Program-made: the position numbers and the translations under genes | Shown: piece by piece, positions 1-64,000 of the stretch | Numbering within the stretch: the first letter of the stretch is position 1 | How the letters are laid out: each line of letters begins with the position of its first letter | NCBI GenBank assembly: GCA_016432345.1 | Contig: CP066685.1 | Span: 48,236-112,235 of the forward strand | Direction: 5' to 3' | DNA length: 64,000 bases | Source: Candidatus Levyibacteriota bacterium | GTDB lineage: Bacteria > Patescibacteriota > Microgenomatia > Levybacterales > UBA12049 | Notes under the pieces: generated by a model | Told to the model about the DNA's origin: nothing | Seen by the model: the letters and a program-made list of their open reading frames with translations, nothing else | Database searches by the model: none

Positions 1-666
1 ATAGCCACCTTCCAAGAAGAAATTACCCAAATGATGCAAAATACTATTTGTTTGAGAAAAATTGTCATCTATAATACTTTGTACAGTATTTTCTCCCCGA
101 ACCTCTATATTTTTTACTTGAAGGTATTCGTAAAAATTAAAAGGGTAAATATCAAATTGCACATTCCTGCCTGTTAATACTGTTGCTGTCTCGGAATCTA
201 TTAAAGATCTTCTTGATCCGGAAATAATAAACTTGACGTTTTTATTAAATTCATAATGGGTATGCAGCCAATGATTAAATTCCCTTATTCCTTGTAGTTC
301 ATCAAGAAAAATATATACCTTTCCCTGGGGATTATGTTTCTCAAGGTAAAAAGTGTAAAATTGTTCCAAAATCTTGGCTCCTGATGATAAATATGGTTGT
401 ACTAACAAATCTTCAAAATATAAATACAAGACATTTTTTGGGTTTGTACCTGTTTCTATCAACTTGCCCATTAGTTGGCGCATCAGAGTGGACTTGCCAG
501 ATCTTCTAACACCAGTGAGTATGAGAATATGGCGTATATCCATGGCTTTCCATAATCGTTTAAGGTATTTCTCTCGTGGGACAGTTCCAACCCATTCTCC
601 TTTTTCAGGATTCTCAAAATGTGGATTCCATTTTTTTAACAATAATTCTATTTCTGTAAGGTTCAT
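1..666 (-). CDS. AAA+ ATPase, DUF4143/COG1373-like (C-terminal part cut by window edge)
   Basis: Absent from the ORF track because it runs off the window. My minus-strand translation from ATG at 666 gives MNLTEIELLLKKWNPHFENPEKGEW...ILILTGVRRSGKSTLMRQL (Walker A) and IFLDELQ (Walker B-like). The frame stays open to position 1. Confidence 0.7.
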   Translation of the reverse strand, partial: MNLTEIELLLKKWNPHFENPEKGEWVGTVPREKYLKRLWKAMDIRHILILTGVRRSGKSTLMRQLMGKLIETGTNPKNVLYLYFEDLLVQPYLSSGAKILEQFYTFYLEKHNPQGKVYIFLDELQGIREFNHWLHTHYEFNKNVKFIISGSRRSLIDSETATVLTGRNVQFDIYPFNFYEYLQVKNIEVRGENTVQSIIDDNFSQTNSILHHLGNFFLEGGY

Positions 667-734
667 ATATAATATATTTTACAATAAATGGTCATTCTTG
701 TCAAGTATATTTGACGTATTAACTAACGAAATGG

Positions 735-780
735 TTTTTTCTCCCTTCCATCGTAGAGCAAGGGGGAGGGGTTTTGCAAG
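735..780 (+). repeat. 46-bp direct repeat, copy 1 of 3 (TTTTTTC.C..TTCCATCGTAGAGCA..G.GGG..TTTGCAAG)
   Basis: Aligned by eye with 1429-1474 and 2360-2405 in the same orientation. Lies between the AAA ATPase start and the brnA stop. Confidence 0.7.
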
Positions 781-806
781 TATGTGAAGATACAAGATTA
801 CCCGAG

Positions 807-1076
807 TTATGCTCCTTTTGCCAATTGCTGCTTCATTAAACTTTGGTACGGAACATCAATTTTTGATGCTTTTTGCTTATAACTTCTAACAATATCTGTG
901 GGAATACGTATAGTTATTCTGGTTATTTTTGGCTCAGCGTGCTTTTTAAGAAATTCTGTTACATCAAAATGTTTAAAATCTTTTGCTTCGTAATACTTTG
1001 AAAGATCAATCTTTTCCCAAAAATCATGCTCCTCATCTTCATTTTTAAACTTAGGCAGTACTAATTTTTTCTTCAT
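807..1076 (-). CDS. brnA: BrnA-like antitoxin (RHH/CopG-type)
   Basis: 89 aa. Overlaps the upstream BrnT-like gene by 26 nt. C-terminal ITIRIPTDIVRSYKQKASKIDVPYQSLMKQ is typical of BrnA. Confidence 0.7.
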   Translation of the reverse strand: MKKKLVLPKFKNEDEEHDFWEKIDLSKYYEAKDFKHFDVTEFLKKHAEPKITRITIRIPTDIVRSYKQKASKIDVPYQSLMKQQLAKGA

Positions 1077-1350
1077 AAAGTTTTACCTCCTTCCTTTTTG
1101 CATCTCGCGCGTGAAGGACACGGATGTGGTTATTTCTTACAGTAAATGCCAAAAAGAGTGTTCTTCCTTTTCGAGTTTTGCCAATGATTGCAAAGCGTAT
1201 TTCGTTTTGAGAGTGAAGTTCATCTGTTCCTCCTATTGCATGAGGATCTTTTATAGCCTCTTCTGCCTCGAATGGTCGTACTTGATGCCTTTCCCATAGA
1301 TGAGTTGTATTTCCAAAGTCCCACTCAAAACGCCTCTTAATTTTTGGCAT
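1051..1350 (-). CDS. brnT: BrnT toxin (DUF497 ribonuclease family)
   Basis: 99 aa. FEWDFGNTTHLWERHQVRPFEAEEA matches the DUF497 N-terminal pattern. Paired with the brnA-like gene. Confidence 0.8.
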   Translation of the reverse strand: MPKIKRRFEWDFGNTTHLWERHQVRPFEAEEAIKDPHAIGGTDELHSQNEIRFAIIGKTRKGRTLFLAFTVRNNHIRVLHARDAKRKEVKLYEEKISTA

Positions 1351-1428
1351 ATCTAATACATCTTTAGTATGTACACATTTTAAGGGATATATTTAATCTT
1401 GTCAAGAAGCACCGCCGCTAAAAAAGAA

Positions 1429-1474
1429 TTTTTTTCACTCTTCCATCGTAGAACAGCTGCAGGGTTTTTGCAAG
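1429..1474 (+). repeat. 46-bp direct repeat, copy 2 of 3
   Basis: TTTTTTCACTCTTCCATCGTAGAACAGCTGCAGGGTTTTTGCAAG, lying between the divergent brnT and mnt genes. Its TTGCAA plus 17 nt plus TATTAT could double as the mnt promoter. Confidence 0.7.
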
Positions 1475-1502
1475 AGCGTAGAGTGTATGGTATTATGGTG
1501 AT

Positions 1503-1928
1503 ATGAAAAAGAAGATACAATTTGATAAAGAAAAAATGGCAGCAATTGCCAAAAAGCATGGTCTTGTATTTGTGGTGCTTTTTGGATCAAAAGCCCGGGG
1601 AGAAAAACCAAATGCCGAGAGCGATTTGGATATTGCCGTGCTGGCAAAAAAGGATTTATCGTATAAGCAATACATGAATGTGCATAGCATGATTGCCGAT
1701 CTTTTTTCGGGGCAAAACGCAGACGTGCGGTTGCTTAATGATACTGATTTATTATTTCAACATAATGTAGTGCGTGATGGCATTTTGCTTTTTGGGAATC
1801 ATGAGGAATATAAGACATATAAGCGTTTAATAGTTCGGCGTTACGTTGATGATGGAGAAATATATTTCCCTATGCTTGATAGACTTGTTTTTAAGCAGCA
1901 GGAAGAACTGGAAAGAAAAATACTATGA
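1503..1928 (+). CDS. MNT-type nucleotidyltransferase antitoxin
   Basis: LFGSKARGE...SDLDIAV is the minimal nucleotidyltransferase GS..D.D motif. Overlaps the downstream HEPN gene by 4 nt. Confidence 0.8.
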   Translation: MKKKIQFDKEKMAAIAKKHGLVFVVLFGSKARGEKPNAESDLDIAVLAKKDLSYKQYMNVHSMIADLFSGQNADVRLLNDTDLLFQHNVVRDGILLFGNHEEYKTYKRLIVRRYVDDGEIYFPMLDRLVFKQQEELERKIL

Positions 1929-2356
1929 TTGATGAAAAAATGGTCGTTGAAAAAATTAGAAGAATTCAGATAGAGTTGCTTAATCTTGAAAGATTTGAAG
2001 TATTTACGTTTGACGAGGTGGCAAAAAATTATGATACGCATACAATTGTGGAACGGATTATCGAACGCATTGTTGGTTTTGCAATAGATATTAATCAGCA
2101 TATTCTTGTTGAAGGCGGAAAAGGTGATTTGCCATTTGATTTTAAGAAGAGTTTTCTTTTTCTTGTAGATTTGGATGTTTATCCAAAAGAATTTGCGGAA
2201 CAAATTTGTGAATCGGCAGGATTGCGTAATATTTTAGTGCATGATTATGTGAAGCTTGACGAAAATAAGTTTTATAATTCAATCAGAGATTGTAATCACG
2301 ATTACACCAAGTATTGTCGTTATATCCTTGATTTTCTTAAGAAGAAATCTTCATAA
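1925..2356 (+). CDS. hepT: HepT/DUF86 HEPN toxin
   Basis: RNILVHDY matches the HEPN Rx4HxY motif. Paired with the MNT gene. Confidence 0.8.
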   Translation: MIDEKMVVEKIRRIQIELLNLERFEVFTFDEVAKNYDTHTIVERIIERIVGFAIDINQHILVEGGKGDLPFDFKKSFLFLVDLDVYPKEFAEQICESAGLRNILVHDYVKLDENKFYNSIRDCNHDYTKYCRYILDFLKKKSS

Positions 2357-2359
2357 AAC

Positions 2360-2405
2360 TTTTTTCACATTTACATCGTAGAGCAAAAGAGGGAGGAAAT
2401 GCAAG
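2360..2405 (+). repeat. 46-bp direct repeat, copy 3 of 3
   Basis: TTTTTTCACATTTACATCGTAGAGCAAAAGAGGGAGGAAATGCAAG. Ends 1 nt before the 3' end of tRNA-Ser(GGA). Confidence 0.7.
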
Positions 2406-2492
2406 CGGAGAGGGAGGGATTTGAACCCTCGATATCCTTGCGGATATACAGCTTTTCCAAAGCTGCGCACTAGGCCACTATGCGACCTCTCC
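2406..2492 (-). tRNA. tRNA-Ser(GGA)
   Basis: Hand-folded cloverleaf: acceptor GGAGAGG/CCTCTCC, anticodon arm CAGCT-TTGGAAA-AGCTG, long variable arm, T arm GAGGG-TTCAAAT-CCCTC. CCA is not encoded. Confidence 0.9.
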
Positions 2493-2498
2493 AAAATT

Positions 2499-2564
2499 CA
2501 GCGTTTAGCGTCTAGATATTAGCGTTCAGTTAATCTTAAACTAGACGCTATTAACTATACGCTG
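2499..2564. repeat. Palindromic heptad-repeat element, copy A
   Basis: Sequence CAGCGTT TAGCGTC TAGATAT TAGCGTT CAG ... CTAGACG CTATTAA CTATACG CTG. The arms are mutually complementary. Overlaps the last codons of the Nudix gene. Confidence 0.75.
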
Positions 2565-2969
2565 CTTAGCCTCTTTCCAAACTTGCTTGTCTGATGGATA
2601 TGTTAATCTTTTTTCGACTTTATCAATTAGTAACCATTCTACGTTTTCCATTTCCCAGTCGTGATCTTTTATATCGCCAGATATATACTCCATTAAAAAA
2701 TAATATACTGTTTTTTTAATTTTTTGTCCTTCAAAAACATACCAGTAGGTAATTGGCGTTAAAGGTTGTAAAATTTTCCCCAATACTCCTGTTTCTTCTT
2801 TAACTTCCCGAATGGCAGTTTCTTTTTTGGTTTCGTTTTCTTTGTAATCACCAATCAATCCTTTTGGAAACACCCAACCATGATGTTGAGAGTGTTGTGC
2901 AACTAAAATCTCAAGACCCTTTCCCGTTTTTTTATAAACTATTCCTCCAGCCGAAAACTCAAACTTCAT
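2541..2969 (-). CDS. Nudix hydrolase
   Basis: Nudix box GLIGDYKENETKKETAIREVKEETGV, matching Gx5Ex7REUxEExGU. Confidence 0.85.
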   Translation of the reverse strand: MKFEFSAGGIVYKKTGKGLEILVAQHSQHHGWVFPKGLIGDYKENETKKETAIREVKEETGVLGKILQPLTPITYWYVFEGQKIKKTVYYFLMEYISGDIKDHDWEMENVEWLLIDKVEKRLTYPSDKQVWKEAKQRIVNSV

Positions 2970-3010
2970 AAATTATTGACACTTGTTATCTTTTGTGTAA
3001 CGATTATAGC

Positions 3011-3346
3011 ATGGATATTAGTCAGGAAGTAAATCTTATAGAGAAAGAATTATTAGAACTTATTCTTCAACATTTGGAAAATAACAAAATTGACGCGGAT
3101 AAAGCCCAAAGTTTGGCAAAAGATTTTTTGGCAATTCTTCCTGTGGCAGACCAAAAAGATTTACTCCAAAAGTTACAGAATTTAAGCAACATTTACGAAG
3201 AGGCAAAAGAATTGTATGTTGATGAACTTACAAAAGTCAGCAACGAGCAGCGAGATTTAACATTAACTCAAATGCGGGATGCGATTCAAAAAGGAAATAT
3301 CGAACATGCAATAACTGCGGCAAAATCGCTGCAGCAAAATAACTAA
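3011..3346 (+). CDS. Hypothetical helical protein
   Basis: ORF 2993-3346. The ATG at 3011 (MDISQEV...) is preferred over the upstream TTG. No recognisable motifs. Confidence 0.4.
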   Translation: MDISQEVNLIEKELLELILQHLENNKIDADKAQSLAKDFLAILPVADQKDLLQKLQNLSNIYEEAKELYVDELTKVSNEQRDLTLTQMRDAIQKGNIEHAITAAKSLQQNN

Positions 3347-3348
3347 AT

Positions 3349-3543
3349 ATGGAAGGTCCACAATTACCAAAACCAGAAGCTCCTAAACAACCACCCGCAG
3401 TGGAAAAAAGACTAGATAATCCTTTGCAAACAGCAAGAAATTGGGTAGAAGCTAAATTTGGCAGACAAAAACTTGCTGAAGGAGAAACAGCGCATGATAT
3501 TTTATTGGGTATCTCCGGGGAGAGTCGAACTCCCGATTTTTAG
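3349..3543 (+). CDS. Hypothetical small protein (doubtful)
   Basis: 64-aa ORF directly after the previous gene. Its last 34 nt read antisense through tRNA-Arg(CCG). Confidence 0.25.
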   Translation: MEGPQLPKPEAPKQPPAVEKRLDNPLQTARNWVEAKFGRQKLAEGETAHDILLGISGESRTPDF

Positions 3544-3583
3544 GTTCGGAACCTAATGTTTTGTCCATCTAAACTACGGAGAC
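3510..3583 (-). tRNA. tRNA-Arg(CCG)
   Basis: Acceptor GTCTCCG/CGGAGAT, anticodon arm TTAGG-TTCCGAA-CCTAA, T arm GGGAG-TTCGACT-CTCCC. Confidence 0.9.
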
Positions 3584-3589
3584 AGGTCT

Positions 3590-3669
3590 CAGTGTTTAGT
3601 TAATCAGCGTCTAGCGTATAGTTATCCATTTTTCAACTAAACGCTAATAAACTCGCCGCTAAACGCTTG
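3590..3669. repeat. Palindromic heptad-repeat element, copy B (more degenerate)
   Basis: CAGTGTT TAGTTAA TCAGCGT CTAGCGT ATAG ... AACTAAACGCTAATAAACTCGCCGCTAAACGCTTG. Lies between the tRNA-Arg 5' end and the helicase start. Confidence 0.65.
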
Positions 3670-3720
3670 TATTGTACTAGATTCGTTTTTTCCAGGCAAT
3701 GCTTGTATAATCAAGTGTAT

Positions 3721-6009
3721 ATGCCAGCACCAGCAGAAGCACCAACAGCCAATCGTTCTTCAGAAGCAACACGGTCAGAAGTACGATCTCAATCTGTCCA
3801 GCCAAGAGAGTTGTCTTTAATAGAAGGGAGAAAAGAAGAGCTCATTGGCTATTTTAGAACACATAATACGGTTGTCTTAAAAGCAGGGACAGGAACAGGA
3901 AAATCCACCACTGGCCCTCTTATTTTACTCGAAGCTCTCCAGAGGGAAAACCCCGGTAAAAAAGTAAAAATACTGGTGGCCGAGCCACGGCAAATGTTGG
4001 CAGAGGGTATTTCTGATCATGTGGCAAAAACAAACGGCGTGCCATTGGGTGGAGATTTAATTGGTTTTTATCATGGGGATGACCATAAGTATTCGGACCA
4101 AACGCAAATTGTCTATACAGTTAATGGGTCGCTTCGAAAAAGAATAGAAGAGGATAAAGCTCTTTCAAAATACGATGCCGTCTGTTTGGACGAAATACAC
4201 TTACGCGACAGAGACCAGGAGGCAATTCTTATTGGATTAAAAGAAGTGCAAAAAGAACGCAAAAAACGAGGGCTAAAACCTTTTAAAATTCTTATTACTT
4301 CCGCCAACGCCGAGCAAAAACAGGCAGATTACTATGATAATGGGGTAATGATGGAGATAGAAGGGCAAAAACCTCGTTATGATGTTAAAGAACATTTTTT
4401 AGATAAAGCTCCTGACGTAGAAAATATTCCCATAGAAATGGCGAGATTGGCAGCAAAAGTTATCAAAGAAAAAAGGCGACCAGGACATCTTTTAGGGTTT
4501 TTACCGGGAAGACGGGAAATCCAAATTGCCCAAAAAGAGTTTGACCGCATTATGAGGGAAGAGGGTTTGGCGGATAAATATAAATCGGCCTCTCTTACCG
4601 GTGGTGGCGGCGAAGAAAATAAGGCTTTGCAGAAAAAATTACAAGATGATGATCCAAATATAAACCCAATTATGGCTTTTGCTACCGATGTGGCAGATGC
4701 GGGGGCAACGTTTGCAATTAGCGACGCTTTTGACGGCGGGCTTATACGGACTATGGTTTACGACAAAGAGTCGGGTCTTGAGTCCCTGCAAACCAGACAT
4801 CATGCGGTAAGTCAGTATATTCAACGAAAGGGAAGACTTGGAAGAATTTCAGATGGCGATTTTTATGCCATGTATTCAGAGGAAGAACTTAACAATCCGG
4901 GAATTCATCCCAAAGATGCACCTCCCTCAATCTTAATGGAAGACCTTACCCCATTAGTATTAAGCTTAAAAGCCATGGGTATTACCGATGTGTATGCTGT
5001 TGATTACATGGATCATCCGGGAAAAGAAAAATTAGACATGGCGGTCGGAACTCTCAATGTGCTGGGGGCACTAAAACCAGATGGCACACTGACAGATGAG
5101 GGAAAAGCTATGGTTGAACTGCCTTTGGATTCTCATTTAGCTCGTATTTTGGTGGAGGTCAAAAAGCGGGGGTGTGTGGAAGCAGCCAGTGTACTTGTGG
5201 CCTTTTTAAATAGTAATAGATCTGTTTTTGCCTACAATCCTCGAAGCGAGCAGTTTGACAAAAAATATGCCAGGTATATTTATACTGAACCTAATAAACC
5301 ACCAGATTCCGATTACCTAACACTATTAAAAGTTTGGAATGAATATAATCATCCAGAACTGCGGGAAGAAAACGAAAGACAAATGTCGGGGGAGGACTGG
5401 GCGCTAAAACATGGGTTTAGCATAAGCGTATTAAAGGATGTTAATACAACCAAAAACGAAATTCTCCAGGAGGATTTTTTTAAGGGTGCATTTGGTGGAG
5501 GCTTAGGTAATTTGGAAATTGATATTGCCGGCCAGGCCGACGCCATCAAAGCATGTATTGTGGCAGGATTTGCGGACAAGATTTTGCTAAGAGATGGCGA
5601 TACTTATGCATTGGGGAATGGGAAGCGGCCAGGTATTCAGATTGATCAAAAATCGGTCTTTGCCCAAAGGCGTCCCGGAATGTTGATTTCGGGCGCAATT
5701 CGGGTGCAAGAGGGCGGCAGGGCGTTTGCGAGTATGAATTGGGAAGTAACGAAAGAATTTGTAAAGGGAGTTGCGCCATATTTAGAAGAGATGGGATTAG
5801 TTGAGAAAGAACAAGAGGTACCGAAAACAGCAGCAGAACAGGTAAAAAACGAGCTGCAGACAGAAGCGGCAAAGGCTTCGAAATCGAGCGTTCCTGCCGA
5901 GTCTGAATCAAAAGAACAAAAAGCAGAAAAAAAACTGTCTATTATTGGGAAAATAAAACAAGCGTTTAAAACTTTTTTTGATAGAATAAAAGCATTTTGG
6001 GGATTATAG
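3721..6009 (+). CDS. DEAH-box ATP-dependent helicase (HrpA/HrpB-like)
   Basis: GTGTGKST Walker A and the LDEIH motif II, followed by an HA2-like C-terminal region and a Lys/Glu-rich tail. ATG at 3721 is preferred over the TTG at 3667. Confidence 0.85.
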   Translation: MPAPAEAPTANRSSEATRSEVRSQSVQPRELSLIEGRKEELIGYFRTHNTVVLKAGTGTGKSTTGPLILLEALQRENPGKKVKILVAEPRQMLAEGISDHVAKTNGVPLGGDLIGFYHGDDHKYSDQTQIVYTVNGSLRKRIEEDKALSKYDAVCLDEIHLRDRDQEAILIGLKEVQKERKKRGLKPFKILITSANAEQKQADYYDNGVMMEIEGQKPRYDVKEHFLDKAPDVENIPIEMARLAAKVIKEKRRPGHLLGFLPGRREIQIAQKEFDRIMREEGLADKYKSASLTGGGGEENKALQKKLQDDDPNINPIMAFATDVADAGATFAISDAFDGGLIRTMVYDKESGLESLQTRHHAVSQYIQRKGRLGRISDGDFYAMYSEEELNNPGIHPKDAPPSILMEDLTPLVLSLKAMGITDVYAVDYMDHPGKEKLDMAVGTLNVLGALKPDGTLTDEGKAMVELPLDSHLARILVEVKKRGCVEAASVLVAFLNSNRSVFAYNPRSEQFDKKYARYIYTEPNKPPDSDYLTLLKVWNEYNHPELREENERQMSGEDWALKHGFSISVLKDVNTTKNEILQEDFFKGAFGGGLGNLEIDIAGQADAIKACIVAGFADKILLRDGDTYALGNGKRPGIQIDQKSVFAQRRPGMLISGAIRVQEGGRAFASMNWEVTKEFVKGVAPYLEEMGLVEKEQEVPKTAAEQVKNELQTEAAKASKSSVPAESESKEQKAEKKLSIIGKIKQAFKTFFDRIKAFWGL

Positions 6010-6010
6010 G

Positions 6011-6095
6011 CGGAGGGTACAGGATTCGAACCTGTGTAGGGATTACTCCCTCGAGTTTTCGAAACTCGTGCAATTGTCCACTATGCGAACCCTCC
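6011..6095 (-). tRNA. tRNA-Ser(CGA)
   Basis: Acceptor GGAGGGT/ACCCTCC, anticodon arm CGAGT-TTCGAAA-ACTCG, long variable arm. Starts 2 nt after the helicase stop. Confidence 0.9.
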
Positions 6096-6101
6096 AAAAC
6101 T

Positions 6102-6168
6102 CAGCGTATAGCGTATAGAAATTAGGGTATAGTTTTAACTAAACGCTAGACGCTATTCACTAGACGTT
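6102..6168. repeat. Palindromic heptad-repeat element, copy C
   Basis: CAGCGTA TAGCGTA TAGAAAT TAGGGTA TAG ... AACTAAACG CTAGACG CTATTCA CTAGACG. Fills the gap between two tRNA genes. Confidence 0.75.
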
Positions 6169-6172
6169 AATG

Positions 6173-6247
6173 TGGTGCACCCACCCAGAATCGAACTGGG
6201 ATTAGCGGCTCCGCAAGCCGCTGTTCTATCCGTTAAACTATAGGTGC
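6173..6247 (-). tRNA. tRNA-Arg(GCG), CCA encoded
   Basis: Acceptor GCACCTA/TGGGTGC, anticodon arm GCGGC-TTGCGGA-GCCGC, T arm CCCAG-TTCGATT-CTGGG, 3' ACCA. Confidence 0.85.
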
Positions 6248-6295
6248 TTATAGCATAGCTATTATACTACAAGTTTACCCCGATTAAATCGGGGT

Positions 6296-6898
6296 TTAGG
6301 TGGTTTTCCGTTCCAGAGGAAATGTGCGGGCCAGCCAGTCGGCTGATTTTTCCATAAAGGTTGGTTTGATAATTTCCCGGTAGGGGAGATATTGTAATAG
6401 GAGCGATGTTAATTGCTTTTTATCTAAATCCCCAAGCATAATAATAAGCTCTCCTGGTAAAAATGTTTTGGTTCTAACATGTAGTGTTTCAATGCCTTCT
6501 CTTTTTTTGAAATAAAAATCATAGAGTTCTTGCCATAGATAAAAATGATCTTCAATAGTAATGCCCTCGGTGCTTAGGCGGTATTTAAAATCATGCGGTG
6601 GGACAGTAACAAGCGCAAAGGCGGCAAAAACAAAAGATAACACTACCACCATTAGCATATATTGAGAAAAAAGAAAAAGGATAATTTCGATAAATAGTGT
6701 CAAAAGCAGAGAAGTTAAGTAGTACTCTTTGCCTCTTTTTCTAAATGGTCTGCCAGGTGCTTTCCAGGAAAGAAGTGTTTTTAATTCGTGCATATCATTT
6801 GGTAAATCTAATGGTTCGCTAGGTAAATCAAGCGGTTCTTTTGGCAGAAATTGTTCTGTTTGGTTTTGAGCAGCCATAGCTTTATTACTGTATAGCAT
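6296..6898 (-). CDS. Hypothetical membrane protein
   Basis: Central hydrophobic hairpin (LTSLLLTLFIEIILFLF...VVVLSFVFAAFALV). The start is trimmed to the ATG at 6898 because the track start at 6961 overlaps tRNA-Ser(GCU). Contains a tandem EPLDLPS/EPLDLPN duplication. Confidence 0.5.
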   Translation of the reverse strand: MLYSNKAMAAQNQTEQFLPKEPLDLPSEPLDLPNDMHELKTLLSWKAPGRPFRKRGKEYYLTSLLLTLFIEIILFLFSQYMLMVVVLSFVFAAFALVTVPPHDFKYRLSTEGITIEDHFYLWQELYDFYFKKREGIETLHVRTKTFLPGELIIMLGDLDKKQLTSLLLQYLPYREIIKPTFMEKSADWLARTFPLERKTT

Positions 6899-6938
6899 TT
6901 TACTATTTGAGTCAACATGGTTATAATATGAATCAGTT

Positions 6939-7023
6939 GGAGGAGTCGCATAGAGGCCCATTGCGAGGGGTTGCTAACCCCTTGAGCTATAAAAGGCTCG
7001 CGTGAGTTCGAATCTCACCTCCT

Positions 7024-7029
<6 letters not shown>
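6939..7029 (+). tRNA. tRNA-Ser(GCU), CCA encoded
   Basis: Acceptor GGAGGAG/CTCCTCC, anticodon arm AGGGG-TTGCTAA-CCCCT, long variable arm, T arm GTGAG-TTCGAAT-CTCAC. Confidence 0.9.
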
Positions 7030-8827
<1,798 letters not shown>

Positions 8828-8832
8828 AACTT

Positions 8833-8918
8833 AAATGCCCCCACTGGGTTGTGCTCAGAACGGTGAAGTCCTGTCCCAATGAGGGCATTAAAAAACTCCA
8901 CCTTTCTCCTGAGCACAA
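8833..8918 (-). promoter_or_regulatory. Interleaved inverted repeats in the recombinase leader
   Basis: AATGCCCCCACTGGG (8833-8847) pairs with CCCAATGAGGGCATT (8875-8889). TTGTGCTCAG (8849-8858) pairs with CTGAGCACAA (8909-8918). The order A,B,A',B' gives pseudoknot topology, and the structure ends 6 nt from the start codon. Confidence 0.35.
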
Positions 8919-8957
8919 TTAAATTGTTACAGATTTTGAACTTAAATTCAAGTGTTT

Positions 8958-9590
8958 TCATATAGGTAAAAGGTCATTTTCTATTTCGTAATTAAGCATA
9001 AGTCCTGCAAGTCGTTGTTGTTCGTCAACTAATATTCTTTCTTCAGGTTTATCACTTAACCAACCATTCTTTTCATCAATATTTTTACTTAACTCATCTA
9101 CTTTATTCTTAATATCATTATATTCATCTACTGTACTAATACGATACTTACCCTTATAAGAAACTATAGTATTTTCATCTGTTTCATCTTGATTTGACTG
9201 CAATTCTGCAATATTTTCTTGCGTTTCTGCAATTCGGTCATGCAAATTTGCATTTTCATCTTGCAATTTAGCAATATCATTTTTTGAATTTGGTAACAAA
9301 ACTATTTCATAAAAACTTCTTGCCTTTTCTTTTATTGTTCCTTTTTGAATAAGTCCATTTCTTACCCGACATACTTTAGATGCTGACCAACCTAAAATAT
9401 CAGCAAGTACTTTATCTGTTGTTTCAACAGTTTGATATGTTTCCTCATGTTTTTTATCCCAATCGTAAACAGCTAAGTATAAATCCCACAACCGATACTC
9501 AGAATCTTTAAGGTTTAACCGTTTTGCTACATGATGACGATTACGATAAACCTTTTGGTAAGTATTATTCAGCCTTCTTAATATGTTCAT
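8958..9590 (-). CDS. Hypothetical protein, possible winged-helix N-terminus plus coiled coil
   Basis: 210-aa ORF. The LADILGWSASKVCRVRNGLIQKG segment looks HTH-like and the C-terminal half is acidic coiled coil. Confidence 0.45.
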   Translation of the reverse strand: MNILRRLNNTYQKVYRNRHHVAKRLNLKDSEYRLWDLYLAVYDWDKKHEETYQTVETTDKVLADILGWSASKVCRVRNGLIQKGTIKEKARSFYEIVLLPNSKNDIAKLQDENANLHDRIAETQENIAELQSNQDETDENTIVSYKGKYRISTVDEYNDIKNKVDELSKNIDEKNGWLSDKPEERILVDEQQRLAGLMLNYEIENDLLPI

Positions 9591-9794
9591 ATTCCTTCTT
9601 TGGAATTGGCTTATATATCAGCTTGAAATATTCCAATAGCTCAACACCCAACTTATTTGCTTCTTCATTGCTTAACTGTTGGTTAAATTTCTCAAGATAT
9701 ATTCGCTTAAAATCACTAATAGCTTTATGACTTAACTGCATAAAACCATTATTCCAAGAATGGAGAAGATAAAAGAGTTACGGGAAAAACTAAA

Positions 9795-10619
9795 TTACAT
9801 GTAGACCGCTAGAAGCTGTTTATATCTATATATCGCTTGCTTGACGTTGGTTAGCTCAGGTATCAAATATCTGTTTTTGTTGGTTTGATATTGTTTTTTG
9901 ACTTTATCAGAGGCTATAGACAATGCAATTTTTGTATAACTTTCACCTGCTAAATTTCGCCAATACCAATCCCTATCCCTTCGAATATTGTTTGCAGGGT
10001 CTTTTTTCATCCTGTAAAAGTGTTTAAGTAGTTGCTCATTTTCTTCAAAGATTTTAGGTACATTATCCTCAAAGATTTTTATCAAATCATCTTTAGTTGT
10101 CATGGGAGAAATACGGATAATAACTTCAGGATATGGGATTTCTTCAAGATGCAGTTCAGGCGGAAATACTTCTATGCTAGTTGTTCGATAGCTACTGTCG
10201 TCAACTTCACCGCAGACAATAGCACGTTGGATTATAGAGGTAAAATATTCAGGTCTTTTAAAATCCCTGCTTAGATTTTGTGTTTCCCATTCAAACCGCT
10301 TGTAATAGGCAACATATTGAAGGCGTCTTTCTATATCTTTGGGGTGTTTCTTAATATCTTCAAGTTCAGCCTCGATTTTGCCCGATTTATATCTTTCAGC
10401 TTGCCACTCGACACTCTCAAGCATTTTCTGTGAACGCCATGCATCGAAGTCTTCGTAAGATATTAACTTATCTATTGAGAATTTTTGCCTTAGTAAGGGC
10501 AAGAGTCTTAAAAATTCAGGTTTATCAAGAAGATAGGCACAATCCATATATGCAATATCATTTTTGCAGTTTATTTTTATCTTTAGTTTTAATAAATCAG
10601 AGTTGTCTTTTTGTTTCAT
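9795..10619 (-). CDS. Hypothetical protein (element cargo)
   Basis: 274-aa ORF with no motifs I recognise. Confidence 0.45.
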   Translation of the reverse strand: MKQKDNSDLLKLKIKINCKNDIAYMDCAYLLDKPEFLRLLPLLRQKFSIDKLISYEDFDAWRSQKMLESVEWQAERYKSGKIEAELEDIKKHPKDIERRLQYVAYYKRFEWETQNLSRDFKRPEYFTSIIQRAIVCGEVDDSSYRTTSIEVFPPELHLEEIPYPEVIIRISPMTTKDDLIKIFEDNVPKIFEENEQLLKHFYRMKKDPANNIRRDRDWYWRNLAGESYTKIALSIASDKVKKQYQTNKNRYLIPELTNVKQAIYRYKQLLAVYM

Positions 10620-10814
10620 AGTATCCTGTATATATTTTACACAAACTAGGGATGGGGGTGGTTAGCTTTAGAAATTATTTTTGTTACAATGTTCTTTGAT
10701 GCCTCTTATAATCGGGTCTAATTTTCAAAACTAGATTTTAGAGTAAAAACAGAGAGTCTTTCAGGTATAGAGTAAGACCAATAAAAACAACCATTAAAAA
10801 CTTGATGAAATCTT

Positions 10815-11297
10815 ATGGCAGACAAATTAATTTCAAACACAAAAAGGGATAAACTTTTAAATAAGTGTGAGAGTTTAATGCTCCAAGGGGTCGACAGTCC
10901 AACTGATATATCAGAATCCTTAAATGTTTCTTTTAATACCGCAAGAAGCTATGTAACCATCATTAAACAAAGATGGTCAAACTATTCAAACACTGAAGAA
11001 TTACAAGCTAAACGACAAGAATTAATTCGAAAAACAGAAGAAGTGATAAAAGAGGCGTGGACACTTAAAAATCACGCTAGAAACACCCTAGAAGCCGTTG
11101 GAAGCCTTCGCACTGCTCTCATGGGCATTGAGAGGCTACAAAAACTACTTGGGATTGATTCCTTGCCTATACCAATCGAGAAACCTGTTGAAATTCAGAC
11201 TTTTGAGCTTGCTCAAGAGGTTATTGCGTTACCTGAAGAAGATAAGAGTGTAGCGTTATCTATGATTAGAGAGGAAATTAAGAAAAGAGCTTGCTAA
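10815..11297 (+). CDS. Hypothetical protein, possible HTH
   Basis: 160-aa ORF. DSPTDISESLNVSFNTARSYVTII is HTH-like. Confidence 0.45.
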   Translation: MADKLISNTKRDKLLNKCESLMLQGVDSPTDISESLNVSFNTARSYVTIIKQRWSNYSNTEELQAKRQELIRKTEEVIKEAWTLKNHARNTLEAVGSLRTALMGIERLQKLLGIDSLPIPIEKPVEIQTFELAQEVIALPEEDKSVALSMIREEIKKRAC

Positions 11298-11365
11298 AAT
11301 ACCTATTGATTTTTTAATAAGGATTTGAGATAATTAATGTATAGGATAATAAATTTGAGAATTAT

Positions 11366-12085
11366 ATGAAAATTAAGAAAAAGGCTTCCTCTAAATATTC
11401 TTTTCAAAAAGGATTTTCCCCAATAATCATTGTTGTAATAGCTTTTGTTGTGCTTCTAGGCGGAGTATTTATATACTCAGTTTCAAAAAATCCAGCAGTC
11501 CAAAAACAGGTTGAGTTACAAAAATCCCTTCAAAATACTAGCCAAGATATTCCAAAAGGCAATGCTCACTGGGATAAATCACAAGATTTATTTTCCCAAA
11601 TGAAAAAAGAGACAGACACGGAAAAGATAAAAAAACTAAATGACCAGGCCATACAGGAGTTAAAAGCTGTACTTGATGAGATGCCGAATAATGCTAGAGT
11701 TTGGGATGAGCTTGGGAATGCATATACCTGGGTAAGCAGTTTAGATCCCAAAGCTCAGTTAGACTTAGGATTAGCAGCTTATAAAAAGGCAGAAGAATTA
11801 GACTCAAATAACACTGTCTATATAAATGCTGTGGGTGACCAACTAATAAGCATGCAGAGATACGATGAGGCTATTTTGCAATTTCAAAAGACTTTAAGGC
11901 TTACTCCTAATTCTGGCTATGCTAATTTGAGCTTATGTAATGCTTACAAAGGTGCAAAGGTTTATGATTCTGCCAGAGAAAGCTGCCAAAAGGCTATAGA
12001 TATATTCACTAATGAGAATAAAGACGGAAAGTATGACAGCCAGGTTTTAGAAGCAAAAAAAGCTATGGCTGGTATACCTAAATAA
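11366..12085 (+). CDS. TPR-repeat protein with N-terminal membrane anchor
   Basis: N-terminal TM segment (FSPIIIVVIAFVVLLGGVFIY), followed by TPR-like repeats (WDELGNAY..., AYKKAEELD..., YDEAILQFQKTLRL...). Confidence 0.65.
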   Translation: MKIKKKASSKYSFQKGFSPIIIVVIAFVVLLGGVFIYSVSKNPAVQKQVELQKSLQNTSQDIPKGNAHWDKSQDLFSQMKKETDTEKIKKLNDQAIQELKAVLDEMPNNARVWDELGNAYTWVSSLDPKAQLDLGLAAYKKAEELDSNNTVYINAVGDQLISMQRYDEAILQFQKTLRLTPNSGYANLSLCNAYKGAKVYDSARESCQKAIDIFTNENKDGKYDSQVLEAKKAMAGIPK

Positions 12086-12091
12086 TATTAT

Positions 12092-12445
12092 ATGAATAGA
12101 CCAAAATTTTTAACAGGTTGGCTAATTTTTATGATTATTGGAAATGTATTCTCTCTTTATTCCTATACTTTAGGTTCTGATAACATAGCAAAGACGCTAC
12201 CCAATATGCCTTCCTGGGCAATAACTGTATTTGCAGTAGGAGCAGTAGTAAATTTATTTGCTGTTGTAATGTTATGGATGTGGAAGAAAATGGGTTTTTA
12301 TATCCTAATTGGTTTAGCAATCGTTGTAGCTTCGTTGAATGGTATGCTATTAGGGGTTGCAGGAGTTTTTGCAAGTCTTTTTTCTCTGATTGGAGTAGGA
12401 ATTCTTTACCTAGCTATGAAGCCAGTTTGGCAAAACTTCAAATAA
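12092..12445 (+). CDS. Small multi-pass membrane protein
   Basis: 117 aa with about four hydrophobic segments. Confidence 0.5.
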   Translation: MNRPKFLTGWLIFMIIGNVFSLYSYTLGSDNIAKTLPNMPSWAITVFAVGAVVNLFAVVMLWMWKKMGFYILIGLAIVVASLNGMLLGVAGVFASLFSLIGVGILYLAMKPVWQNFK

Positions 12446-12614
12446 AATAATTGCCTCTGCAGAATATACAAGGATCAAAATAAACTTAAAGACAATCCTT
12501 TGACCTGGATTTTTTAACTTCAGTAAGAAGATTCTGCTATAATTACAGGGCAGAATAAACGGGAACCATAGAATAATTATTGATAAAATAGGTTCTAACA
12601 GCGTCAATGGTTCG

Positions 12615-12709
12615 CCGCCAAGGAGAGGTCGCATAGCGGACTAGTGCAGCAGTTTTGAAAACTGCCGTGACAGCAATGTTACCGTGGGTTCGAATCCCAC
12701 CCTCTCCGC
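12615..12709 (+). repeat. Direct repeat, right (att-like)
   Basis: Identical to 7024-7118. Diverges after ...CTCTCCGC: TA here versus CA on the left. Confidence 0.9.
12622..12708 (+). tRNA. tRNA-Ser(UGA), copy 2, no encoded CCA
   Basis: Sequence identical to 7031-7117. Followed by CTA rather than CCA. Confidence 0.85.
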
Positions 12710-12719
12710 TACGTAAAAC

Positions 12720-13574
12720 GTGGCTTCGCAAAAGTGTTATGATAAATATGTGGAGTATCAGGAAATTGATAATTGGGAAAAAGTATCAGAACTTAAAAAA
12801 CTTTTAGATTTATCAACAAAGCCAAAACATCTCTATTACATAGGCAACCTCGATCCTCAAATTTTTAAGCATTGTGCGGCAATTGTGGGGTCGAGAAAAA
12901 TGACTTCTTATGGACAAACAGTTGTTGAGAAAATGGCACCTCGGCTTATTTCCCAAAATATCACCATAGTTTCTGGGTTTATGTATGGGGTAGATCAATA
13001 TGCTCACAGAGTTTGCGTTGAGAGCGGGGGTAAAACAATTGCAGTTTTTGGTTGGGGAATAAACACTAAATTAACAGGTAATGATTTGAAACTGGCCAAA
13101 GATATTATCGCAAGCGGAGGATTATTACTGTCTGAATGGGAAGAACAAAAAGCATCTCATTGGACATTTCCTGTTAGAAACAGAATTGTAGCCGCTTTAT
13201 CTGATGCTGTGTATGTGGTGGAAGCAGCGTTGCACAGTGGTTCTTTAATTACTGCAAGACTGGCTCTAAAACTTAAAAAAGAGCTCTTCGCAGTTCCCGG
13301 ACCAATTACTTCTCGCACCTCTTTTGGCACCAATAAATTAATAGCGGATGGAAAAGCCAAAGTGTGGTTGGGGCAGGATGCAATAAACATTTTGCAGTCT
13401 GTCATTGATGATCCAATGCTGCAAATTTTAGATAACGAAGCATTAAGCGCTGATGAGTTGGCTTTGAAACTGAATGTTCCAATTTCTAAAATTGGAGCTA
13501 AACTTTCCATGTTTTTGTTGTCTGGTCAACTTAATGAAAAAGGAGGAAAATATTACATAAACTATGTTAGTTAA
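12720..13574 (+). CDS. dprA: DNA processing protein DprA (Smf)
   Basis: AIVGSRKMTSYG, IVSGFMYGVDQYAHR, GGKTIAVFGWGI and SGSLITARLALKLKKELFAVPG are typical DprA Rossmann-fold motifs. GTG start. Confidence 0.85.
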   Translation: MASQKCYDKYVEYQEIDNWEKVSELKKLLDLSTKPKHLYYIGNLDPQIFKHCAAIVGSRKMTSYGQTVVEKMAPRLISQNITIVSGFMYGVDQYAHRVCVESGGKTIAVFGWGINTKLTGNDLKLAKDIIASGGLLLSEWEEQKASHWTFPVRNRIVAALSDAVYVVEAALHSGSLITARLALKLKKELFAVPGPITSRTSFGTNKLIADGKAKVWLGQDAINILQSVIDDPMLQILDNEALSADELALKLNVPISKIGAKLSMFLLSGQLNEKGGKYYINYVS

Positions 13575-15111
13575 AATTCCCTCCATTGCCAATATTGGTT
13601 TAGAAACTGTGCCTATAGATGTGGAGGTGGATGTGGCGTCGGCCGGGTTTCCCGGATTTACTATTGTCGGGCTGGCTAGTAAAGCTGTGGAGGAGGCAAG
13701 GGAGAGAGTTAAAACAGCTATTATTAACTCGAAGTTGGATTTTCCAGGCAGAAAAATTACCGTTAATCTTGCTCCAGCAGATTTGCCTAAAGATGGAGCG
13801 GCTTATGATTTGCCAATTGCCATAGGGGTACTTTTGGCCAGCGGACAGTTACATCTGCCAAAAGAATTCAATCTTTCAAAATCATTTTTTTATGGCGAAT
13901 TATCATTAGACGGGACGCTGCGGCCAACACGTGGAATTTTACTGCTGGGCCTTTTTGCCCAAAAAATTCGCGCCTCCTCAATTTTTGTACCAGCCCAATC
14001 TGCATACGAAGCTAGTGTAGTTAAGGATATTGCCGTCGTGGGGCTAAATTCATTGTCAGAGCTAATTTTACATTTGTCGGGTGCCAAAGTAATTAATCCT
14101 TTAACGCACTCTAAAGCAAAAAAGAAGCTAGATTCCGAGCATGGAGAGTTTGATTTATCAGAAATTGCCGGGCAAGAACAAGCCAAAAGGGCACTAATTA
14201 TTGCTGCTTCCGGCGGACATAATCTGTTAATGTGGGGTCCTCCTGGAACAGGAAAGACCATGTTGTCCCGCTCCCTTCCAGGCATTTTGCCTCCGTTAAC
14301 TCTGGAAGAGAGTTTAGAAGTAACCAGAATTTACTCTGTTTCTGGTTTGATGTCTTCGGATCAACCGCTTATTTCCAAAAGGCCATTTCGATCGCCTCAT
14401 CATGGCATCTCAACAGCAGGAATGGTAGGAGGCGGCAGCAACCCTTTGCCAGGAGAGGTAAGTTTGGCCCATTTGGGGGTGTTGTTTTTGGATGAAATGC
14501 CGGAATTTCAAAGGGGTTTAATTGAAAGTTTACGACAGCCGATGGAGGATGGAACAGTGGAGATTGTGAGAGTTTTGGGGCATGTGAAGTACCCTGCCAG
14601 TTTTACTCTGATTGCGGCTATTAATCCTTGTCCTTGCGGGTATTTAGGGCATCCTAAAAAGGAATGTAAATGCTCTGAAAAACAGATTATTAAATATAAA
14701 CAGCGAATTTCAGGGCCTATTTTAGATCGGGTTGATTTATTTGTCCAGGTAGGTGTAGTAGAAACAGAAAAACTATCTGTAACATCACAAAATAAGGCAT
14801 ACCGATTGTCGTCAAAAGAGGCAAGAGAAAAAGTAATCAGTGCCCGTAAACTGCAAAAACAAAGATTCAAATATGAAAAGAGAAATATCTACACTAATTC
14901 CCAGATGAAAAATAGCGATGTGAAAAAGTACGCTAATTTAGAAAAAGAAGCAGAAAATCTGCTAAAACTTGCTTCCGATAAGTTTGATTTTTCCGCCAGA
15001 AGCTATTTTCGTTTAATAAAAGTGGCAAGGACTATTGCTGATTTAGAGGACTCAAGCAGTATAAAGCCTTTACACATGGCTGAAGCTTTGCAATATAAGC
15101 AGATGATATGA
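13564..15111 (+). CDS. comM: YifB/ComM family Mg-chelatase-like ATPase
   Basis: N-terminal Lon-like domain, Walker A GPPGTGKTM, Walker B LFLDEMPEF and a CPCG zinc motif. Overlaps dprA by 11 nt. Confidence 0.9.
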   Translation: MLVKIPSIANIGLETVPIDVEVDVASAGFPGFTIVGLASKAVEEARERVKTAIINSKLDFPGRKITVNLAPADLPKDGAAYDLPIAIGVLLASGQLHLPKEFNLSKSFFYGELSLDGTLRPTRGILLLGLFAQKIRASSIFVPAQSAYEASVVKDIAVVGLNSLSELILHLSGAKVINPLTHSKAKKKLDSEHGEFDLSEIAGQEQAKRALIIAASGGHNLLMWGPPGTGKTMLSRSLPGILPPLTLEESLEVTRIYSVSGLMSSDQPLISKRPFRSPHHGISTAGMVGGGSNPLPGEVSLAHLGVLFLDEMPEFQRGLIESLRQPMEDGTVEIVRVLGHVKYPASFTLIAAINPCPCGYLGHPKKECKCSEKQIIKYKQRISGPILDRVDLFVQVGVVETEKLSVTSQNKAYRLSSKEAREKVISARKLQKQRFKYEKRNIYTNSQMKNSDVKKYANLEKEAENLLKLASDKFDFSARSYFRLIKVARTIADLEDSSSIKPLHMAEALQYKQMI

Positions 15112-15464
15112 AAGCGCATAACAGACAAACAGGAATTTTGGCAGAAAATTTAGCTGCAGAGGAGCTGGCTAAAAAAGGCTACTCTATTTTAGAGCGAAAC
15201 TTTAGCAATCGCTATGGTGAAATAGATATTATTGCCAAAGATAAAGAAATGTTAATTTTTGTGGAGGTAAAAGCAAAGAGGGGAATAGAATTTGGCACAC
15301 CCGAAGAAATGATAACTGCTTATAAATTAAAACGAGTCCAAAATATGGCCACCATCTACATGAAAGGTAAAAATTTGCCTTGCAGAATTGATGTGGTAGC
15401 AATCGTTTTTTCTCCAGATAACAAGATACTGTCTTTAACTCATTACAAAAATGTTTACTTCTAA
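15108..15464 (+). CDS. YraN family endonuclease (UPF0102)
   Basis: YGEIDIIAKD...LIFVEVKAKR motif. ATGA overlap with comM. Confidence 0.8.
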   Translation: MKAHNRQTGILAENLAAEELAKKGYSILERNFSNRYGEIDIIAKDKEMLIFVEVKAKRGIEFGTPEEMITAYKLKRVQNMATIYMKGKNLPCRIDVVAIVFSPDNKILSLTHYKNVYF

Positions 15465-16095
15465 TTTTGTGGGTATACTTGATTTTTTGTTTCCCAAATA
15501 CTGCGTTAATTGTAAAAAGCTGGGATCGTATCTTTGCTCCGATTGCTTTTCTTACATTTCATTCAGCGAACAAAATACTAATAGTAGATATTTTTCTGCT
15601 ATTGCTTACAAAGGTGTGGTTAGGAAACTTATTTTCCAGTTTAAGTATAAACCATACTTGTCGGATCTTCGCAGTGTGTTGTCAGACCTTTTTTATGAAA
15701 GTTTAATTCAGCAAGAGAAATTTATGCAGATTTTAGAGACAAATCCTATTTTAGTTTCTATTCCGCTTCATAAATCAAGATTACAAAAGAGAGGATATAA
15801 TCATGCTCAAATTTTGGCAGAAGACCTAGCGAAGAGATTTGGTTTGTCTTACGTTGATTTACTCAAGCGGGTAAAGAAAACATTGTCGCAGTATGGTCTT
15901 AAAAAAGATGAGCGCAGAAAAAACGTTGCTGGCGCTTTTGTTTTTATAAATGATAAGCAACAAGTAATAAGAGATAGGTATGTTTTTTTAGTTGACGATA
16001 TTTTAACTACCGGCGCAACTATAAACGAAGCTACGCTGGTTCTCCAAAAAGCTGGGGCCAAAAACGTGTGGGGACTCGCCCTTGCGAGAGATTAG
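15451..16095 (+). CDS. comFC: ComF family phosphoribosyltransferase (ComFC)
   Basis: N-terminal CxxC...CxxC and the PRTase motif FLVDDILTTGATINE. Confidence 0.85.
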   Translation: MFTSNFVGILDFLFPKYCVNCKKLGSYLCSDCFSYISFSEQNTNSRYFSAIAYKGVVRKLIFQFKYKPYLSDLRSVLSDLFYESLIQQEKFMQILETNPILVSIPLHKSRLQKRGYNHAQILAEDLAKRFGLSYVDLLKRVKKTLSQYGLKKDERRKNVAGAFVFINDKQQVIRDRYVFLVDDILTTGATINEATLVLQKAGAKNVWGLALARD

Positions 16096-16097
16096 TG

Positions 16098-16505
16098 TGG
16101 AGATGTCCGAGAGTGACTCGGAGTCCAAGAGCGACAATAAAAAACATCTACAAGCATAGTTGATTTTTAAGAGTCATTTTATTCTTTGTCAATCAACAAA
16201 CATGAATAAAATCAAGGTTTAATAAATAAAATAAGGACAAAAACCAATCTTCCTTACCATTTCTCAACTGTGTTTCTGCCTATACCGTCCCATTGAGAAA
16301 GATGATATAAACAAACCTTAAGCTCTCGCTAACGCGAGTTCTCTTTGGTTAAGCATTCCAAGCTCGGACATAATTGCGTATGCCTCTGCAAAGAGTGCTC
16401 GTCTGCTGGTTTTAATAGCAGTTATTATTTGATCTTTTTTACGACTGTTATCAAAGTCGGCTTGCAGTTTTTTAACGTACATTCTTGTCGATGCAATGCA
16501 TCCCC
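16098..16505 (-). ncRNA. ssrA: tmRNA (ssrA)
   Basis: 5' GGGGATGCATTGCATCGACAAG pairs with 3' CATCTCC-A to give a 7-bp acceptor stem containing G3:U70. A tRNA-like 3' arm reads GGACTCCGAGTCACTCTCGGA. An internal frame ends ...NQRELALARA-TAA at 16318-16320. Starts 37 nt downstream of smpB on the same strand. Confidence 0.8.
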
Positions 16506-16541
16506 AAGTAAAAGTATTATATCCCAAAACTGTGGCAAAAG

Positions 16542-16973
16542 TCAAGTGATTTCCGAGGCTATTTCTCTTTCAATATCTTTCTGCTTTTTTGCCTCTTTTT
16601 TCTCGTACTTCTTTTTACCCTTTCCTAAGGCTAATTCGAGCTTGATAAAGTGGTCGTTGGTATATAAAGAAAGAGGAACAATAGTTAGGTTTTGCCCTTC
16701 TATTTTTGATTTGAGGGCAATAATTTCTTTCTTATGGAGCAGGAGCTTTCGCGTTCTTCTTTCGTCATAATTCTCCGGTCGGGCATACTTGTAGGGGAAA
16801 ATTTTGGCATTGATAAGATAGGCTTCAGAGCCAGTAATGCGAACATGCGAGCCTGTTAAATCAGCATGGCCGCCTCGCACTGCTTTTACTTCGGATCCTA
16901 ACAGGTTAATGCCTGCCTCAAACCGCTCAAAAATTTGATAATCATAAAATGCCCGTCTATTGTTAATTTTCAT
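16542..16973 (-). CDS. smpB: SsrA-binding protein SmpB
   Basis: NRRAFYDYQIFERFEAGINLLGSEVKAVRGG and the C-terminal basic tail are classic SmpB features. Confidence 0.9.
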   Translation of the reverse strand: MKINNRRAFYDYQIFERFEAGINLLGSEVKAVRGGHADLTGSHVRITGSEAYLINAKIFPYKYARPENYDERRTRKLLLHKKEIIALKSKIEGQNLTIVPLSLYTNDHFIKLELALGKGKKKYEKKEAKKQKDIEREIASEIT

Positions 16974-16976
16974 ACA

Positions 16977-18716
16977 TCAGAAATCAATTTCCCATATTTT
17001 ATCACTGCTTAAGACAAAAATCTTTTTATCTTTTTCCAAAACTTCAAACTCTTGAGCATCTTTAAATATATTTGCTTGATATTGTGTTTGGTAGACACCT
17101 GTTTTATTTAAAACCACAATTCGGCTGTTGCCGTTGTCTAAAATATACAGGCTGTCTATTTCTGTATCGGTAAAAATTCTTTGCGGTTTTGATAAGGGTT
17201 TGTCAAGTTCGGAAACCTTAAAATCTTCCTGTTTGCCGCGAGTAAATTTTTTAACTTCCCCGTTTTCAAAAAGGACAAAAATCGAAGCATCAATTGCTAA
17301 CGAAGTTACTTTTGAGAAGTCTTGTGTTTTTCCAGCAAGGTAATTTGTCTTGATATATTCATCCTCGCTTGGCACAAATTTTAAAATCTGACCCCTATTT
17401 TTATCAAGCACATAAATGTTTCCGTTGTATGCCCCAAGCCCCGAAGCATTTGTCCAATGGTCTTTATTTGGAATAAGCGTTTTTTTATTTTTCGTTTTTT
17501 TATCTATAGAAAAAATGGCGCTCTCGGTTAAAACAAAGATATTTTTTTCATCTTGAGTAGAGTAGAGGGCATTATTTTCTTTTGCAGCGGTAAGAAGAAG
17601 ACTGTCTTTTGCGTCAGCAGGTTTTGCCTCCACTATGCTAATGCCCGAGGCAGATTGCAAAGCGGAGTCTATTTTTGCAGATAACTCGGAAAGTTTTTTT
17701 TCATATTTTGATCCTTTTTTAAATTTATTTTTGCCTTCATTTACAAGCTTTTTCGCTTCTAAAAAGTCGTCTCGGCTCAAGTTTTTGTTAAGCGAGAAAA
17801 GACTTTGTCCTTCATCATATTTTTTCTGGGCTTTGGAAAATACTTCTTCAAACAAAGCATCATTTTTTGCCGCCTCTTTTTGCCGCAATACAAATATGCT
17901 GCTTCCCAAAAGCAATAGAATTAAAGCTGTTGTTATAACAAGAAATGTTTTTTGTTTGCGCGAAAAACTAAAATTCAAATAATAAAAGCGATTAGATATT
18001 AAGTTTCTAATCCAGGTCCAGGTTTGAATTGACAATGTCATAATTTTCTTTTTGACATTTATCTCTTGTTTTTCTTCCATTATCGTTTGTTCTTCTGTGG
18101 TTTCTGTGAGTGTTTCTTTATAGGTAATAACTATGGCAGAGGCGCCGCCTTCTTCTTTTTCGTGCAATATAGGAGAAAGGTTTTCGGCAATTTCCGAAAG
18201 ACTGTTGTGGTCGATTGCGCTGGCAAGTTGTGTTTTGGAAATTATTTTCCCAAACTGCTCTGTTTGTAAAATAATAATGTCGTTATCCTCCAAAAACCCT
18301 GATGCAGATGCGACTATTGCTTTTTGAGAGGTTAGAAGAAGTCCTAGTTTATTTGCTCGTTTTAGATATATTTTTGAGTCTCCCACGGCAATGACATACA
18401 AAACATTGTCCAGTACCGAGCACAGCGCCAAAGATAAGCTGATATTTTCTTTTTCCAGCGCTTGTTTTATAGCAATTTCTGTGGCTGTTTTTATGGCAGA
18501 CAAAGTTTTATTCTCTATGGTGAAATACTCGGCCTCCAGCGTATTTAAAATTTCTTTGCCAATTGTGCCAAGGGATAAATCTTCGTTTACTTTTGGTTCG
18601 GATGAATACGAAATAGAAACAACAGCAAAAAGATTTCCAGCAGTATAGCTTTGAGACCAAGACGAGGCAGTTGGAGAAGCAACAACGGTTGCGGCATGTA
18701 GTCGCTTGTTTTCCAT
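16977..18716 (-). CDS. Membrane protein with N-terminal PPM/PP2C-like domain and C-terminal beta-rich domain
   Basis: NLFAVVSISY...LYVIAVGDSKIYLKR...DNDIIILQTEQF resembles a degenerate PP2C/SpoIIE fold. One TM segment (FLVITTALILLLLGSSIFVL). Function unknown. Confidence 0.45.
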   Translation of the reverse strand: MENKRLHAATVVASPTASSWSQSYTAGNLFAVVSISYSSEPKVNEDLSLGTIGKEILNTLEAEYFTIENKTLSAIKTATEIAIKQALEKENISLSLALCSVLDNVLYVIAVGDSKIYLKRANKLGLLLTSQKAIVASASGFLEDNDIIILQTEQFGKIISKTQLASAIDHNSLSEIAENLSPILHEKEEGGASAIVITYKETLTETTEEQTIMEEKQEINVKKKIMTLSIQTWTWIRNLISNRFYYLNFSFSRKQKTFLVITTALILLLLGSSIFVLRQKEAAKNDALFEEVFSKAQKKYDEGQSLFSLNKNLSRDDFLEAKKLVNEGKNKFKKGSKYEKKLSELSAKIDSALQSASGISIVEAKPADAKDSLLLTAAKENNALYSTQDEKNIFVLTESAIFSIDKKTKNKKTLIPNKDHWTNASGLGAYNGNIYVLDKNRGQILKFVPSEDEYIKTNYLAGKTQDFSKVTSLAIDASIFVLFENGEVKKFTRGKQEDFKVSELDKPLSKPQRIFTDTEIDSLYILDNGNSRIVVLNKTGVYQTQYQANIFKDAQEFEVLEKDKKIFVLSSDKIWEIDF

Positions 18717-18721
18717 GTGTG

Positions 18722-18961
18722 TTACAGTATAACAAGAGCGTAAATAAAAAGCGAAATTGCCGCTATAAGATTAAAGCCTGTAATAAATGCAAGAAATGTT
18801 GAAGAGTGTGTTTCTTGTATCACTTTATTCATTACTCTTGTCTGGTGAAATACAACAAAGGTAAAAACCGCATATAAAAATAGAATAATAAGAAAAAAAG
18901 ATTTTAAAAGAAACTGCGGTAAAAGAATCGTATTTAGATCAGGCATGACTTCCTTTCCCAA
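18722..18961 (-). CDS. Small membrane protein
   Basis: 79 aa with two hydrophobic segments. Confidence 0.4.
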   Translation of the reverse strand: MGKEVMPDLNTILLPQFLLKSFFLIILFLYAVFTFVVFHQTRVMNKVIQETHSSTFLAFITGFNLIAAISLFIYALVIL

Positions 18962-19577
18962 TCAGGTCTTGAATTATGTTAACTACTTTTGTTGGGTTAG
19001 GAACTGCAAGAAAATCAAAATGAAGTTTTTCGCCGGCGGTTTGCACAAAAACATCGCCATAGTTAAATAACGATCGAATAAACCCTGTTTGCGTATAGTT
19101 TACGTCTTCGATAAGGCTAAGTTTGGTTACGGCGACATCGTGATACAAAAGGTCTGAAAAATCAATATCAACCACCCTTTTTTGAGTAACAAACGATATA
19201 TTAAAATACCAAGTGATAAATTCAACTAATGCAAATGTTAAAACAACAAGGTAATAAAAGATCAGAAAGATTTGCGTAAAGGCGCTAGGGAGAGAGAAAA
19301 AAAGAAATGCAGAAAGTTCAGAGGAAAGAAGCGGCAGTAGAGGAGGGATAATAAAAAGGAGAAATACCAGCGTAATCCAGGGAACATTGGTTATAAAGTG
19401 GCGGCGCAAAAGAAGCAAAATTATTTCGTTTGCTTCTTGGTTTTGAAACGATACTTCTCTTGGATGATCGCAAAATGATGCGAAATGATGAACGTGAGCA
19501 GACTTTTTAAGTACAGTATCTGTTTGCGTTTTGGATGCTGTAGAAGTATTTTTTTCTGTAGTAAAAATATCTGGCAT
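18939..19577 (-). CDS. Membrane protein, bacterial PH (YdbT-like) topology
   Basis: Two TM segments followed by a soluble beta-rich tail. LLRRHFITNVPWI resembles bPH-domain proteins. Confidence 0.45.
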   Translation of the reverse strand: MPDIFTTEKNTSTASKTQTDTVLKKSAHVHHFASFCDHPREVSFQNQEANEIILLLLRRHFITNVPWITLVFLLFIIPPLLPLLSSELSAFLFFSLPSAFTQIFLIFYYLVVLTFALVEFITWYFNISFVTQKRVVDIDFSDLLYHDVAVTKLSLIEDVNYTQTGFIRSLFNYGDVFVQTAGEKLHFDFLAVPNPTKVVNIIQDLIGKGSHA

Positions 19578-19582
19578 AATAT

Positions 19583-19650
19583 CAGCGTTTAGCGTATAGA
19601 TAATAGCGTATAGTTTAACTAAACGCTAGACGCTAACAAACTAGACGCTG
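19583..19650. repeat. Palindromic heptad-repeat element, copy D (best preserved)
   Basis: CAGCGTT TAGCGTA TAGATAA TAGCGTA TAGTTTAACTAAACG CTAGACG CTAACAA ACTAGACGCTG. Exactly fills the gap between two co-directional genes. Confidence 0.8.
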
Positions 19651-21399
19651 TCATCGTCTTTCTACATTATACAACGGGCCGACAATTTGAATATTTGCAG
19701 GTGCGCGTAAATTAAACCAGTCTTTAAATTCTGATCCGTTAAAACTTGTCGAACCAGCATCTCCAGAAAGATTGATTGTACTTATTTTACCACTGCCAAA
19801 ATCAGGACTTACCGAAACATCAGAAACATTATTATAAGGAGTAATATTTCTTGACAAAAGTTCTTGTTTTACTCTATTTGCATCCCAAACTTCTCCTCCG
19901 TAAGGATGGGGTTTGTCTGTTTGGTATAAATGGTCTTTAGCCGAAGAATCTACCCGTGCCAAGAGAATAATGTTAACAATATCAGCCACTTCATCAGGTT
20001 TTAACCAGGCAGTTTTGTTGTATTGGTTTCTTGATCCCCAGTCGCAGTAAAACCAGGGAGAATTGGCATGCGAAGGACCATCATAAGCATTATTTCTAAG
20101 ATCGTCAAAACTGTTTATGGAATCAGATGTTGTGTCTTTAGCGTTTTTAGTAAAAGAAGTTCCATTCCAGCCAATGTCGCCTGATGATTTTATATAACCT
20201 CCGTGAGTTGAGGAATACCATGCTTTGATAGGATTTCCTCCTTCAATCATCACCCAACCCTTAGTTATCTCAACTGCTTCGTTCCATTTCCCTCCTTTTT
20301 CGTTTGCTAAAAATACTTGGCAACGGTCAGTCGGGCAAATTGTTCCACTTCCATTATTGGTATAGGCTAATGCGTACGAACGGGCAGCGATAGCTTGCGC
20401 TTTTTGCGCTTCAAATCCTCCTTCGTTGCCCCAAGATTCTGGCATCTCTCCTAAATGTTTTAAGTAATCTTCAATCTTAAATGAACCAAAGCCATCGACG
20501 TTGATGGAAATATCTTGGCTGTAATCTTTTTTCAATTCATAATTTGTGTAATATGTTCGTAAAATGTCCTCGGCGTTTTGCCCTGCCCTTGATCTTCCAA
20601 ATGCGCCGTATTGCGAAAGACCGACTCGGTTGGGAACGCCGTAGGTAAAAAAAGCCAGACGGGGAGAAAATCCAGGATCTTTTTCCCTGTCATCAATGCA
20701 GGCAGGGACGCCTGCGCCAGCAGAGCGGGGGATGCCAAGACTTGCTAATCTTTGAGAGATAATATCTTGTTGTTTTGCCGAAAGTTGGGCGATTTGACTG
20801 GATAGTTTTTGTTGATAGGCTTTGGCACCAGACACAACCTCGTCTAATTTTTTACTTTGTTCGTCCAGAGTTGTTTTAAGTTGCGCCAGTCGGGTTTGTT
20901 CGATCTCAAGCGTTTTCTTTTTTTCCTCAAGATCAGAAATTGTAATGGCAATGTTGGTGATAATGGCTTTATCTTGATCTGCGGCGGCTTTTTGGTAGGC
21001 TAAAATCTGGGTGATTTCGGATGCCGATTGGAAAGAAAAAAAAGTAGCAAGCGGCGAATCGTAGTGGCTACGTATGTAATAATCACGAATTGTCCGGTTT
21101 AAAATTTCTTCCTGTTTGGTTAAATCTTTATAACCTTTATCGATATTTTTTCGTTTTTCTGCGACATCTGATTCGATTTCCAAAACTCTGTTTTTGATAT
21201 CATTGATTCTTTTTTGCAGACTGTTGAGTTCGGATTCAAGCGGGCGTGTTGCTTTAATTGACATATTTAATGCAGATGTTAAATCATTAATTTGCTTGTT
21301 GATGTCATCAAGCTCATCAGATAAAATTTTGGGGGCAAAAAGTGTGATAAAAGAAAAGAGAAAGACGAACAAAAACAATAAAAAAATCAACCGCTTCAT
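19651..21399 (-). CDS. SpoIID/LytB-domain protein with N-terminal coiled coil
   Basis: Signal/TM segment, long coiled coil, then KAQAIAARSYALAYT...CPTDRCQVF...WYSSTHGGY, which are SpoIID family motifs. Confidence 0.75.
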   Translation of the reverse strand: MKRLIFLLFLFVFLFSFITLFAPKILSDELDDINKQINDLTSALNMSIKATRPLESELNSLQKRINDIKNRVLEIESDVAEKRKNIDKGYKDLTKQEEILNRTIRDYYIRSHYDSPLATFFSFQSASEITQILAYQKAAADQDKAIITNIAITISDLEEKKKTLEIEQTRLAQLKTTLDEQSKKLDEVVSGAKAYQQKLSSQIAQLSAKQQDIISQRLASLGIPRSAGAGVPACIDDREKDPGFSPRLAFFTYGVPNRVGLSQYGAFGRSRAGQNAEDILRTYYTNYELKKDYSQDISINVDGFGSFKIEDYLKHLGEMPESWGNEGGFEAQKAQAIAARSYALAYTNNGSGTICPTDRCQVFLANEKGGKWNEAVEITKGWVMIEGGNPIKAWYSSTHGGYIKSSGDIGWNGTSFTKNAKDTTSDSINSFDDLRNNAYDGPSHANSPWFYCDWGSRNQYNKTAWLKPDEVADIVNIILLARVDSSAKDHLYQTDKPHPYGGEVWDANRVKQELLSRNITPYNNVSDVSVSPDFGSGKISTINLSGDAGSTSFNGSEFKDWFNLRAPANIQIVGPLYNVERR

Positions 21400-21453
21400 A
21401 CAATAGTTGTATTATAACAAATCTCATGTTATACTCCGCCTAGATTCTAGATT

Positions 21454-21996
21454 ATGGAAGTAAAAAAGCGAAACTGGAAGCGTTTTATTATTTTTTTGCT
21501 TGTTCTTTTACTGATTGGCGGCGGTATTTATTTTGGCGCAGTCAGTTTTTTTAATACACCGGAAGAGAAAAAGGCCGAGTCAATAACTCCAACGCAAGAG
21601 CCAACCCCCACAGAAGAAGTATCTCCTACTCCAGAAGAATCGCCAACACCAGAGATAAGTAAAACCCCAACATCAAAACCAACAGCCAATCCAGTAGACA
21701 AAACAACAGGTTTAGACAGAAGCAAGCTATCTGTTGAGGTACAAAATGGCAGCGGGCAAGCTGGCGTGGCAAACAAAGGATCGGATTTTCTAAAAAGCCT
21801 AGGTTATAAAGTAGCAGGCATTGGCAACGCGGATAATTATAATTATGAAGGCGTTGCAATTTTAGTAAAGTCTGATTTTTCAAAGTACTTATCTCTTCTA
21901 AAAACTGATTTATCTTCTCAGTATACAGTAAGCTCAACCTCTGCTGTTTTATCTGCTTCTTCTTCAGCCGACGCTGTTGTGATTATTGGAAAATAG
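21454..21996 (+). CDS. LytR_C domain protein
   Basis: TM anchor, Pro/Thr/Glu linker, then LSVEVQNGSGQAGVANKGSDFLKSLGYKV, typical of the LytR C-terminal domain. Confidence 0.7.
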   Translation: MEVKKRNWKRFIIFLLVLLLIGGGIYFGAVSFFNTPEEKKAESITPTQEPTPTEEVSPTPEESPTPEISKTPTSKPTANPVDKTTGLDRSKLSVEVQNGSGQAGVANKGSDFLKSLGYKVAGIGNADNYNYEGVAILVKSDFSKYLSLLKTDLSSQYTVSSTSAVLSASSSADAVVIIGK

Positions 21997-22024
21997 CTTT
22001 TCCTTTATGATACGATTGTATCTA

Positions 22025-23035
22025 ATGAAAACATTTGATGTTATTACCATAGGTAATGCGGTTGTTGACCTTTTTTTGGTGATTCACGATGCAAATGCTT
22101 CGATGCGGGTTGATAAGGAATTAAATGAATTATGTGTCAAGGCAGGAGAAAAGATTGAGGTAGACAGATGTGATGTAATGCTTGGAGGCAATGCCGCAAA
22201 TGCTGCGGTTGGGTTGGCAAGAAATGGTTTTATTGTTGGTCTTGCGGCAGAGATTGGCGATGATGAATTTGCCCAAAAAATTGAGCATATCTTGCAACAA
22301 GAAACGGTTGATACGACACTTCTTAAAAAAACAGAAAATGCTGCATCATCCATGACTGTTGGCATTAATTTTCAAAATGAACGAACATTATTTGTAGAGC
22401 ATGTAAAAAGGGAACATCATTTTAATTTTGATAATTTTGATACAAAATGGGTGTATTTAACAAGCTTGGGCAATGAATGGAAGGTTCCGTATGAGCGTGT
22501 TGTTAGGTATGTTAAAAAAACAGGAGCAAGACTGGCATTTAATCCAGGAACTCTGCAGGTACAGGCGAGATATGAAGAAATAAAAAACGCCATGCAGACA
22601 GCAGATATTTTGTTTCTTAATAAAGAAGAAGGTGCTAAAATTTTCAATTTTCAATTTTCAATTTTCAATGAAAACGGAAAAGAAGCAATAAAAAACCTTC
22701 TTAAAAAACTTCAGCAGGCGGGGCCGAAAGTAGTGGTGATTACCGATGGGGAAAATGGTTCTTATGCCATTGATGAGGAGGGGAAGATATGGTTTCTAGA
22801 TGTGTTTCCAGCCACGGTTGTTGAAAAAACCGGAGCAGGAGATGCTTTTGCCTCGGGTTTTATGTCGGCTATTTTAGCAGGAGAATCAGTACAGCAAGCA
22901 ATGTGCTGGGGTGCGGCTAATTCGGCAGCGGTTATCGAGCGCATTGGAGCGCAGCAAGGACTTCTTTCCAGAGAGAAAATAGAAGAAAAGCTTAAGAAAG
23001 CAGATTATTTAGCAAGATATTGCCAGACTGGATAG
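22025..23035 (+). CDS. PfkB-family carbohydrate kinase
   Basis: ITIGNAVVDLF at the N-terminus and the TGAGDAFASGF anion-hole motif. ATG at 22025 is preferred over the track start at 21986. Confidence 0.8.
   Translation: MKTFDVITIGNAVVDLFLVIHDANASMRVDKELNELCVKAGEKIEVDRCDVMLGGNAANAAVGLARNGFIVGLAAEIGDDEFAQKIEHILQQETVDTTLLKKTENAASSMTVGINFQNERTLFVEHVKREHHFNFDNFDTKWVYLTSLGNEWKVPYERVVRYVKKTGARLAFNPGTLQVQARYEEIKNAMQTADILFLNKEEGAKIFNFQFSIFNENGKEAIKNLLKKLQQAGPKVVVITDGENGSYAIDEEGKIWFLDVFPATVVEKTGAGDAFASGFMSAILAGESVQQAMCWGAANSAAVIERIGAQQGLLSREKIEEKLKKADYLARYCQTG
22639..22669 (+). repeat. Tandem heptanucleotide repeat (TTTTCAA)x4 inside the pfkB-family CDS
   Basis: Period-7 tract of 31 bp read directly from the sequence. 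Encodes KIFNFQFSIFNEN. Confidence 0.9.
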
Positions 23036-24186
23036 CTGGATTTGCCATCTGAATTTACCAGCTGGATGCCATAGGTTTTACCTCCTGCAAGATAAGCAGG
23101 GAGGACTCCATAAATCCAGTTGTTTGACCAGGTATAAATAATACTGGCCTGGGTAAAAGGATAGGACGAACTCATGTTGTACAAATTAATTTTGCCTTTG
23201 CCGCCAAAGTTTTGTCCTTTAATAATAAAATATCTTCCCATAGTTGTTGGAGTAATGGACAAAGAAGAAATGCTTGGGTTAGGCATGGTTACAGTAACAG
23301 AAGTTTTGTAAATATTGTTTGCTTCGTTGTTTTCCTTGACTAAATTGAAGCTATCGGCTTTAACGATTACCCGCTTTGTTCCTGCCTGCTTGTAGATAGC
23401 GCAATATCTTAATTTGACTGTTACGCTCTGGCCTGCTTTGACCTCGTTAACAGAGGTTGTACAAGTTCTTAATCCCTGGACATCGACGCTTATATAAATT
23501 TTGTTGTCCCAGACGGGGTTATTAACCCTGGCATCAGCATTGCCGATGTTTTTAATGGTGATGTTGAAGTCGTTTGTTAAGCCGACAGCCGGCGGGGTAT
23601 TGATATTGGCAGGCATAACTTGGGTAACAATAAGGTCAGGTTTGGCAACAGGAGATGGGGTTGCAGAGGGGGTGGAAGTTGGAGTAGGCAACACTATTAT
23701 ACCAGTATCTGTTAAAGTAATTGTGTACTGGACTGTTGGTCCGTCATGCCAACTACTATACTGGTAGTATTGAATTATAGCTGATCCTGTATAGATACCG
23801 TTTGGTTTGTTGGTATTAATATAGGTTCTAATTGTGGCTGAAGAACCAGAATTGATTCCTCCTGAGGACTCATAGAAACCCTGGCCCTGGGTGGGCTGAT
23901 TGTATTTAATCTGCCATCCTGTTGCCCCGCTGCTGGTGATAGTAAACCCCGGGCCGTATATTAAACCGTCCTGAGCGTTAACTCTGGCTAAATTAACATT
24001 TACAGAATTAGTGTCAACTGAAATGCCGGAAGTTGGTATTGGAAGCGGAATACTAATTGGAGAAGAGACAGGAGGATTATCTGTGGCATAAACAGCAAAA
24101 CTAAGCGGCATTATAATTGCTTCAAATAAAGCAGATAAAACAACCATTATGACCAAAAAGATAGACTTTTTTGAGGCTATTTTCAT
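23005..24186 (-). CDS. Secreted CARDB/IPT-domain protein
   Basis: Signal-like MKIASKKSIFLVIMVVLSAL. KPDLIVTQV...FNITIKNIGNADA resembles the CARDB domain. ATG at 24186 is preferred. Confidence 0.55.
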   Translation of the reverse strand: MKIASKKSIFLVIMVVLSALFEAIIMPLSFAVYATDNPPVSSPISIPLPIPTSGISVDTNSVNVNLARVNAQDGLIYGPGFTITSSGATGWQIKYNQPTQGQGFYESSGGINSGSSATIRTYINTNKPNGIYTGSAIIQYYQYSSWHDGPTVQYTITLTDTGIIVLPTPTSTPSATPSPVAKPDLIVTQVMPANINTPPAVGLTNDFNITIKNIGNADARVNNPVWDNKIYISVDVQGLRTCTTSVNEVKAGQSVTVKLRYCAIYKQAGTKRVIVKADSFNLVKENNEANNIYKTSVTVTMPNPSISSLSITPTTMGRYFIIKGQNFGGKGKINLYNMSSSYPFTQASIIYTWSNNWIYGVLPAYLAGGKTYGIQLVNSDGKSSYPVWQYLAK

Positions 24187-24334
24187 AGATAACGATAGAT
24201 AATAACATAAAAAAATCTTCTTGTCAAGTACTATGGGGTTGGGTCTCTTTTTCGCGGATTGACGTTGTTTATTGATACTTGTTATACTTAGCAAAAGAGA
24301 AGGAAATTAAATGTAAGAGGTTGATAAGAAAAAG

Positions 24335-24793
24335 ATGCTAATAAAAATCTATCTTGCTACCGACCATGCCGGTTTTACACTTAAAGAAAAAGTCAAAGAG
24401 TTTCTGCAGACAGAGGGATGCGAAGTAATAGATTGCGGGGCATATGCGTACGACAAAAATGATGATTACCCAGATTTTATTGTAAAAGCGGCAAGTGAAG
24501 TTTCTAAAGATCCAAAAAATAATCGAGGAGTAGTTTTTGGCGGCTCTGGCCAGGGAGAAGCAATGGTTGCGAATAAATATAAAAATGTGAGGGCTGTTGT
24601 GTATTATGGCGGAGAAACAAAGATTATTTCTCTTTCTCGAGAGCATAATAACGCCAATGTGCTTTCGATTGGCGCGCGGTTTGTTGATGAAAAAGAAGTG
24701 TTAGAAGTGGTAAAGCAGTGGCTAGAAACACCATTTTCCAACGAAGAAAGACACATGAGAAGGATTGAAAAGATAAATAAAATAGAATGTTAG
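24335..24793 (+). CDS. rpiB: Ribose-5-phosphate isomerase B
   Basis: IYLATDHAGFTLKEKVKEFL..., GVVFGGSGQGEAMVANK and NANVLSIGARF are RpiB/LacAB family motifs. Confidence 0.9.
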   Translation: MLIKIYLATDHAGFTLKEKVKEFLQTEGCEVIDCGAYAYDKNDDYPDFIVKAASEVSKDPKNNRGVVFGGSGQGEAMVANKYKNVRAVVYYGGETKIISLSREHNNANVLSIGARFVDEKEVLEVVKQWLETPFSNEERHMRRIEKINKIEC

Positions 24794-25428
24794 AAATTAT
24801 TCCTGGTATTTTAGAAAAAACTTGGGAAGAAGCGGAGAAGAAGATAGAAATGCTTTCTCCGTTTGCAAAAGTAATGCATATTGATCTGCTTGATGGTAAG
24901 TTTGCTCCTAATACCACATTTTTAGATCCAAAACCATTTAAAAAATATTCCAAAGACATTTTTTTTGAACTTCACATGATGGTCGAGGAGCCGGTGCAAT
25001 ATCTTAAGCCATTTGCCGACGCTGGATTTAGAAGATTTTTAGGACATGTGGAAAAAATGTCTGACCAGGCAGAATTTGTAGCACAAGGACAATTATTAGG
25101 AGAGGTGGGTTTGGCAATTGATGGAAAAACCACAATTGATGATATAAAAGTGCCATATGATGATTTGGATTGTTTGTTAGTAATGACTATCAATGCCGGA
25201 TTTTCCGGACAACAATTTATGCCAAAACATTTGGAGAAGGTAAAAGCTCTGCGGTCAAAAATCCAAAATCAGTTTTTTCCCATAGAGGTTGACGGGGGCG
25301 TAAACGACCTGACAATTGTCCAGGCAAAAAATGCAGGGGCAAACAGGTTTGTCGCCACCAGTTTTCTGTTTGGTCAAGAAAATCCCCAAAAACAATTTCA
25401 GGCTTTATCTCACCGTATTGCTGTATAA
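24787..25428 (+). CDS. rpe: Ribulose-phosphate 3-epimerase family protein
   Basis: MHIDLLDGKFAPNTTF, ELHMMVEEP and IEVDGGVN are Rpe TIM-barrel motifs. Overlaps rpiB by 7 nt. Confidence 0.8.
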   Translation: MLEIIPGILEKTWEEAEKKIEMLSPFAKVMHIDLLDGKFAPNTTFLDPKPFKKYSKDIFFELHMMVEEPVQYLKPFADAGFRRFLGHVEKMSDQAEFVAQGQLLGEVGLAIDGKTTIDDIKVPYDDLDCLLVMTINAGFSGQQFMPKHLEKVKALRSKIQNQFFPIEVDGGVNDLTIVQAKNAGANRFVATSFLFGQENPQKQFQALSHRIAV

Positions 25429-25430
25429 GA

Positions 25431-27575
25431 TTATTGGTTTGGAGAGAGCAAAGCGCTGGGGGTGGCGGAATAACGGTAGTTACAGTTGACTGTATTTTCT
25501 GTACCTCTAACAAAGTATTCGATTCGGCCAAGGCAGGGTTTGGTGATAATTCTTGTGGGTAGAATTGGTTTGTTATCTGCCTTTCCTTCAAGGAGTGTAA
25601 CCATAATTTTGTGCCAAATCGGCGCAGCGCCGGTGATACCCGAAGCTAGTTGTTGGCTCATTGGCGAATTGTCGTTATTGCCTACCCAAACTCCGGCAAG
25701 TCGGTCTTTGGTATATCCAAATGTCCAATTGTCTCGTTTGTTATCAGTGGTGCCGGTTTTGACAGATACAGTATATCCAGGAATGTTAAGAGGAGAATTA
25801 GTGCCAAATTCTATTGATCTAGCGTTATTGTCGGCTAAAATATTGGAGAGTACAAATGTAATGTTTTCATCTAGGACCCGCAGTCCCATATTGCCATTTT
25901 TTTCTTCAAGAATGTTGTCTTTGCTGTCGGTAATTTTAAGAACAGGATTTACATCAACCCGTATACCACCATTTGCTAAAACTCCATAGACAGTGGTCAT
26001 ATCTAGCATAGTAACTTCGGCTGCCCCTAGCGTTATAGATAATCCATAATTTTTGGGATCTCCCCAGGTAGTTATGCCCATTTTTTTGCCCATGTCGACA
26101 AATGCCGGTATGCCAATATAGTTAAGGGTCCGAACTGCTGTAATGTTGAAAGAATTTGCTAAAGCAATCCGTAAAGACGGCCTGCCATGAAACTTCCCAT
26201 CGTAATTGACCGGAGAGTAGGAGGGGGCGCCGGGACTGGTGTAGGTAACGGGTGAGTCATCAAGAATAGTTGCTGCCGTGTACCCTTTTTTTAGGGCTGC
26301 TGCGTAGGTAATAACTTTTATGGAAGATCCCGGTTGGCGAGGAGATGTTGTTACATTAACATTTCCATCTTTTTCGTCTTCAAAATTACGGCTTCCCACC
26401 ATGGCTAAGACATCGCCATTTTGAGGATTTGTAACCATGGCCGCGCCATTGGAAAGATTAAGATGCGCATTTTTTGCCACCTCATCGGCCACAATTTTTT
26501 GCGCTTTTTCTTGTAAAGGTAGATCAAGGCTTGTGATTACAGTTAATCCTCCATGTTCAACAAAGGGGAGACCATATTTTTTAATAAGCAGGTCTTTGAC
26601 GTACATTACAAAATGAGGAGCATAGAGCGGCATTTGTGGATGTTTAAAAAATAGTTCTTCTTCGATTGCTTTACTTGCTTCTTCTTGTGTAATATACCCA
26701 AGCTCTTTCATGCGATTGATAACTTCAAGTTGTCGTTTTTTCCATAAGTTTGGGTTTTGTCCAAAAGGGGAATAAATACTTGGCGCCCGAGGGATGCCTG
26801 CTAAAAATGAACTTTCGGCAAGGTTTAAATCTTTAACATGTTTGCCAAAGTAATTTTCTGCCGCTGCCTCAGCACCCCAGGCGGTTCCACCGTAGGGAAC
26901 TTGATTAAAATACATTTCTAAAATTTGAGCTTTGCTAAACATCCGTTCTGCCCAGAAAGCCAAAATAATCTCTTTTAATTTACGAGTTAAGCTTGTTTCA
27001 GGAGTAAGAAGCGCTGATTTAATAAGCTGTTGGGTAATAGTTGATCCTCCCTGGAGTTCTTTCCCGGAAAAATTGGCGACAATGGAGCGGATGATTGCCG
27101 AGATATCAAATCCAAGATGCTTGTAAAAGTCTTTATCTTCAATGGCAATGGTTGCTTCCTGCAATTGTTTTGGAATATCAGCAAGTGAAACAACAGTTCT
27201 ATTTTGATCTGCATATATTTGGTAAAGAAGAGTGTTATTTCTGTCGTAGATTTTGGTGGTTTGTGGTATTTGTCCTAAAACTAATGTTTTGGGACTGGGG
27301 AGGTCTTGGATAAAAATAAGTATAAGAAGAGGCGCGAATATAAAAAAGAAAGAAAAAATAATTCCTAAGGAAAAATATTTAAATTTAAAAAAAAACGGAA
27401 ATGGGAATATAGTAATTTGTTTTGTCTTTTTTTCCTTCTTTTTGGGGATAGTGCCACTACCAAGAAGTATAAAATTGCAAAGCATAAAAATTTTCTGGGC
27501 AAAAAAAATAACACCATCTCCAACAGCAATGAAAAAAAGAAGAATAAAGACAATAAGTGTCCGTATAGAAGTCAT
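25431..27575 (-). CDS. Class A penicillin-binding protein (PBP1A family)
   Basis: Glycosyltransferase motifs EDKDFYKHLGFD and GGSTITQQL. Transpeptidase motifs SSIK and KTGTT. Confidence 0.9.
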   Translation of the reverse strand: MTSIRTLIVFILLFFIAVGDGVIFFAQKIFMLCNFILLGSGTIPKKKEKKTKQITIFPFPFFFKFKYFSLGIIFSFFFIFAPLLILIFIQDLPSPKTLVLGQIPQTTKIYDRNNTLLYQIYADQNRTVVSLADIPKQLQEATIAIEDKDFYKHLGFDISAIIRSIVANFSGKELQGGSTITQQLIKSALLTPETSLTRKLKEIILAFWAERMFSKAQILEMYFNQVPYGGTAWGAEAAAENYFGKHVKDLNLAESSFLAGIPRAPSIYSPFGQNPNLWKKRQLEVINRMKELGYITQEEASKAIEEELFFKHPQMPLYAPHFVMYVKDLLIKKYGLPFVEHGGLTVITSLDLPLQEKAQKIVADEVAKNAHLNLSNGAAMVTNPQNGDVLAMVGSRNFEDEKDGNVNVTTSPRQPGSSIKVITYAAALKKGYTAATILDDSPVTYTSPGAPSYSPVNYDGKFHGRPSLRIALANSFNITAVRTLNYIGIPAFVDMGKKMGITTWGDPKNYGLSITLGAAEVTMLDMTTVYGVLANGGIRVDVNPVLKITDSKDNILEEKNGNMGLRVLDENITFVLSNILADNNARSIEFGTNSPLNIPGYTVSVKTGTTDNKRDNWTFGYTKDRLAGVWVGNNDNSPMSQQLASGITGAAPIWHKIMVTLLEGKADNKPILPTRIITKPCLGRIEYFVRGTENTVNCNYRYSATPSALLSPNQ

Positions 27576-27625
27576 AAGGGTTTGGGAATTATACTATGAG
27601 ACCAGAATAAAAAAAAGAGGGAAGA

Positions 27626-27949
27626 TTATAGTTGTTGTATATCTGCTTGGATATCTTGGACGTCTGTGTCGGGATTTTCTACATTTATTTGTCCCAGTTC
27701 TTCTTCTGGTGTTTGAACAATTGTTGGAGAAGGCTTTGTAATTGTTGGCTGTTGGATTACTGGTTTAGTCGTGGGAAGCGTTGATGTAGTGGCGGTTCTA
27801 TTTGCAGCAATATATATTGTTCCTGCTCCTAAAAATATAATAAGAAGCATAATTAAAAAGAGTATAAGTCCTTTTCGGCTTCTACCATTTGTTGTTTCAA
27901 CCACAGGTTGTTGAACTGGTTGAGTAAGTTCTGTTTGATTTGAATCCAT
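27626..27949 (-). CDS. Hypothetical single-pass membrane protein
   Basis: TM segment LILFLIMLLIIFLGAGTIYIA. The start is trimmed to MDSNQTEL to avoid overlapping the upstream gene. Confidence 0.4.
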   Translation of the reverse strand: MDSNQTELTQPVQQPVVETTNGRSRKGLILFLIMLLIIFLGAGTIYIAANRTATTSTLPTTKPVIQQPTITKPSPTIVQTPEEELGQINVENPDTDVQDIQADIQQL

Positions 27950-27950
27950 A

Positions 27951-28712
27951 TTATTCTTGTATTGTCGAGTTTGTACTGACTGTTGGTTTTTCAACTTTTG
28001 TTATTTTTGCAAGCTCGGCGGCTGCTTTTTGGACAGCCTGTTTGGCATCAACAACTGTTTTATGGGCTATTTGTAAATCTGCTTGTAACTGAGAGGTTGT
28101 TTTTCCAACAGCGCTTTTTAGGGCTTGTTCTGTAGTAATTGTTATGACATATTCTTTACCAGCTTGGGTGGCCACAATGCTTTTGGCGCTTGTGATGCTG
28201 CTTTGCGCTGTTATTATAGCCGCATCTAAGATTGCTGTATTTTTTTCATTTGCTTTTGCTGTATTTGCTTGTTCGGTAATTTTTGTCAGAATAGAGGAGA
28301 GTTTCTCCAGGTTAGCTGTCATAGCATCTATCCGATTGGTATTAACCGCGGAAAGCTTATTATCAATACGTTCTAGTACAACTTTTTTTCTTTCATCTTT
28401 AATTTGGGCTATCTTAAGTTTAAGAGTTTCCCTTTTGGCTTTAAATAATTCTTTTGCTTCTTCTCTTTTTTGCATGATTGTTTCTCGAAGCTCTTTTTTT
28501 TGCTCCAAAATTGCCGCCCGTGTTGCTTGGCGGGTTTCGCGTATTGCAGTCATGCGTTCTTGGGTTTGTTTTTTAATTTCAAGTTGTTTTTCAAGTGCAT
28601 TTTGCCGCTTTTCTTTTTGCGCGGCGCTTTCTGTTTGAGCAATAGTAGAAGGTACAAAAATAAAAGAAAGAAAAACTATTGCAGAAAAAACAATCAGCCG
28701 TTTTTGGTGCAT
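27951..28712 (-). CDS. Secreted coiled-coil protein
   Basis: Signal peptide (IVFSAIVFLSFIFVPSTIAQ) followed by a long Lys/Glu/Ala-rich helical region. Confidence 0.45.
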   Translation of the reverse strand: MHQKRLIVFSAIVFLSFIFVPSTIAQTESAAQKEKRQNALEKQLEIKKQTQERMTAIRETRQATRAAILEQKKELRETIMQKREEAKELFKAKRETLKLKIAQIKDERKKVVLERIDNKLSAVNTNRIDAMTANLEKLSSILTKITEQANTAKANEKNTAILDAAIITAQSSITSAKSIVATQAGKEYVITITTEQALKSAVGKTTSQLQADLQIAHKTVVDAKQAVQKAAAELAKITKVEKPTVSTNSTIQE

Positions 28713-28743
28713 ATAATAACCTTAGTATATTTTTTTCTCTCTG

Positions 28744-30927
28744 TCAAGGGTTCGAAGGTTTTTCGGGTTCGGGGTGAGGGCAGGACAAACAATAACGATC
28801 ACCTAAGGGATCGGTAATCACAATTTCGTCTCGTTCTTCAACATTGTCTGTTTGTCTTGGTTTAGTAAGATCATTTGTTGTTTTATCGATAAAAACTTTT
28901 TGTTTGCCAGGATCTACCTTTGTCGGCTCGGTGCCTTTGATAAAATATTCGTATCTAGTTGGGCAGCGATCTGCTGTTCCATCGGGTGGGGGAATAAGAC
29001 CAGATGTGGCACAAACAATTTTTCCCACAATATCGCTTGGCCGATCAGGCCAGGCAGACTTGGTATTTTTTAACAGCTCAACCATAATAGCATGCCAAAT
29101 GGGAGCAGCGCCGGTAACGCCAGACACCAAGTTGCCCATAGGAGTATTGTCGTTATTGCCTACCCACACACCAACCACAAAGTTTGGGGTATAGCCAAAT
29201 GTCCAGTTATCTCTAAAGTCATTGGTGGTTCCTGTTTTAACAGCTACTGTGGCATTGGGAATTCGAAGTTGTGAATTTGTACCAAAGGCCAGCTCCCTGG
29301 CGCCGTTATCTGACAGAATTTGCGAGATTATAAATGGAATGCCAGGATTAAACACTTTTTTGCCAAAAATTGGGCTTTTGGGAGGCTTATATTCTTCCAA
29401 AATTTTTCCGTCTTTGTCAGTTACTTTTAAAATTGAACGAAGAGGAATAAGATATCCTTGATTGGCAAAAACTCCATAAGCCTGCAACATTTGCAGCATT
29501 GTTACTTCTCCTCCGCCTAATGTTAGTGATAATCCATAGCGGCTGGCATTGGTAAAGGTGGTAATGCCCATGGCCGAGGAGGTGGCCATCATAGTTTCAA
29601 TGCCGTTATATTTAAGCACTTTAATAGCAGGGATATTAATAGAGCTTCCAAGTGCCTGTCGGAATTGAACAATGCCATGCCATTTGCCGTCATAATTTAG
29701 CGGGCAGTATTCTTTTTGTCCTGGGTTTGGAAAACACACTTTTTGATCAACAAAAGGAGTGGCAGCGGTAAGTCCTTTAACAAGCCCTGTTGCGTAGTTA
29801 ATTGGTTTAATTGCAGATCCTGGTTGTCTGTTGGAAAGTGTTACATTGACATTGCCGTCTATTTCGGTATCAAAGTAATCTTTACTTCCAACCATAGCTA
29901 AAATTTCGCCAGTTGCTGGATTTGTAACCATAGCGGCGCCATTACCAACATGCTGGTTTTTAAGTTTTGCAACCTCTGTTGCCACAGCGTCTTCGGTAAA
30001 GATTTGGATATTAAGATCAAGGCTTGTTTTTACTTTAAGACCTCCTTGTTCGGTAAGTCTTTGGCCGTATTTTTTACTAAGCAACTCTTTAGTATATAAA
30101 ACAAAGTGGGGAGCTTTTATGCTATTGGCGACTTTTTGTATATTTAGAGGTTCTATAATGGCATCTTCCATTTGTTTTTTTGTAATGTATTTTTGTTCAA
30201 ACATTTTTTGCAGGACATCTTCTTGTTTTTGCTTGGCAAGTTCGGGATGTGCGCCTTGAGGAGAAAATGTGGTTGGTGATTCTGGAAGTCCTGCCAACAA
30301 AGCGCTTTCGGAAAGATTTAACTCTCTGACATGTTTACCAAAGTAATTTTCAGAGGCCGCTTCAGCTCCCCAGGCAGTGCCTCCATAAGGAGATTGATTA
30401 AGATACATTTCTAAAATCTTGTTTTTGGGATACAAAATTTCTGTGGCAAATGCTAAAATAATCTCTTTAATTTTTCTGATGATAGTTCGTTCTTGGGTAA
30501 GAAGGCTATTTTTAACAAGCTGTTGGGTGATGGTTGACCCGCCTTGAATGACCTGTTTTCTTAAAAGATTTGCGTATACTGCGCGGAGAATACCTTTTAT
30601 ATCAATTGCGCCGTGTTTGTAGAAATCTTTGTCTTCTGTGGCAATTGTTGCTTGTTGTAAAAACACTGGAATATCGGAAATCGGGACAAATGTTTGGTTT
30701 TTTTGCGCATAAATAGTAAAAAGCAATTTGTCGTTTCTGTCAAAAATTTGAGTTGATTGAGGAATTTGATTGCTGCTTAACCATGTTGGGGATGGAAGAT
30801 CTTTTAATATAAATATATAAAAGGCTCCGCAAAACAAAGCAAGTAAAATGCCAAGCGCGCAAAATTTAACTGATTTTGCCGTAGTTTTTGGAATTTTTGA
30901 AGCAAACTGGCGGATTTTTTTCACCAT
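28744..30927 (-). CDS. Class A penicillin-binding protein (PBP1A family), second copy
   Basis: EDKDFYKHGAID, GGSTITQQL, SAIK and KTGTT. Confidence 0.9.
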   Translation of the reverse strand: MVKKIRQFASKIPKTTAKSVKFCALGILLALFCGAFYIFILKDLPSPTWLSSNQIPQSTQIFDRNDKLLFTIYAQKNQTFVPISDIPVFLQQATIATEDKDFYKHGAIDIKGILRAVYANLLRKQVIQGGSTITQQLVKNSLLTQERTIIRKIKEIILAFATEILYPKNKILEMYLNQSPYGGTAWGAEAASENYFGKHVRELNLSESALLAGLPESPTTFSPQGAHPELAKQKQEDVLQKMFEQKYITKKQMEDAIIEPLNIQKVANSIKAPHFVLYTKELLSKKYGQRLTEQGGLKVKTSLDLNIQIFTEDAVATEVAKLKNQHVGNGAAMVTNPATGEILAMVGSKDYFDTEIDGNVNVTLSNRQPGSAIKPINYATGLVKGLTAATPFVDQKVCFPNPGQKEYCPLNYDGKWHGIVQFRQALGSSINIPAIKVLKYNGIETMMATSSAMGITTFTNASRYGLSLTLGGGEVTMLQMLQAYGVFANQGYLIPLRSILKVTDKDGKILEEYKPPKSPIFGKKVFNPGIPFIISQILSDNGARELAFGTNSQLRIPNATVAVKTGTTNDFRDNWTFGYTPNFVVGVWVGNNDNTPMGNLVSGVTGAAPIWHAIMVELLKNTKSAWPDRPSDIVGKIVCATSGLIPPPDGTADRCPTRYEYFIKGTEPTKVDPGKQKVFIDKTTNDLTKPRQTDNVEERDEIVITDPLGDRYCLSCPHPEPEKPSNP

Positions 30928-30968
30928 CCTATGATAGCACGCAAGTAAGATTTATGGCAAGGAAGTCC

Positions 30969-30997
30969 TTGACAGTAAATTATATGTATGGTATACA
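30969..30997 (+). promoter_or_regulatory. Sigma70-like promoter of the vapBC pair
   Basis: TTGACA, 17 nt, TATACA, placed 8 nt upstream of the ATG at 31006. Confidence 0.4.
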
Positions 30998-31005
30998 TTA
31001 GACAT

Positions 31006-31242
31006 ATGATACGAACACAAGTGTATTTACCTAAAGAGCTCTATCAAGAAGTGCAGTTAGTAGCCAAGAAAGAGAGCAAAAAATCTGCTCAAGTAGTGCG
31101 CGATTTATTGAGCGAGGGATTAATAAGGCGTAAGAAAAAAGTAACGATTGGAGAGGCTTTTCTTGATCTAGCTAGCGTGGCCGTAAAAGGCGGTCCTCCT
31201 GATTTATCTACAAATCATGATAAGTATCTATATGAAGACTAA
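31006..31242 (+). CDS. Ribbon-helix-helix antitoxin (VapB-like)
   Basis: MIRTQVYLPKELYQEVQLVAKKESKKSAQVVRDLL is an RHH pattern. Located upstream of, and overlapping, the PIN gene. Confidence 0.7.
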   Translation: MIRTQVYLPKELYQEVQLVAKKESKKSAQVVRDLLSEGLIRRKKKVTIGEAFLDLASVAVKGGPPDLSTNHDKYLYED

Positions 31243-31654
31243 TAAAGCAGTTATTGCAGACACAAGTGGTCTAATTTCTCTTGTTTCGAAAGATGATAGT
31301 AATTATAAAGAAGCAATTTCAATTGGTAAAAGCCTCTCAAAAGTAGAAGGAAGAATTTATATCCCAACAGAGATTTTTGCTGAGACTATGAATGTTCTTG
31401 GCAAGAAAATTAATCATGCATCAGCAATAAGAGCAGCTAGAAAGATAGAGCGCTCGCCATTTTTTTTAATTGTGGATACTACGCATGAAATTAGAAGAAG
31501 CGCGCTAGATCAATTTGAAAAAATTTCAGAATCAATAAGCTTTACTGACTGTCTTGTTATGGCATGTGCGAATTTTTATGAGACAAAAGAAATTTTTGGT
31601 TTTGACGAAGCATTTCGGAAGAATGGATATAAACGGATTGGGATTGATAAGTAA
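31217..31654 (+). CDS. vapC: PIN-domain toxin VapC
   Basis: VIADTSGLISL (first acidic residue), EIFAET and SFTDCLVMA. An alternative ATG lies at 31232. Confidence 0.8.
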   Translation: MISIYMKTNKAVIADTSGLISLVSKDDSNYKEAISIGKSLSKVEGRIYIPTEIFAETMNVLGKKINHASAIRAARKIERSPFFLIVDTTHEIRRSALDQFEKISESISFTDCLVMACANFYETKEIFGFDEAFRKNGYKRIGIDK

Positions 31655-31887
31655 GGTGTCAATACCTGTACACCTTTCAAGTGTCGCCTCAGGTTCATCT
31701 AATTTTTTTCAAAAACCTGATATTTATTTGAAGATATTGTTTCATAGGGTAGTATGAATTCACCTTTTGATGATTCATCCTTTATGAAGTATTCAAAATA
31801 ATCTTCATTGAGTGAAAATTTAATCTCGTTTTTCCCTTTTTTCTGATGAAACTTCATATATTAGTGATTGTATTTTATACTAAAAAA

Positions 31888-31925
31888 CAAAACGCAACAA
31901 GAGTAACTTGTTGTAAGCGTTTTTC
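31888..31925 (+). terminator. Possible bidirectional intrinsic terminator
   Basis: AAAACGCAACAAG-AGTAA-CTTGTTGTAAGCGTTTTT is a hairpin flanked by A and T runs. The stem is AT-rich. Confidence 0.3.
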
Positions 31926-31945
31926 ATATGCTATACTCAACATAT

Positions 31946-32977
31946 ATGATCAGGGTGGTAATAAATGGGTATGGACGGATTGGGCGGGTGGCGCATCGGG
32001 TGATTTTGGAGAAGCACTCATCCGAAATTGAAGTAGTGGCTATAAATGCCGGGTCGTCTACTGATATTAAAGGGTGGATGTATTTACTCAAGTACGATTC
32101 CGTATACGGATCACTCAAAAATTCAGAATTCAGAATTCAGAATTCAGAATTAAAAGATAGTATTGGCACGTTTGTGATTAATGGTAAGGAAATTCCTGTT
32201 TTCTCACAGAAAGATCCAAGTCTTTTACCCTGGAAAGATTTACAAGTTGATGTGGTTTTGGAATGCACAGGGAAACTAACAACAGAAGAAAAACTTAAAA
32301 GCCATATTACTGCTGGAGCAAAAGCAGTGGTGTTATCGGCTCCAGTCAAAGAAGGCGACATTAGTACCTATGTTTTGTCTGTTAATGCCAATGATTATAA
32401 AAACGAAAATTTAATTAGCAATGCTTCTTGTACTACAAACTGCATCGCTTCTGTTGCAAAAGTAATTTTAGATAATTTTGGGATCGAAAAAGCCATGATG
32501 ACCACCATTCACGGGTACACATCTGACCAGCGTTTGCACGATGGAGGACACAAGGATTACCGTCGGGCAAGAGCAGCAGCCCTAAACATTATTCCAACCT
32601 CAACAGGCGCCACCAAAGCTGCAGCCAAAACCATACCAGAGCTTAAAGATAAATTCACCGGCCTGGCCATTCGCGTGCCTGTTGCGGTTGGTTCGTTGTC
32701 TGATTTTACTTTTTTAGTTTCCAAAAATACTACCAAAGAAGAAATTAATGAGGTTCTTAAAAAAGCAGCTAAAGATGCCAAATATAAAGGTATATTAGAT
32801 GTAACAGAAGATCCAATTGTGTCAAGCGATATTATTGGTAGTAGCTACTCATCAATTGTAGATTTATCGCTAACTCAAGTAGTTGGAGGAAATATGATTA
32901 AAGTAATTGCTTGGTATGACAATGAATGGGGATACGCAAATAGGTTGGTTGAAGAAGCAATCATGGTTGGAAAATGA
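31946..32977 (+). CDS. gap: Glyceraldehyde-3-phosphate dehydrogenase
   Basis: VINGYGRIGR, the active site ASCTTNCIA and WYDNEWGY. ATG at 31946 is preferred. Confidence 0.9.
   Translation: MIRVVINGYGRIGRVAHRVILEKHSSEIEVVAINAGSSTDIKGWMYLLKYDSVYGSLKNSEFRIQNSELKDSIGTFVINGKEIPVFSQKDPSLLPWKDLQVDVVLECTGKLTTEEKLKSHITAGAKAVVLSAPVKEGDISTYVLSVNANDYKNENLISNASCTTNCIASVAKVILDNFGIEKAMMTTIHGYTSDQRLHDGGHKDYRRARAAALNIIPTSTGATKAAAKTIPELKDKFTGLAIRVPVAVGSLSDFTFLVSKNTTKEEINEVLKKAAKDAKYKGILDVTEDPIVSSDIIGSSYSSIVDLSLTQVVGGNMIKVIAWYDNEWGYANRLVEEAIMVGK
32120..32151 (+). repeat. Tandem heptanucleotide repeat (AATTCAG)x4.5 inside gap
   Basis: Period-7 tract of 32 bp. Encodes NSEFRIQNSEL in a loop that is about 8 aa longer than in the E. 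coli and B. subtilis GapA sequences I recall. Confidence 0.9.
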
Positions 32978-33558
32978 TTCCTATTGATTTAGCAAACATC
33001 CGAAATATTACCGTTTCTGGAAGGATTGGCGCCGGAACTACAACCCTTGCCAAAGGTCTTGCCGATGCGCTTGGATGGGAGGTTTTTGAAGGAGGAGAAA
33101 TTTTTGCTCAAATTCACCAGAGTTTAAAACTAAGCGAACTTGAGGTAAGCGGCAGGCCTGATAGTTTTGATGTTGAATACGAAGAAAAGATAAAAGAAAT
33201 GTTAAAAGATAAGAAACATCAAGTTATTCAAAGTCATCTTAGCGGATTTGACGCGCAGGGAATAGATGGTGTGTTTAAGATTCTTGTTTTGTGCGAAGAT
33301 GATAAAGGAAATGATAAAATAGATATTAGAATAGATCGCTTGGTCAATAGAAGAAAGATTTCGGTTGAAGAGGCAAAAGAAGAGGTACGGCTTAGAGAAG
33401 AAGAAAATCTTACAAAATGGCGGCGTTTATATGCCAATAGTGATAAAAATTGGATAAATTGGGATAAAAAGTATTATGATTTGGTAATAAATACCTATAT
33501 TAATAATCCGCAGCAGTCACTAGCAATAGCTCTTAAAGCAATAGGTTATATAGATTGA
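32974..33558 (+). CDS. Cytidylate kinase-like P-loop NTPase
   Basis: ITVSGRIGAGTTTLAKGLADALG P-loop. Size and layout resemble archaeal-type CMP kinase family proteins. Confidence 0.55.
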   Translation: MIPIDLANIRNITVSGRIGAGTTTLAKGLADALGWEVFEGGEIFAQIHQSLKLSELEVSGRPDSFDVEYEEKIKEMLKDKKHQVIQSHLSGFDAQGIDGVFKILVLCEDDKGNDKIDIRIDRLVNRRKISVEEAKEEVRLREEENLTKWRRLYANSDKNWINWDKKYYDLVINTYINNPQQSLAIALKAIGYID

Positions 33559-33590
33559 CAAAAATAGTTTAAAGGGAGATATTTGGCAAT

Positions 33591-34142
33591 ATGAAAAGGA
33601 TACTTATTTTTTTTCTTTTCTTTTTTATTGTTACAGTGCAAGCAGCCTTTGCCCAGGAGATAATATCAACAAATGCCGCAACAGCGGCAATTACGCCAAC
33701 TCCTGTTGAGTACCAATTACCATATCCCGGCCTTTTGCCAGACAGCCCATTGTATTTTTTAAAGGTATTTAGAGATAGACTGATTGATTTTTTAGTATCA
33801 GACCCTCTAAAAAAGGCAGAACTTCAGTTGTTGCAGGCAGATAAGCGTTTGTCTTCTGGACAGGCGCTTTTTGGGAAGGGGAAAAAAGATCTTGCTGAAT
33901 CCACAATTTCCAAAGGAGAAAATTACTTTGAAAGCGGCATAGAAAAATTAATTGATGCCAAAAAACAAAGATTTGATACAAAACATCTTGAGAGAAAATT
34001 TTCAATATCTGTAAGAGTGCACAAAGAAATTATATCTGGTCTTGAAAAAGAGACAACAGGAGATATTAAGAAAAAATTGCAGGATACAAAGAAGAGAGTT
34101 GCGGAGTTTGAAAAAAAGGTTAATCAATTTGGGTCTAATTAA
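33591..34142 (+). CDS. Secreted DUF5667-like protein
   Basis: Signal peptide, then LPDSPLYFLKVFRDRLIDFL, characteristic of DUF5667 proteins common in CPR. Confidence 0.5.
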   Translation: MKRILIFFLFFFIVTVQAAFAQEIISTNAATAAITPTPVEYQLPYPGLLPDSPLYFLKVFRDRLIDFLVSDPLKKAELQLLQADKRLSSGQALFGKGKKDLAESTISKGENYFESGIEKLIDAKKQRFDTKHLERKFSISVRVHKEIISGLEKETTGDIKKKLQDTKKRVAEFEKKVNQFGSN

Positions 34143-34271
34143 AAGCATAAATTATTACAATTGTATTCTTTTCTTAATCACCAAAAGCAAGGCAGTTTTG
34201 ATTTTCCAGGAAAAATAAAGAAATTGAGGCTAAGTAAAAGGGTTGCATAATTTTGATCTAGTTATTTCTAG

Positions 34272-34300
34272 TTGACACTGCAGATGTAGTGTCATATTCT
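34272..34300 (+). promoter_or_regulatory. Putative nrdR-nrdJ promoter
   Basis: TTGACA, 17 nt, TATTCT. Overlaps NrdR box 1. Confidence 0.4.
34274..34293 (+). promoter_or_regulatory. NrdR box 1 (atypical, 2 bp wider)
   Basis: GACACTGCAGATGTAGTGTC has palindromic arms GACACT/AGTGTC. Its centre is 32 bp from the centre of box 2. Confidence 0.5.
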
Positions 34301-34307
34301 TGATTTT

Positions 34308-34323
34308 GCACTATATATAGCGT
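34308..34323 (+). promoter_or_regulatory. NrdR box 2
   Basis: GCACTATATATAGCGT compared with the published consensus acaCwAtATaTwGtgt. Confidence 0.7.
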
Positions 34324-34409
34324 TTAGAAACTAGCGTTCAGCGTCTAGTTATACTATAATAATAACTAAAATAATAACTAAGCGCTAGACTCTAATAACT
34401 AAACGCTAA
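34317..34409. repeat. Heptad-repeat element, copy E (degenerate, in the nrdR leader)
   Basis: ATAGCGTTTAGAAACTAGCGTTCAGCGTCTAG ... AAGCGCTAGACTCTAATAACTAAACGCTAA. Confidence 0.5.
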
Positions 34410-34412
34410 CGT

Positions 34413-34862
34413 ATGAGGTGTCCATATTGCGGCAGTCGAGAGACAGAGGTGGTTGAAACCAGAGACAGCGAAGATTTGGAGATAATTCGCCGAAGACGGG
34501 CGTGTGTTGCTTGCGAAAAGCGATTTACCACATACGAGCGGGTAGAAAATTTCCATCTTATTGTCATTAAAAAAGATGGAAAAAGGGAACAGTTTGGTAG
34601 AGATAAATTGCGAAACGGTATTATACGGGCATGTGAGAAAACAACAGTACCAATTGAGGAGATAGATAAAATTGTTACGGAAGTTGAGCGGGAGTTAAGG
34701 ACAGGGGAAGCAATAGAAATAGAAAGCAAAAAAATTGGACAAATGATAGCCGATAAACTGAAAAAAATAGATAAGGTGGCGTATATTAGGTTTGCCAGTG
34801 TATTTAAAAGATTTGTCGATGTTGAGGATTTTGAAAAAGAAGTCCAGAAACTGATTAAATAA
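34413..34862 (+). CDS. nrdR: Transcriptional repressor NrdR
   Basis: MRCPYCGSRETEVVETRDSED...RRRRACVACEKRFTTYERVE is a zinc ribbon followed by an ATP-cone. Confidence 0.9.
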   Translation: MRCPYCGSRETEVVETRDSEDLEIIRRRRACVACEKRFTTYERVENFHLIVIKKDGKREQFGRDKLRNGIIRACEKTTVPIEEIDKIVTEVERELRTGEAIEIESKKIGQMIADKLKKIDKVAYIRFASVFKRFVDVEDFEKEVQKLIK

Positions 34863-34863
34863 T

Positions 34864-37800
34864 ATGAAATTAGAAGGAATTAGAGAAAAAGTATTTTTAG
34901 ATAGGTATTCCTTAAAAGATAAGGAAGGTAAACCAGTAGAAAAAACTCCAGAGGAAATGTGGCGTCGTGTTGCAAAGGGAGTTGCAAAAGTTGAAAAGCC
35001 AAAACTTCGTAAAGTGTGGGAAGACAAGTTTTATAAAGCCATGGAATATTTTAAATTTGTTCCAGGGGGCAGGGTTTTGGCAGGCGCGGGCACTGGGTAT
35101 GCAGTAACATTCTATAATTGTTTCGTTATCCCTTCTCCCAAAGACTCCAGGGGTGGCATTTTAGACACTTTAAAACAAATGGTGGAGATTATGGCACACG
35201 GCGGTGGAGTGGGTATTAATTTGTCGTCTCTTAGGCCCCGAGGATTTAGAGTCAAAAAAGTCAATGGTTTTTCTTCTGGTCCTTGCAACTGGGCAGAGCT
35301 TTTTTCGGTTGCCACCAAAGATATTATCCAGCAAGGGGGGAGCCGGCGCGGGGCTTTAATGCTAATGCTGTGGGATTGGCATCCAGATATCGAGGAATTT
35401 ATTACTGTCAAGCAGGATTTAACCCGCATTAATGGTGCAAATTTGTCGGTTTGCGCCTCGGATGAATTTATGGAGGCAGTCAAAAAAGATGCAGATTGGG
35501 ATTTGATTTTCCCCGATACAACGGATCCAGAGTACGACGAAAAGTGGGATGGTATTATGGCTAATTGGAAAAAGATGGGTAAGAAAGTTAAAGTTTATAA
35601 AACAGTCAAAGCCAGACACTTGTGGGATCTTATTTGTAAAGCTGCCTGGACAAGTGCCGAGCCAGGACTGGTTTTTATGGAGCGTTACAACAAATGGTAT
35701 AACAACTGGTACTGGAATACCATTAATTGTGTTAATCCATGCGTAACTGGAGATACGTTGGTTTCCACAACCAATGGTTTGCAGTCCATGAGAAAACTCT
35801 ACGATGGTGGTATGCCATTTAGAGTGGTAGTTGATGGAAAACATTATTTGTCTACTCATGTTAAGTTAACCGGCGTAAAGCCTGTATATAAGCTTAAAAC
35901 CCGCGAAGGATACGAGCTGCGGTTGACAGAAGATCATAAAGTCTTTACTACGAATGGTAAAAAGGAAGCAGGAAAGCTGGTAGCAGGAGAAAAAATTCTT
36001 TTATCTGCAGGTGGCGCTTTTGGAACGGTTGGTACATTAGATGAAGGACGAGTGTTAGGATGGTTGGTGGGAGATGGATCAATGAAAGAAGATGTGGCAA
36101 CGCTCTTTTTCTATAGAAAAGAAAAGCAAGAGCTCGCCCCACAATTTGCTTTGATGGTTGAAAAAATGGTTGAGGGGGAACAAGTAGTTGCAAGGTCATA
36201 TCCAGTAGCTCCTCAATATGTTGAGAAAGAAGATAAGGCAGTTGTCGAGTCGGTAAGATTGTGGAGAATAGCAAATAGGTATGGTATAACACATGCAAAT
36301 AAATATGTTGTCCCGGAAAAAATCTTTGAAGGAGCCGAGGAATTTCAGCGAGGATTTTTGCAGGGTCTTTTTTCAAGCGATGGGAGCGTGCAGGGGACAG
36401 TGCAAAAGGGTGTAAGTGTTAGATTGACATCTATTAGTAGAGAACTTCTTGTTGGCGCACAAAAACTGCTTCTTAATTTTGGTATTGTCAGTAAATTGTA
36501 TGAAAATAGACGAGTCGCGCAATCTAGATTTTTGCCAGACGGTAAAGGAGGCAGCAAAGAGTATATGTGTAAAGCCTATCATGAGTTGGTTGTTGCCAAA
36601 GATAGTCTTATTGCCTATGCAGCACTGGTCGGTTTTTTACAAGAGGAAAAACAAGAGAAACTTCGAACACTATTATCTTTGTATAAAGAAGGTCCATATA
36701 AACAGCCTTTTGTGGCAACGTTCTCCTCTCTCAAGGCAGGGGGTGTTGAAGAGGTGTTTGATATAACTGTTTCAGATATCCATAGATTTTCTGCAAATGG
36801 TCTTGTTGTTTCTAATTGCGGTGAAGAGGGATTACCGGCGTGGGGCGTTTGCAACCTTGCCTCTCTTAATTTATCAGCGTTTGTTAAGGGGTATACACTT
36901 GATAAACCGGGGACGTTTGATTATGAAAGTTTGGCAGAGCATGCCCGAATTGGCGTAAGGTTTCAAGATGATGTGGTGGATGCCGACCAGTATGTGTACC
37001 CGCAGATTAAAGAGATGCAGCTTAATGGCGAACGACGCATTGGGCTTGGAACACTAGGTTTGGCAGACGCTTTAATTAAAATGCATCTTCGTTATGGGAG
37101 TGCCGAGGCCCAAAAAGTGGTTGATAAAATCTACCAGACCATCCGCGATGCAGCATATGATGAATCAATTAACATTGCCAAAGAAAAAGGAGCATTCCCC
37201 AAGATTAATGTTAAAAAGCATCTTCTGGGGTATTTTATAAAACAGTTGCCAGAGGGAGTAAAGAAGAAAATGCAAAAGTACGGGGTAAGAAATTCCATGT
37301 TGCTTCAGGCTGCGCCAACCGGCACAACAAGTTTACTTTCTGGGGCATCATCTGGTGTTGAACCTGTTTATGAATTTGAATACACCCATAATGGTCGTTT
37401 GGGCAAACAAACCGTTTTTCATTCGCTCTACGGCGAATGGAAAAAGGCTCACCCAGATGCAAAAAGACCAGACTACTTTGTTGGTGCCAACGATTTAACG
37501 CCAGAAGACCATGTCAAAATTCAGGCCACAGTCCAGAAATATGTCGACGCCTCCATCTCTAAAACTGTGAATGCTCCAAATGCCCATACAGTTGAGGATG
37601 TGAAGAAACTCTATATGATGGCATACGACGCAGGCTGCAAAGGGATTACCTATATGCGGGATGGGAGTAGATTAGGTGTTTTACAGCGGGTAGAGGAGCC
37701 AAGCGTTTCCCAGCCAGCAATTATGAAGCGCCCGATTATGGTCCAGGGCGTTACATACCAAACTAATACTCCTGTTGGTGAAGCATTTGTTACTATCAAT

Positions 37801-38277
37801 CATAACGAAAAACACGAACCATTCGAAGTCTTTATTACTATCGGTAAATCCGGGTCTGATATCGCAGCTATGGCCGAGGCCTTGGGCAGAACTATTTCCC
37901 TTTCTTTACGCTTAAACGGTGGTTTGCCGGCGCGGGAAAGAATTCGCCAGGTGATTGCGCAACTAGCAGGTATTGGAGGCGCAGGGAGTGTGGGTTTTGG
38001 GAAAGATAGGGTGCGATCTTTGCCTGATGCAGTGGCCAAAGTGCTAGCTAAACATTATGGATTTCGGGTAAATGGAAAAGTAGAAGATAAAGAAGAGGGC
38101 ACTGTAAGTAATGGGCATGTTGCCGAGGCAACAGGTATGAGTATGGTTCAGCAATTGGCTATTGATGGGTCGTCTTCGACAAGCTTGTTTGATCTATGCC
38201 CAGACTGCGGAGCAGGAACTTTTGCCTACGAAGAAGGTTGTAAAAAATGCTATTCATGCGGATACTCGGCGTGTTGA
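34864..38277 (+). CDS. nrdJ: Class II (adenosylcobalamin-dependent) ribonucleotide reductase NrdJ, intein-containing
   Basis: The extein is about 778 aa. The active-site NPCGE motif is split as ...INCVNP | intein | CGEEGLPAWGVCNLASLNL. A C-terminal Cys-rich tail reads CPDCGAG...CKKCYSCGYSAC. Confidence 0.9.
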   Translation: MKLEGIREKVFLDRYSLKDKEGKPVEKTPEEMWRRVAKGVAKVEKPKLRKVWEDKFYKAMEYFKFVPGGRVLAGAGTGYAVTFYNCFVIPSPKDSRGGILDTLKQMVEIMAHGGGVGINLSSLRPRGFRVKKVNGFSSGPCNWAELFSVATKDIIQQGGSRRGALMLMLWDWHPDIEEFITVKQDLTRINGANLSVCASDEFMEAVKKDADWDLIFPDTTDPEYDEKWDGIMANWKKMGKKVKVYKTVKARHLWDLICKAAWTSAEPGLVFMERYNKWYNNWYWNTINCVNPCVTGDTLVSTTNGLQSMRKLYDGGMPFRVVVDGKHYLSTHVKLTGVKPVYKLKTREGYELRLTEDHKVFTTNGKKEAGKLVAGEKILLSAGGAFGTVGTLDEGRVLGWLVGDGSMKEDVATLFFYRKEKQELAPQFALMVEKMVEGEQVVARSYPVAPQYVEKEDKAVVESVRLWRIANRYGITHANKYVVPEKIFEGAEEFQRGFLQGLFSSDGSVQGTVQKGVSVRLTSISRELLVGAQKLLLNFGIVSKLYENRRVAQSRFLPDGKGGSKEYMCKAYHELVVAKDSLIAYAALVGFLQEEKQEKLRTLLSLYKEGPYKQPFVATFSSLKAGGVEEVFDITVSDIHRFSANGLVVSNCGEEGLPAWGVCNLASLNLSAFVKGYTLDKPGTFDYESLAEHARIGVRFQDDVVDADQYVYPQIKEMQLNGERRIGLGTLGLADALIKMHLRYGSAEAQKVVDKIYQTIRDAAYDESINIAKEKGAFPKINVKKHLLGYFIKQLPEGVKKKMQKYGVRNSMLLQAAPTGTTSLLSGASSGVEPVYEFEYTHNGRLGKQTVFHSLYGEWKKAHPDAKRPDYFVGANDLTPEDHVKIQATVQKYVDASISKTVNAPNAHTVEDVKKLYMMAYDAGCKGITYMRDGSRLGVLQRVEEPSVSQPAIMKRPIMVQGVTYQTNTPVGEAFVTINHNEKHEPFEVFITIGKSGSDIAAMAEALGRTISLSLRLNGGLPARERIRQVIAQLAGIGGAGSVGFGKDRVRSLPDAVAKVLAKHYGFRVNGKVEDKEEGTVSNGHVAEATGMSMVQQLAIDGSSSTSLFDLCPDCGAGTFAYEEGCKKCYSCGYSAC
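35740..36816 (+). mobile_element. Intein (359 aa) with LAGLIDADG homing-endonuclease domain
   Basis: Starts CVTGDTLV, has block B LRLTEDHKVF, and ends GLVVSN followed by +1 Cys. LAGLIDADG motifs are LGWLVGDGSM and FLQGLFSSDGSV. Confidence 0.85.
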
Positions 38278-38278
38278 A

Positions 38279-38680
38279 ATGGAAGAACAAAACAATAGAA
38301 GATTTGCCAATATTTTTATTGGTATTTTGATCCTTTTAATCATTGGATATTTTGGTTATGGATATATTGCTTCTCAAGATGCTGCAAAAAAAAGCGCAGA
38401 ATTAACAACACAGAATAAACCAACTCCAACTATCGTCCTTGTTGATTATGTGAAGTATCAAGGAAAAACAGGAAAGAATGCTATGCAGCTTTTGCAAGAA
38501 AAATCTTCAGTTGAGACTGCAACATCAGGACTTATTATTGCTATTAATGGAAGAAGAGCAGATAATGCAAAACGTGAGTATTGGGCATTTTATGTGAACG
38601 GCAAACTGGCAACTGTTGGCTCGTCTGATTATCAAACAAAGGATGAAGATATGATTGAGTGGAAAATAGATAAGTATTAA
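38279..38680 (+). CDS. DUF4430-like protein with membrane anchor (possible cobalamin binder)
   Basis: TM anchor, then YWAFYVNGKLATVGSSDYQTKDEDMIEWK, which resembles the DUF4430 domain related to the transcobalamin beta-domain. Start trimmed to the ATG at 38279. Confidence 0.5.
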   Translation: MEEQNNRRFANIFIGILILLIIGYFGYGYIASQDAAKKSAELTTQNKPTPTIVLVDYVKYQGKTGKNAMQLLQEKSSVETATSGLIIAINGRRADNAKREYWAFYVNGKLATVGSSDYQTKDEDMIEWKIDKY

Positions 38681-38685
38681 GTATT

Positions 38686-39219
38686 ATGTATCAAGTATTA
38701 AGGGAGATAACGAATCCATTATTAATTATTGGTATTGCTGTTGCTTTGCGGCTTGTGCCGCATCCTGCAAATTTTGCGCCGATTGGGGCTATGGCGTTGT
38801 TTGGAGGAGCATATCTTAACAAGAAATATGCATTAGCAGTACCACTACTAGCAATGTTGGTATCGGATTTTTTTATTGGTTTTCATAATACCATGGGTTT
38901 TGTGTATGCAAGCTTTTTACTTATTGGCATTCTTGGTTTGTGGTTAAGAAGGCACAAAAATGTTAGAAATGTGATAGGTGCTGCGTTTGTTTCCTCAATA
39001 CTTTTTTTCCTTATTACCAACTTTGGAGTATGGTTGGTTAGTAATATCTATCCAAAAACTGCTGCAGGACTAATAGAATGTTATGTTGTAGCAATCCCGT
39101 TTTTTAGAAATACATTACTTGGAGATTTGTTTTATGTAGGTTTATTTTTTTTTGGTTACGAAGCAGTGTTGAGGTTTATAAAAAGCTATGGTCAAAATCT
39201 ACACAAAAACAGGGGATAA
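38686..39219 (+). CDS. Small multi-pass membrane protein (candidate vitamin/B12 transporter component)
   Basis: About 5-6 TM segments. The HPANFAPIGAMALFGGAYL motif resembles S-component-like membrane proteins. The function is inferred from context only. Confidence 0.4.
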   Translation: MYQVLREITNPLLIIGIAVALRLVPHPANFAPIGAMALFGGAYLNKKYALAVPLLAMLVSDFFIGFHNTMGFVYASFLLIGILGLWLRRHKNVRNVIGAAFVSSILFFLITNFGVWLVSNIYPKTAAGLIECYVVAIPFFRNTLLGDLFYVGLFFFGYEAVLRFIKSYGQNLHKNRG

Positions 39220-39727
39220 AGGGGAGACATCGCTATATGGCGGAAAAAGAGTATCAAAAGCAGATCTAAGAGTTGAAGCCTATGGGACAGTGGATGAACT
39301 CAACAGCGCAATAGGTATTACGATTGCGCAATTTTCAAATAAATCTCAAATAATAAATCTCAAAAAAGAACTTACACAAATTCAAAATGATTTGTTTGAA
39401 ATTGGCTCAATCTTAGCGAGTCCATCAACTATACGCTATACGCTAGACGCTAGACGCTTGGAGAAGATGATTGATGAGATGACAAAAGAACTTCCAGAGC
39501 TTCGAAACTTTATTTTGCCAGGAGGAGGTATTGTAGGTTCGTATTTGCATCTTACTCGTTCGATTGCAAGGCGGGCAGAACGAAGAATTGTTGTATTGTC
39601 TCAAAAAGAGCAGGTTGACAAAAGTATTTTAATGTATTTTAATCGTCTTTCTGATTTGCTGTTTACCATGGCTAGGTTTGTAAATTATAAAGAAAATAAA
39701 AAAGAAGTTATTTGGACAAATAAATAG
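39188..39727 (+). CDS. pduO: PduO-type ATP:cob(I)alamin adenosyltransferase
   Basis: KIYTKTGDKGETSLYGGKRVSK, DELNSAIG, NFILPGG and ARRAERR. Confidence 0.9.
   Translation: MVKIYTKTGDKGETSLYGGKRVSKADLRVEAYGTVDELNSAIGITIAQFSNKSQIINLKKELTQIQNDLFEIGSILASPSTIRYTLDARRLEKMIDEMTKELPELRNFILPGGGIVGSYLHLTRSIARRAERRIVVLSQKEQVDKSILMYFNRLSDLLFTMARFVNYKENKKEVIWTNK
39429..39458 (+). repeat. Heptad array (CTATACG CTATACG CTAGACG CTAGACG) in frame inside pduO
   Basis: This is the right-arm type of the palindromic family. 22 nt (39424-39445) are identical to 52944-52965. Encodes STIRYTLDARR. Confidence 0.9.
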
Positions 39728-39818
39728 ACGGGTGAAACCTTGTGAAATTCAAGGGTAGTGCCGCTACTGTGACAACCAGAGCCCCGATATGAGTCTTCCG
39801 AGCAGAAGCGTTTTTTTT
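39728..39818 (+). ncRNA. Candidate cobalamin riboswitch (short variant)
   Basis: GGUGAAACCUUGUGAAAUUCAAGGGUAGUGCCGCUACUGUGA aligns without gaps to the core consensus AGGGAAnnnnGGUGnAAnUCCnnnnCnGnnCCCGCnACUGUnA. The CCUUG-UGAAAUU-CAAGG hairpin resembles P4/L4, and CGGG...CCCG forms a closing helix. A U8 run precedes the ATG at 39819. Confidence 0.45.
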
Positions 39819-40916
39819 ATGGAAAGAGAAGTAAGATTAGGCTCGCAAGCTTTTGATGTTGAAAAAGAAAGAGTATACGGAAATAAACAAATTCGTGATG
39901 ATTTAGTGTCGTATTTAGACGAATATCGTTTGCAAGTATCAAAACATGGTTTTGAATTTCAATATTCTGGTTATAAGGTTAAGGATATATATAGTGGCGA
40001 GCCAATGAGCGTTAAGACAAAACGAACTTTAGCAGAGCGACGAGCAAAAGGATTGCCAATACACAGAGAATTAGCAGAAGATGCAGGTATTGAAAGTCTT
40101 GATGAGCAGTTGGCATATGCCAAAGAAGGAGACCGTATTTTTTGGATGAGCCCGCCAGGACCAAAAGAAGATGGATATGGTAATTATGGCTTTGTTTTTG
40201 AAGGTAGAGTTGTGGGTGAGCGTCTTTTTATGACTGCAAATCGAATAGAAAAACCAACTATTGCCCAGTGCAACAAAGCATTTTTTGAATTAACAAGAGA
40301 TAATGTTGGCTATATAAATCCAGAGGGATTTTTAGCCAACCCCAGAGTTGTTAGAAATAGTATGGTTGATGCAGATTTTATCTTGCAAAGAAATTTTTCG
40401 TTTGCAGTAGATCAGAAAGAAGCATTAATAAATAAACAAGTTATTGCAGAAATGGATTCGATGATTGATGAATTTGTTGGGGTAGTAAAAACAGGCACGC
40501 GAGAAGAAAAGATTACTGCTTTTCATGCGCTGGAAAATTACGCGCTCGAACTCAAAAAACGTCTTATGCATAAGGCCGAAGCAAGGGAAAACGATAACAT
40601 TATTTTTATGAGCGAATATCGTGATCATAGATATTTAGCAGATATACTGAATGTCTATGGATATATGCCCCCCATTGTTGCGGGAAGCTGTGGACCAACC
40701 GGAGAGGAAACAAAAAGTAACGATCTGTTTGCCGATAATTTTAAAGATTTAATGAAGGCAATTTTTGGAGACTTGAAGGAGATGTTTGGTATTGATGAAG
40801 AATCTTATTCTTTTGATAAGAGCGGTACGTGTGTGCGGTGCAAAAACGAAGGCATGCTTGGTCCGTGTAATTTGTGTCAAGGGTGTGATAGCTACTTACG
40901 ATTGCAAGCCGCGTAA
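39819..40916 (+). CDS. Hypothetical protein with C-terminal Cys cluster
   Basis: 366 aa from the ATG at 39819 (the track start 39789 lies inside the leader structure). Ends CVRCKNEGMLGPCNLCQGCDSYL. No family recognised. Confidence 0.5.
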   Translation: MEREVRLGSQAFDVEKERVYGNKQIRDDLVSYLDEYRLQVSKHGFEFQYSGYKVKDIYSGEPMSVKTKRTLAERRAKGLPIHRELAEDAGIESLDEQLAYAKEGDRIFWMSPPGPKEDGYGNYGFVFEGRVVGERLFMTANRIEKPTIAQCNKAFFELTRDNVGYINPEGFLANPRVVRNSMVDADFILQRNFSFAVDQKEALINKQVIAEMDSMIDEFVGVVKTGTREEKITAFHALENYALELKKRLMHKAEARENDNIIFMSEYRDHRYLADILNVYGYMPPIVAGSCGPTGEETKSNDLFADNFKDLMKAIFGDLKEMFGIDEESYSFDKSGTCVRCKNEGMLGPCNLCQGCDSYLRLQAA

Positions 40917-40962
40917 TAAAGCGTTTTGCCTAAAAATGGGTTTTTTGTGATATCATGAGAAT

Positions 40963-41427
40963 ATGGATGATACTGTCCAGAATTCAGTTCAAAGTTCAAA
41001 GTTCAAAGTTCAAAGCCAGACGCAGGGAGACGATAGTGCGACGACCCAAGTTCAGTCTCAGGTTGTTCCGCAGCCTGTTGGATCAGTTGCAAAAGAACAT
41101 GGGCCGATTGAGGAATACATTAAATCATCGGGAGCAGAATTAGAGCTTATTATACCAGAGGAACTTAAAAATCATGTTGAGGTGGTTTCGGATCGGGAAA
41201 AACCACAGCTTACTCATCATCATAAAGCAGTTGGAATTCATCCCGCCAAAGAATCGGTGTCTGTAGCTGTACAGCCGCAGCAGGTAATTCAGCTCCCAAT
41301 GACAGAAGAAGAGGCTTTGCAAGCAATAAAAACAACAAGCATAAGCGATTCCAAACATTGGATGGCTGTTTTAATTGAAAAGGTTTATGAACATATAAGA
41401 AATATGCATAGAAGAATAACAAATTAG
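40963..41427 (+). CDS. Hypothetical protein
   Basis: 154-aa ORF ending 1 nt before the next gene. The N-terminus contains a heptamer repeat, so the start codon is uncertain. Confidence 0.4.
   Translation: MDDTVQNSVQSSKFKVQSQTQGDDSATTQVQSQVVPQPVGSVAKEHGPIEEYIKSSGAELELIIPEELKNHVEVVSDREKPQLTHHHKAVGIHPAKESVSVAVQPQQVIQLPMTEEEALQAIKTTSISDSKHWMAVLIEKVYEHIRNMHRRITN
40986..41015 (+). repeat. Tandem heptanucleotide repeat (GTTCAAA)x4
   Basis: Period-7 tract of 30 bp. Preceded by CAGAATTCAG, which matches the unit of the gap repeat. Confidence 0.9.
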
Positions 41428-41428
41428 T

Positions 41429-43810
41429 ATGCCATTACAAGGATTTACGCCAGAAAATATTAGTTCGGTTTTGACCTTAATTTTTTTTGCTCTCATTGCA
41501 GCTTTGGGATTTCTTTTAGGGGCATGGGGATTTTTGTATATCTTTTTGCTTTGGATTAGAAATAAAGACCGAGAACAAGAAGCACTGGATTCGGTGTTAT
41601 TGCAAATTGCCGTGCCGCGGGATAACGAAATTAAAATTGACGCGGCAGAACAAATGTTTTCCTCGCTTGCCTCGATTAAAAAAAGTGGAAGATTAATGTT
41701 TTTTAAAAGACAGCCGCATATTTCTTTTGAAATTGTCGGGTTGCCGGGAGATATTCGTTTTTACGTGCATGTGTCGCAAAATTTACGGGATTTGGTAGAA
41801 AAACAAATTAACGGCGCGTATCCAGATGCCGAAATAGTGGTGGTTGATGAGATGGCGGCAAAGCAAAAGCACGCAAATGTTTTAGGAAATGAATATAATA
41901 TTTTTTCAGAAGGCGGCAAGGTTGCCTTTGCTTCTTTAAAACTAAAAGCTGTAGATTACAAGCCAATAAAAGTGTATAAAGATTTAGCTGTTGATCCGCT
42001 TTCTTCAATTACCTCAGTTTTGGCCAAAATGACAGATGGTGAAGGTGCGGCAGTTCAAATTATGGTAAGACCATCAAGTAGTGATTGGAAAAAGCAAGGC
42101 CGTTCGTATGTGTCTAAAATTAAAAAAACAGAGGCTAATCCAGAAACTGCCAAGTATTCGGCAGACAGTAAAGAGCTTGAGGCAATTGAAAATAAAGTCA
42201 GTAAACCAGGTTTTGATGTAGTGGTGCGAATTGTTGTGTCATCAAGCAGTAAAGAAGTGGCGCAAGCGCATTTATCCAATATTAAAAGCGCGTTTTCCCA
42301 GTTTGACGGGATTAATTCTTTTACCAGTAACAAACATAGATTTAAAAGCCTATTTTTAACAGATTTTATTTATCGCTACATGCCAATGCGCGGGCAGACA
42401 TCTGTTTTGTCCAGCGAAGAGTTAGCCACAATTTTTCACTTTCCCAACAAAAGCATTACCACGCCTAATATTTATTGGATGACAGCCAAAAGAGCTCCAG
42501 CCCCGGCTACCATTCCAGATAGCGGTTTATATTTGGGCAGAAGTACTTACAGGGGTCTTTCCAAGTCTGTTTTTATGTCGGAGGATGATAGAAGAAGGCA
42601 CATGTATATTATTGGCAAAACCGGTACTGGCAAGTCGGAATTTTTAAAAGATATGATTATGCAGGATATTAGAGATGGCAAGGGTTTGGCAGTGATTGAC
42701 CCACATGGTGATTTAATTGAAGATATGTTGCCCATGATTCCGCCTAGTCGGGCAGAGGATGTTATTTTGTTTGATCCATCAGATGCTAGTCGGCCAATGG
42801 GTTTTAATATGCTTGAAGCCCAAACCGAAGAGCAGAAGCATTATGTTGTGTCATCAATCATTGGACTTATGTACAAACTTTTTGATCCTAATAAAACAGG
42901 TATTATTGGTCCTCGTTTTGAACACGCCATTAGAAACGCCATGTTAACAGTTATGTACGAGAAGGGAAGTACTTTTATTGAAGTGGTGCGAGTACTTACT
43001 GATGCAGCGTATGTGCAGGAACTGTTGCCTAAAGTGCAAGACCCAATTGTGCGGCGCTACTGGACAGATCAAATTGCCCAAACATCAGATTTCCATAAAT
43101 CAGAAGTTTTGGATTATATTGTGTCAAAGTTTGGCCGTTTTGTTACCAACAAAATGATTAGAAACATTATTGGGCAATCGGATAGTGCGTTTAATTTTAG
43201 AAAAGTTATGGACGAGGGGAAAATTTTACTGGTTAACTTAGCCAAAGGGAGAATAGGCGAGGAAAACTCCAGCTTCTTAGGTCTTATTTTGGTGCCAAAA
43301 ATTTTAGTGGCAGCCATGAGCAGACAAGATATGCCAAAAGATCAAAGACGCGACTTCTTTTTATATGTTGACGAGTTTCAAAATTTTGCCACGCCAGATT
43401 TTGCCCAGATTTTATCAGAAGCTAGAAAATACAAACTAAATCTGGTGGTGGCAAATCAATTTATTGGACAAATGGAAGAGGAGGTCAAAAACGCCATTTT
43501 TGGTAATGTTGGATCAGTTGTTTCTTTCCGCGTTGGAGTAACCGATGCAAATTACTTACAGCATGAATTCCAGCCCACTTTTACCGAAGCGGATCTTATT
43601 AATGTGGAGCGTTTTAATACTTACATTAAAAAAATTGTGGGCGGAGAACCTGTTTCGCCTTTTTCCATGGATTTGACTCGTGATTTAACTAAGGAAAAAG
43701 CCGCTGCTAATCCCCGGGTGGCCGAGTTGATTCGCGAACTCTCGCGTCTTAAGTATGGTCGCGACGCGGCAGTTGTTGAAGCCGAGATTGCGCAACGAGC
43801 TAGGCTTTAG
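41429..43810 (+). CDS. Membrane-anchored VirD4/TraG-like (TrwB/DUF87-type) ATPase
   Basis: N-terminal TM hairpin, Walker A IIGKTGTGKSEF, Walker B-like FLYVDEFQNFAT and a C-terminal TraD/TraG-like region. Confidence 0.6.
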   Translation: MPLQGFTPENISSVLTLIFFALIAALGFLLGAWGFLYIFLLWIRNKDREQEALDSVLLQIAVPRDNEIKIDAAEQMFSSLASIKKSGRLMFFKRQPHISFEIVGLPGDIRFYVHVSQNLRDLVEKQINGAYPDAEIVVVDEMAAKQKHANVLGNEYNIFSEGGKVAFASLKLKAVDYKPIKVYKDLAVDPLSSITSVLAKMTDGEGAAVQIMVRPSSSDWKKQGRSYVSKIKKTEANPETAKYSADSKELEAIENKVSKPGFDVVVRIVVSSSSKEVAQAHLSNIKSAFSQFDGINSFTSNKHRFKSLFLTDFIYRYMPMRGQTSVLSSEELATIFHFPNKSITTPNIYWMTAKRAPAPATIPDSGLYLGRSTYRGLSKSVFMSEDDRRRHMYIIGKTGTGKSEFLKDMIMQDIRDGKGLAVIDPHGDLIEDMLPMIPPSRAEDVILFDPSDASRPMGFNMLEAQTEEQKHYVVSSIIGLMYKLFDPNKTGIIGPRFEHAIRNAMLTVMYEKGSTFIEVVRVLTDAAYVQELLPKVQDPIVRRYWTDQIAQTSDFHKSEVLDYIVSKFGRFVTNKMIRNIIGQSDSAFNFRKVMDEGKILLVNLAKGRIGEENSSFLGLILVPKILVAAMSRQDMPKDQRRDFFLYVDEFQNFATPDFAQILSEARKYKLNLVVANQFIGQMEEEVKNAIFGNVGSVVSFRVGVTDANYLQHEFQPTFTEADLINVERFNTYIKKIVGGEPVSPFSMDLTRDLTKEKAAANPRVAELIRELSRLKYGRDAAVVEAEIAQRARL

Positions 43811-43828
43811 TATACTATCCAGAAATTA

Positions 43829-43900
43829 GGGCGGATAGCTCAACGGCAGAGCAGATGTCTTATACACATCTGGTTATAGGTTCGAATCCTATTCCGCCCA
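43829..43900 (+). tRNA. tRNA-Ile(UAU)
   Basis: Acceptor GGGCGGA/TCCGCCC, anticodon arm GATGT-CTTATAC-ACATC, T arm ATAGG-TTCGAAT-CCTAT. CCA is not encoded. Confidence 0.85.
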
Positions 43901-43903
43901 CCC

Positions 43904-45628
43904 ATGAAACCTCGATTTTCCTCGCGGCAAACAATTGGAGCGGCATTTCCAGATTTTATTAGTACTGACAAAGGGTACGGTTCGCATAAACATGTAGAGG
44001 AGGGTTTTTTGGGAGGAAAAAGAGCGATGCGCGGCTTCCTTTTACCTTTTTTGCTTTTTTTCTTGGTTGGTATGCTTGTGGCGCGGCTTTTATCAATTGT
44101 AATATTTCAAGGTAAATACTATAGTAGGCTTGCGGAAAATAACAGAGTAAAAACAACAACTATTTATGCTTCGAGAGGAATAATATATGACCGAAACGGC
44201 GTTCCTTTAGTTTTTAATATGCCAGGTTTTCGGCAAAGGGTTGGAGATAAGACAATTATTTTAACTCATGAGGAAGCAACGAGTAAAATTGCAAATGGTG
44301 AAAAAAATATAGAAATAGACAGTCTTAGACAATATCCATATAAAGATGCGTTTGCTCATGTTTTAGGATATATTGGGCAAATTACCAAAGAGGAGCTTAA
44401 CAAGCCTCAATTCTCCGTTTACAAACCAGGAGATATTGTTGGTAAAACTGGCATTGAACAAATATACGAGCAGGAATTGCGGGGGGTAGATGGAAAGCAA
44501 TTAATAGAGGTAGATGCGCTTGGTAAGCTGGTGCGCACACTTGGACAAAAAGAGTCGGTGTCAGGCCATGATGTCGCTTTAACTATAGATAAAAAATTAC
44601 AGGAAGCTGCATTTAATGCTTTAAAAGATATTAAAAAAGGCGCTGTTATTGCCGCAACACCAAAAGGAGAAATATTAGCTATGGTGTCGAAGCCATCGTT
44701 TGATCCAAACTTATTTACTATGGGTAAAACGTATCAAGCGTCAGATAGTGCCTATTCGGATATTACTGCAATACTTACCGATAATGATAATCAGCCGCTT
44801 TTAAATCGGGCAGTTGCGGGAATCTATCCTCCTGGTTCAACATTTAAGCTTATTACAGCTATTGCTGCTTTGGAAGAGAAAAAGATAGATGAGAAGTTTT
44901 CTATTATGGATACAGGAGTGTTACAGGTTGGGACATTTTCTTTTGGCAGTTGGTACTTTTTGCAGTATGGCAGGACGGAGGGAGAGCTAAATGTGGTAGG
45001 TGCGTTAAAGCGGTCCAACGATATTTTTTTCTATAAAACAGCAGAAAAACTGGGGGTTGATGATCTTGCTAAAAGGGCAAAGATGTTTGGTTTGGGACAA
45101 AAACTGGGAATAGATTTAGAAGGTGAAGCGGCAGGTTTAGTTCCGGACCCAGCATGGAAACAAAAAGCTTTAGGTGAGCAGTGGTATCTTGGGGATACGT
45201 ATCATTATGGAATTGGACAGGGGTATTTACTTGCTACGCCGTTGCAGATAAATACTTTCACGCAAGCGATCGTAAATGAGGGGAAAATATATAAACCTCA
45301 TTTATTCAAGAACAATGAATCAAGAATCATAAATAATGCAAACTTATCTAAAAAAAATGTTGATTTAATAAGAGAAGGAATGATTCAAAGTTGTAGTCCT
45401 GGTGGTGTAGCTTGGCCGCTGTTTGAGTTTAAAATAAGCGTTGCTTGTAAAACTGGCACTGCCCAGCATGGGACAGAAAAGGATTTGCCGCACGCCTGGA
45501 TAACACTTTGGGCGCCGGCAAACGAGCCGCAAGTTATAATTACAGTATTAGCAGAATCATCTGGTGAAGGTTCCAATATTGCAGCGCCAATTGCAAAAAA
45601 GATTTTAGATGAGTGGTTTAGTCGGTAG
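43904..45628 (+). CDS. Class B penicillin-binding protein (PBP2/FtsI-type transpeptidase)
   Basis: TM anchor, STFK (SxxK), SND (SxN) and KTGTA motifs. Confidence 0.85.
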   Translation: MKPRFSSRQTIGAAFPDFISTDKGYGSHKHVEEGFLGGKRAMRGFLLPFLLFFLVGMLVARLLSIVIFQGKYYSRLAENNRVKTTTIYASRGIIYDRNGVPLVFNMPGFRQRVGDKTIILTHEEATSKIANGEKNIEIDSLRQYPYKDAFAHVLGYIGQITKEELNKPQFSVYKPGDIVGKTGIEQIYEQELRGVDGKQLIEVDALGKLVRTLGQKESVSGHDVALTIDKKLQEAAFNALKDIKKGAVIAATPKGEILAMVSKPSFDPNLFTMGKTYQASDSAYSDITAILTDNDNQPLLNRAVAGIYPPGSTFKLITAIAALEEKKIDEKFSIMDTGVLQVGTFSFGSWYFLQYGRTEGELNVVGALKRSNDIFFYKTAEKLGVDDLAKRAKMFGLGQKLGIDLEGEAAGLVPDPAWKQKALGEQWYLGDTYHYGIGQGYLLATPLQINTFTQAIVNEGKIYKPHLFKNNESRIINNANLSKKNVDLIREGMIQSCSPGGVAWPLFEFKISVACKTGTAQHGTEKDLPHAWITLWAPANEPQVIITVLAESSGEGSNIAAPIAKKILDEWFSR

Positions 45629-45630
45629 TG

Positions 45631-46044
45631 TCATGCGGGTTTGTCGGAGAAAGTTGTTTTGTGATTATAAAAAAGCGTTGCAAATTTTTCCATAAATTCT
45701 TGTCGTCCAAGAAGTGGCGGTACAGAATCTCTCTCCAAAAACCCAACTGGCGCGATTATTTCCCTTGTTCCAAGTTTGATTTTTGTTTTTTCTAAAAGAT
45801 AGACGTTTTCGCTTCCGCCGATACCAATTGTTGAGAAACATTTGCAGTCTTTTTTAGGATCAATACCAAGGTATGAACTCATGTAATGTGGTAAAAGTGA
45901 ATAATCCGCGCCACTATCAATAATCATCCAAATGCCCACCCAGTCATTTTTAGATTTTGACCAAAACTTGATCCAAGCAACAGGTCGGTACACGGTGCCA
46001 AAAAGCGAAGAAGACGATTTCTCAAAAGCAAAACTTATTTCCAT
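45631..46044 (-). CDS. Retropepsin-like aspartic protease
   Basis: The IIDSGADYSLLP active-site motif (DSGA). Size is typical of single-domain clan AA proteases. Confidence 0.65.
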   Translation of the reverse strand: MEISFAFEKSSSSLFGTVYRPVAWIKFWSKSKNDWVGIWMIIDSGADYSLLPHYMSSYLGIDPKKDCKCFSTIGIGGSENVYLLEKTKIKLGTREIIAPVGFLERDSVPPLLGRQEFMEKFATLFYNHKTTFSDKPA

Positions 46045-46247
46045 AGAAGGACAAGGCTTTCTGCTTTGGGGATATAGGTAACAGTAGGCGTTGCGTTTGG
46101 ATACTTGCTGGTTGCCTTATTAAAAATTTTTATTGCTTCTTTTCCTGTTTTTGCGGTAAACAGATGCCCTGCAATTAAAACAATATGTTTTCCTTGCAAT
46201 TTTGGATCTTGCAAAATTTTTTTGATGTCAGAAGAATGCGTTATCAT
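46035..46247 (-). CDS. DUF5678-like small protein
   Basis: 70 aa. GKHIVLIAGHLFTAKTGKEAIKIF resembles DUF5678. Overlaps the protease gene by 10 nt. Confidence 0.45.
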   Translation of the reverse strand: MITHSSDIKKILQDPKLQGKHIVLIAGHLFTAKTGKEAIKIFNKATSKYPNATPTVTYIPKAESLVLLWK

Positions 46248-46337
46248 ATAAATTGATCATACCAAAGCAGAAGGAATAATACAATAAAAAGAAGGTACTA
46301 TATTACTTGGTGAATTTGAAGGTTTGGAGGATTTTGG

Positions 46338-47204
46338 TTACAGCTCGATTAGCTGAGTGTTTTCTTTGCCTTTGTCTTTGACAAATTCTAAGTATCTTTC
46401 AGTTGTTGAGATGCGTTTGTGGCCGAGGATTTTGGAAAGCATCACCAAAGACACACCGTGTTTGATGTGGTGGGCAACAAAGGTATGGCGAAGGTCATTG
46501 ACCTTGGCATTTTTAATCTCTGCCAATCTAAAGTAGCGCTCGATAGCAGTTCTAATATTACGAATTAAGAAAGGTTTTCCAGATTTGGTCACAAAGATAC
46601 GTTCCTCTTTGGTTTGGGGTCTGATAGTTAGATATCGCTTTAATGCTTCTTTAGCTGGCCGATTAAGCGGTACCAGGCGTTCTTCGTGTTTTTCGTACGG
46701 GCGGATTTTAAGGGTGTCGTTTTGAATATCTTCGAGTCTAAGATTGGCAAGTTCGCCGATACGAATTCCTGTTTGGAGAAGGATTTCAATAACAGCAAAC
46801 ATACGTGCATCATCTCGCGCGGCATCCCTAAGAGCTCGATACTCCATGGGTGTTAGAATTCGGGGTGGCGCAAGCTCGTAGCGGGGATGAGAGACTAAAA
46901 GAGATGGGTCATCTGTTATGTATTCGTTTACTTTAAGAAAGCGGTAGAATGTTCGAGTAGAGTTGAGTTTTCGGGAAATAGTTTTTGGCGTATAGCCAGT
47001 GCCGGTAAGTTTTGCCAAGAATGCTTCAAGATCGTTTTTGGTTACCTCGTGAACGTGATTTTTTTTCATTTCCTCCAAAAAAGAGATCAGCTGATCAATA
47101 TCTTTTCCGTATGCTACAATGGTAGCATTGGAGTGTTTTTTACCTTTGAGGAAATTAGTAAATTCCTGGTGGGCATCTCGTAATTTAACTTGCTTGCTGT
47201 TCAT
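46338..47204 (-). CDS. Tyrosine recombinase XerC/XerD-like
   Basis: N-terminal SAM-like domain. Catalytic region GIRIGELANL, LRHTFVAHHI and GHKRISTTERYLE. Confidence 0.85.
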   Translation of the reverse strand: MNSKQVKLRDAHQEFTNFLKGKKHSNATIVAYGKDIDQLISFLEEMKKNHVHEVTKNDLEAFLAKLTGTGYTPKTISRKLNSTRTFYRFLKVNEYITDDPSLLVSHPRYELAPPRILTPMEYRALRDAARDDARMFAVIEILLQTGIRIGELANLRLEDIQNDTLKIRPYEKHEERLVPLNRPAKEALKRYLTIRPQTKEERIFVTKSGKPFLIRNIRTAIERYFRLAEIKNAKVNDLRHTFVAHHIKHGVSLVMLSKILGHKRISTTERYLEFVKDKGKENTQLIEL

Positions 47205-47250
47205 AAAAGCCTATAATATCATTCAAAAAGATATAAGTCAAGGGTGAAAA

Positions 47251-47598
47251 ATGAAAAAAATAATTTTTTTAACCATTATTATTGTTTCTTTTTTTGTGAT
47301 TCAAAGCTTAGCGCGTTCAATTTATACGCTTTTTAGTAAGCATGATTTACTTGTGAAAGCTGAAAATGAATTAAGGCAAAAAAAAAGGGAAAACCAAGAG
47401 CTTAAGAATAGACTTTTGATTGTTGAGGACGAAGGGTTTGTAGAACAAGAAGCGCGAAACAAGCTATTTTTACAAAAACCAGGAGAGAGCAGAGTGATTG
47501 TTGATAAGCGTCTTATAGAAGCAATTTTAGGCAAAAAAACTGCAGTAAAAGAAGAACAAAAACCCAGTTGGCAAAAGTGGTGGGAGCTGTTTTTCTAA
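47251..47598 (+). CDS. Septum formation initiator (FtsB/DivIC family)
   Basis: TM anchor, coiled coil, and EDEGFVEQEARNKLFLQKPGE, which is typical of the family. Confidence 0.65.
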   Translation: MKKIIFLTIIIVSFFVIQSLARSIYTLFSKHDLLVKAENELRQKKRENQELKNRLLIVEDEGFVEQEARNKLFLQKPGESRVIVDKRLIEAILGKKTAVKEEQKPSWQKWWELFF

Positions 47599-48643
47599 TG
47601 TTTCTGTAGAATCCCATGACATCTCGTACACTTTTGCTATGATAGAAAGTAGTGAAAGTAATGATAACAAGCGAGCAACAAGAAATACTAAGAAAACTCG
47701 ATCAACGCTCTCGTACGAGATTGCGTTGGGTCTTAGCATATGAGCAGATTAAAAAGGTATCTTCAGTCTGCCGTTACTTTGGAGTTTCCCGCTCCACTTT
47801 TTACGTCTGGTATCAGTGATACTTGAGTTTTGGAGTTGAAGGATTAAAGGATAGATCTACCCGTCCTCATAAGATCTCAAGCAAAATCCCAGCAGATATT
47901 GTTCAAACAGTTATTACTCTTCGAAATCAACGCAAGTACGGGCCAAAGAGGATGTTATATTCTCTTAAAGAGAAATACAACTGGTATATCTCCAAAATAA
48001 CCATCTGGAGGATGTACAAAGAGCATGGATTAAACAGATTAAAATACAAAAGGAGATGGCAGAGATACCCACAAAAGTATTCTAAACCACTTCCTGGGGG
48101 GACAGGATACAGATAGATGTCAAGTTTTTGGATAATTTGGAGTTTGAGAGTAAACGGTATTATCAATTTACCGCAATTGACGATTGCACCCGGTATCGAG
48201 TCCTTCGTATTTATGACCATAATACCGTTAAAAACGCAACAGATTTTGTTAGTCAAATCAAAAAAATCCTCCCTTTTGCCATCCAACAAATCCAAACAGA
48301 TAATGGTTCTGAATTTTCAGAGGAATTTAGCTGGTATTTACAAGACCTTGGCATCAACCATAGAAAAACAAAAGTACGATCACCTGAAGAGAATGGGAAG
48401 GTCGAAAGATCACACAGAACTGATAATGAGGAGTTCTATCAGATCAATCGTTTTGTTTCGATTACCCACTGCATTAAACTTCTCAAAGAGTGGGAAAAAG
48501 AGTACAATGAAAAAAAGACCACATATGGCATTACAGGGAAAAACACCAAAAGAATATCTGATGGAGAAACTTAAAAACCATGCCCTAAACCGTACTGGAA
48601 ATTTCCCTGTCAAAAGTGTAGTGGATGTGGGTTAGACAATACA
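47599..48643 (+). mobile_element. IS481-family insertion sequence, decayed
   Basis: 1045 bp. Imperfect terminal inverted repeats: TGTTTCTGTAGAATCCCATGACATCTCGTACACTTTTG versus the reverse complement of the right end, TGTATTGTCTAACCCACATCCACTACACTTTTG. Contains a broken DDE transposase. Confidence 0.7.
47661..48635 (+). pseudogene. IS481-type DDE transposase pseudogene
   Basis: HTH part MITSEQQEILRKLDQRSRTRL...STFYVWYQ, then an in-frame TGA at 47817-47819. A frameshift occurs at a G6 run near 48095 (…PLPGG / DRIQIDVKFLD…) and another at an A7 run near 48505 (…EKEYNEKK / RPHMALQGKTPKEYL). The rve core reads FTAIDDCTRY...TDNGSEF...NGKVER. Confidence 0.8.
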
Positions 48644-48645
48644 TG

Positions 48646-48717
48646 TACCAGGGGTGGGGATCGAACCCACAACCGTAGCGTTATGAATGCTGTGCTCCAC
48701 CATTGAGCTACCCTGGC
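48646..48717 (-). tRNA. tRNA with CAU anticodon (Met or Ile2), imperfect
   Basis: Acceptor GCCAGGG/CCCTGGT (G1:U72), D arm GCTC/GAGC, anticodon loop TTCATAA, T arm GTGGG-TTCGATC-CCCAC. The anticodon stem CAGCA/CGCTA has two mismatches. Its 3' end lies 2 nt from the IS end. Confidence 0.6.
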
Positions 48718-49412
48718 AAATTACTGCTTATTCTATCAAACTTTAGTCCTTCAATCCAACCTTTCATTTTCAATAAGGAGTCTAAACTATCTTTAACATG
48801 AATTCGCAAGACTCCGTGATAATTATCAGTATTATACTGCTTTTTCCATTTTGAATTTTGATAAAATGGTTTTGTAAACTGTTTTAAGGGAATCTCTATT
48901 AGGCGTGACCAATAAACTTGAATTTCTTCTACTTTATTTTTATAAGAAATATTAAGAGTTAGTCTTGCTACAATACGATCTTTACGTATCTTTAAGCATC
49001 TTTTAAGCCATTTTATGTAAAATTGAATCATTGCTGGGTCAGAATTGCAGAATCCCAAACGACTTTCGTGAATGTTTTTAAAGCCTTCTGCCCAATAAAG
49101 AGCTACGCCTGCAATAAACAAATCTCTAAAAGAAAGATCATTGATATAATTTTTACCCTCTTCTAGCAGATTTTTTTCCTTTCGCTTTCGAACTTCTTTT
49201 AGTTCGTTTTGTGCTTTTTTTCTACCATCTTGTAGTGCTTTTTGTGCTCTCTGTTTCAAATTATAGAATTGTGCTTCAGAAAGTTTGATATGAGGAATCC
49301 AGGTACGAATGGTAGTTATTGGAATTCCTGTAGCTTTTTTTATTTGATTTAAGCTCCATCCAGATGATCTAAGGTTCATGACTTTTTCTTTAGTTGCTTG
49401 ATTGTAGCGCAT
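48708..49412 (-). CDS. HTH plus LAGLIDADG-like endonuclease-type protein (free-standing)
   Basis: N-terminal Hin-like HTH (SSGWSLNQIKKATGIPITTIRTW), a basic linker, then DLFIAGVALYWAEGFK as a single LAGLIDADG-like motif. The last 10 nt overlap the tRNA 5' end. Confidence 0.5.
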   Translation of the reverse strand: MRYNQATKEKVMNLRSSGWSLNQIKKATGIPITTIRTWIPHIKLSEAQFYNLKQRAQKALQDGRKKAQNELKEVRKRKEKNLLEEGKNYINDLSFRDLFIAGVALYWAEGFKNIHESRLGFCNSDPAMIQFYIKWLKRCLKIRKDRIVARLTLNISYKNKVEEIQVYWSRLIEIPLKQFTKPFYQNSKWKKQYNTDNYHGVLRIHVKDSLDSLLKMKGWIEGLKFDRISSNLPG

Positions 49413-49485
49413 AAACTTATTATGAATAATAAATTGCTGTATGTCAATAAGACAACTTTATTATAAGTAGCTATGCAACATGATG

Positions 49486-49514
49486 TTGACTAATAGAGAA
49501 AATTTTGTTAGTAT
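49486..49514 (+). promoter_or_regulatory. Sigma70-like promoter for the structured RNA/leader
   Basis: TTGACT, 17 nt, TAGTAT. Confidence 0.35.
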
Positions 49515-49520
49515 GTAAAT

Positions 49521-49800
49521 TACGCGCGGGGTAGTGTAGAGTGCACGTGAGGCTCAAAATGGGCCCTTTTATTAGTAATAATGAGAGAGAACTTAGCTAT
49601 ATCGGTAAAATCCCCCTTCGCATAAAGTTTTGGAGGGACAATACCGAGGGAATCCGCAAACTGGCGGAACACCGTAGAGACTACACGCTAAGCTCCCGAT
49701 ACTATCGGGATGATGATATAGTCCGACACTCCAAGCAATTGGAGAAACAGATCGCATAATCTCACAGGCTGGGCGCAACTCCCAGCCCCGCAACACATTT
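49521..49800 (+). ncRNA. Unclassified structured RNA (stand-alone sRNA or long 5' leader of the MFS gene)
   Basis: Hairpins: CGGTA...TACCG (49603-49646) enclosing TCCCCC/GGAGGGA; TCCGC-AAACTG-GCGGA (49653-49668); CCCGAT-ACT-ATCGGG (49695-49709); CTCCAA-GCAA-TTGGAG with a GNRA loop (49729-49744); GGCTGGG-CGCAACT-CCCAGCC (49767-49787) followed by a T5 run. A possible closing helix is GCGGGG/CCCCGC. The ORFs on both strands look like noise. Confidence 0.4.
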
Positions 49801-49832
49801 TTCTTCCAGACCCCTTTTGCTATACTAGCAGA

Positions 49833-51014
49833 GTGAACAGGATTATTCGGGAGCTTTTTTTGCTGCATGTTTTAAACGATGGTGTTCGTACCACCTTTGT
49901 TGTTTTACTGCCATTTATTGCCAAAGATTTACTGCTTCCTTACACCTACGTTGGGTTTTTAGGATCATTTCAATCACTGGCAGGTACTATTTTGGCTTTG
50001 CCGGCTGGTTTTATTGCCGCTAGAATTGGCGGGCTTCATTTGTTAGCCAGCTTGTTAATTATCTATAGTTTGGGTGCTTTGGGAGTAGGTTTTTCACCAA
50101 ACATAGTTTTATTAACCATATTTTTTGCTTTAGGCGCCATTGGGTTTGGCATGTTTCATACAGTCAGTTATTCAGTGGTTGCCAAAAGTGCTGAAAAATC
50201 ATCTGTTGGCAAGCTTATGGGAGATTTTACCTCGGTTGGAGATATTGGCAGACTGGGTTTGCCCCCGCTGGCTCTTTTTATTGCTTCTTTAATTGGCTGG
50301 CGAATGACAATGTTTTTTTTAGCTGCAGTTGGTTTTGCAACATATGTTTTTATCCGCTTTTTATCTCCTTCAAAAGATATATATAAATTCCGAAGGTCAA
50401 GCAATGTCGAGCATCATCGAGACTTTTTCAAAATCACATTGCTGCTTTTGCGCATTGAAAAACTGCTGTTAATTCTTTTTGCTGCTATTATAGATTCGTT
50501 GGCTGGCGGGGCAATGGCTGTGTTTTTGCCTTTCTTACTTTTATCAAAAGGTATTACTTCTCAACAATTAGCATTTGTAATGGGAATATATTTTTTGGGC
50601 AGTCTGTTAGGTAAATCTCTTCTTGGTCGGGTAGTAGACAAGTTTGGCAATGCCAAAGTTTTTGTATTATCCGAGCTTTGTATGTCAATTATACTTTTTT
50701 TGCTTATTGATACATCAGTTATTTATTTTATTTTCTTTTTAGCCATTTTTTTAGGCGCTTTTACCAGAGGAACAAATCCAGTTGTTTTAACAATGCTGGC
50801 TGGTATTACTGATCAAATTCACTATAACAAAGTTTATGCAGTAAGCGAAATTTCTATTACTGCTGCCTCAACCATTACAGGTGTTGTCATGGGTATTGTT
50901 GCCGATAAAGCAGGCATCACAACGGTTTTCTATGTCCTAGCAACGTTAGCATTTTTGGCGATTTTTCCTATTCTGCCAGTTCTTTTTGGCAAAATTCGCC
51001 TAAATCACCTATAA
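49833..51014 (+). CDS. MFS transporter
   Basis: 393 aa with about 12 hydrophobic segments. GTG start. Confidence 0.8.
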   Translation: MNRIIRELFLLHVLNDGVRTTFVVLLPFIAKDLLLPYTYVGFLGSFQSLAGTILALPAGFIAARIGGLHLLASLLIIYSLGALGVGFSPNIVLLTIFFALGAIGFGMFHTVSYSVVAKSAEKSSVGKLMGDFTSVGDIGRLGLPPLALFIASLIGWRMTMFFLAAVGFATYVFIRFLSPSKDIYKFRRSSNVEHHRDFFKITLLLLRIEKLLLILFAAIIDSLAGGAMAVFLPFLLLSKGITSQQLAFVMGIYFLGSLLGKSLLGRVVDKFGNAKVFVLSELCMSIILFLLIDTSVIYFIFFLAIFLGAFTRGTNPVVLTMLAGITDQIHYNKVYAVSEISITAASTITGVVMGIVADKAGITTVFYVLATLAFLAIFPILPVLFGKIRLNHL

Positions 51015-51023
51015 TAGCCTTTT

Positions 51024-51821
51024 ATGAACAATCAGCCGATTGGTGTTTTAGACTCTGGAGTTGGAGGATTGTCCATTTGGCAAGAAATTGTTAAACAGAT
51101 GCCTCGCGAATCCACAATCTATATTGCCGATTCCAAAAACTGTCCGTACGGCAGTCGAGCACCACACGAGATTTTCCCGCTCGCCAAGCGAATAGTGCAA
51201 TTTCTCCTTGAAAAAAAAGTAAAAGTAATTGTTGTTGCCTGCAATACTATTTCTGTTTGTGCATTAAAAGAGTTGCGCGGTGAATATAAAACTGTGCCAA
51301 TTGTTGGTATTGTGCCGGTTATAAAAACTGCGGCAATCAAGACAAAAAACAAATACATCGGTATTTTTTCTACAGTAACAACAGCTAAAAGCGGATACGA
51401 AAAGGAACTTATTAAAACATTCACAAGCGGTTGTAAAGTTACAAATATTGGCACAGAAAAGCTTGTTCCATTTATCGAGAGAGGAGATATTGATTCGGAG
51501 GAGGTTAAAAAGGTTATCAAAATTGTGACTAAGCCGTTTGTAAAAAATAACATTGATGTGATTGCGCTTGGGTGTTCGCACTTTCCGTTTTTAGCAAAGC
51601 CAATGCAAGAGATTTTAGGGAAAAACGTATTGATCTTGGATTCGGCAAGAGCGGTGGGGCGACATGTGGGACGAGTACTAACAAAGAATAATATGTTGAC
51701 ATCACGAAATAAAGCACAGCACCAGTTTTTTACCACGGGAAATGCAAATAAGTTTGAGAAGGTCGCAGAGAAATTAATTGGCGATACAATACGAGGAAAT
51801 GTTATATATGTACGACTTTAA
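51024..51821 (+). CDS. murI: Glutamate racemase
   Basis: IGVLDSGVGGLSI, VVACNT and LGCSHFPFL. Confidence 0.9.
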   Translation: MNNQPIGVLDSGVGGLSIWQEIVKQMPRESTIYIADSKNCPYGSRAPHEIFPLAKRIVQFLLEKKVKVIVVACNTISVCALKELRGEYKTVPIVGIVPVIKTAAIKTKNKYIGIFSTVTTAKSGYEKELIKTFTSGCKVTNIGTEKLVPFIERGDIDSEEVKKVIKIVTKPFVKNNIDVIALGCSHFPFLAKPMQEILGKNVLILDSARAVGRHVGRVLTKNNMLTSRNKAQHQFFTTGNANKFEKVAEKLIGDTIRGNVIYVRL

Positions 51822-53157
51822 AGATAAAAAAATTGCGGTTTTGGGAATGGGAATAGAGGGAGAATCAAGCGCAGAATTCCTTCGTAAGCGCGGTGCCAAT
51901 GTTGCAGAATTAGATCAGAAAATAGATAAAGATTATCTTGAGTATCTGGAAAAGTTTGACATGATTGTTAGAAGTCCGGGAATTAAAAGAAATCTTCCTC
52001 AACTTATTGAAGCAGAAAAAAAAGGAGTAATTATTACCTCCCAAACCAAACTTTTTTTTGATATGTGTCCCTGTCCAATTATTGGTGTGACCGGTACTAA
52101 AGGAAAGGGGACAACATCTGCGCTTATTTATGAAATGTTAAAAGAATCTGGTAAGGATGTGTATTTAGGTGGCAATATTGGTAATCCTCCATTTACATTT
52201 TTGGATAAACTTACTATTCAGTCAAAAGTGGTTTTAGAAATGTCTAGTTTTCAACTGCAAGACATGACTGTAAGTCCGCACATTGGTGTTGTTTTAATGA
52301 TTACTCAAGAACATTTAGCTCCTGATAAAAAAGACAGTCCAGACCAGAATTTTCATACCGATATTTATGAATATATTGATGCCAAAAGAAACATTATTCG
52401 TTTTCAGAGCAATAAAGATTTTGCAGTAATCAATAGAGACTATATTGCCAGTAACGAGTCGGATATCACAACCGCGGGAAAAGTATTTCATGTCAGCCGC
52501 GAGCAGGGAGTTAGTCAGGGAGCATATGTAAAAAATAATGTAGTATTCTTGCGGTTTAACGATAAAGAGCAAAAAATTATTGATGCAAAAGACGTCTTGC
52601 TTCGGGGTGGACATAATTTGGAAAACGTGTGTGCAGTGGTGATGGCGGCAACGCTTTCCGGCGTAACGGCTAAAAATATAGTTTCAGTCTTAACCAGTTT
52701 TCGAGGACTGGAACATAGGCTGCAGTTTATTGGCCAAGTGAGTGGAGTTGAGTATTATGACGATTCGTTTTCGACTACTCCCGAAACTGCTATTGCGGCA
52801 ATCCAGGCCTTTACCGAGCCGGAGGTTTTAATTCTGGGAGGCGCACATAAGGGGAGCGATTTTACCGAGTTAGGCAGGGTTATTAGTGAAGCAAAAAATA
52901 TCAAAGCCATTATCGGCATCGGCATTGAGTGGAGCAGGATAAAATCAACTATACGCTATACGCTAAACGCTATGCGTTATATTGAAGGATGTGGGGATAT
53001 GCAGGAGATTGTACGAAAGGCAGCCGAGGTGGCAAAGCCGGGGGATGTGGTGGTATTGAGTCCTGCCTGTAGTAGTTTTGATATGTTTAAAAATTACAAA
53101 GACCGGGGCGAGCAGTTTAAGAGGGAAGTTGGAAAATTAGAACTCTATACTCCATAA
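51808..53157 (+). CDS. murD: UDP-N-acetylmuramoylalanine--D-glutamate ligase
   Basis: IAVLGMGIEG, GVTGTKGKGTTS, GGNIGNP and LSPACSSFDMFKNYKDRG. ATG at 51808 is preferred. Confidence 0.9.
   Translation: MYDFKDKKIAVLGMGIEGESSAEFLRKRGANVAELDQKIDKDYLEYLEKFDMIVRSPGIKRNLPQLIEAEKKGVIITSQTKLFFDMCPCPIIGVTGTKGKGTTSALIYEMLKESGKDVYLGGNIGNPPFTFLDKLTIQSKVVLEMSSFQLQDMTVSPHIGVVLMITQEHLAPDKKDSPDQNFHTDIYEYIDAKRNIIRFQSNKDFAVINRDYIASNESDITTAGKVFHVSREQGVSQGAYVKNNVVFLRFNDKEQKIIDAKDVLLRGGHNLENVCAVVMAATLSGVTAKNIVSVLTSFRGLEHRLQFIGQVSGVEYYDDSFSTTPETAIAAIQAFTEPEVLILGGAHKGSDFTELGRVISEAKNIKAIIGIGIEWSRIKSTIRYTLNAMRYIEGCGDMQEIVRKAAEVAKPGDVVVLSPACSSFDMFKNYKDRGEQFKREVGKLELYTP
52949..52976 (+). repeat. Heptad array (CTATACG CTATACG CTAAACG CTATGCG) in frame inside murD
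   Basis: Same element type and same reading frame as the copy in pduO. Encodes STIRYTLNAMRY. Confidence 0.9.
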
Positions 53158-53387
53158 TTTTGCAAGCTCCTCTTTAAGTTTTTTGTTCTCTTTTTGCTTG
53201 AGGCTAAAGTTGCGGTTGAACTCAAAACTGCGCAAGCGCGCAAACTCTCCCCCGGGCATCACATCATTTCTCAATAGTGCATAATAGAATTATGAGCAGT
53301 TATTTGTGGGACTAAGACGAAAAAAAAGATAAAAAAGATAAAGAAGATCATCAAGATGCAAACTAATATTATAGGATACAATGGTGC

Positions 53388-53415
53388 TTGACATGGTAAG
53401 GTGAAAGCGTATAAA
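53388..53415 (+). promoter_or_regulatory. Sigma70-like promoter of guaB-guaA
   Basis: TTGACA, 16 nt, TATAAA, then AAGGAG 9 nt before the GTG at 53438. Confidence 0.45.
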
Positions 53416-53437
53416 ATAGACTAAGGAGCCGTATAAA

Positions 53438-54583
53438 GTGACCCATTTTAATAAACTTCCTCTTGGACTGACATTTGATGACGTATTGCTCCTTCCTGGG
53501 TACGCAGATTTTTCCCGCTCGGATATTTCGCTTTCCACCAACATCACCAAAAAAATAAAAATCAATATCCCATTTGTTTCCTCTCCTATGGATACTGTTA
53601 CCGAAAGCAAGTTGGCTATAGCACTTGCTAGAATGGGAGGGATTGGTTTTATTCACCGCAATTTTTCAATTACTGATCAAGCAGCAGAAGTAAAAAAAGT
53701 AAAAGAGCAAAACTTGCTGGTTGGAGCGGCAATTGGGGCAGGAAAAAGTTCGGAAGAGCGCATTAAAGCATTAGTGGCAGTAGGCGTTGATGTGTTACTT
53801 GTTGATAGTGCCGATGGGTTTAAAAAACCGGTGCTCGATACCACAAGATATATAAAGCAAACGTATCCACATGTCGAAGTTATTTCGGGGAGTGTTGCAA
53901 CAGAAGAGGGTGCAGAAGCACTTATTGCTGCCGGAGCAGATAGTATTCGGGTTGGCATGGGGCCGGGGGCAATTTGCACCACACGAATTATTTCCGGTAT
54001 GGGTATCCCACAAATAACGGCAATTATAGAAACTGTTAAAGCTGCTAAAAAAAGTGGCATACCTATTATTGCTGATGGCGGTATAAAATATTCTGGAGAT
54101 ATGGCAAAAGCGTTAGCAGCCGGAGCATCTGCAGTGATGATGGGTGGATTTTTTGCTGCCTCAGAAGAAGCGCCAGGAAAAGTAATAATTCTAACACGAA
54201 GCCAGGTGCCGCATAGGTTTCAGAGCAGTCTGGATCAAGATATAGAAAAATACGAGTTTAAAGAGTATCGGGGAATGGGTTCGGTGGGGGCAATGAAAAA
54301 AGGAGCAGAGGTAAAATCAGAAGGGGAATTTCATGGAAAAAGTTATAAAGATCGAGTGTTAATAGCAGAAGGAGTTGAAGGATTAGTTCCAATTAAAGGA
54401 ACAGTACAAGATATTGTGGAACAGGCAATGGGAGGGATTAGGTCGGGTATGTATCATGTGGGAGCAAAGACGATTGCGGAGCTGTGGGAAAAAGCTAAGT
54501 TTATTCAAATTACTCAAGCATCACTTACCGAGTCTCATCCGCATGATATTTTAATTACAAATCCAGGCAAAAGCTACTCATGA
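53438..54583 (+). CDS. guaB: IMP dehydrogenase family protein lacking the CBS subdomain
   Basis: LTFDDVLLLPGYADF, IPFVSSPMDTVTE, VGMGPGAICTTR (catalytic Cys loop) and IADGGIKYSGD. At 381 aa, GMP reductase cannot be excluded. Confidence 0.8.
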   Translation: MTHFNKLPLGLTFDDVLLLPGYADFSRSDISLSTNITKKIKINIPFVSSPMDTVTESKLAIALARMGGIGFIHRNFSITDQAAEVKKVKEQNLLVGAAIGAGKSSEERIKALVAVGVDVLLVDSADGFKKPVLDTTRYIKQTYPHVEVISGSVATEEGAEALIAAGADSIRVGMGPGAICTTRIISGMGIPQITAIIETVKAAKKSGIPIIADGGIKYSGDMAKALAAGASAVMMGGFFAASEEAPGKVIILTRSQVPHRFQSSLDQDIEKYEFKEYRGMGSVGAMKKGAEVKSEGEFHGKSYKDRVLIAEGVEGLVPIKGTVQDIVEQAMGGIRSGMYHVGAKTIAELWEKAKFIQITQASLTESHPHDILITNPGKSYS

Positions 54584-56109
54584 TTTTAATTGTTGATTTT
54601 GGTTCACAAACAACCCATCTTATTGGCAGGCGAATAAAAGAGTTAGGCGCTGCGGTGCAAATTGTTACTCCCGAATCCGTTTTATCAACAATTCAAAAAG
54701 AGAAACCATCGGGTATTATTTTGTCCGGGGGTCCCTCATCAGTTTACGAAAGCGGCAGTCCAACCATAGATAAGAAAATTTTTGATCTTAAAATTCCCGT
54801 TTTGGCAATTTGCTACGGGTTTCAGTTAACAGCACATTTGTTAGGTGGTAAAGTCTTATTTGGCAGAAAAGAATATGGACCAGCCAGGCTGGAAATCTTA
54901 AATCTTAAATCTCAAATCTCAAATAGCTTACCAAAAAAGTTTACGGTCTGGATGAGTCATGGGGATGATATTGTTTTTCTGCCAAGTGGATTTATTGTTT
55001 TTGGTAGTACCGAACATGTGTCGTTTGCTTTAGCAACAGATGAAGAGAGAAAAATTTTTGGCTTGTTGTTTCACCCGGAGGTCGAGCATACAGAGTATGG
55101 CAGGCATATTTTAGCTAATTTTATCCGCATTTGTGGGAGTTCCGTCAAAGAACACAAAATTGATGTAGAACAGATTATTGCCGAAATAAAAGAAAAAGTA
55201 GGGGATAATTATGTGATTGGTGCGGTTTCGGGCGGTGTTGATTCCACAGTTGCTGGAGTATTAGCAGCCAGCGCAATAGGTGACAAATTTATTCCAGTCT
55301 ATGTTGACAATGGATTGATGCGGCAGGGGACAACAGAACATGTGAAAAAAATTTTCACAAAAACAGCTGGAATAAATCCTATAGTTATTGACGCGGTGGG
55401 GGAGACTTTGGAGAATTTACGGGGGATAGCCGACCCGGAAGAAAAAAGAAAAGTAATTGGTAATTTATATATTACAATTTTTGAGCATCAAGCGGAAAAA
55501 TTGGCAAAATCTGGTAAATCTACCAAATTTCTTATGCAAGGTACTATTTATTCGGATGTCATAGAGTCTCAAGGCAGCAAGCACGCGGCTAAGATAAAAA
55601 GCCATCATAATGTTGGCGGTTTACCCGAGCGCATGAAGTTACAACTTTTGGAACCGCTCCGAGGGTTATATAAAGACGAAGTCAGGACTCTTGGAAAAAG
55701 TTTGGGACTCCCCGATGAATTTGTGCATAAACAACCATTTCCCGGCCCAGGTTTTGCCGTACGAATTAGAGGAGAAGTTACCAAAGAGCGACTAGAGAAA
55801 GAGAAGAAGGCAGATGTAATAGTGCTTGAAGAATTAGAAAAAGCGGGGTTGCTTGCTAGTATTTTTATTTCATTTCCCGTGATGACCAATGCTTTTTCTA
55901 CAGCAGTCAAGGGAGACGGGCAGTTTTTTGGCGAAGTTATTGCTCTTCGAGTGGTTGAGTCTCAAGATGTAATGACTGCCACATGGGCCCGACTCCCCTA
56001 CGAAGTCTTGCAAAAAATTTCCTCTCGTATTGTTAATGAAGTTTCGGGAATTTCCCGCGTTGTCTACGACATTTCCACCAAACCCCCAGCCACCATGGAG
56101 TGGGAATAG
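54580..56109 (+). CDS. guaA: GMP synthase (glutamine-hydrolysing)
   Basis: GATase motifs CYGFQ and HPE, the ATP-PPase motif VSGGVDS, and the C-terminal dimerisation domain ending PPATMEWE. Confidence 0.9.
   Translation: MILIVDFGSQTTHLIGRRIKELGAAVQIVTPESVLSTIQKEKPSGIILSGGPSSVYESGSPTIDKKIFDLKIPVLAICYGFQLTAHLLGGKVLFGRKEYGPARLEILNLKSQISNSLPKKFTVWMSHGDDIVFLPSGFIVFGSTEHVSFALATDEERKIFGLLFHPEVEHTEYGRHILANFIRICGSSVKEHKIDVEQIIAEIKEKVGDNYVIGAVSGGVDSTVAGVLAASAIGDKFIPVYVDNGLMRQGTTEHVKKIFTKTAGINPIVIDAVGETLENLRGIADPEEKRKVIGNLYITIFEHQAEKLAKSGKSTKFLMQGTIYSDVIESQGSKHAAKIKSHHNVGGLPERMKLQLLEPLRGLYKDEVRTLGKSLGLPDEFVHKQPFPGPGFAVRIRGEVTKERLEKEKKADVIVLEELEKAGLLASIFISFPVMTNAFSTAVKGDGQFFGEVIALRVVESQDVMTATWARLPYEVLQKISSRIVNEVSGISRVVYDISTKPPATMEWE
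54893..54924 (+). repeat. Tandem heptanucleotide repeat (AAATCTT x2, AAATCTC x2) inside guaA
   Basis: Period-7 tract of 32 bp. Encodes LNLKSQISNS just before the conserved VWMSHGD. Confidence 0.9.
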
Positions 56110-56113
56110 ATAA

Positions 56114-57496
56114 ATGAAAACTAGTAGGCTGTTTGATGTATTTGCTTTGCTTTTTTGTTTATATTTTATTTTGGCTGGATCAATTGTTTCTGTTAATCGT
56201 TTCTGGCAGTATGATGTTTTTTATTATGATTTTGGTATATTTGACAGGGCGATTTGGCAAGTAGCGCATCTTCAAAAGCCAATTATTGACCATTTGGTAG
56301 TTTCTGGAAAGTGGATTTTTGCAGATCATTTTAGCCCTGGTATTTTCCTTTTTTCCCCTTTGTATTGGTTAACTGATAAAAGCGAGATGTTGTTGATTGC
56401 TCAAGCAGTTGTTGTAGGGATAAGCGGCTTTTTTTTATACGATCTTGGTAAGATAGTGCTTAAAAATAAATTTTTTGCGGCTAGCGTACTTTTTTCTTAC
56501 TATCTTTTTATCGGCCTGCAAAATGCAGTTATTAGTGATTTTCATGAAACAACTATTATGACATTGCCGTTTGTTTTAGTCTTTTGGGCAGCGGCAAAAA
56601 AGAAAAAGCTATGTACGTTTTTATTTTTTATTCTGATGCTTTCTTTTAAAGAAAGCGCTTTTTTAATTGGAATGGGTGTAGCGATAGCAATATTTTTTCT
56701 TCAAAAAAAATGGCAAAAATTTGCTTTTATTCTTTTTGTTACCTCACTTTTATGGGGTTTTTTAACCATACAGGTAATTATTCCCTATTTTTCTGGCGAC
56801 GGGTATCATTATAGCGAGCCAATTTTGGCTAGAAAAGATTACTTAGCAACTTTTCTTTTTGATAACACTTTAAAGCGAAACACCCTTTTTTATAGTTTTG
56901 CCAGTTTTGGATTTTTGCCTTTTTTTGCTCCTCAATTTTGGCTGCTTATTTTTCAAGATTTTTTTAGCAGGTTTTTTGCGCAGTGGTCAACAAGATGGAC
57001 TTTAGGATTGCACTATAGCGCGATACTGGCTTCGATAAATGGAGTTGCTGCTATTTATGCGCTTACTCTTTTACAGAATATAATGGCAAATCGGATGTTA
57101 AAATTTTATTGCATATTTCTAATTATAATCTCGATTATTTTATATCGTTTTGTCCTGCATGGCCCATTTGCTCTTTTTTATAACACCGCATTTTATGCTC
57201 ATACAAAAGATTTTTTGTTTCTTGACTTACTAATTAAAAAAATTCCTAAAAATGTTTCGATAATGACCCAAAACAATCTGGCTGGCCATTTTACACACCA
57301 ACAGGTATTTCTTTTGCGGGGAGATCCATTTTTCTATAAACCAGATTTTATACTTATTGATCTTAGACAGGGACAAAACCCAAATAATTTTTTTGGTGTA
57401 ATTTATCCTAAAGAGACTGTGGAAAAAATAAAAAAACACCCGCAATATATGGTAATATATCAATCCAAGGATCAATATATATTTAAGAGGAGATAA
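56114..57496 (+). CDS. DUF2079-like polytopic membrane protein
   Basis: 460 aa, many TM segments. FADHFSPGIFLFSPLYW is typical of DUF2079 (glycosyltransferase-C-like fold). Confidence 0.55.
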   Translation: MKTSRLFDVFALLFCLYFILAGSIVSVNRFWQYDVFYYDFGIFDRAIWQVAHLQKPIIDHLVVSGKWIFADHFSPGIFLFSPLYWLTDKSEMLLIAQAVVVGISGFFLYDLGKIVLKNKFFAASVLFSYYLFIGLQNAVISDFHETTIMTLPFVLVFWAAAKKKKLCTFLFFILMLSFKESAFLIGMGVAIAIFFLQKKWQKFAFILFVTSLLWGFLTIQVIIPYFSGDGYHYSEPILARKDYLATFLFDNTLKRNTLFYSFASFGFLPFFAPQFWLLIFQDFFSRFFAQWSTRWTLGLHYSAILASINGVAAIYALTLLQNIMANRMLKFYCIFLIIISIILYRFVLHGPFALFYNTAFYAHTKDFLFLDLLIKKIPKNVSIMTQNNLAGHFTHQQVFLLRGDPFFYKPDFILIDLRQGQNPNNFFGVIYPKETVEKIKKHPQYMVIYQSKDQYIFKRR

Positions 57497-57500
57497 AAGT

Positions 57501-58589
57501 TTATTTAGAATATTTTTGGATCCATTCCTCAAGGTTTTTATGGGCTTTTGTATCGGTGAATTGTTGGGGAGGAGATTTCATAAAGTACGCAGACGGCTCA
57601 ATCAGCGCGCCACTTAATTTATTATCCAGCGCTATTTTGGCACAGCGGATGGCATCTATTATCACTCCTGCCGAGTTTGGACTATCTTCAACCGAAAGCC
57701 GTACTTCTACATTCATTGGCACATCGCCAAAATGCCTGCTTTCAATTCGAATAAACGCCACTTTATTATCTTTCATCCATGGTACATAATCAGATGGACC
57801 AATATGAACATTATCATCCGCTATATCGAGATCTCTAAGCTTTAACTGTGAGGTAACAGATTGAGTTTTGGAGATTTTTTTAGATTTTAATCGACTTCGC
57901 TCCAGCATATTCAAAAAATCCGTGTTTCCCCCAACATTAAGTTGATATGTGTGATCAATCGGCATGCCTCGATCAAGGAAAAGATTCACAAGTGTTCGGT
58001 GCAGTATAGTTGCGCCAACTTGGGATTTAATATCATCGCCAATAATTGGCAGATGCTTTTCTGCAAAGCGTTTCTGCCAGTAAGGCTCACTGGCGATAAA
58101 AACAGGGATACAATTGATAAAAGCGCAGCCGGCTTCAATGACTTGTTCGACATACCATTTAGTAGCCTCTTCGCTGCCAACCGGCAGGTAGGATATAACA
58201 ATGTCGGTCTTAGTATCTTTAAGAATTTTTACCACGTTTGCGGTTTCGCCCGGGGCTTTTATAACAACATCTTTTAGGTACTCGCCAATGCCATCGTGAG
58301 TCATGCCGCGGCTAACAATAATGCCAGTTTTTTCTACTTTTGCAAACGTGGCAGTGTTATTAGGATAGGCATAAATGGCCTCCGATAGATCTTTTCCAAC
58401 TTTGGTTTTATTTACATCAAATGCCGCCACAACTTCGATATCGGAAATTTTATAACCCCCCAAAACCGTATGCATCAGCCCAACTATTTTTTGATCTTCT
58501 TTTGTATCTTTATAGTATGTAAGTCCTTGAACAAGCGATGAGGCGCAGTTCCCTACTCCAATAATAGCAATCCTGATTTTTTTATCCAT
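57501..58589 (-). CDS. Inositol-3-phosphate synthase
   Basis: IRIAIIGVGNCASSLVQGLTYY is nearly identical to the Ino1/MIPS NAD-binding N-terminus. The length of 362 aa fits the prokaryotic type. Confidence 0.85.
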   Translation of the reverse strand: MDKKIRIAIIGVGNCASSLVQGLTYYKDTKEDQKIVGLMHTVLGGYKISDIEVVAAFDVNKTKVGKDLSEAIYAYPNNTATFAKVEKTGIIVSRGMTHDGIGEYLKDVVIKAPGETANVVKILKDTKTDIVISYLPVGSEEATKWYVEQVIEAGCAFINCIPVFIASEPYWQKRFAEKHLPIIGDDIKSQVGATILHRTLVNLFLDRGMPIDHTYQLNVGGNTDFLNMLERSRLKSKKISKTQSVTSQLKLRDLDIADDNVHIGPSDYVPWMKDNKVAFIRIESRHFGDVPMNVEVRLSVEDSPNSAGVIIDAIRCAKIALDNKLSGALIEPSAYFMKSPPQQFTDTKAHKNLEEWIQKYSK

Positions 58590-58613
58590 GGAAGTTTAAT
58601 CATAACATAAAGA

Positions 58614-59708
58614 TTATCGTAAATCGAGGGTTGAGCTTTTGTAGGTAAAGTTTTTGGGTTTGATAATGACTTGTCGTTCTCCTTCTGTGATATATCCTCC
58701 ATTGATACTTTCAAAACCATTTTCTTTGACAATACTTTGTGCTTTTGCAATGTCTGCCTCGGGTAAAAATATGGCATAGTCTTGTCCCATGTTGTATGTT
58801 TGGTACATTTCAAAATCAGAAAGTTCGGCATGTTGTTGGATAAAATTAAATACTTCTTGGGGACGGAAAATATTTTCAATTGTGTAGGTAAAATTTCCCC
58901 GAGCCCGCATAACTTTTCGTACACCATGGCCGGTAATATTACTTATATAATGGATGTCTATTTCGCTATTAAGCAAATCTTGGACAAGTTTTGCATAGAT
59001 ATTTGTTTTGGTTAGTAATGCTTCTCCGTAGGGTGTTCCGTTCGATAGTTTTGTAGCATATCCCTCGGGAAGTTTTTTTGCAACTGCTCTGGCCAGTGAT
59101 AATCCATTCGCGTTTATGCCATTACTTTTTAATAGGAGAATTCTGTCTCCACTTTTTAACCTTTCTCCTCTTAGTCTTTTGTTGTCGTTTGTTATTGCTC
59201 CTATCGCTGATCCGCCTAGATCAATAGTGTCTGGAGTAATAATTCCTTTAAGTGTTGGAGTTTCTCCTCCGCCCCATGCAGTACCCGATATGTCACAAGC
59301 GTCTTTCCACCCCTTTATTAAATCTTTCATTCTTTCTTCGTCTTGAAGCCAAGAATTATCTTCAATTGCCCAATAAGCGTGAATTACAAAAGGCTTTGCA
59401 CCTACAGTTATTAGATCGTTAATTATTGTTGCAACTGTATCATGCCCAATAATATCGTAATACGTTTTATTGCTAATTTTTCTCATCTCATCCGCGACAA
59501 GATTTTTTGTTCCTAAGCCTTCAATTACAGAAGCCATAAAAGACTTATCACGAAGTTGCCATACAAATGCGGATTCACCCAAACTATCAGATATTTCTTC
59601 ATAACCTGCTTTTTTAAGATGACTAATAGTTTGTGCCGCAGCAGTCTGCGCCAGTTTTTTAATTGGGTCTTTGGTATCGTAATTGTCACCAACTTGCGCG
59701 TAGTTCAT
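58614..59708 (-). CDS. PurM-like AIR synthase family protein
   Basis: EGLGTKNLVA, IGHDTVATIINDLITVGAKP, GGGETP and MYQTYNMGQDYAIFLP parallel the E. coli PurM motifs but are divergent. Confidence 0.65.
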   Translation of the reverse strand: MNYAQVGDNYDTKDPIKKLAQTAAAQTISHLKKAGYEEISDSLGESAFVWQLRDKSFMASVIEGLGTKNLVADEMRKISNKTYYDIIGHDTVATIINDLITVGAKPFVIHAYWAIEDNSWLQDEERMKDLIKGWKDACDISGTAWGGGETPTLKGIITPDTIDLGGSAIGAITNDNKRLRGERLKSGDRILLLKSNGINANGLSLARAVAKKLPEGYATKLSNGTPYGEALLTKTNIYAKLVQDLLNSEIDIHYISNITGHGVRKVMRARGNFTYTIENIFRPQEVFNFIQQHAELSDFEMYQTYNMGQDYAIFLPEADIAKAQSIVKENGFESINGGYITEGERQVIIKPKNFTYKSSTLDLR

Positions 59709-59711
59709 ATG

Positions 59712-60506
59712 TTAAGCTTTCTGTACATAGTTTATCATGTTTTCAAAGATGGTGAGACCAGCTGGTTTTGTTATCTGCTCGCTTGCGGACATTCGGCGCC
59801 AGTTGGGGTGGTTGGTAATGTGGTTAAATTTTTCCGGATGGGGCATTAGACCTAAAATTCTGCCAGTTGGGTCACAAATGCCGGCAATGGCATTAATAGA
59901 TCCATTTGGATTTTCTGGATAATTTTGGGTTGGTTTACTGTTCGCATCGACATAGCGAAAGACAACCAAATTTTCATCCTCGATTTTTTGTATCATATCG
60001 GGTGTTGCTAAGAATTTACCTTCTCCATGATTGACAGAAACATCTGTTATTAATTCCGCATTTTTCAGAAAGACACAAGCACTTTTTTCCTGTTTTATCT
60101 TTACCCACCTGCATTGAAATAGACCAGATTCATTATTGGTTAAGGTCGCATTTATAGTGCCTATGTTTCCAAATGGTAAAAGACCTGTGAGGATAAGTAC
60201 CTGGAAGCCGTTACATATACCTATAACAAGTGTATCTTTACGTTCAACAAATTTTTTAAGTTCATCAGAAAAAAATGATATCAGCTCAACTGCTAAAATT
60301 TTCCCAGATACAATATCATCTCCGTATGCAAAACCGCCAGGGAGGGCGAGAATATTGAAGTCACGAAACTTTTTTTCTTTGTTTCGTAACTGATTAACAT
60401 GGACAATTTCGGCATTGCCGCCGCTTACATTAAATGCAAAGGCTAATTCTTCATCGCAGTTTGTCCCATCTGCTTTTAGCACTAAAACCTTTGGTTTTAT
60501 TTTCAT
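59712..60506 (-). CDS. purQ: FGAM synthase glutaminase subunit PurQ
   Basis: ALPGGFAYGDD, GICNGFQ and the HGEG triad context. Confidence 0.85.
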   Translation of the reverse strand: MKIKPKVLVLKADGTNCDEELAFAFNVSGGNAEIVHVNQLRNKEKKFRDFNILALPGGFAYGDDIVSGKILAVELISFFSDELKKFVERKDTLVIGICNGFQVLILTGLLPFGNIGTINATLTNNESGLFQCRWVKIKQEKSACVFLKNAELITDVSVNHGEGKFLATPDMIQKIEDENLVVFRYVDANSKPTQNYPENPNGSINAIAGICDPTGRILGLMPHPEKFNHITNHPNWRRMSASEQITKPAGLTIFENMINYVQKA

Positions 60507-63352
60507 CCAAAAATCTCCTTCATCGGTTTTTGCCAGACCTGTTTTAGTTTATCTACATTTGCAGCAAAAAGTGTTGTTTTATCTTGTTTGGTTGATATGA
60601 TTTTTTCTTTTTTTGTTCTCCCTAGAATTATATATGGAACATTTTTAAACAGTGCGCTAGCGATTTTTTCATTTTCCACTTCAACAACAAAACAACCAGC
60701 AGTTTCGTTAAAGAGAAAATTATCTATTTTTGTTTGACCATTTATAATTATTTCTGCGCCCATGTTCCCCCCAACGCACATTTCAAAAAGGCTAGTGATT
60801 GTTCCGCCTTCGCTAATATCGTGGCAAGAAAGGAGAGCATTTTTTTGTATAGCATGGTGAATTGCATCAAGCGTTTTGGGTAGTTGTTGTAAATTAACGT
60901 GTGGGATGCGTCCATCTCCATCAAAATATGTCGAGCCAGCCATTGCCAAAAAATCCATTGCGCCCACAAGATAAATAAGGCTACCATTTTTCTTGAAATC
61001 CGTACTCACCGTTTTTGTCACATCTTTAATTTTGCCAAATGCAGAGATGCATAAAACCGGTGGTATTTTAATAACAGTTCCATCACTCCCTTTGTAAGTT
61101 GAAGAAAGGCTGTCTTTTCCAGAAATAACAGGAATTTGTAAAGTCTTCATAAAATCGCAAACTGCATCAACAGATTTGTCAATTGACCACAATGATTCAC
61201 TATCTGGAAATGGCCAAATATAATTGTTGATAAGAGACGCATCCTTGTAATTTCCGCCAACTGCTACATAGTTAGAAATAGCTTCTGCCGCAGCCCAGAT
61301 GCTTCCCCAATAAGGGTCGATATTATTAAGAATTGGGTTTAATCCATGCGAAACAATTACTCCATATGGTTTTTCAAGGATTGGTCTAACAATAGAAGCA
61401 TCATTTGGGCCATCGAGCAATTCTCCGCTATATGGTTGCATGGCGTTGGTGCCCTGCACCGTGTGGTCATAGCGTCTGACAATTGGTTCTTTTGAGCAAA
61501 TGTTTCCATGAGAGAGGACTTTTTTAAGAATCTCTATCCATCCTCTTTCTGTTTTTGGAGCATTTTGTGTTTTGCCTGCCCGCCGAATTGGAGGAAGTTT
61601 CAAGTTTTTAGTTTTAAGTTCGCGTTTTGCATACAAAACACGTTGTGGCAGACCGTGGTGGAGAAATTCCATATCCAGGCTACAAACAGTTTCTTTGCCA
61701 AAGTAAACTTGAAGTTTTTTACTGCCGTTAAATTTTCCCAAAACCGATGATTCAACATTGTACTTTTTGCAAATCTCTAAAAATTTTTGCAGTTTATTTT
61801 TGGGAATAGCTAAAATCATTCTTTCTTGAGATTCTGCTAGCCAAATTTCCCAAGGAGACAAGCCTTTATATTTAAGCCGTTCATTTTCTAAGTGTACAGA
61901 AACACCTGTATGTTCTCCCATTTCTCCAATTGCCGAGGAAAGTCCTCCGCCGCCGCTATCTTGGATTGCTCGAATGCAATTTTTGTCTCTCGCTTCCAAA
62001 ATTGCATCAAACATCCGTTTTTCTTCGATAGCATTGCCAATTTGGACTGCTTGGGCATTAACATTTATTGTCCGTTCTGTCATTTCTGCGCTTGAAAATG
62101 TAGCGCCGTGAATGCCGTCTCGGCCAACACGGCCGCCAATACTTAAAATTACATCGCCAACTTTTGGTTGTCCTTTTTTGGCGTATTTCTTGGGCATTAT
62201 GCCGTACGCGCCAACTAACACAGTTGGTTTGGCGCGAAAGTCATCGTGGAAATGAAACGAGCCGTTGTTAGTGGGAATTCCCATGCGGTTACCGTAATCT
62301 TTGATCGCAGCAACAACTCGTTTTAAAATATAAGCAGGCGGCAGAGAACCTTTGGGTAATTTTCCTTTATCCATATCCCACGGCGCAAGACAGAAAATAT
62401 CTGTTGAAACAATTGTTTTAGCGCCCTTGCCTGTACCAACAATGTCGCGAAAAACCCCGCCGCTTCCGGTCATTGCCCCGCCATATGGTTCAATGGCAGA
62501 TGGACTGTTATGTGTTTCGCCTTTGCCGCAAATGGCATATCCATCATAAAAATCCATCACTCCAGAATTATCAACAAAAGCAGAGACAATGTGTTTATTG
62601 TGTTTTAAGGCTTCATTTTGTAAGCGTTTTATAAGTGGTTCTTTTTCCGTTCCGTCAACAATAAGTTTGGCTTTAAATGTTTTGTGTCCCGAGTGTTCGC
62701 TCCATGTTTGGGCAAGGGTTTCAAGTTCCAAATCTGTTGGGTCTCGTTTTATGTTTTGAAAATACTTTTGAATTATTTTCATTTCTTCTAAATTTAAAAA
62801 AAGCTTATCGTGGGAAAGATTTAACATTTCCTGGTCGGTCATATCTTGAAGAGGAATAATGGTTGTTTTACCCACAACGCCTTTAATTAAAAGTGTGTCT
62901 GGTTTTTTTCCGACAATGTGTTCAATAAGTGGATTAAAAAGTTTTAGTTTTTCCGCAATTTCAATTGCTTTTTGTCTATTGGTATTACCGTAAAATCCAT
63001 ACTCCCAAGACGAATCAGCGGCTTTAAGTTTTATTCCTAAATTATCTGCGGCCTTTGTGATTGATGCAATTTCGGGGTTCATGACACCTGGCTTATAAGC
63101 TATTTCAATAATTTGGCTGGCATTTTTTAATATTGATTTATTAAGAGTATATGTTTGGTTGATTGGTTCACTAAATAATTTTTCTGCAAGAACTGTCGCT
63201 TCTTTTTCGCTTATGCCTTCAAGTCTATAGACGCGTGCTGTTTTGACCGAAGCAACTTGTTTATTTTTTAGAATATTTAAGATGTCGTGTAGAATTGTTT
63301 CCCCTGGTAGGTCTTTACCAATAATTGTTTGTACTCGAACTGTTTGTATCAT
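60503..63352 (-). CDS. purL: FGAM synthase subunit PurL with N-terminal PurS-like extension
   Basis: 949 aa. HNSPSAIEPYGGA, duplicated AIR-synthase-like domains, and an N-terminal PurS-like segment of about 80 aa. Confidence 0.9.
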   Translation of the reverse strand: MIQTVRVQTIIGKDLPGETILHDILNILKNKQVASVKTARVYRLEGISEKEATVLAEKLFSEPINQTYTLNKSILKNASQIIEIAYKPGVMNPEIASITKAADNLGIKLKAADSSWEYGFYGNTNRQKAIEIAEKLKLFNPLIEHIVGKKPDTLLIKGVVGKTTIIPLQDMTDQEMLNLSHDKLFLNLEEMKIIQKYFQNIKRDPTDLELETLAQTWSEHSGHKTFKAKLIVDGTEKEPLIKRLQNEALKHNKHIVSAFVDNSGVMDFYDGYAICGKGETHNSPSAIEPYGGAMTGSGGVFRDIVGTGKGAKTIVSTDIFCLAPWDMDKGKLPKGSLPPAYILKRVVAAIKDYGNRMGIPTNNGSFHFHDDFRAKPTVLVGAYGIMPKKYAKKGQPKVGDVILSIGGRVGRDGIHGATFSSAEMTERTINVNAQAVQIGNAIEEKRMFDAILEARDKNCIRAIQDSGGGGLSSAIGEMGEHTGVSVHLENERLKYKGLSPWEIWLAESQERMILAIPKNKLQKFLEICKKYNVESSVLGKFNGSKKLQVYFGKETVCSLDMEFLHHGLPQRVLYAKRELKTKNLKLPPIRRAGKTQNAPKTERGWIEILKKVLSHGNICSKEPIVRRYDHTVQGTNAMQPYSGELLDGPNDASIVRPILEKPYGVIVSHGLNPILNNIDPYWGSIWAAAEAISNYVAVGGNYKDASLINNYIWPFPDSESLWSIDKSVDAVCDFMKTLQIPVISGKDSLSSTYKGSDGTVIKIPPVLCISAFGKIKDVTKTVSTDFKKNGSLIYLVGAMDFLAMAGSTYFDGDGRIPHVNLQQLPKTLDAIHHAIQKNALLSCHDISEGGTITSLFEMCVGGNMGAEIIINGQTKIDNFLFNETAGCFVVEVENEKIASALFKNVPYIILGRTKKEKIISTKQDKTTLFAANVDKLKQVWQKPMKEIFG

Positions 63353-63360
63353 GATTCACT

Positions 63361-64000
63361 TTAGTTATAAAATCGCGAAACATCCCTCCATCCAATATCT
63401 ATTCGGTAATGGAGGTTATTTCCCTCGATATGAATAAACGACATTGCTCGATATGCTCGACGTCTGGCCTCTATAATATTTTTACCCTTTGCAACTATGT
63501 GGAAAATTCTGCCGCCATTGACAAAAAATCGTTTTCCATTCCGTTTGATACCTGCGCCAAAAATTTTGACATTTTTTAATCTGCTTACTTCGTTAATCCC
63601 AAAAATTTCTTTTCCTTTTACCTCATCGTAGTTATCAGGATATCCAGAAGCGCAAGCTGCAATGCTGATCCGCACTTTTTTACTTGGTGAAATTTTTATT
63701 TGTTTTAATTTTTTATCCAGCACGGTCTCGATAATAGTTATGTAATCTTTTGTTATGCCTGGAAGAATAACTTCTGCTTCCGGATCTCCCCAGCGGGCAT
63801 TAAATTCAACCAGTTTTATGCCATTTTCTGTTAGCATGCCGCCAACATACAATATGCCGCTGTATGGTCTGCCTTCAATCCTCATGCCTTTCATAAATGG
63901 TTTAAGAATATCTCTTTCTGCTTCATGGATAATTTTGTTGGTTATTACTCCTGCCCGGGCAACACAACCCATACCGCCGGTGTTGGGTCCCATATCTTTT
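63361..64000 (-). CDS. purD: Phosphoribosylamine--glycine ligase PurD (N-terminal part outside the window)
   Basis: GPNTGGMG..., ATP-grasp C-terminal half and PurD C domain. The frame is open to the window edge. Confidence 0.85.
   Translation of the reverse strand, partial: KDMGPNTGGMGCVARAGVITNKIIHEAERDILKPFMKGMRIEGRPYSGILYVGGMLTENGIKLVEFNARWGDPEAEVILPGITKDYITIIETVLDKKLKQIKISPSKKVRISIAACASGYPDNYDEVKGKEIFGINEVSRLKNVKIFGAGIKRNGKRFFVNGGRIFHIVAKGKNIIEARRRAYRAMSFIHIEGNNLHYRIDIGWRDVSRFYN

What the first reader, a model, noticed from the sequence alone, without database searches (positions are those of the whole stretch)
34413..39727. nrdR-nrdJ linked to a putative three-gene cobalamin salvage set
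The B12-dependent class II RNR is followed co-directionally by three genes. The first is an anchored DUF4430-like protein, a domain related to the transcobalamin/intrinsic-factor beta-domain. The second is a small polytopic membrane protein. The third is a PduO-type adenosyltransferase that overlaps the second by 32 nt. Together they would capture, import and adenosylate a corrinoid for the only obvious B12 enzyme here. No B12 biosynthesis genes are visible in this window. The transporter pair is not a canonical BtuFCD or ECF-CbrT system, so it may be an undescribed uptake route.
Basis: partly seen in the sequence, partly recalled or inferred. Interest (0 to 1): 0.55.

Follow-up and report, generated by a model that had tools for sequence, protein, structure and literature searches.

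The report
Vitamin B12 salvage operon beside nrdJ
A tiny-genome (CPR, Levybacteria) bacterium keeps the genes to capture, import and activate vitamin B12 directly behind its B12-dependent ribonucleotide reductase; the layout is already known from lactobacilli, but the membrane carrier here belongs to an unstudied protein family.

Summary
nrdR and nrdJ are followed, with 1-nt and 5-nt gaps and a 32-nt overlap, by a membrane-anchored DUF4430 protein, a six-helix DUF6580 membrane protein and a PduO adenosyltransferase.

The B12-salvage reading is well supported. The claim that this is not an ECF-CbrT-type system is not. The set matches the Lactobacillales nrdJ-cbrS-cbrT-pduO cluster gene for gene:
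- CbrS is a DUF4430 protein.
- DUF6580 is a remote homologue of CbrT (hhalign 93.8%) and has the ECF S-component fold.

What appears to be new:
- **DUF6580 (PF20221)** has no literature in the library searched. Across phyla it belongs to the B12 regulon: 19 of 21 Ignavibacteria/Bacteroidota-type loci carry a cobalamin riboswitch, often with a TonB-dependent receptor. At least 40 of 77 loci have DUF4430 as the upstream neighbour.
an AdoCbl-II riboswitch at 39716-39792. It controls a 375-aa gene from a family with no Pfam or fold match. That family always follows PduO in the loci examined and is fused to it once.

Energy coupling (ECF module or solitary carrier) is unresolved. Verdict: a new variant of a known kind, of moderate interest.

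The parts
34308..34323 (+). NrdR-box-like palindrome GCACTATATATAGCGT, 90 nt upstream of nrdR and just downstream of a promoter-like site (TTGACA-17-TATTCT, 34272-34300)
   Evidence: It is the only match in the window to ACACWATATATWGTGT with up to 3 mismatches. The count alone is not significant (about 1 expected by chance); the position is what is expected. The consensus is recalled from Rodionov & Gelfand 2005. Promoter scan.
34413..34862 (+). nrdR, the ATP-cone/zinc-ribbon repressor of ribonucleotide reductase genes
   Evidence: TIGR00244, 183 bits (cut-off 124.65); PF22811 and PF03477.
34864..38277 (+). nrdJ, adenosylcobalamin-dependent class II ribonucleotide reductase with a C-terminal TSCPD/Cys-rich domain. 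It is interrupted by an intein at 35740-36816.
   Evidence: TIGR02504, 543 bits; PF02867 E 1.4e-115; PF12637; LAGLIDADG_3 and Intein_splicing. The intein covers aa 293-651 and splits the NPC|GE motif.
38279..38680 (+). cbrS-like capture protein: an N-terminal membrane anchor followed by an extracytoplasmic DUF4430 (transcobalamin beta-domain-like, SLBB) domain
   Evidence: PF14478 E 1.8e-15. The family profile hits the haptocorrin beta-domain 4KKI (E 6.9e-5), 3U7Z and intrinsic factor. BLASTP against L. helveticus CbrS gives E 9e-12. The ATG lies 1 nt after the nrdJ stop.
38686..39219 (+). cbrT-like membrane carrier of family DUF6580 (PF20221): six helices with an ECF S-component fold
   Evidence: PF20221 E 6.6e-56; PF12822 only E 0.0018, below its cut-off. 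Profile against the PDB: the sole hit is CbrT 6FNP_A, E 0.0026. hhalign against the CbrT family: 93.8%, E 1.8e-7. AF2 pLDDT 91.8; seven of the eight best Foldseek hits are S-components.
39188..39727 (+). pduO-type ATP:cob(I)alamin adenosyltransferase, overlapping the preceding gene by 32 nt
   Evidence: TIGR00636, 204 bits (cut-off 108.45); PF01923 E 6.3e-59. 44% identical to the PduO of the L. helveticus cluster.
39716..39792 (+). AdoCbl-II (RF01689) cobalamin riboswitch aptamer. It overlaps the pduO stop codon and the first ATG (39789) of the next gene.
   Evidence: 39.8 bits (gathering score 36.5), E 6.6e-7 in the 8-kb search. Aptamers lie at the same place in L005, L006, L015, L020, L032 and L063. 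Nine of 15 predicted pairs show compensatory changes across 8 copies.
39789..40916 (+). Riboswitch-controlled 375-aa cytoplasmic protein of unknown family (alternative start ATG 39819, used in the NCBI annotation). It has conserved SPPGPKEEGYGDYGF, LENYALELK and GSCG motifs and a C-terminal CxxC...CxxC zinc ribbon.
   Evidence: No Pfam or NCBIfam hit. 69 relatives at 90% clustering; 588 representatives at 50%. It follows PduO in every locus examined and is fused to PduO in P0141. AF2 pLDDT 82.6 with no fold match in PDB or BFVD.

Best explanation
The stretch is an NrdR-controlled operon, nrdR-nrdJ-cbrS(like)-cbrT(like)-pduO. It supplies the cell's class II ribonucleotide reductase with its cofactor.

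Proposed steps:
1. The membrane-anchored DUF4430 protein, a relative of the transcobalamin beta-domain, binds an environmental corrinoid outside the cell. (Inferred from homology.)
2. It hands the corrinoid to the six-helix DUF6580 protein. DUF6580 is a remote homologue of the B12-specific ECF S-component CbrT and carries the corrinoid across the membrane. (Inferred from homology, fold and regulon membership.)
3. PduO adenosylates the corrinoid, which also traps it in the cell. AdoCbl then loads NrdJ. (Enzyme families shown; the flux is inferred.)

The cluster is the CPR counterpart of the Lactobacillales nrdJ-cbrS-cbrT-pduO cluster.

In this genome the three salvage genes are translationally coupled to nrdJ. 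They therefore follow dNTP demand through NrdR. The B12 riboswitch governs only the next gene, a PduO-associated protein of unknown function.

Energy coupling is not resolved. I lean slightly towards ECF-independent, BtuM-like facilitated uptake driven by metabolic trapping.
For: Gene identities and junctions.

Synteny with the known system:
- L. helveticus and L. zeae loci read RNR-DUF4430-CbrT-PduO with matching gene sizes.
- The nrdJ-cbrS-cbrT-pduO cluster is named, and CbrT shown to transport cobalamin and cobinamide, in PMC5997447.

Homology:
- DUF6580 profile against the PDB hits only CbrT.
- hhalign gives 93.8% over 166 columns.
- Some CbrT relatives carry both PF20221 and PF12822 hits.
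- The DUF6580 model has the S-component fold.
- The DUF4430 profile hits haptocorrin, intrinsic factor and transcobalamin beta-domains, and the window protein matches L. helveticus CbrS at E 9e-12.

Regulon evidence for DUF6580:
- An RF00174 riboswitch lies co-directionally in 19 of 21 Ignavibacteria/Bacteroidota/Phycisphaerae-type loci.
- In six of these it sits directly in front of DUF6580 as a single gene.
- Immediate upstream neighbours in 77 loci: DUF4430 in 40, TonB-dependent receptor in 12, BtuF-type binding protein in 2.
- Immediate downstream neighbour: PduO in 20 of 78.
- In some CPR relatives the slot holds a DUF4430 protein plus a DUF4430/alpha-alpha-toroid fusion, that is, both transcobalamin halves.
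- 15 of 18 CPR loci scanned carry a cobalamin riboswitch, either between nrdJ and the uptake genes or after pduO.

An NrdR box lies upstream of nrdR.

No ABC ATPase or ECF gene was found in the 64-kb window or among recurrent neighbours.
Against: - No ligand binding or transport has been shown for any DUF6580 or CbrS/DUF4430 protein.
- In the window itself no riboswitch precedes the uptake genes.
- The DUF6580-CbrT relationship is remote: 19% identity, and PF12822 scores below its gathering cut-off.
- CbrT and BtuM were not among the top Foldseek hits; other S-components were.
- A related transcobalamin-like/ECF operon in L. sakei has been proposed to import heme (preprint 10.1101/864751), so tetrapyrrole specificity cannot be read from homology alone.
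- Only 64 kb of a 762-kb contig was visible, so an ECF module elsewhere cannot be excluded.
Confidence: 0.82

Rival explanations
1. Same pathway, but DUF6580 is a conventional group II ECF S-component. It docks onto a shared EcfAA'T module encoded elsewhere in the genome and uptake is ATP-driven, exactly as for Lactobacillus ECF-CbrT.
For: The closest solved relative is CbrT, which works with an ECF module. The model has the S-component fold. Group II modules are typically encoded away from their S-components (established knowledge of ECF transporters). Burroughs 2007 found SLBB genes commonly in operons with CbiO/CbiQ-like genes.
Against: No ABC ATPase signature appears in any window ORF. No ABC_tran or CbiQ family appears among the recurrent immediate neighbours in 77-78 loci. 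Many relatives sit in riboswitch-TonB receptor-DUF6580 operons of Ignavibacteria and Bacteroidota. From general knowledge, those phyla rarely carry ECF modules, and the arrangement resembles that of the solitary BtuM.
Confidence: 0.35
2. The DUF4430/DUF6580 pair imports another tetrapyrrole or a corrinoid precursor (heme or cobinamide) rather than complete cobalamin.
For: The L. sakei Lsa1836-1840 operon, with transcobalamin-like alpha and beta proteins and an ECF system, was proposed to take up heme. ECF-CbrT also transports cobinamide.
Against: The pair is linked to nrdJ, PduO and cobalamin riboswitches across phyla. No cobinamide-remodelling genes (CobU/S/T, CbiZ, CbiB) and no heme-related genes were found in the window. 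Cobinamide alone would not serve NrdJ.
Confidence: 0.08
3. The three genes sit next to nrdJ only because the genome is compact. The membrane proteins have no functional link to B12.
For: CPR genomes are gene-dense with short intergenic regions. In the window no riboswitch precedes the pair.
Against: The same order is conserved at 50-70% protein identity across many CPR lineages and in Lactobacillales. Riboswitch control of DUF6580 is seen in unrelated phyla. The reading frames are translationally coupled or overlapping.
Confidence: 0.02

Closest known systems
Lactobacillales nrdJ-cbrS-cbrT-pduO cluster / ECF-CbrT vitamin B12 transporter (Rodionov et al. 2009; Santos et al. 2018, PDB 6FNP)
   Same: The four genes are in the same order with nearly identical sizes. 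CbrS is a DUF4430 protein, like the window's first gene (E 9e-12). The carrier is homologous to CbrT. PduO is 44% identical. Both organisms are presumed B12 auxotrophs that use a class II RNR.
   Different: The carrier falls in PF20221 (DUF6580), not PF12822. The RNR is the NrdJ type with a TSCPD domain and is preceded by nrdR, whereas the Lactobacillus enzyme matches the RNR_Alpha/RNR-II_ins_dom families. No ECF module has been seen so far. CPR relatives add cobalamin riboswitches and a fifth, unknown gene; none was detected in the two Lactobacillus loci scanned.
BtuM, the solitary S-component-type B12 transporter of Proteobacteria (Rempel et al. 2018, PDB 6FFV)
   Same: A small six-helix S-component-fold protein. 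It is genomically linked to BtuB and to a cobalamin adenosyltransferase, and metabolic trapping was proposed for it. DUF6580 relatives in diderm phyla have the same BtuB and riboswitch context.
   Different: No sequence match to BtuM was detectable, even with a profile at E up to 10. DUF6580 has no invariant cysteine that could correspond to BtuM's cobalt-ligating Cys. The CPR version is paired with an external DUF4430 binder.
Transcobalamin / intrinsic factor / haptocorrin beta-domain and bacterial SLBB 'transcobalamin-like' proteins (Burroughs et al. 2007; PDB 4KKI, 2PMV, 3U7Z)
   Same: The DUF4430 domain is homologous. It is predicted to be extracytoplasmic and to scavenge B12. Some CPR relatives also encode the alpha-alpha toroid half.
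   Different: In the window only the beta-domain is present, tethered by a single N-terminal helix. There is no alpha-domain partner in this locus.
L. sakei Lsa1836-1840 ECF-like system with transcobalamin-like alpha and beta proteins, proposed for heme uptake (preprint 10.1101/864751)
   Same: An extracellular transcobalamin-like binder is encoded together with an S-component.
   Different: That operon encodes its own ECF ATPase and T components and is linked to heme physiology. The window cluster is linked to NrdJ, PduO and a B12 riboswitch.

Membership tests
nrdJ-cbrS-cbrT-pduO B12 salvage cluster | Co-directional order: class II RNR, CbrS, S-component, PduO adenosyltransferase | tested here: met
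   The window order matches the L. helveticus and L. zeae loci and the published description.
nrdJ-cbrS-cbrT-pduO B12 salvage cluster | CbrS is a small anchored or secreted DUF4430 protein | tested here: met
   PF14478 is present in both. Pairwise E 9e-12.
nrdJ-cbrS-cbrT-pduO B12 salvage cluster | Cobalamin/cobinamide transport activity | not testable with these tools
   This needs complementation or uptake assays like those in PMC5997447.
ECF S-component CbrT family (Pfam PF12822 ECF_trnsprt) | Scores above the Pfam gathering cut-off for PF12822 | tested here: not met
   18.8 bits against a cut-off of 30.7. L. delbrueckii CbrT scores 49.5 bits.
ECF S-component CbrT family (Pfam PF12822 ECF_trnsprt) | Detectable homology to CbrT and the six-helix S-component fold | tested here: met
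   hhalign 93.8%, E 1.8e-7. Sole PDB profile hit is 6FNP_A. Foldseek top hits are FolT, RibU, PanT and ThiT, TM 0.55-0.61.
ECF S-component CbrT family (Pfam PF12822 ECF_trnsprt) | An EcfA/EcfA'/EcfT module is present in the genome | not testable with these tools
   None was found in the 64-kb window or among recurrent neighbours. The rest of the 762-kb contig could not be read.
DUF6580 (PF20221) | Scores above the Pfam gathering cut-off over the full length | tested here: met
   189.4 bits against a cut-off of 27, profile positions 7-156 of 162.
BtuM | Sequence similarity to BtuM (PDB 6FFV) and a conserved cobalt-ligating cysteine | tested here: not met
   No BtuM chain was recovered from the PDB at E up to 10 with the sequence or the profile. 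No invariant Cys occurs in 30 DUF6580 sequences.
BtuFCD type II ABC importer | A periplasmic binding protein (PF01497) with FecCD permease and ABC ATPase genes | tested here: not met
   None lies in the cluster or the window. Only 2 of 77 relatives have a Peripla_BP_2 neighbour.
Transcobalamin-like SLBB / DUF4430 (PF14478) | Domain match and homology to solved cobalamin-binding beta-domains | tested here: met
   PF14478, 57.6 bits against a cut-off of 23.8. 4KKI E 6.9e-5, 3U7Z E 1.2e-4, 2PMV/3KQ4 E 3e-3.
PduO-type ATP:cob(I)alamin adenosyltransferase | TIGR00636 equivalog-domain score above its cut-off | tested here: met
   204.1 bits against 108.45.
AdoCbl-II riboswitch (RF01689) | Covariance-model score above the gathering score, with the structure supported by covariation | tested here: met
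   39.8 bits against 36.5. Nine of 15 pairs show double changes across 8 syntenic copies. Ligand selectivity was not tested.

The most novel reading that the evidence does not exclude
DUF6580 (PF20221) may be a widespread, so far undescribed family of ECF-independent vitamin B12 carriers. It would be the second solitary S-component-type B12 importer after BtuM. In diderm bacteria it would work behind BtuB under riboswitch control. In CPR bacteria it would work with a membrane-tethered transcobalamin beta-domain.

In addition, the riboswitch-controlled, PduO-adjacent (once PduO-fused) 375-aa family may be a new cobalamin-processing or cobalamin-delivery factor, for example a reductase, dealkylase or escort for NrdJ.
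Probability: 0.35. Interest if true: 0.65.

Novelty: new variant of a known kind. Interest (0 to 1): 0.42.

Why it matters
CPR bacteria have minimal genomes and depend on other cells. This cluster shows that one of them ties DNA-precursor synthesis to scavenged B12 through a compact operon.

The analysis also gives a testable function to a domain-of-unknown-function family that has thousands of members (more than 7,000 clusters at 90% identity) in Ignavibacteria, Bacteroidota, CPR and other groups. According to Rempel et al. 2018, the inner-membrane B12 transporter is unknown in roughly half of B12-auxotrophic bacteria, so this fills part of that gap.

It flags two experimentally untouched components of the B12 regulon. 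One is CbrS/DUF4430, a bacterial transcobalamin-like binder. The other is a protein family with no Pfam or fold match that is tightly linked to PduO.

Tried and rejected
- Sequence searches of the PDB with the single DUF6580 and DUF4430 proteins gave only chance hits or none. Profiles were needed.
- Literature searches for DUF6580 and PF20221 returned nothing. A search for Patescibacteria plus ECF transporter plus vitamin also returned nothing. Rodionov 2009 could not be fetched under the PMC id I tried.
- A lenient Pfam scan of 40 members of the 375-aa family found only generic zinc-ribbon hints.
- Membership in BtuM was considered and rejected: no similarity and no conserved Cys.
- BtuFCD was considered and rejected: no such genes.
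- I looked for an intrinsic terminator after the riboswitch. Only a 4-bp stem precedes the T8 run, and the scan reports nothing there. The regulatory mechanism stays open; the first AUG lies in the 3' strand of P1.
- I could not determine whether the genome has an ECF module.
- The window's ChlI-type 'Mg_chelatase' ORF (13564-15111) and the 'CobB/CobQ-like GATase_5' ORF (59712-60506) were checked. They are not B12 biosynthesis genes. The first is a ComM/YifB-type ATPase next to dprA. The second is PurQ next to PurL/PurM-type genes.

Full report
**1. What is there**

The window comes from a Candidatus Levyibacteriota (CPR/Microgenomates) contig of 762 kb. The DUF6580 protein is 100% identical to an NCBI MAG protein from that phylum.

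On the + strand lie the following genes:
- nrdR, 34413-34862.
- nrdJ, 34864-38277.
- A DUF4430 protein, 38279-38680. Its ATG is one base after the nrdJ stop. It has an N-terminal hydrophobic anchor.
- A DUF6580 membrane protein, 38686-39219.
- A PduO-type adenosyltransferase, 39188-39727, with the stated 32-nt overlap.

nrdJ additionally carries a 359-aa LAGLIDADG intein (nt 35740-36816) that splits the NPC|GE active-site motif.

An NrdR-box-like palindrome, GCACTATATATAGCGT, sits 90 nt upstream of nrdR. It is the only such match in the window. It lies next to a promoter-like site.

I scanned the 30 largest remaining ORFs against Pfam and all 63 ORFs for ABC-signature motifs. No B12 biosynthesis gene, no other B12 enzyme and no ABC or ECF ATPase turned up.

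**2. Is it more than chance?**

Yes. The same string recurs in other Levybacteria contigs: GAPDH, kinase, DUF5667, nrdR, nrdJ, DUF4430, DUF6580, PduO, an unknown gene, a small ORF and a TraD-like ATPase.

I scanned one genome per GTDB species with a DUF6580 alignment. This found 573 relatives, and 80 loci were fetched.
- DUF4430 is the adjacent upstream gene in 40 of the 80 by phmmer and in 40 of 77 by Pfam.
- PduO is the adjacent downstream gene in 20 of 78.
- nrdJ lies in the locus in 30 of 80.
- In some CPR relatives that phmmer missed, the slot holds a DUF4430 protein plus a DUF4430/alpha-alpha-toroid fusion. These correspond to both halves of a transcobalamin.

**3. What the membrane protein is**

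DUF6580 (PF20221) has no literature in the library searched. Three lines of evidence tie it to B12.

(a) *Regulon membership.* I scanned 21 loci from Ignavibacteria, Bacteroidota/Chitinophagaceae, Phycisphaerae and similar organisms.
- 19 carry a co-directional cobalamin riboswitch (RF00174, 52-111 bits).
- In 18 the riboswitch lies upstream of DUF6580 or of its operon, typically riboswitch, TonB-dependent receptor, DUF6580.
- In six it lies directly in front of DUF6580 as a lone gene.

(b) *Homology.*
- A profile of 30 DUF6580 proteins hits exactly one PDB chain: CbrT of the L. delbrueckii ECF-CbrT B12 transporter (6FNP_A, E 0.0026).
- Profile-profile comparison with a CbrT family alignment gives 93.8% probability and E 1.8e-7 over 166 columns.
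- Several CbrT relatives carry precomputed hits to both PF20221 and PF12822.

(c) *Fold.* The AlphaFold model (pLDDT 91.8) has six long helices. Its best PDB matches are ECF S-components (FolT, RibU, PanT, ThiT; TM 0.55-0.61).

DUF6580 is not BtuM. There is no sequence match and no invariant cysteine. By Pfam's own threshold it is also not a PF12822 member, whereas CbrT is.

**4. What the first gene is**

PF14478/DUF4430 is the transcobalamin-like SLBB domain. A profile of 31 CPR copies hits the haptocorrin beta-domain (E 6.9e-5), the R. gnavus protein 3U7Z, intrinsic factor and transcobalamin.

Burroughs et al. 2007 already predicted that such bacterial proteins are surface-exposed B12 scavengers.

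**5. The decisive comparison**

Santos et al. [quoted passage not shown]

I fetched that cluster from L. helveticus and Lacticaseibacillus zeae. It reads class II RNR, DUF4430 (129-136 aa), S-component (174-179 aa), PduO (183-186 aa). The window has 133, 177 and 179 aa in the same order.
- The window's DUF4430 protein aligns with L. helveticus CbrS at E 9e-12.
- The two PduO proteins are 44% identical.

The three-gene set is therefore the CPR counterpart of cbrS-cbrT-pduO. It is not an unrelated route.

**6. How it most likely works**

- *Capture.* The tethered beta-domain binds a corrinoid outside the cell.
- *Translocation.* The S-component-like DUF6580 carries it across the membrane.
- *Trapping and activation.* PduO adenosylates it.
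- *Use.* NrdJ consumes the AdoCbl.

The enzyme identities are shown. The binding and transport steps are inferred.

In this genome the salvage genes are translationally coupled to nrdJ behind an NrdR box, so they should follow dNTP demand. In relatives a riboswitch is inserted between nrdJ and the uptake genes (L001, L005, L008, L017, L031, L062, L090).

Energy coupling is open.
- CbrT needs an ECF module.
- The diderm relatives look like BtuM: solitary, next to BtuB and an adenosyltransferase, with metabolic trapping proposed.
- No ECF genes are seen near any DUF6580.
- The whole genome could not be inspected.

A heme or cobinamide substrate is a minor rival.

**7.

An AdoCbl-II riboswitch (RF01689, 39.8 bits, E 6.6e-7) lies at 39716-39792. 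It overlaps the pduO stop and the first ATG of a 375-aa ORF.
- Aptamers occur at the same post-pduO position in L005, L006, L015, L020, L032 and L063. L007, L010 and L026 have RF00174 there.
- Eight copies show compensatory changes in 9 of 15 pairs.

The ORF it controls belongs to a family with no Pfam, NCBIfam or structural match.
- It has 69 clusters at 90% identity and 588 representatives at 50%.
- It follows PduO in every locus examined. This holds even where the transporter pair is absent (L090, L091).
- It is fused to PduO in one protein (P0141).
- It is under riboswitch control either directly or through the operon.

It is probably a PduO partner in cobalamin processing or delivery. That is an inference only.

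**8. Verdict**

The functional interpretation is supported. The claim of an undescribed route is mostly not supported, because the architecture is the known nrdJ-cbrS-cbrT-pduO cluster.

What is new:
- The carrier belongs to an uncharacterised sister family whose B12-regulon membership is documented here across phyla.
- CPR versions add riboswitches and a fifth, unknown gene.

I rate it a new variant of a known kind, with interest about 0.4.

Noticed in passing
window 39716-39792 and 39789-40916: An AdoCbl-II riboswitch lies directly after pduO. It controls a 375-aa protein from a family with no Pfam or fold match, with SPPGPKEEGYGDYGF, LENYALELK and GSCG motifs and a C-terminal zinc ribbon. 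The family follows PduO in every locus examined and is fused to it in P0141 (locus L092).
   Followed up: yes
window 35740-36816 (inside nrdJ): A 359-aa LAGLIDADG intein is inserted in the NPC|GE active-site motif of NrdJ. The Levybacteria relatives in L001-L005 (789-815 aa) lack it; the L013 NrdJ (about 1197 aa) is long enough to carry a similar insert.
   Followed up: partly
window 34272-34323: A promoter-like site is followed by an NrdR-box-like palindrome (GCACTATATATAGCGT). A second imperfect palindrome, TGACACTGCAGATGTAGTGTCA, lies about 30 bp upstream. This suggests NrdR autoregulation of the whole nrdR-nrdJ-salvage operon.
   Followed up: partly
L030, L039, L041, L045, L053, L056 (Chitinophagaceae/Bacteroidota loci): Two cobalamin riboswitches occur in tandem units. 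One precedes DUF6580 as a single gene and a second precedes the next gene, a TonB-dependent receptor where it was identified. The carrier and the outer-membrane receptor are therefore regulated separately.
   Followed up: partly
L021 5577-7935, L031 5999-7979, L063 3588-5928: In these CPR relatives the slot between nrdJ and DUF6580 holds a DUF4430 protein plus an alpha-alpha-toroid (prenyltransferase-like) protein, which also carries a DUF4430 domain in L021 and L063. Together these correspond to both domains of a transcobalamin.
   Followed up: partly
window 40963-43810; also L001-L033: A small ORF and a TraD/VirD4-like ATPase (DUF8128, TrwB_AAD_bind; 793 aa) are conserved immediately downstream of the B12 cluster throughout Levybacteria. 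A tRNA follows, and often an integrase. Any relation to the B12 genes is unknown.
   Followed up: no
window 49545-49745: A group I intron matches RF00028 (66.5 bits). ARAGORN finds no flanking tRNA gene, and the host gene was not identified.
   Followed up: partly
window 16095-16505 (-), 7088-8827 (-), 46338-47204 (-): A tmRNA gene, a large serine recombinase (Resolvase plus Recombinase domains) next to a tRNA cluster, and a tyrosine integrase/XerC-like gene.
   Followed up: no
proteins P0259, P0263, P0272, P0277 (CbrT relatives): These Lactobacillales-type CbrT relatives carry precomputed hits to both PF20221 (DUF6580) and PF12822. They appear to bridge the two Pfam families.
   Followed up: no
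L016 (labelled Candidatus Nanoarchaeia archaeon): A contig assigned to an archaeal MAG carries nrdR-nrdJ-DUF4430-DUF6580 with 58% identity to the window's carrier. This could be mis-binning or lateral transfer.
   Followed up: no

Follow-up and report, generated by a model that had tools for sequence, protein, structure and literature searches.

Repeats with a unit of seven nucleotides form an over-represented class of long repeats in many bacteria, as with GGGAATC in Xanthomonas and GGGGAYT in Nostoc (Rehm 2015, PMC4692102). These repeats lie 0-50 bp from open reading frames (ORFs), sometimes over stop codons and sometimes inverted, and they have been attributed, as a proposal, to polymerase slippage by steps of a 7-nt register (PMC4692102). 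The TAACTGA repeats of marine Beggiatoaceae, Cyanobacteria and Bacteroidetes likewise have a 7-nt unit, with 2-6 copies per set, and most sets end a few nucleotides upstream of a start codon, mostly without a Shine-Dalgarno sequence (MacGregor 2015, PMC4679880). One orientation of TAACTGA carries stops in three frames and can only end ORFs, while the other encodes a single heptapeptide within them; the repeat is distributed patchily, in a strain-specific way, with no obvious transfer mechanism (PMC4679880). Repeats inside genes are also described: Rickettsia palindromic elements (RPEs) are non-coding palindromes with fold-compatible, in-frame copies in unrelated metabolic genes (reviewed in PMC10969869), and the tandem repeats of Borgs are perfect nucleotide repeats within unbroken ORFs, fast-evolving and often common to homologous proteins (PMC9879509).

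Here we analyse a 64,000-nt stretch from the genome of an uncultured Candidatus Levyibacteriota (CPR) bacterium (the window), in which two core enzymes, a PduO-type adenosyltransferase and MurD, share a run of the heptad CTAnACG. We lean, without great confidence, towards reading the two segments as coding copies of a dispersed CTAnACG heptanucleotide family: loop replacements, shuffled by recombination and carried as tolerated passengers that PduO and MurD do not need.

Two coding arrays and their intergenic relatives

The 22-mer ATCAACTATACGCTATACGCTA has two exact copies on the + strand, at 39424-39445 in the adenosyltransferase gene and at 52944-52965 in murD, with no third match in the window at up to three mismatches and a chance expectation of 0 in 100 dinucleotide shuffles. 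Both host genes are intact and lie on the + strand. The first (39188..39727) encodes a PduO-type ATP:cob(I)alamin adenosyltransferase (Pfam Cob_adeno_trans, PF01923, E 6e-59, profile positions 1-171), with solved PduO-type structures as homologues (E 1e-43) and a 100% match to a Candidatus Levyibacteriota database protein. The second (51808..53157) encodes MurD, UDP-N-acetylmuramoylalanine--D-glutamate ligase, with all three MurD domains and matches to solved MurD structures; TTG 51778 opens the mechanical ORF, and the database protein begins with ATG 51808. In PduO the array, which we call site 2, spans 39424..39460 (+) and reads TCAA followed by CTATACG, CTATACG, CTAGACG, CTAGACG and CT, encoding STIRYTLDARR (S80-R90). 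In MurD it spans 52944..52982 (+) and reads TCAA followed by CTATACG, CTATACG, CTAAACG, CTATGCG and TTAT, encoding STIRYTLNAMRY (residues 380-391 of 449 aa) in the identical reading phase. A first-pass annotation of this DNA had reported the 22-nt identity and about four CTAnACG units in each gene; the identity is exact at these positions, each copy does continue as about four units, and Tandem Repeats Finder agrees, calling CTAGACG x4.3 (39429-39458, 95% matches) in PduO and CTATACG x4.7 (52949-52981, 80% matches) in MurD.

CTAnACG also makes up five inverted pairs in intergenic parts of the window, listed here without strand. At 2500..2563, tRNA-Ser (2405-2492, minus) has its 5' end 8 nt away from the end of the left arm, and the right arm lies over the stop of ORF 2541-2969 (minus); this element folds at -22.8 kcal/mol (z = -2.6). 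That at 3591..3668 lies between the divergent tRNA-Arg (3506-3584, minus) and ORF 3667-6009 (plus) (z = -3.6 to -3.7), and that at 6103..6166 between tRNA-Arg (6173-6247, minus) and tRNA-Ser (6009-6095, minus) (z = -2.5 to -2.8). The fourth (19584..19649, z = -3.5) fills the spacer between ORF 19651-21399 (minus) and ORF 18939-19577 (minus), stopping 7 nt short of the ATG, and the fifth (34319..34408, z = -4.7), which is missing from the syntenic L206 spacer, sits between a TTGACA / NrdR-box-like region and ATG 34413 of an nrdR-like gene. Folding z-scores thus run from -2.5 to -4.7, and four of the five elements lie between co-directional genes. As short, imperfect, hairpin-capable intergenic palindromes they resemble extragenic palindromes of the REP/BIME type, a likeness confined to the intergenic copies. 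Rfam 15 gives no match at gathering score at any CTAnACG element; what it recognises in the window is tRNAs, tmRNA, an AdoCbl-II riboswitch and a group I intron, on spliced versions of whose locus ARAGORN called no tRNA. A sigma-70 promoter scan of positions 1-20000 placed canonical promoters at tmRNA and at tRNA-Ser (6939) and no promoter-like site inside any palindrome; a promoter reading of the elements was set aside. An inverted-repeat finder run over the whole window, with only its five longest pairs listed, missed the CTAnACG elements.

In the arms of these elements a pair of good units is usually followed by an AT-rich, degenerate one and then by another good unit, whereas the coding arrays consist of TCAA and four contiguous CTAnACG units. 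Because the layouts differ, the PduO and MurD arrays are a subtype of the CTAnACG family and not literal copies of this window's intergenic arms; the proposal that both segments are the right-arm sequence of the intergenic palindromes holds for the unit but not as literal copying.

Across genomes we collected 154 CTAnACG arrays, with a modal length of four units and with 16 of the 154 inside long ORFs. Non-coding copies of the unit are sense arrays or inverted pairs that stop within a few nucleotides of a start codon or of the end of a tRNA; copies within genes are in sense orientation only. In the start-codon test of 138 sense arrays, a long ORF starts within 15 nt of the array in 30 cases, compared with 6/138 controls (p = 2e-5), and for 12 Levybacteria/Microgenomates genes behind arrays the gap from array to start is 3-10 nt. 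None of these 12 has a Shine-Dalgarno sequence, against 36/172 (21%), a difference that is not significant (p = 0.13) in a comparison made with crude gene calls in genomes where use is low throughout. The unit is present in many phyla. A scan of 2.9 million viral contigs returned 94 stretches, which we judge, without calculation, to be near chance, the exception being a single contig whose intergenic spaces contain seven arrays. A metagenome scan with the PduO alignment found mostly distant, non-Levybacteria loci, which served as a control set.

Since its sense arrays outside genes stop shortly ahead of start codons, CTAnACG resembles the published heptamer repeats, and we place its arrays with the known bacterial heptanucleotide repeats of the TAACTGA, STRR and GGGAATC kind, STRR being the cyanobacterial heptamers of Nostoc and Calothrix reportedly described by Mazel in 1990. 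TAACTGA is matched in the modal four units, in the starts near sense arrays, in the minority of copies within ORFs and in an antisense strand closed in all frames. The two differ in unit sequence, in that most intergenic copies in Levybacteria come as inverted pairs, which could fold into a bulged hairpin, and in the many other units that coexist in the Levybacteria genome; moreover, the coding copies in Levybacteria are internal, in loops of conserved enzymes, and shared by orthologues, whereas TAACTGA lies at the ends of mostly hypothetical proteins. Repeats of the GGGAATC type are G-rich, quadruplex-capable, present in tens of copies and analysed as intergenic, whereas the Levybacteria arrays have AT-rich or CTAnACG units, reach about 4.5 copies at most and are in many cases coding. 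The in-ORF units of Borgs all have lengths divisible by three and expand into disordered regions; the 7-nt unit of Levybacteria is not a multiple of three, although the whole array, at 30 or 33 nt, is.

Reading frame and loop position

The shared frame and shared peptide had been read in the first-pass annotation as suggesting either a frame-constrained insertion mechanism or strong selection following insertion. Because 7 = 1 mod 3, however, a sense CTAnACG tandem encodes, by computation, one cyclic heptapeptide in all three frames, as any tandem heptad does, while the antisense strand has a TAG stop in every frame. Copies within ORFs of other genomes use all three phases (9/6/4), and those from several phyla all read ...RYTL.A.... 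The peptide common to PduO and MurD follows automatically from the repeat, its identity and frame tell us little, and since a heptad array gives the same peptide in any frame, no frame-constrained mechanism is needed: frame neutrality is intrinsic to the 7-nt unit. The filters sufficient for coding arrays are sense orientation, a pyrimidine (T or C) at n where the array is read in its single stop-prone phase, a length divisible by 3 and a position in a loop.

Mapped on structure models, both segments lie in connector loops, and the Pfam domains of both host proteins are complete. The PduO array (residues 80-90) falls within loop 78-87 and the opening turn of the helix at 88-99, in a model with a mean pLDDT of 84.7; the MurD array runs from the last part of helix 375-380 through loop 381-389 into strand 390-392, a block where pLDDT dips to 74. 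As modelled, then, the arrays form surface connector loops and the fold is kept. At the array PduO is 3-7 residues shorter than solved homologues and MurD 2-3 residues longer, and relative to array-less Levybacteria alleles site 2 of PduO has 33 nt in place of 21, between fixed boundaries. For these reasons the coding arrays are roughly length-neutral loop replacements, not insertions, which answers from orthologue alignment a choice that the first pass had left between the two.

These results weigh heavily against the idea that a mobile non-coding palindrome, similar to MITEs or RPEs, recently invaded both genes by an insertion that respects the reading frame, which we regard as very improbable and as already largely refuted. 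Its appeal is that the unit and the AA/TCAA boundary are common to the coding arrays and the intergenic arms, that intergenic copies are gained and lost between syntenic genomes, and that palindromic elements read in frame within metabolic genes are already known from the RPEs (PMC10969869). An RPE, however, is an element of about 150 bp that inserts whole, lengthens the protein by tens of residues and has a conserved peptide of its own. Here a single arm of about 33 nt, with no inverted partner in the 80 nt around it, stands in for a loop at nearly the same length, without net insertion, and the peptide is a by-product of the 7-nt unit. The junctions show only TCAA / AGA..TTA microhomology, with neither terminal inverted repeats nor a target-site duplication; the four contiguous coding units contrast with the 2+1 layout of the intergenic arms; and frame neutrality belongs to the 7-nt unit itself. 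The arrays are, in addition, shared across several Levybacteria genomes, down to 60% MurD identity. What had been described as a non-coding repeat family colonising two genes without breaking them is borne out as to family membership, by orthologue DNA, and as to the intact ORFs; recent colonisation private to this genome is contradicted by these shared arrays and by close relatives whose loop has other units or none.

Turnover of heptad arrays in Levybacteria

The window holds 8 period-7 segments, where shuffled sequence has 0-1, and lacks segments of period 8 or 10-12. Per 100 kb, the density of period-7 segments is 12.5-36 in Levybacteria sequence and 2.9 in other phyla (272 kb), while that of period 6 is equal everywhere. 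Period-7 arrays of about 30-33 nt are 4-12x enriched in Levybacteria, and the coding arrays of this small genome use at least six different units. On the + strand, perfect arrays lie in the genes for a PfkB-family kinase (22639..22669, AATTTTC x4.4) and GAPDH (32120..32151, AATTCAG x4.6) and near the N-terminus of ORF 40963-41427 (40986..41015, AGTTCAA x4.3). The GAPDH array has about 8 residues extra relative to solved homologues, and the GAPDH gene of L206 bears another heptad there; the L206 orthologue of ORF 40963-41427 has CAAAACT x4 at the matching place. GuaA has AAATCTY x4.6 (54893..54924, +), which is length-neutral and leaves the protein 2 residues shorter than the solved homologue; a weaker array, AAGTTTY x3.7 (61595..61620, minus), lies in a PurL-like gene (60503-63352, minus). 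At a gene junction, TAAGTAT x4.6 (38671..38702, +) gives ORF 38162-38680 its TAA stop and ORF 38686-39219 its ATG. PduO itself has a degenerate array at a further site, site 1 (39338..39364, +; AATAAATCTCAAAT x1.9), in the loop between helices 27-48 and 53-77, where orthologues have arrays of AAATCTC, CAAAGTT, AAGTATT or AAATATC.

Different units occupy one and the same site in four genes (MurD, PduO, GAPDH and the 161-aa ORF). Among relatives the MurD loop has CTATACG or CATATAC, and site 2 of PduO has CTAnACG, GAAGTTA or AATACAA. Peptides at site 2 are heptad-derived in 28/110 parsed PduO homologues, and the site has two length classes, of 16 and 20 residues; peptides at site 1 are array-derived in most homologues, and the PduO of the outgroup L126 has the array-less consensus. 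Outside the sites, the homologue P0124 (CTAnACG) is 90.8% identical to P0149 (no array), and P0128 is likewise 90.8% identical to P0229 (a different array). As array-bearing, array-less and other-unit PduO proteins are about 91% identical, the enzyme works with any array or none.

The evidence for recombination is one PduO mosaic. L204 and L303 match at 0.88-0.89 through site 1 and fall to 0.48-0.62 around site 2, where L204 matches L205 at 0.89; the recombination tract holding the array-bearing loop allele is about 75 nt in this one clear case. Strictly vertical inheritance with purifying selection is undercut by this mosaic and by the patchy distribution of arrays among proteins 85-91% identical. 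Because the arrays do not cluster by genome, we also reject continuing gene conversion between the array in pduO and that in murD as the source of their similarity. Changes within arrays are patterned: the L205 PduO array has T at every n, units 2 and 4 of the L208 MurD array are both CCATACG, all four GC linkers of L002 are converted, and CAAAGTT and CAAAACT arrays differ by the same change repeated in each unit. Such patterns point to unit-to-unit copying.

On the reading that we prefer, in which coding copies are tolerated passengers, arrays would be born and kept regular by copying in a 7-nt register, through replication slippage, as proposed for other heptamers, or template switching. Selection would then act as a filter on in-frame stops, on a total length divisible by 3 and on loop location, and homologous recombination between related lineages would shuffle the loop alleles that pass. 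Slippage is a step that we infer, since no copy-number variant (+/-7 nt) occurs among the orthologues compared, which are all in frame with 4.3-4.7 units.

The same orthologues speak against contingency loci, in which copy-number frameshifts would switch pduO and murD on and off. Each 7-nt unit gained or lost does shift the frame, and in Haemophilus phase variation is indeed mediated by heptanucleotide tracts; yet with every examined orthologue in frame, tracts this short, n variation that interrupts the units and so lowers slippage, and housekeeping enzymes as hosts instead of surface or restriction genes, we find phase variation hardly credible.

Conservation of the motif and its possible reader

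At columns with identical residues, the codons are also identical in 4/5 cases within the PduO array compared with 10/79 in the rest of the gene (p = 0.002), and in 8/8 compared with 110/285 for MurD (p = 0.0006), where nucleotide identity is 85% in the array and 67% in the rest of the gene. The codons of the arrays are the rarest of the genome. All four n positions vary, as against only 8 of the 29 fixed positions; the amino acids at n positions change (I/K, D/N/Y, R/I/M) while synonymous third positions stay fixed on rare codons.

This pattern refutes the proposal that both enzymes need a loop of the STIRYTL type, so that selection on the protein converged and nucleotide identity is secondary, a reading whose probability we put close to nil. 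The peptide does recur in orthologues of both PduO and MurD. All orthologues with the peptide and fetched DNA (PduO L204-L207; MurD L001, L003, L208) carry the nucleotide repeat, however, and those lacking the repeat encode unrelated peptides or none at the loop; an orthologue with the same peptide and no repeat, which the first pass had named as the sign of convergence, did not appear. The models, moreover, treat the segments as low-confidence connector loops.

The synonymous-site pattern would be equally expected from purifying selection on a nucleic-acid motif. The coding arrays could then be functional sites, at which a factor that reads intergenic CTAnACG also binds in the pduO and murD sequence or mRNA, the motif being kept by selection and the encoded loop left free to vary; we consider this possible, though rather unlikely. 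The candidate factor might bind RNA in the vicinity of start codons, which has been proposed for TAACTGA, or might be a protein that, like the omega repressor, binds DNA and reads 7-bp units. Omega (RHH) repressor operators of inc18 plasmids are contiguous 7-bp units, direct or inverted, upstream of genes and read cooperatively by one small protein; their units are unrelated to CTAnACG, at whose elements no promoter is predicted.

In favour of such a site are the synonymous positions and rare codons conserved while n positions change the amino acid, together with arrays of both genes that keep to one consensus in four genomes or more and do not group by genome. Two of two genomes have the array in PduO and MurD alike and 4/4 lack it in both (6/6 concordant), non-coding sense arrays are orientation-dependent and lie just upstream of start codons, and the viral contig has its seven arrays between genes. 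Motif conservation past the needs of the protein and this joint occurrence count against the passenger reading, as does the presence of the unit in many phyla. Against it, relatives about 91% identical without the array, or with an unrelated unit, mean that no array sequence is required by the gene, and a single sequence-specific factor could not account for the six or more units in coding arrays. The genes downstream differ between relatives, there is no conserved in-frame start after the arrays, and no sigma-70-like promoter is predicted in the elements. Compensatory pairing at n is also lacking: opposing arms form 6/24 Watson-Crick pairs against 5.8 expected, chance-level complementarity in a small sample that speaks neither for nor against the hairpin as the form under selection. 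Unit-to-unit copying with recombination can, besides, mimic the conservation pattern. An internal translation start or promoter for the downstream gene was rejected, with no conserved in-frame ATG and with the gene after murD convergent in three relatives (L001-L003).

The identity between PduO and MurD is one instance of a Levybacteria-wide habit of heptad runs of about 30-33 nt in connector loops of core enzymes, which involves PduO, MurD, GAPDH, GuaA, a PfkB kinase and others, and in which positions persist while the unit turns over or recombines. For annotation and alignment in CPR bacteria, repeat-derived loops are not to be taken as conserved motifs. In reduced genomes, a frame-neutral 7-nt unit is a cheap means of rewriting a loop, and the conservation of a motif at synonymous sites within genes offers a clean, testable handle on whether a cellular factor reads heptamer repeats. 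A more speculative view, which we hold to be doubtful, is that in Levybacteria, and perhaps in other CPR, heptad arrays are a nucleic-acid signal laid over coding sequence, with a candidate factor that would read 7-nt units, on DNA or mRNA, in arrays beside start codons as well as in permissive loops of housekeeping genes, selection on the motif and not on the peptide, and 'address' alleles exchanged by recombination. If that were true, the surface loops of core enzymes would double as regulatory or chromosome-organising address space.

A seven-nucleotide unit read in all three frames

The first-pass annotation described one 22-mer, ATCAACTATACGCTATACGCTA, in two genes, and we do find it in identical copies at 39424-39445 and 52944-52965, with no further match at up to three mismatches (shuffles predict 0). 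As it also stated, both copies run on as CTAnACG heptads, where n is a free position: CTATACG CTATACG CTAGACG CTAGACG CT at 39429-39458, and CTATACG CTATACG CTAAACG CTATGCG TTATA at 52949-52981. The host genes are intact and encode a PduO-type adenosyltransferase (39188-39727; Pfam E 6e-59, with solved homologues) and MurD (51808-53157; all three domains present). The peptides read from the arrays, STIRYTLDARR in PduO and STIRYTLNAMRY in MurD, are written in the codons that this Candidatus Levyibacteriota (CPR) genome uses least (CTA, 7% of Leu; ACG, 8% of Thr; CGC, 12% of Arg). An AdoCbl-II riboswitch (Rfam, 39.8 bits; 39716-39792) overlaps the adenosyltransferase stop codon and lies directly 5' of a 375-aa ORF with a Cys-rich C-terminus (39789-40916) that has no Pfam match; in the syntenic locus L206, a B12-riboswitch-like sequence, recognized by eye, is instead upstream of pduO.

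As 7 = 1 mod 3, successive units of a tandem heptad fall in each of the three frames one after another, and in computed translation CTA[T/C]ACG arrays give LYAIRYT, cyclically permuted, whichever frame is read. Any coding CTAnACG copy thus yields the same peptide, so that the earlier observation that both copies share a frame and a peptide is correct but loses its weight as evidence. The frame-constrained insertion mechanism proposed from it as one option is not needed; elsewhere, copies deep inside ORFs of other genomes are spread over the three phases (9/6/4). The antisense strand has TAG in all frames, and n = A or G creates TAA or TAG in one of three phases; inside genes, therefore, only the sense orientation is possible, with T or C in the stop-prone phase, and the unit in that phase does have T or C in the PduO and MurD arrays.

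Loop location and nucleotide-level conservation

In the AlphaFold model of PduO (pLDDT 84.7), the array (site 2, residues 80-90) forms the loop joining helices 53-77 and 88-99; in that of MurD (pLDDT 87.2), residues 380-391 take in the end of helix 375-380, all of loop 381-389 and part of strand 390-392, and both segments are local confidence minima. Solved homologues are 3-7 residues longer than PduO and 2-3 residues shorter than MurD at these places. These near-equal lengths, together with the loop positions, show the arrays to be roughly length-neutral replacements of surface connectors, rather than insertions into the genes. Between PduO alleles, 33 nt in array-bearing copies stand in place of 21 nt in array-less ones, with fixed boundaries.

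We compared DNA of MurD orthologues (loci L001, L002, L003 and L208; 85%, 86%, 69% and 60% amino-acid identity) and of PduO orthologues (L204-L207; 69-74% BLASTP identity to the query). In this DNA the peptide is always accompanied by the nucleotide repeat, which excludes convergent protein sequence and leaves the proposed origin from a repeat family standing. Furthermore, where a column holds one residue throughout, all sequences share a single codon in 4/5 columns inside the PduO array vs 10/79 elsewhere (p = 0.002), and in 8/8 inside the MurD array vs 110/285 elsewhere (p = 0.0006). All four free n positions vary and alter the amino acid, whereas only 8/29 fixed positions vary, and at 60% MurD identity the array nucleotides are 85% identical vs 67% for the remaining gene. 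Such synonymous-site conservation is accounted for by the main rival explanation, in which the arrays are putative functional binding sites maintained by selection, as is the pairing of a PduO array with a MurD array in both of two genomes. Neither coding array has an inverted partner, and neither folds.

Persistent positions and changing units

Other units form perfect or near-perfect 7-nt tandems of about 30-33 nt that are read through in frame in other genes of the window: AATTTTC in a PfkB kinase (22639-22669), AATTCAG in GAPDH (32120-32151), AGTTCAA in a 161-aa ORF (40986-41015), AAATCTY in GuaA (54893-54924) and AAGTTTY in PurL (61595-61620). The AT-rich coding units all rotate to CAAnnnT, which is free of stops in any frame because C sits between the T-run and the A-run. 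A TAAGTAT array (x4.6; 38671-38702) lies across a gene junction, where it forms the TAA stop of a DUF4430 gene (38162-38680) and, with one base changed, the ATG of a DUF6580 gene (38686-39219); the same unit, its stop-prone T replaced by C, is also the coding array at PduO site 1 of L207. Period 7 exceeds shuffles and other periods in the window, and its density in Levybacteria sequence is 4-12x that of 272 kb from other phyla, whereas codon-driven period 6 is equally dense in both. Identical units recur at non-orthologous sites in 5 pairs vs 0.13 expected.

Positions are kept while units change. One position of MurD orthologues has CTATACG or CATATAC, PduO site 2 has CTAnACG, GAAGTTA or AATACAA, and the units in GAPDH and the 161-aa ORF differ between the window and L206 at unchanged positions. 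Most of 120 homologues have an array-derived site 1, which is the first inter-helix loop of PduO; the lengths of site 2 form two classes, of 16 and 20 residues. The array-less site 2 class has its own conserved consensus, common to outgroup locus L126, and so looks ancestral.

The nucleotide conservation taken alone favours vertical inheritance with purifying selection, a reading that close PduO relatives (tree of 139 columns) and a mosaic locus led us to revise. With both array sites masked, the closest relatives of CTAnACG-bearing PduO are often array-less or carry another array: the CTAnACG-bearing protein P0124 is 90.8% identical to array-less P0149, P0128 (CTAnACG) is 90.8% identical to P0229 (AATACAA), and P0133 and P0193 share 84.3%. 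Near-identical enzymes without arrays or with unrelated units fit badly with selected binding sites. In codon-aligned DNA, L204 and L303 agree at 0.88-0.89 up to and including site 1 and at 0.48-0.62 in a stretch of about 75 nt surrounding site 2, where L204 agrees with L205 at 0.89. This one mosaic suggests that loop alleles are exchanged by short recombination tracts, which would explain the patchy array distribution without a site-specific insertion machine. Ongoing gene conversion between pduO and murD is not the source of the likeness of their arrays, since these do not cluster by genome.

Changes within arrays are also patterned: n is T in all units of L205, units 2 and 4 of L208 are both CCATACG, all four GC linkers are altered in L002, and CAAAGTT and CAAAACT arrays differ by two substitutions common to every unit. 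These patterns indicate that neighbouring units may copy from each other. Second-order inserts of 8-20 residues lie inside heptad arrays of L205 (859-905) and of P0134, P0173, P0146, P0185, P0164, P0004, P0005, P0008 and P0016, for example RY-PSASLRAS-TLDA, VQSY-GSTSSPSRVKSRDN-SKLK and SGKRSASRIRSWTSQDD; the L205 insert DNA, GGTTCGACAAGCTCACCATCCCGAGTAAAGTCGAGGGAC, is a small hairpin with a related 20-mer in L105. They recall Nostoc, where small dispersed repeats insert into heptamer arrays.

Arrays between genes and known heptanucleotide repeats

Five intergenic inverted pairs in the window are built from AGCGTnTAG units, an AT-rich spacer and CTAnACG units; all five fold as bulged hairpins (z = -2.5 to -4.7), three adjoin tRNA genes, and syntenic genomes differ by gain or loss of intergenic copies. 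Before an nrdR-like gene (window 34272-34320; L206 6690-6730), TTGACA is followed by a palindromic, NrdR-box-like sequence resembling ACACTATATATAG, within whose last bases (…TATAGCGT) the left arm of a heptad element starts in the window. Directly after a ribonucleotide reductase stop codon, L206 (9743-9798) also has CGTATAG, which is CTATACG read antisense, in seven perfect units with no right arm nearby; the pduO sense array follows on the same strand, about 480 nt further downstream. In L002 (7327-7420), an intergenic inverted heptad element of another unit (TTCCATT... / ATGGAAA x5) ends right at the start codon of a TrpG-like gene, so that inverted pairs are not confined to the CTAnACG unit. 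Among tRNA genes of the window, four tRNA-Ser genes lie in the first 13 kb, two with the same TGA anticodon, and a tRNA-Ile at 43829-43902 has the anticodon TAT, unusual for bacteria. A group I intron match (49545-49745; 66.5 bits) has flanks that look like tRNA exons (acceptor/D-arm 5' half before, T-arm/acceptor 3' half after), although ARAGORN finds no tRNA there when the intron is simply spliced out, with many boundaries tried; tRNA genes of Patescibacteria that contain group I introns are reportedly the subject of a 2025 preprint.

A scan for CTAnACGCTAnACGCTA in one genome per species returned at least 120 stretches. The matches listed, mostly of 3-8 units or with an inverted partner, come from Levybacteria, other Microgenomates, Saccharibacteria, Parcubacteria, Omnitrophota, Atribacterota, Planctomycetota, Nitrospirota, Gammaproteobacteria and Bacteroidota. 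Of 154 arrays among them, with a modal length of four units, mechanical gene calls place 16 deep inside long ORFs; of the other 138, 30 have a long-ORF start within the next 15 nt, compared with 6 in the control orientation (p = 2e-5). The gap from the last unit to the ATG is 3-10 nt in 12 Levybacteria/Microgenomates genes. Between the genes of viral contig IMGVR_UViG_3300031651_000021 (L230, L240, L276; 23.9 kb, GC 42%) lie seven CTAnACG arrays, each of 3-7 units and several with an AGCGnA inverted partner, in the order hairpin, Shine-Dalgarno (AGGAG), ATG. All sequences are from metagenome assemblies, and the arrays recur in independent NCBI, ENA and Logan assemblies.

TAACTGA direct repeats of Beggiatoaceae, Cyanobacteria and Bacteroidetes (2-6 copies) end a few nt upstream of start codons, mostly without Shine-Dalgarno; stops close every frame of one orientation, and the other appears within ORFs as a fixed heptapeptide, mostly at protein ends, and S1, Csp or CsrA are proposed binders (PMC4679880). 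Heptamers are an over-represented long repeat class in many bacteria, 0-50 bp from ORFs and sometimes inverted, with conserved position and variable sequence between Xanthomonas species and slippage in 7-nt register as the proposed cause (PMC4692102). RPEs are elements of about 150 bp inserted whole and in frame (PMC10969869), defining features that the PduO and MurD segments do not have, and Borg in-ORF units are always divisible by three (PMC9879509), unlike our 7-nt unit. From this comparison we file the arrays with heptanucleotide repeats. They would originate and stay regular through copying in 7-nt register, the coding copies being probable passengers. New here are the internal, loop-located and length-neutral coding arrays in core enzymes; array positions that persist while units turn over and recombination appears to exchange them; and the inverted-pair architecture of the intergenic copies.

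Follow-up and report, generated by a model that had tools for sequence, protein, structure and literature searches.

Short tandem arrays of heptanucleotides have been known for decades in cyanobacteria, Beggiatoaceae, Geobacter and Xanthomonas, and no origin or function has been accepted for them. Bacterial genomes contain more of them than expected, and polymerase slippage is the source proposed for them, as relayed in two later papers citing Mrazek 2007 (PMC4692102, PMC4679880). In the same accounts, the cyanobacterial STRR/LSSR class (Mazel 1990; Mrazek 2007) is characterized by a 7-nt unit, short head-to-tail arrays, many dispersed copies and an excess of period 7. The TAACTGA repeats of marine Beggiatoaceae, cyanobacteria and Bacteroidetes comprise 2-6 units and mostly lie a few nucleotides upstream of gene starts, often without a Shine-Dalgarno site or overlapping an upstream stop; one orientation carries stops in all frames and the reverse alone occurs in ORFs, as a 7-aa repeat, and the spread across phyla is patchy, with no known mechanism of transfer (MacGregor 2015, PMC4679880). 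In BOGUAY, most of the ORF copies sit at the ends of proteins or belong to hypothetical ones (PMC4679880). Geobacter metallireducens has four tandem heptanucleotides (GGACCGG) in 49 copies within and between genes, as well as five-heptad paired sites (MTYCTGA; PMC2700814), and Xanthomonas (GGGAATC) and Nostoc (GGGGA(C/T)T) have G-rich, mostly intergenic heptamer arrays, mostly of four units and some in convergent inverted pairs, which are proposed to form G-quadruplexes (PMC4692102).

Here we describe a translated array of this kind inside murD, in a 64,000-nt stretch of a Levyibacteriota genome (the window). The gene, which encodes UDP-N-acetylmuramoylalanine--D-glutamate ligase (51808..53157, + strand), runs from an ATG at 51808 and specifies a 449-aa protein identical to P0001; the mechanically called ORF starts at a TTG at 51778. 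The block occupies 52945..52980 (+) and reads TCAA CTATACG CTATACG CTAAACG CTATGCG TTAT, that is, five degenerate units with a TCAA lead-in. It is translated in frame with the ORF as STIRYTLNAMRY, the 12 residues 380-391 of MurD. The sequence quoted in the original prediction (TCA ACT ATA CGC TAT ACG CTA AAC GCT ATG CGT) is indeed present in the murD frame, at 52945-52977, the range of 52944-52980 given for it being off by 1-3 nt. Its placement between two motifs of MurD also proved correct, the block being flanked at the protein level by the pair LILGGAHKGSDF and VLSPACSSFDMF. Tandem Repeats Finder (TRF) reported 52949-52981 with period 7, 4.7 copies and 80% matches, so that, like STRR/LSSR arrays, the block has three to four or more copies of a 7-nt unit in head-to-tail order. 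In an AlphaFold model, in which confidence is locally lower at residues 380-391, the segment comprises the end of a helix (375-381), a loop (382-389) and a strand (390-392), and the block is thus predicted to fill a connector (helix end, loop, strand start) between two secondary-structure elements of domain 3. Aligned to the solved MurD 3lk7, the region is only about 2 residues longer than in Streptococcus.

CGCTA-NN, which reads TAGCG-NN on the opposite strand, defines a new family within the known heptanucleotide repeat class, and differs from STRR/LSSR arrays in its unit, its CPR host and the presence of copies inside essential enzymes at fixed length. Compared with the TAACTGA repeats, the unit is different, the intergenic form is usually an inverted array pair able to form a hairpin, and the ORF copies lie in internal connectors of conserved enzymes, where they are conserved between orthologues. 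The Geobacter repeats, by contrast, are GC-rich and come from a deltaproteobacterium, and neither orthologue comparison nor unit switching was reported for them (PMC2700814). Unlike the Xanthomonas and Nostoc repeats, the CGCTA-NN unit cannot form G-quadruplexes.

A companion array lies in frame in a pduO-type adenosyltransferase gene at 39424..39460 (+), where ATCAA CTATACG CTATACG CTAGACG CTAGACG CT encodes STIRYTLDARRL (TRF: 39429-39458, 4.3 copies, 95% matches). An exact 22-mer, ATCAACTATACGCTATACGCTA, is common to 52944-52965 in murD and 39424-39445 in pduO, with two matches in the window against 0 expected and 0 in 100 shuffles, and both copies run on past it in frame as CTA-N-ACG heptads; the proposed kinship of the two blocks as members of one repeat family is therefore sound. 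The 14-mer TATACGCTATACGC occurs 11 times in the window with up to two mismatches, against 0.23 expected. A second heptad-derived array in pduO (39338..39364, +; period 14, AATAAATCTCAAAT x1.9, encoding FSNKSQIINLKK) lies at a site that varies among orthologues in 7-aa steps, and length steps of 7 aa (21 nt) were seen when orthologues were compared at the pduO arrays. PduO orthologues with the array have 13 residues there and those lacking it 9, a difference of about 4, so a gain in length is seen in pduO. The original prediction had also stressed that the two copies share a reading frame, which is true and is weak evidence of anything further. On the antisense strand of the murD block every frame (0, 1 and 2) contains TAG, one sense frame is closed by TAA, and units bearing TAA or TAG shut most sense frames, so the common frame is largely forced; of the six possible frames, only two stay open across the murD block and, as read from the sequence, one across the pduO copy.

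Between genes, the same heptads form inverted pairs. Set against the right arm of five such elements, T[C/T]AAC lead-in included, the murD block is in register, and calling it a half-element is apt. The first full element (2500..2562) has a TAGCG-NN arm, an AT-rich centre and a CGCTA-NN arm, abuts the 5' end of a tRNA-Ser gene and supplies the TAG stop of the ORF at 2541-2969 (-). Another (3606..3666) lies between tRNA-Arg (-) and the ORF at 3667-6009 (+), a third (6103..6167) between tRNA-Ser (6009-6095, -) and tRNA-Arg (6173-6247, -), 5-8 nt from both mature tRNA ends, and a fourth (19584..19648) between two minus-strand genes, where a hairpin is predicted on either strand (z -4.0 and -3.0). 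The fifth and more degenerate full element (34318..34406) follows a promoter-like site (34272-34300) and ends 7 nt before the ATG of nrdR (34413); because two relatives lack it at the same place, a conserved operator upstream of nrdR was ruled out. The full elements fold as hairpins better than shuffled sequences (z -2.4 to -4.0). Scans found no sigma-70 promoter or intrinsic terminator inside them, the one promoter-like site lying just upstream of 34318..34406, and Rfam 15 returned no family, either for the window at gathering thresholds or for three element-bearing loci at E<=1. The half-element in murD has no predicted structure when folded against shuffles (z +0.2 sense, -1.8 antisense), nor does that in pduO (z +0.45), and for that reason a hairpin role for the in-gene copies was dropped. 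At the murD locus a single arm is present, with no flanking duplication and no evident terminal repeats. A sequence upstream of the block, GAGTGGAGCAGGATA, looked by eye like a relic left arm; the resemblance is short and its E-W is invariant in 34/34 aligned orthologues, and it was set aside.

The comparison of MurD orthologues went against the expectation that the block is an inserted linker, shorter in its relatives: the segment is exactly 12 residues long in 77 of 117 orthologues, and therefore nothing has been added in murD. The same nucleotide block, in the same codons, is present in orthologues that are only 60-87% identical (85%, 69% and 60% among them), which is at odds with a fresh event at this site; judging from these alignments, the block is probably ancient there and inherited, rather than recently inserted. 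Four other orthologues keep the peptide (P0003, P0007, P0109 and P0034). The three of these read as DNA (P0003, P0007 and P0109; 3/3) keep the nucleotide repeat as well, P0034 being available as protein sequence only, and orthologues without the repeat have unrelated peptides at the segment. Conservation of the peptide without the repeat, the outcome that had been named as contrary to the prediction, was thus not encountered. Among the four carriers compared, codons are identical at 5 of 6 block columns and at 23 of 139 elsewhere (Fisher p=0.001), the columns being conserved amino acids with at least three synonymous codons and the test covering 6 block codons in 4 sequences; third positions are identical at 8/12 sites in the block and 103/424 elsewhere (p=0.003). 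This synonymous conservation would imply that selection, drive or biased conversion acts not on the peptide but on a motif in the DNA or RNA.

The unit itself is not constant. A five-unit heptad array lies exactly between EWxRIK and IEG in 8/8 MurD orthologues read as DNA, which had been picked for repeat-like peptides, most of the 120 homologues being classed 'other'. Its units are CGCTATA, ATATACA, CAATTTT (27/28 self-matches), CA[T/G]AATT and A[A/G]AATCA. P0002, at 86% identity, departs from the window through one set of changes repeated in all units (CGC to CAA/CCA), the signature of concerted change. In many close orthologues the unit is replaced at the site by unrelated heptads or large inserts, and in some orthologues unrelated inserts occupy the block site, one such insert being present two times within a single protein. 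In a rough MurD tree, carriers of the CGCTATA type fall in distant branches, with P0109 apart from P0001, P0003 and P0007, and the block would accordingly be either very old with many switches of unit or written repeatedly at one site. Arrays at orthologous sites are more alike across genomes than the murD and pduO arrays are within a second genome.

The phenomenon is general rather than a one-off, as the original prediction had supposed: the window holds at least nine further heptad arrays inside ORFs, and 39 of 148 CGCTA-NN arrays in other genomes lie in sense ORFs (with six apparent antisense cases). The unit was found between genes and inside housekeeping genes of MAGs labelled Omnitrophota, Planctomycetota, Atribacterota and other CPR, the sense-ORF hosts including TsaD, DnaX-like, class I tRNA synthetase, MnmA, DXS and KdsB-like proteins. 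Several other host proteins carry arrays that are extra relative to Pfam profiles. At many loci the distance from the array to a following ATG or Shine-Dalgarno site is 4-20 nt. Intergenic copies of the unit are not translated, whereas unrelated proteins, including cleaved prepilin leaders, contain it in cyclically permuted reading frames. Although 218 stop-free AT-rich heptads are possible, the same few recur across genes and genomes, so simple convergence from a small repertoire does not obviously account for them; their recurrence hints at copying between loci or at strong constraints. Full-text literature searches with four 11-12-mers of the sequence gave unrelated primer matches only, and a search combining CPR or Patescibacteria with heptanucleotide repeats yielded nothing relevant.

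We consider it probable that the murD block is a translated heptanucleotide simple-sequence array (CGCTA-NN, read CTA-N-ACG) that is old at its site, and most likely a tolerated passenger for MurD itself. A heptad array of about 35 nt would have occupied the site before the sampled Levyibacteriota/Microgenomates lineages diverged, with selection on the fold holding its length at 12 codons as the unit sequence changed over time. Arrays may arise and become homogenised through out-of-register (7-nt) misalignment in replication or repair, and in an essential ORF only frame-keeping outcomes, namely length-neutral unit conversion or 21-nt (7 aa) steps, would survive. Translation would be possible in the CTA orientation alone, since a TAG recurs at 7-nt intervals on the opposite strand. 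The unit in this lineage is that of the genome's dispersed TAGCG-NN palindromic elements. Slippage and passenger status by themselves leave the synonymous retention of CGCTA-NN and the occurrence of the unit in several phyla unexplained.

It is possible, if doubtful, that the arrays are functional nucleic-acid sites, recognised genome-wide by a sequence-specific factor, which may be an RNA or a protein that binds TAGCG-NN/CGCTA-NN units spaced 7 nt apart in DNA or RNA; the copies in murD and pduO would then persist as putative internal binding or punctuation sites. The synonymous conservation among carriers, the conservation of CGCTA-NN in MAGs labelled as several phyla, and the closer likeness of orthologous arrays across genomes are consistent with such sites, as are the folding of the full elements (z -2.4 to -4.0) and their positions 5-8 nt from tRNA ends, just before start codons or Shine-Dalgarno sites and in the predicted nrdR 5' UTR. 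However, many close orthologues have swapped the unit for unrelated heptads or large inserts, and nothing suggests that they need the site; no structure is predicted for the half-element (z +0.2, +0.45), the element upstream of nrdR is missing in two relatives, and neither an Rfam match nor a candidate binding protein was found. Two linked readings are unlikely. In the first, a sequence-specific system not yet described, common to CPR, Omnitrophota, Planctomycetota, Atribacterota and others, would recognise TAGCG-NN arrays, and in-gene copies such as the murD block would be kept as working sites. In the second, a dedicated templated mechanism would rewrite fixed-length heptad cassettes of about 33-35 nt at the same connectors of essential enzymes, which would explain the recurrence of a few units, with identical boundaries, at orthologous sites in distant lineages.

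Recent in-frame insertion of half a mobile palindromic element, separately in murD and pduO and lengthening the linker in the manner of RPEs or MITEs, is improbable. The identity of the block with one arm of a dispersed palindrome (TCAAC lead-in included), the variable presence of full elements between relatives, the extra arrays in other proteins, the longer PduO loops and the unrelated inserts at the same MurD site, one doubled in one protein, all argue for it; in MurD it is largely refuted by the orthologues, in which 12 residues are the rule, the block keeps identical codons down to 60% identity and different heptad units fill exactly the same 12 codons in other lineages, and neither in-gene copy shows evident terminal repeats or target duplications. 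Selection of the peptide S-T-I-R-Y-T-L-N-A as an interaction or structural motif of MurD and PduO, with the nucleotide repeat as a by-product, would account for its occurrence in two enzymes and several orthologues of each, and the segment includes the start of a beta-strand in the model. We regard it as very improbable, given that the codons are conserved too (including CGC, ACG and CTA, unexpected in a 38% GC genome), that orthologues use unrelated peptides of equal length and that the unit also occurs untranslated or in permuted frames. Chance resemblance or ordinary low-complexity sequence, favoured by nothing but the short length of the block, has practically no standing against the counts of the shared 22-mer and the 14-mer and the lack of period-7 arrays in simulations.

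Several other systems resemble the murD array only in part. Rickettsia palindromic elements (RPEs) are said to be dispersed palindromes translated inside conserved genes at permissive surface positions, a trait that the murD block shares; reportedly they measure about 100-150 bp, lengthen the host protein and are not tandem heptads, whereas the murD block is 35 nt long and adds no length relative to orthologues. RPE/MITE membership was rejected on the unchanged length (77/117 at 12 aa), the single arm, the absence of a flanking duplication and z +0.2. REP elements, which are accompanied by a RAYT gene in the genome, are single imperfect palindromes of 20-40 nt headed by GTAG or CGTC; here the arms are tandem heptads. 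DNA uptake sequences (USS/DUS) are strongly conserved 9-12-mers, present about once per kb, that bias uptake. The likeness to them is limited to the inverted intergenic pairs and the length-neutral in-gene copies, and the analogy was discarded: 64 kb contain about 7 arrays, a density much below that of uptake sequences, and unit switching would be left unexplained. The operators of ribbon-helix-helix (RHH) proteins such as omega of pSM19035 are contiguous 7-bp units in direct and inverted orientation, bound by a cognate RHH dimer, and the arrangement of the arrays is similar. Phase-variable contingency loci are perfect repeats, with a unit length not divisible by 3, that switch a dispensable, usually surface, gene on and off. 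Such a locus was dismissed, murD being generally essential, the array degenerate (80% matches) and its length fixed among orthologues. The unit may also bear Chi-like (AGCGG) and HutP-like (UAG-N4-UAG) resemblances.

The case adds a new unit family that is present in MAGs labelled as several uncultured phyla. The orthologous MurD and PduO sites, at which fixed-length arrays persist with a changing unit, provide a natural time series of array evolution. In practice, alignments and phylogenies of CPR proteins should mask such segments, whose residues derive from repeats and are not homologous position by position.

Finally, tandem repeats in this Levyibacteriota genome are dominated by period-7 arrays, as seen in the 64-kb window, where no other tandem period is enriched (arrays of at least 28 nt number 5 for period 7 and 0-1 for periods 4-15, with about 0 period-7 arrays in simulated sequence); in one relative (L126), 9 of 12 TRF rows have period 7. 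CTA-N-ACG/CGT-N-TAG arrays account for seven loci. Other units occur inside plus-strand ORFs with 100% matches at 22639..22669 (AATTTTC x4.4; KIFNFQFSIFN), 32120..32151 (AATTCAG x4.6; NSEFRIQNSEL) and 40986..41015 (AGTTCAA x4.3; SVQSSKFKVQS), and in guaA at 54893..54924 (+; AAATCT[T/C] x4.6; LEILNLKSQISN). Degenerate arrays are found in a penicillin-binding protein gene at 45306..45329 (+; TCAAGAA; FKNNESRIIN) and in the minus-strand ORF 60503-63352 at 61595..61620 (-; RELKTKNLKL). An array of TAAGTAT x4.6 at 38671..38702 (+) spans both the stop of the ORF at 38162-38680 and the start of the ORF at 38686-39219.

The murD block proposed in the original prediction for this window of a Candidatus Levyibacteriota (CPR) genome is present as quoted: positions 52945-52977 read TCA ACT ATA CGC TAT ACG CTA AAC GCT ATG CGT, in frame with the murD reading frame (ATG at 51808, to 53157). 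The block encodes STIRYTLNAMRY, MurD residues 380-391, with the GGAHKGSDF motif on one side and LSPACSSFD on the other. TRF reports a period-7 array at 52949-52981 (4.7 copies, 80% matches), and an exact 22-mer, ATCAACTATACGCTATACGCTA, for which the chance expectation is none, is common to the murD block and to the site at 39424-39460 in the pduO-type adenosyltransferase gene. Both blocks match the right arm of intergenic inverted elements in register, T[C/T]AAC lead-in included, so that 'half-element' is a fair description. The murD block is a heptad array and belongs to the family of these elements, whose unit is CGCTA-NN (TAGCG-NN on the other strand).

Five intergenic elements in the window (2500-2562, 3606-3666, 6103-6167, 19584-19648 and 34318-34406) each consist of two arrays in inverted orientation, TAGCG-NN and then CGCTA-NN, on either side of a short AT-rich centre. 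Mature tRNA ends are within 5-8 nt of three of them and about 20 nt from a fourth, and the fifth takes up the gap from a promoter-like site to the nrdR start codon. Compared with shuffled sequence, these elements form better hairpins on either strand (z -2.4 to -4.0); folding against shuffles predicted no structure for the murD and pduO half-elements, and neither the elements nor the murD block match any Rfam family. The nrdR element (34318-34406), in the predicted 5' UTR, is missing in two relatives (L123 6640-6810 and L125 5810-5976), where the TTGACA promoter-like site and palindromic boxes are kept and unrelated sequence replaces the element, which is specific to the window genome. The loci of several relatives contain no TAGCG pairs at all, and the L123 genome has few TAGCG-type arrays other than a perfect (TAGCGTA)x7 direct array at 9745-9794, three bases past the ribonucleotide reductase stop codon and upstream of pduO. 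The density of the CGCTA-NN family differs between close relatives.

We considered how the block came to lie within murD. The original prediction implied an in-frame insertion, which the comparison with orthologues largely refutes: the segment has a constant length, with no length added by the block, and the block occupies the same codons in orthologues down to 60% protein identity. The segment from EWxRIK to IEG, measured in 117 of the top 120 MurD homologues, is 12 residues long in 77 and 9-14 residues long in 103, and the region is about two residues longer than in the solved Streptococcus MurD (3lk7). A palindromic insertion of the Rickettsia type was likewise rejected because no length is added. 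In the AlphaFold model (mean pLDDT 86, block somewhat lower at about 75), the block forms the end of a helix (375-381), a loop (382-389) and the start of a strand (390-392). Large unrelated inserts occupy exactly this site in other orthologues, and the position is clearly permissive. A permissive structural position is combined here with a constant length across MurD orthologues.

The common reading frame of the murD and pduO blocks had been offered as support for a general mechanism, and it carries little of that weight, since it is mostly forced by stop codons. TAG occurs in each antisense frame of the murD block, and the TAA in its CTAAACG unit closes one sense frame, leaving two of six frames open; given the two CTAGACG units in pduO, no frame but the observed one is open there. 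Stop codons constrain the orientation and frame of the arrays, as is also seen in prepilin-type leader peptides that contain whole translated inverted heptad elements (...IADSGQRIADRKRKLYAKRYTLNANPGFTLTEL; L105, L020, L065, L031 and L098, labelled Planctomycetota, Patescibacteria or 'uncultured bacterium'), in which the unit that would bring TAG into frame as a stop has CAG instead. In other genomes the CGCTA-NN unit is translated in cyclically permuted registers (KLNAKRYTLNA, NYTLDAKRYTL). What stands of the original interpretation is that the in-frame repeat is real and general, as arrays occur in further open reading frames: 39 of 148 arrays of at least three units, drawn from the window, scan loci and orthologue loci, lie inside sense open frames. 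By Pfam, six of the host proteins are a DnaX-like clamp-loader subunit, TsaD, a KdsB-type cytidylyltransferase, a class I tRNA synthetase, MnmA and DXS.

At the murD site, units have been replaced at constant boundaries. In all eight orthologues read as DNA, about five heptads fill exactly the interval from the K codon to I/L-E-G, and the units differ: CGCTATA type in the window, L001, L004 and L002, ATATACA or ATATACC in L122 (86% identical to the window), CAATTTT x4.7 in L126 (27/28 period-7 self-matches), CA[T/G]AATT in L127 and A[A/G]AATCA in L128. Relative to the window, every L122 unit carries one same change, CGC to CAA or CCA, which, judged from sequence, looks like concerted change within the array. 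Since the eight orthologues were chosen for repeat-like peptides, and the peptide at this site in most MurD homologues is not assignable to any heptad unit, a fixed-length heptad cassette describes a substantial subset and not demonstrably all of the homologues.

The CGCTATA-type block is old at this site and conserved as DNA among its carriers. It lies at identical codons in orthologues with 85% (L001), 69% (L004) and 60% (L002) protein identity. At columns where the amino acid is conserved in all four carriers and has at least three synonymous codons, all four codons are identical in 5/6 block columns versus 23/139 elsewhere in the gene (Fisher p=0.001), and all four carriers agree at 8/12 third codon positions in the block versus 103/424 elsewhere (p=0.003). 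Between the window and L002, whose genes are 67% identical in nucleotides overall, the block ranks 18th of 425 12-codon windows. Despite this nucleotide conservation, the block region is the most variable part of MurD across the family. Selection on the peptide does not explain the conservation, because the kept codons CGC, ACG and CTA are unexpected from a composition of 38% GC. On a rough neighbour-joining MurD tree the carriers sit on distant branches; either the CGCTATA-type block is very old and has been switched many times, or it was written repeatedly between identical boundaries.

The pduO gene behaves like the murD site. An STIRYTL-type block occurs at the same site in 8/120 PduO homologues and is near-identical in nucleotides (TCA ACT ATA CGC TAT ACG CTA ...) in the four read as DNA; L124 has four perfect CTATACG units, and peptides of other homologues at this site fit other heptad units (NTKYQIQNTKY, KNQESRIKN, NSKSQTSNLKY). 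Loop lengths fall into two classes, 9 and 13 residues, with the arrays in the latter. Directly after the block (39460-39470), a 7-residue (21-nt) deletion is found only in the window and the L002/L123 genome (GCA_043823085.1) among 32 aligned PduO sequences, and at a second array site in pduO the orthologues differ in length by exactly 7 residues. With a 7-nt unit, slippage can stay in frame only in 21-nt steps.

Among tandem periods, 7 alone is enriched in the window, which holds at least nine further in-ORF heptad arrays of 24-33 nt, including in guaA and a penicillin-binding protein gene; TRF gives nine period-7 rows in 13.5 kb of the relative L126. When one genome per species was scanned, at least 117 stretches matched AACTANACGCTANACGCTA, against a chance estimate of about 70 for the whole collection under equal base frequencies, and nearly all listed matches show further heptads or an inverted partner. 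By record label these come from Levyibacteriota and other CPR groups, and from Omnitrophota, Planctomycetota, Atribacterota, Elusimicrobiota, Nitrospirae, Clostridia, Melainabacteria, Saprospiraceae and 'uncultured Gammaproteobacteria'. The last labels may be wrong. MAGs so labelled have the exact CPR-type element architecture (L070, also L032, L046, L054, L059, L066, L069, L074 and L102), and a putative LepA context in L070, recognized by eye from an IDTPGH motif, closely matches that of the Patescibacteria MAG L110.

The murD block fits the class of heptanucleotide repeats. According to PMC4692102 and PMC4679880, which both cite Mrazek 2007, these are the longer simple-sequence repeats most over-represented in bacteria, and polymerase slippage has been proposed as their cause; cyanobacterial STRR sequences are described in the same two papers as tandem heptanucleotides. 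TAACTGA repeats of Beggiatoaceae, cyanobacteria and Bacteroidetes comprise 2-6 units and lie shortly before start codons. One orientation closes every frame with a stop, the other is translated, and the cross-phylum distribution of these repeats was left without explanation (PMC4679880). They also bridge stop codons and ATGs, the same arrangement as a TAAGTAT x4.6 array in the window (38671-38702) that spans one gene's stop codon to the next gene's ATG. In Geobacter metallireducens, 49 elements made of four GGACCGG heptads lie inside and between genes (PMC2700814), and Xanthomonas GGGAATC arrays mostly have four units, sometimes in inverted pairs (PMC4692102). The CGCTA-NN unit was not found in the searched literature, and its arrays are a new family within a known, mechanistically unexplained class. 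The main point is the existence of orthologous fixed-length cassettes with nucleotide-level conservation. Misalignment by 7 nt could both generate and homogenize arrays, and in essential genes only length-neutral or 21-nt outcomes would survive. The CGCTA-NN unit may be retained through selection or biased conversion tied to whatever recognizes the dispersed elements, the segment in MurD being presumably merely tolerated.

Other features were noted at these loci. In the MurD alignment, low-complexity large inserts lie precisely at the block site in P0013, P0004/P0005, P0016, P0020 and P0053, and look like other translated repeat elements; P0013 carries one insert of about 38 aa (SSGVKRSREVDSGQSSPRWSYGEAGQNDGSRLARTI) twice, and P0004 and P0016 have an RSWTSQDD motif in common. 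A 7-aa GC-rich insert (Q-S/P-ASRQGG-S), absent from the window MurD, occurs at one position in three non-sister MurDs, P0003 (TCTGCCTCGCGGCAAGGCGGG; L001 9008-10345), P0068 and P0015. The 10-residue central-domain segment APDKKDSPDQ (alignment columns ~214-223) is patchy among orthologues and differs even in close pairs, being present in the window MurD (P0001) and absent from P0003. An AdoCbl-II (cobalamin) riboswitch (39716-39792, + strand) overlaps the pduO 3' end directly upstream of the ORF at 39789-40916, and in L123 a structured region likewise precedes pduO. An Rfam group I catalytic intron match (49545-49745, + strand; 66.5 bits, gathering score 50) coincides with no listed ORF, lying between those at 48708-49412 (- strand) and 49833-51014 (+ strand), and its surroundings yielded no host tRNA or rRNA gene. 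Two tRNA-Ser(tga) genes 5.6 kb apart (7031-7120 and 12622-12709) have identical Rfam scores and are likely a duplication, and a tmRNA gene lies at 16095-16505 (- strand).
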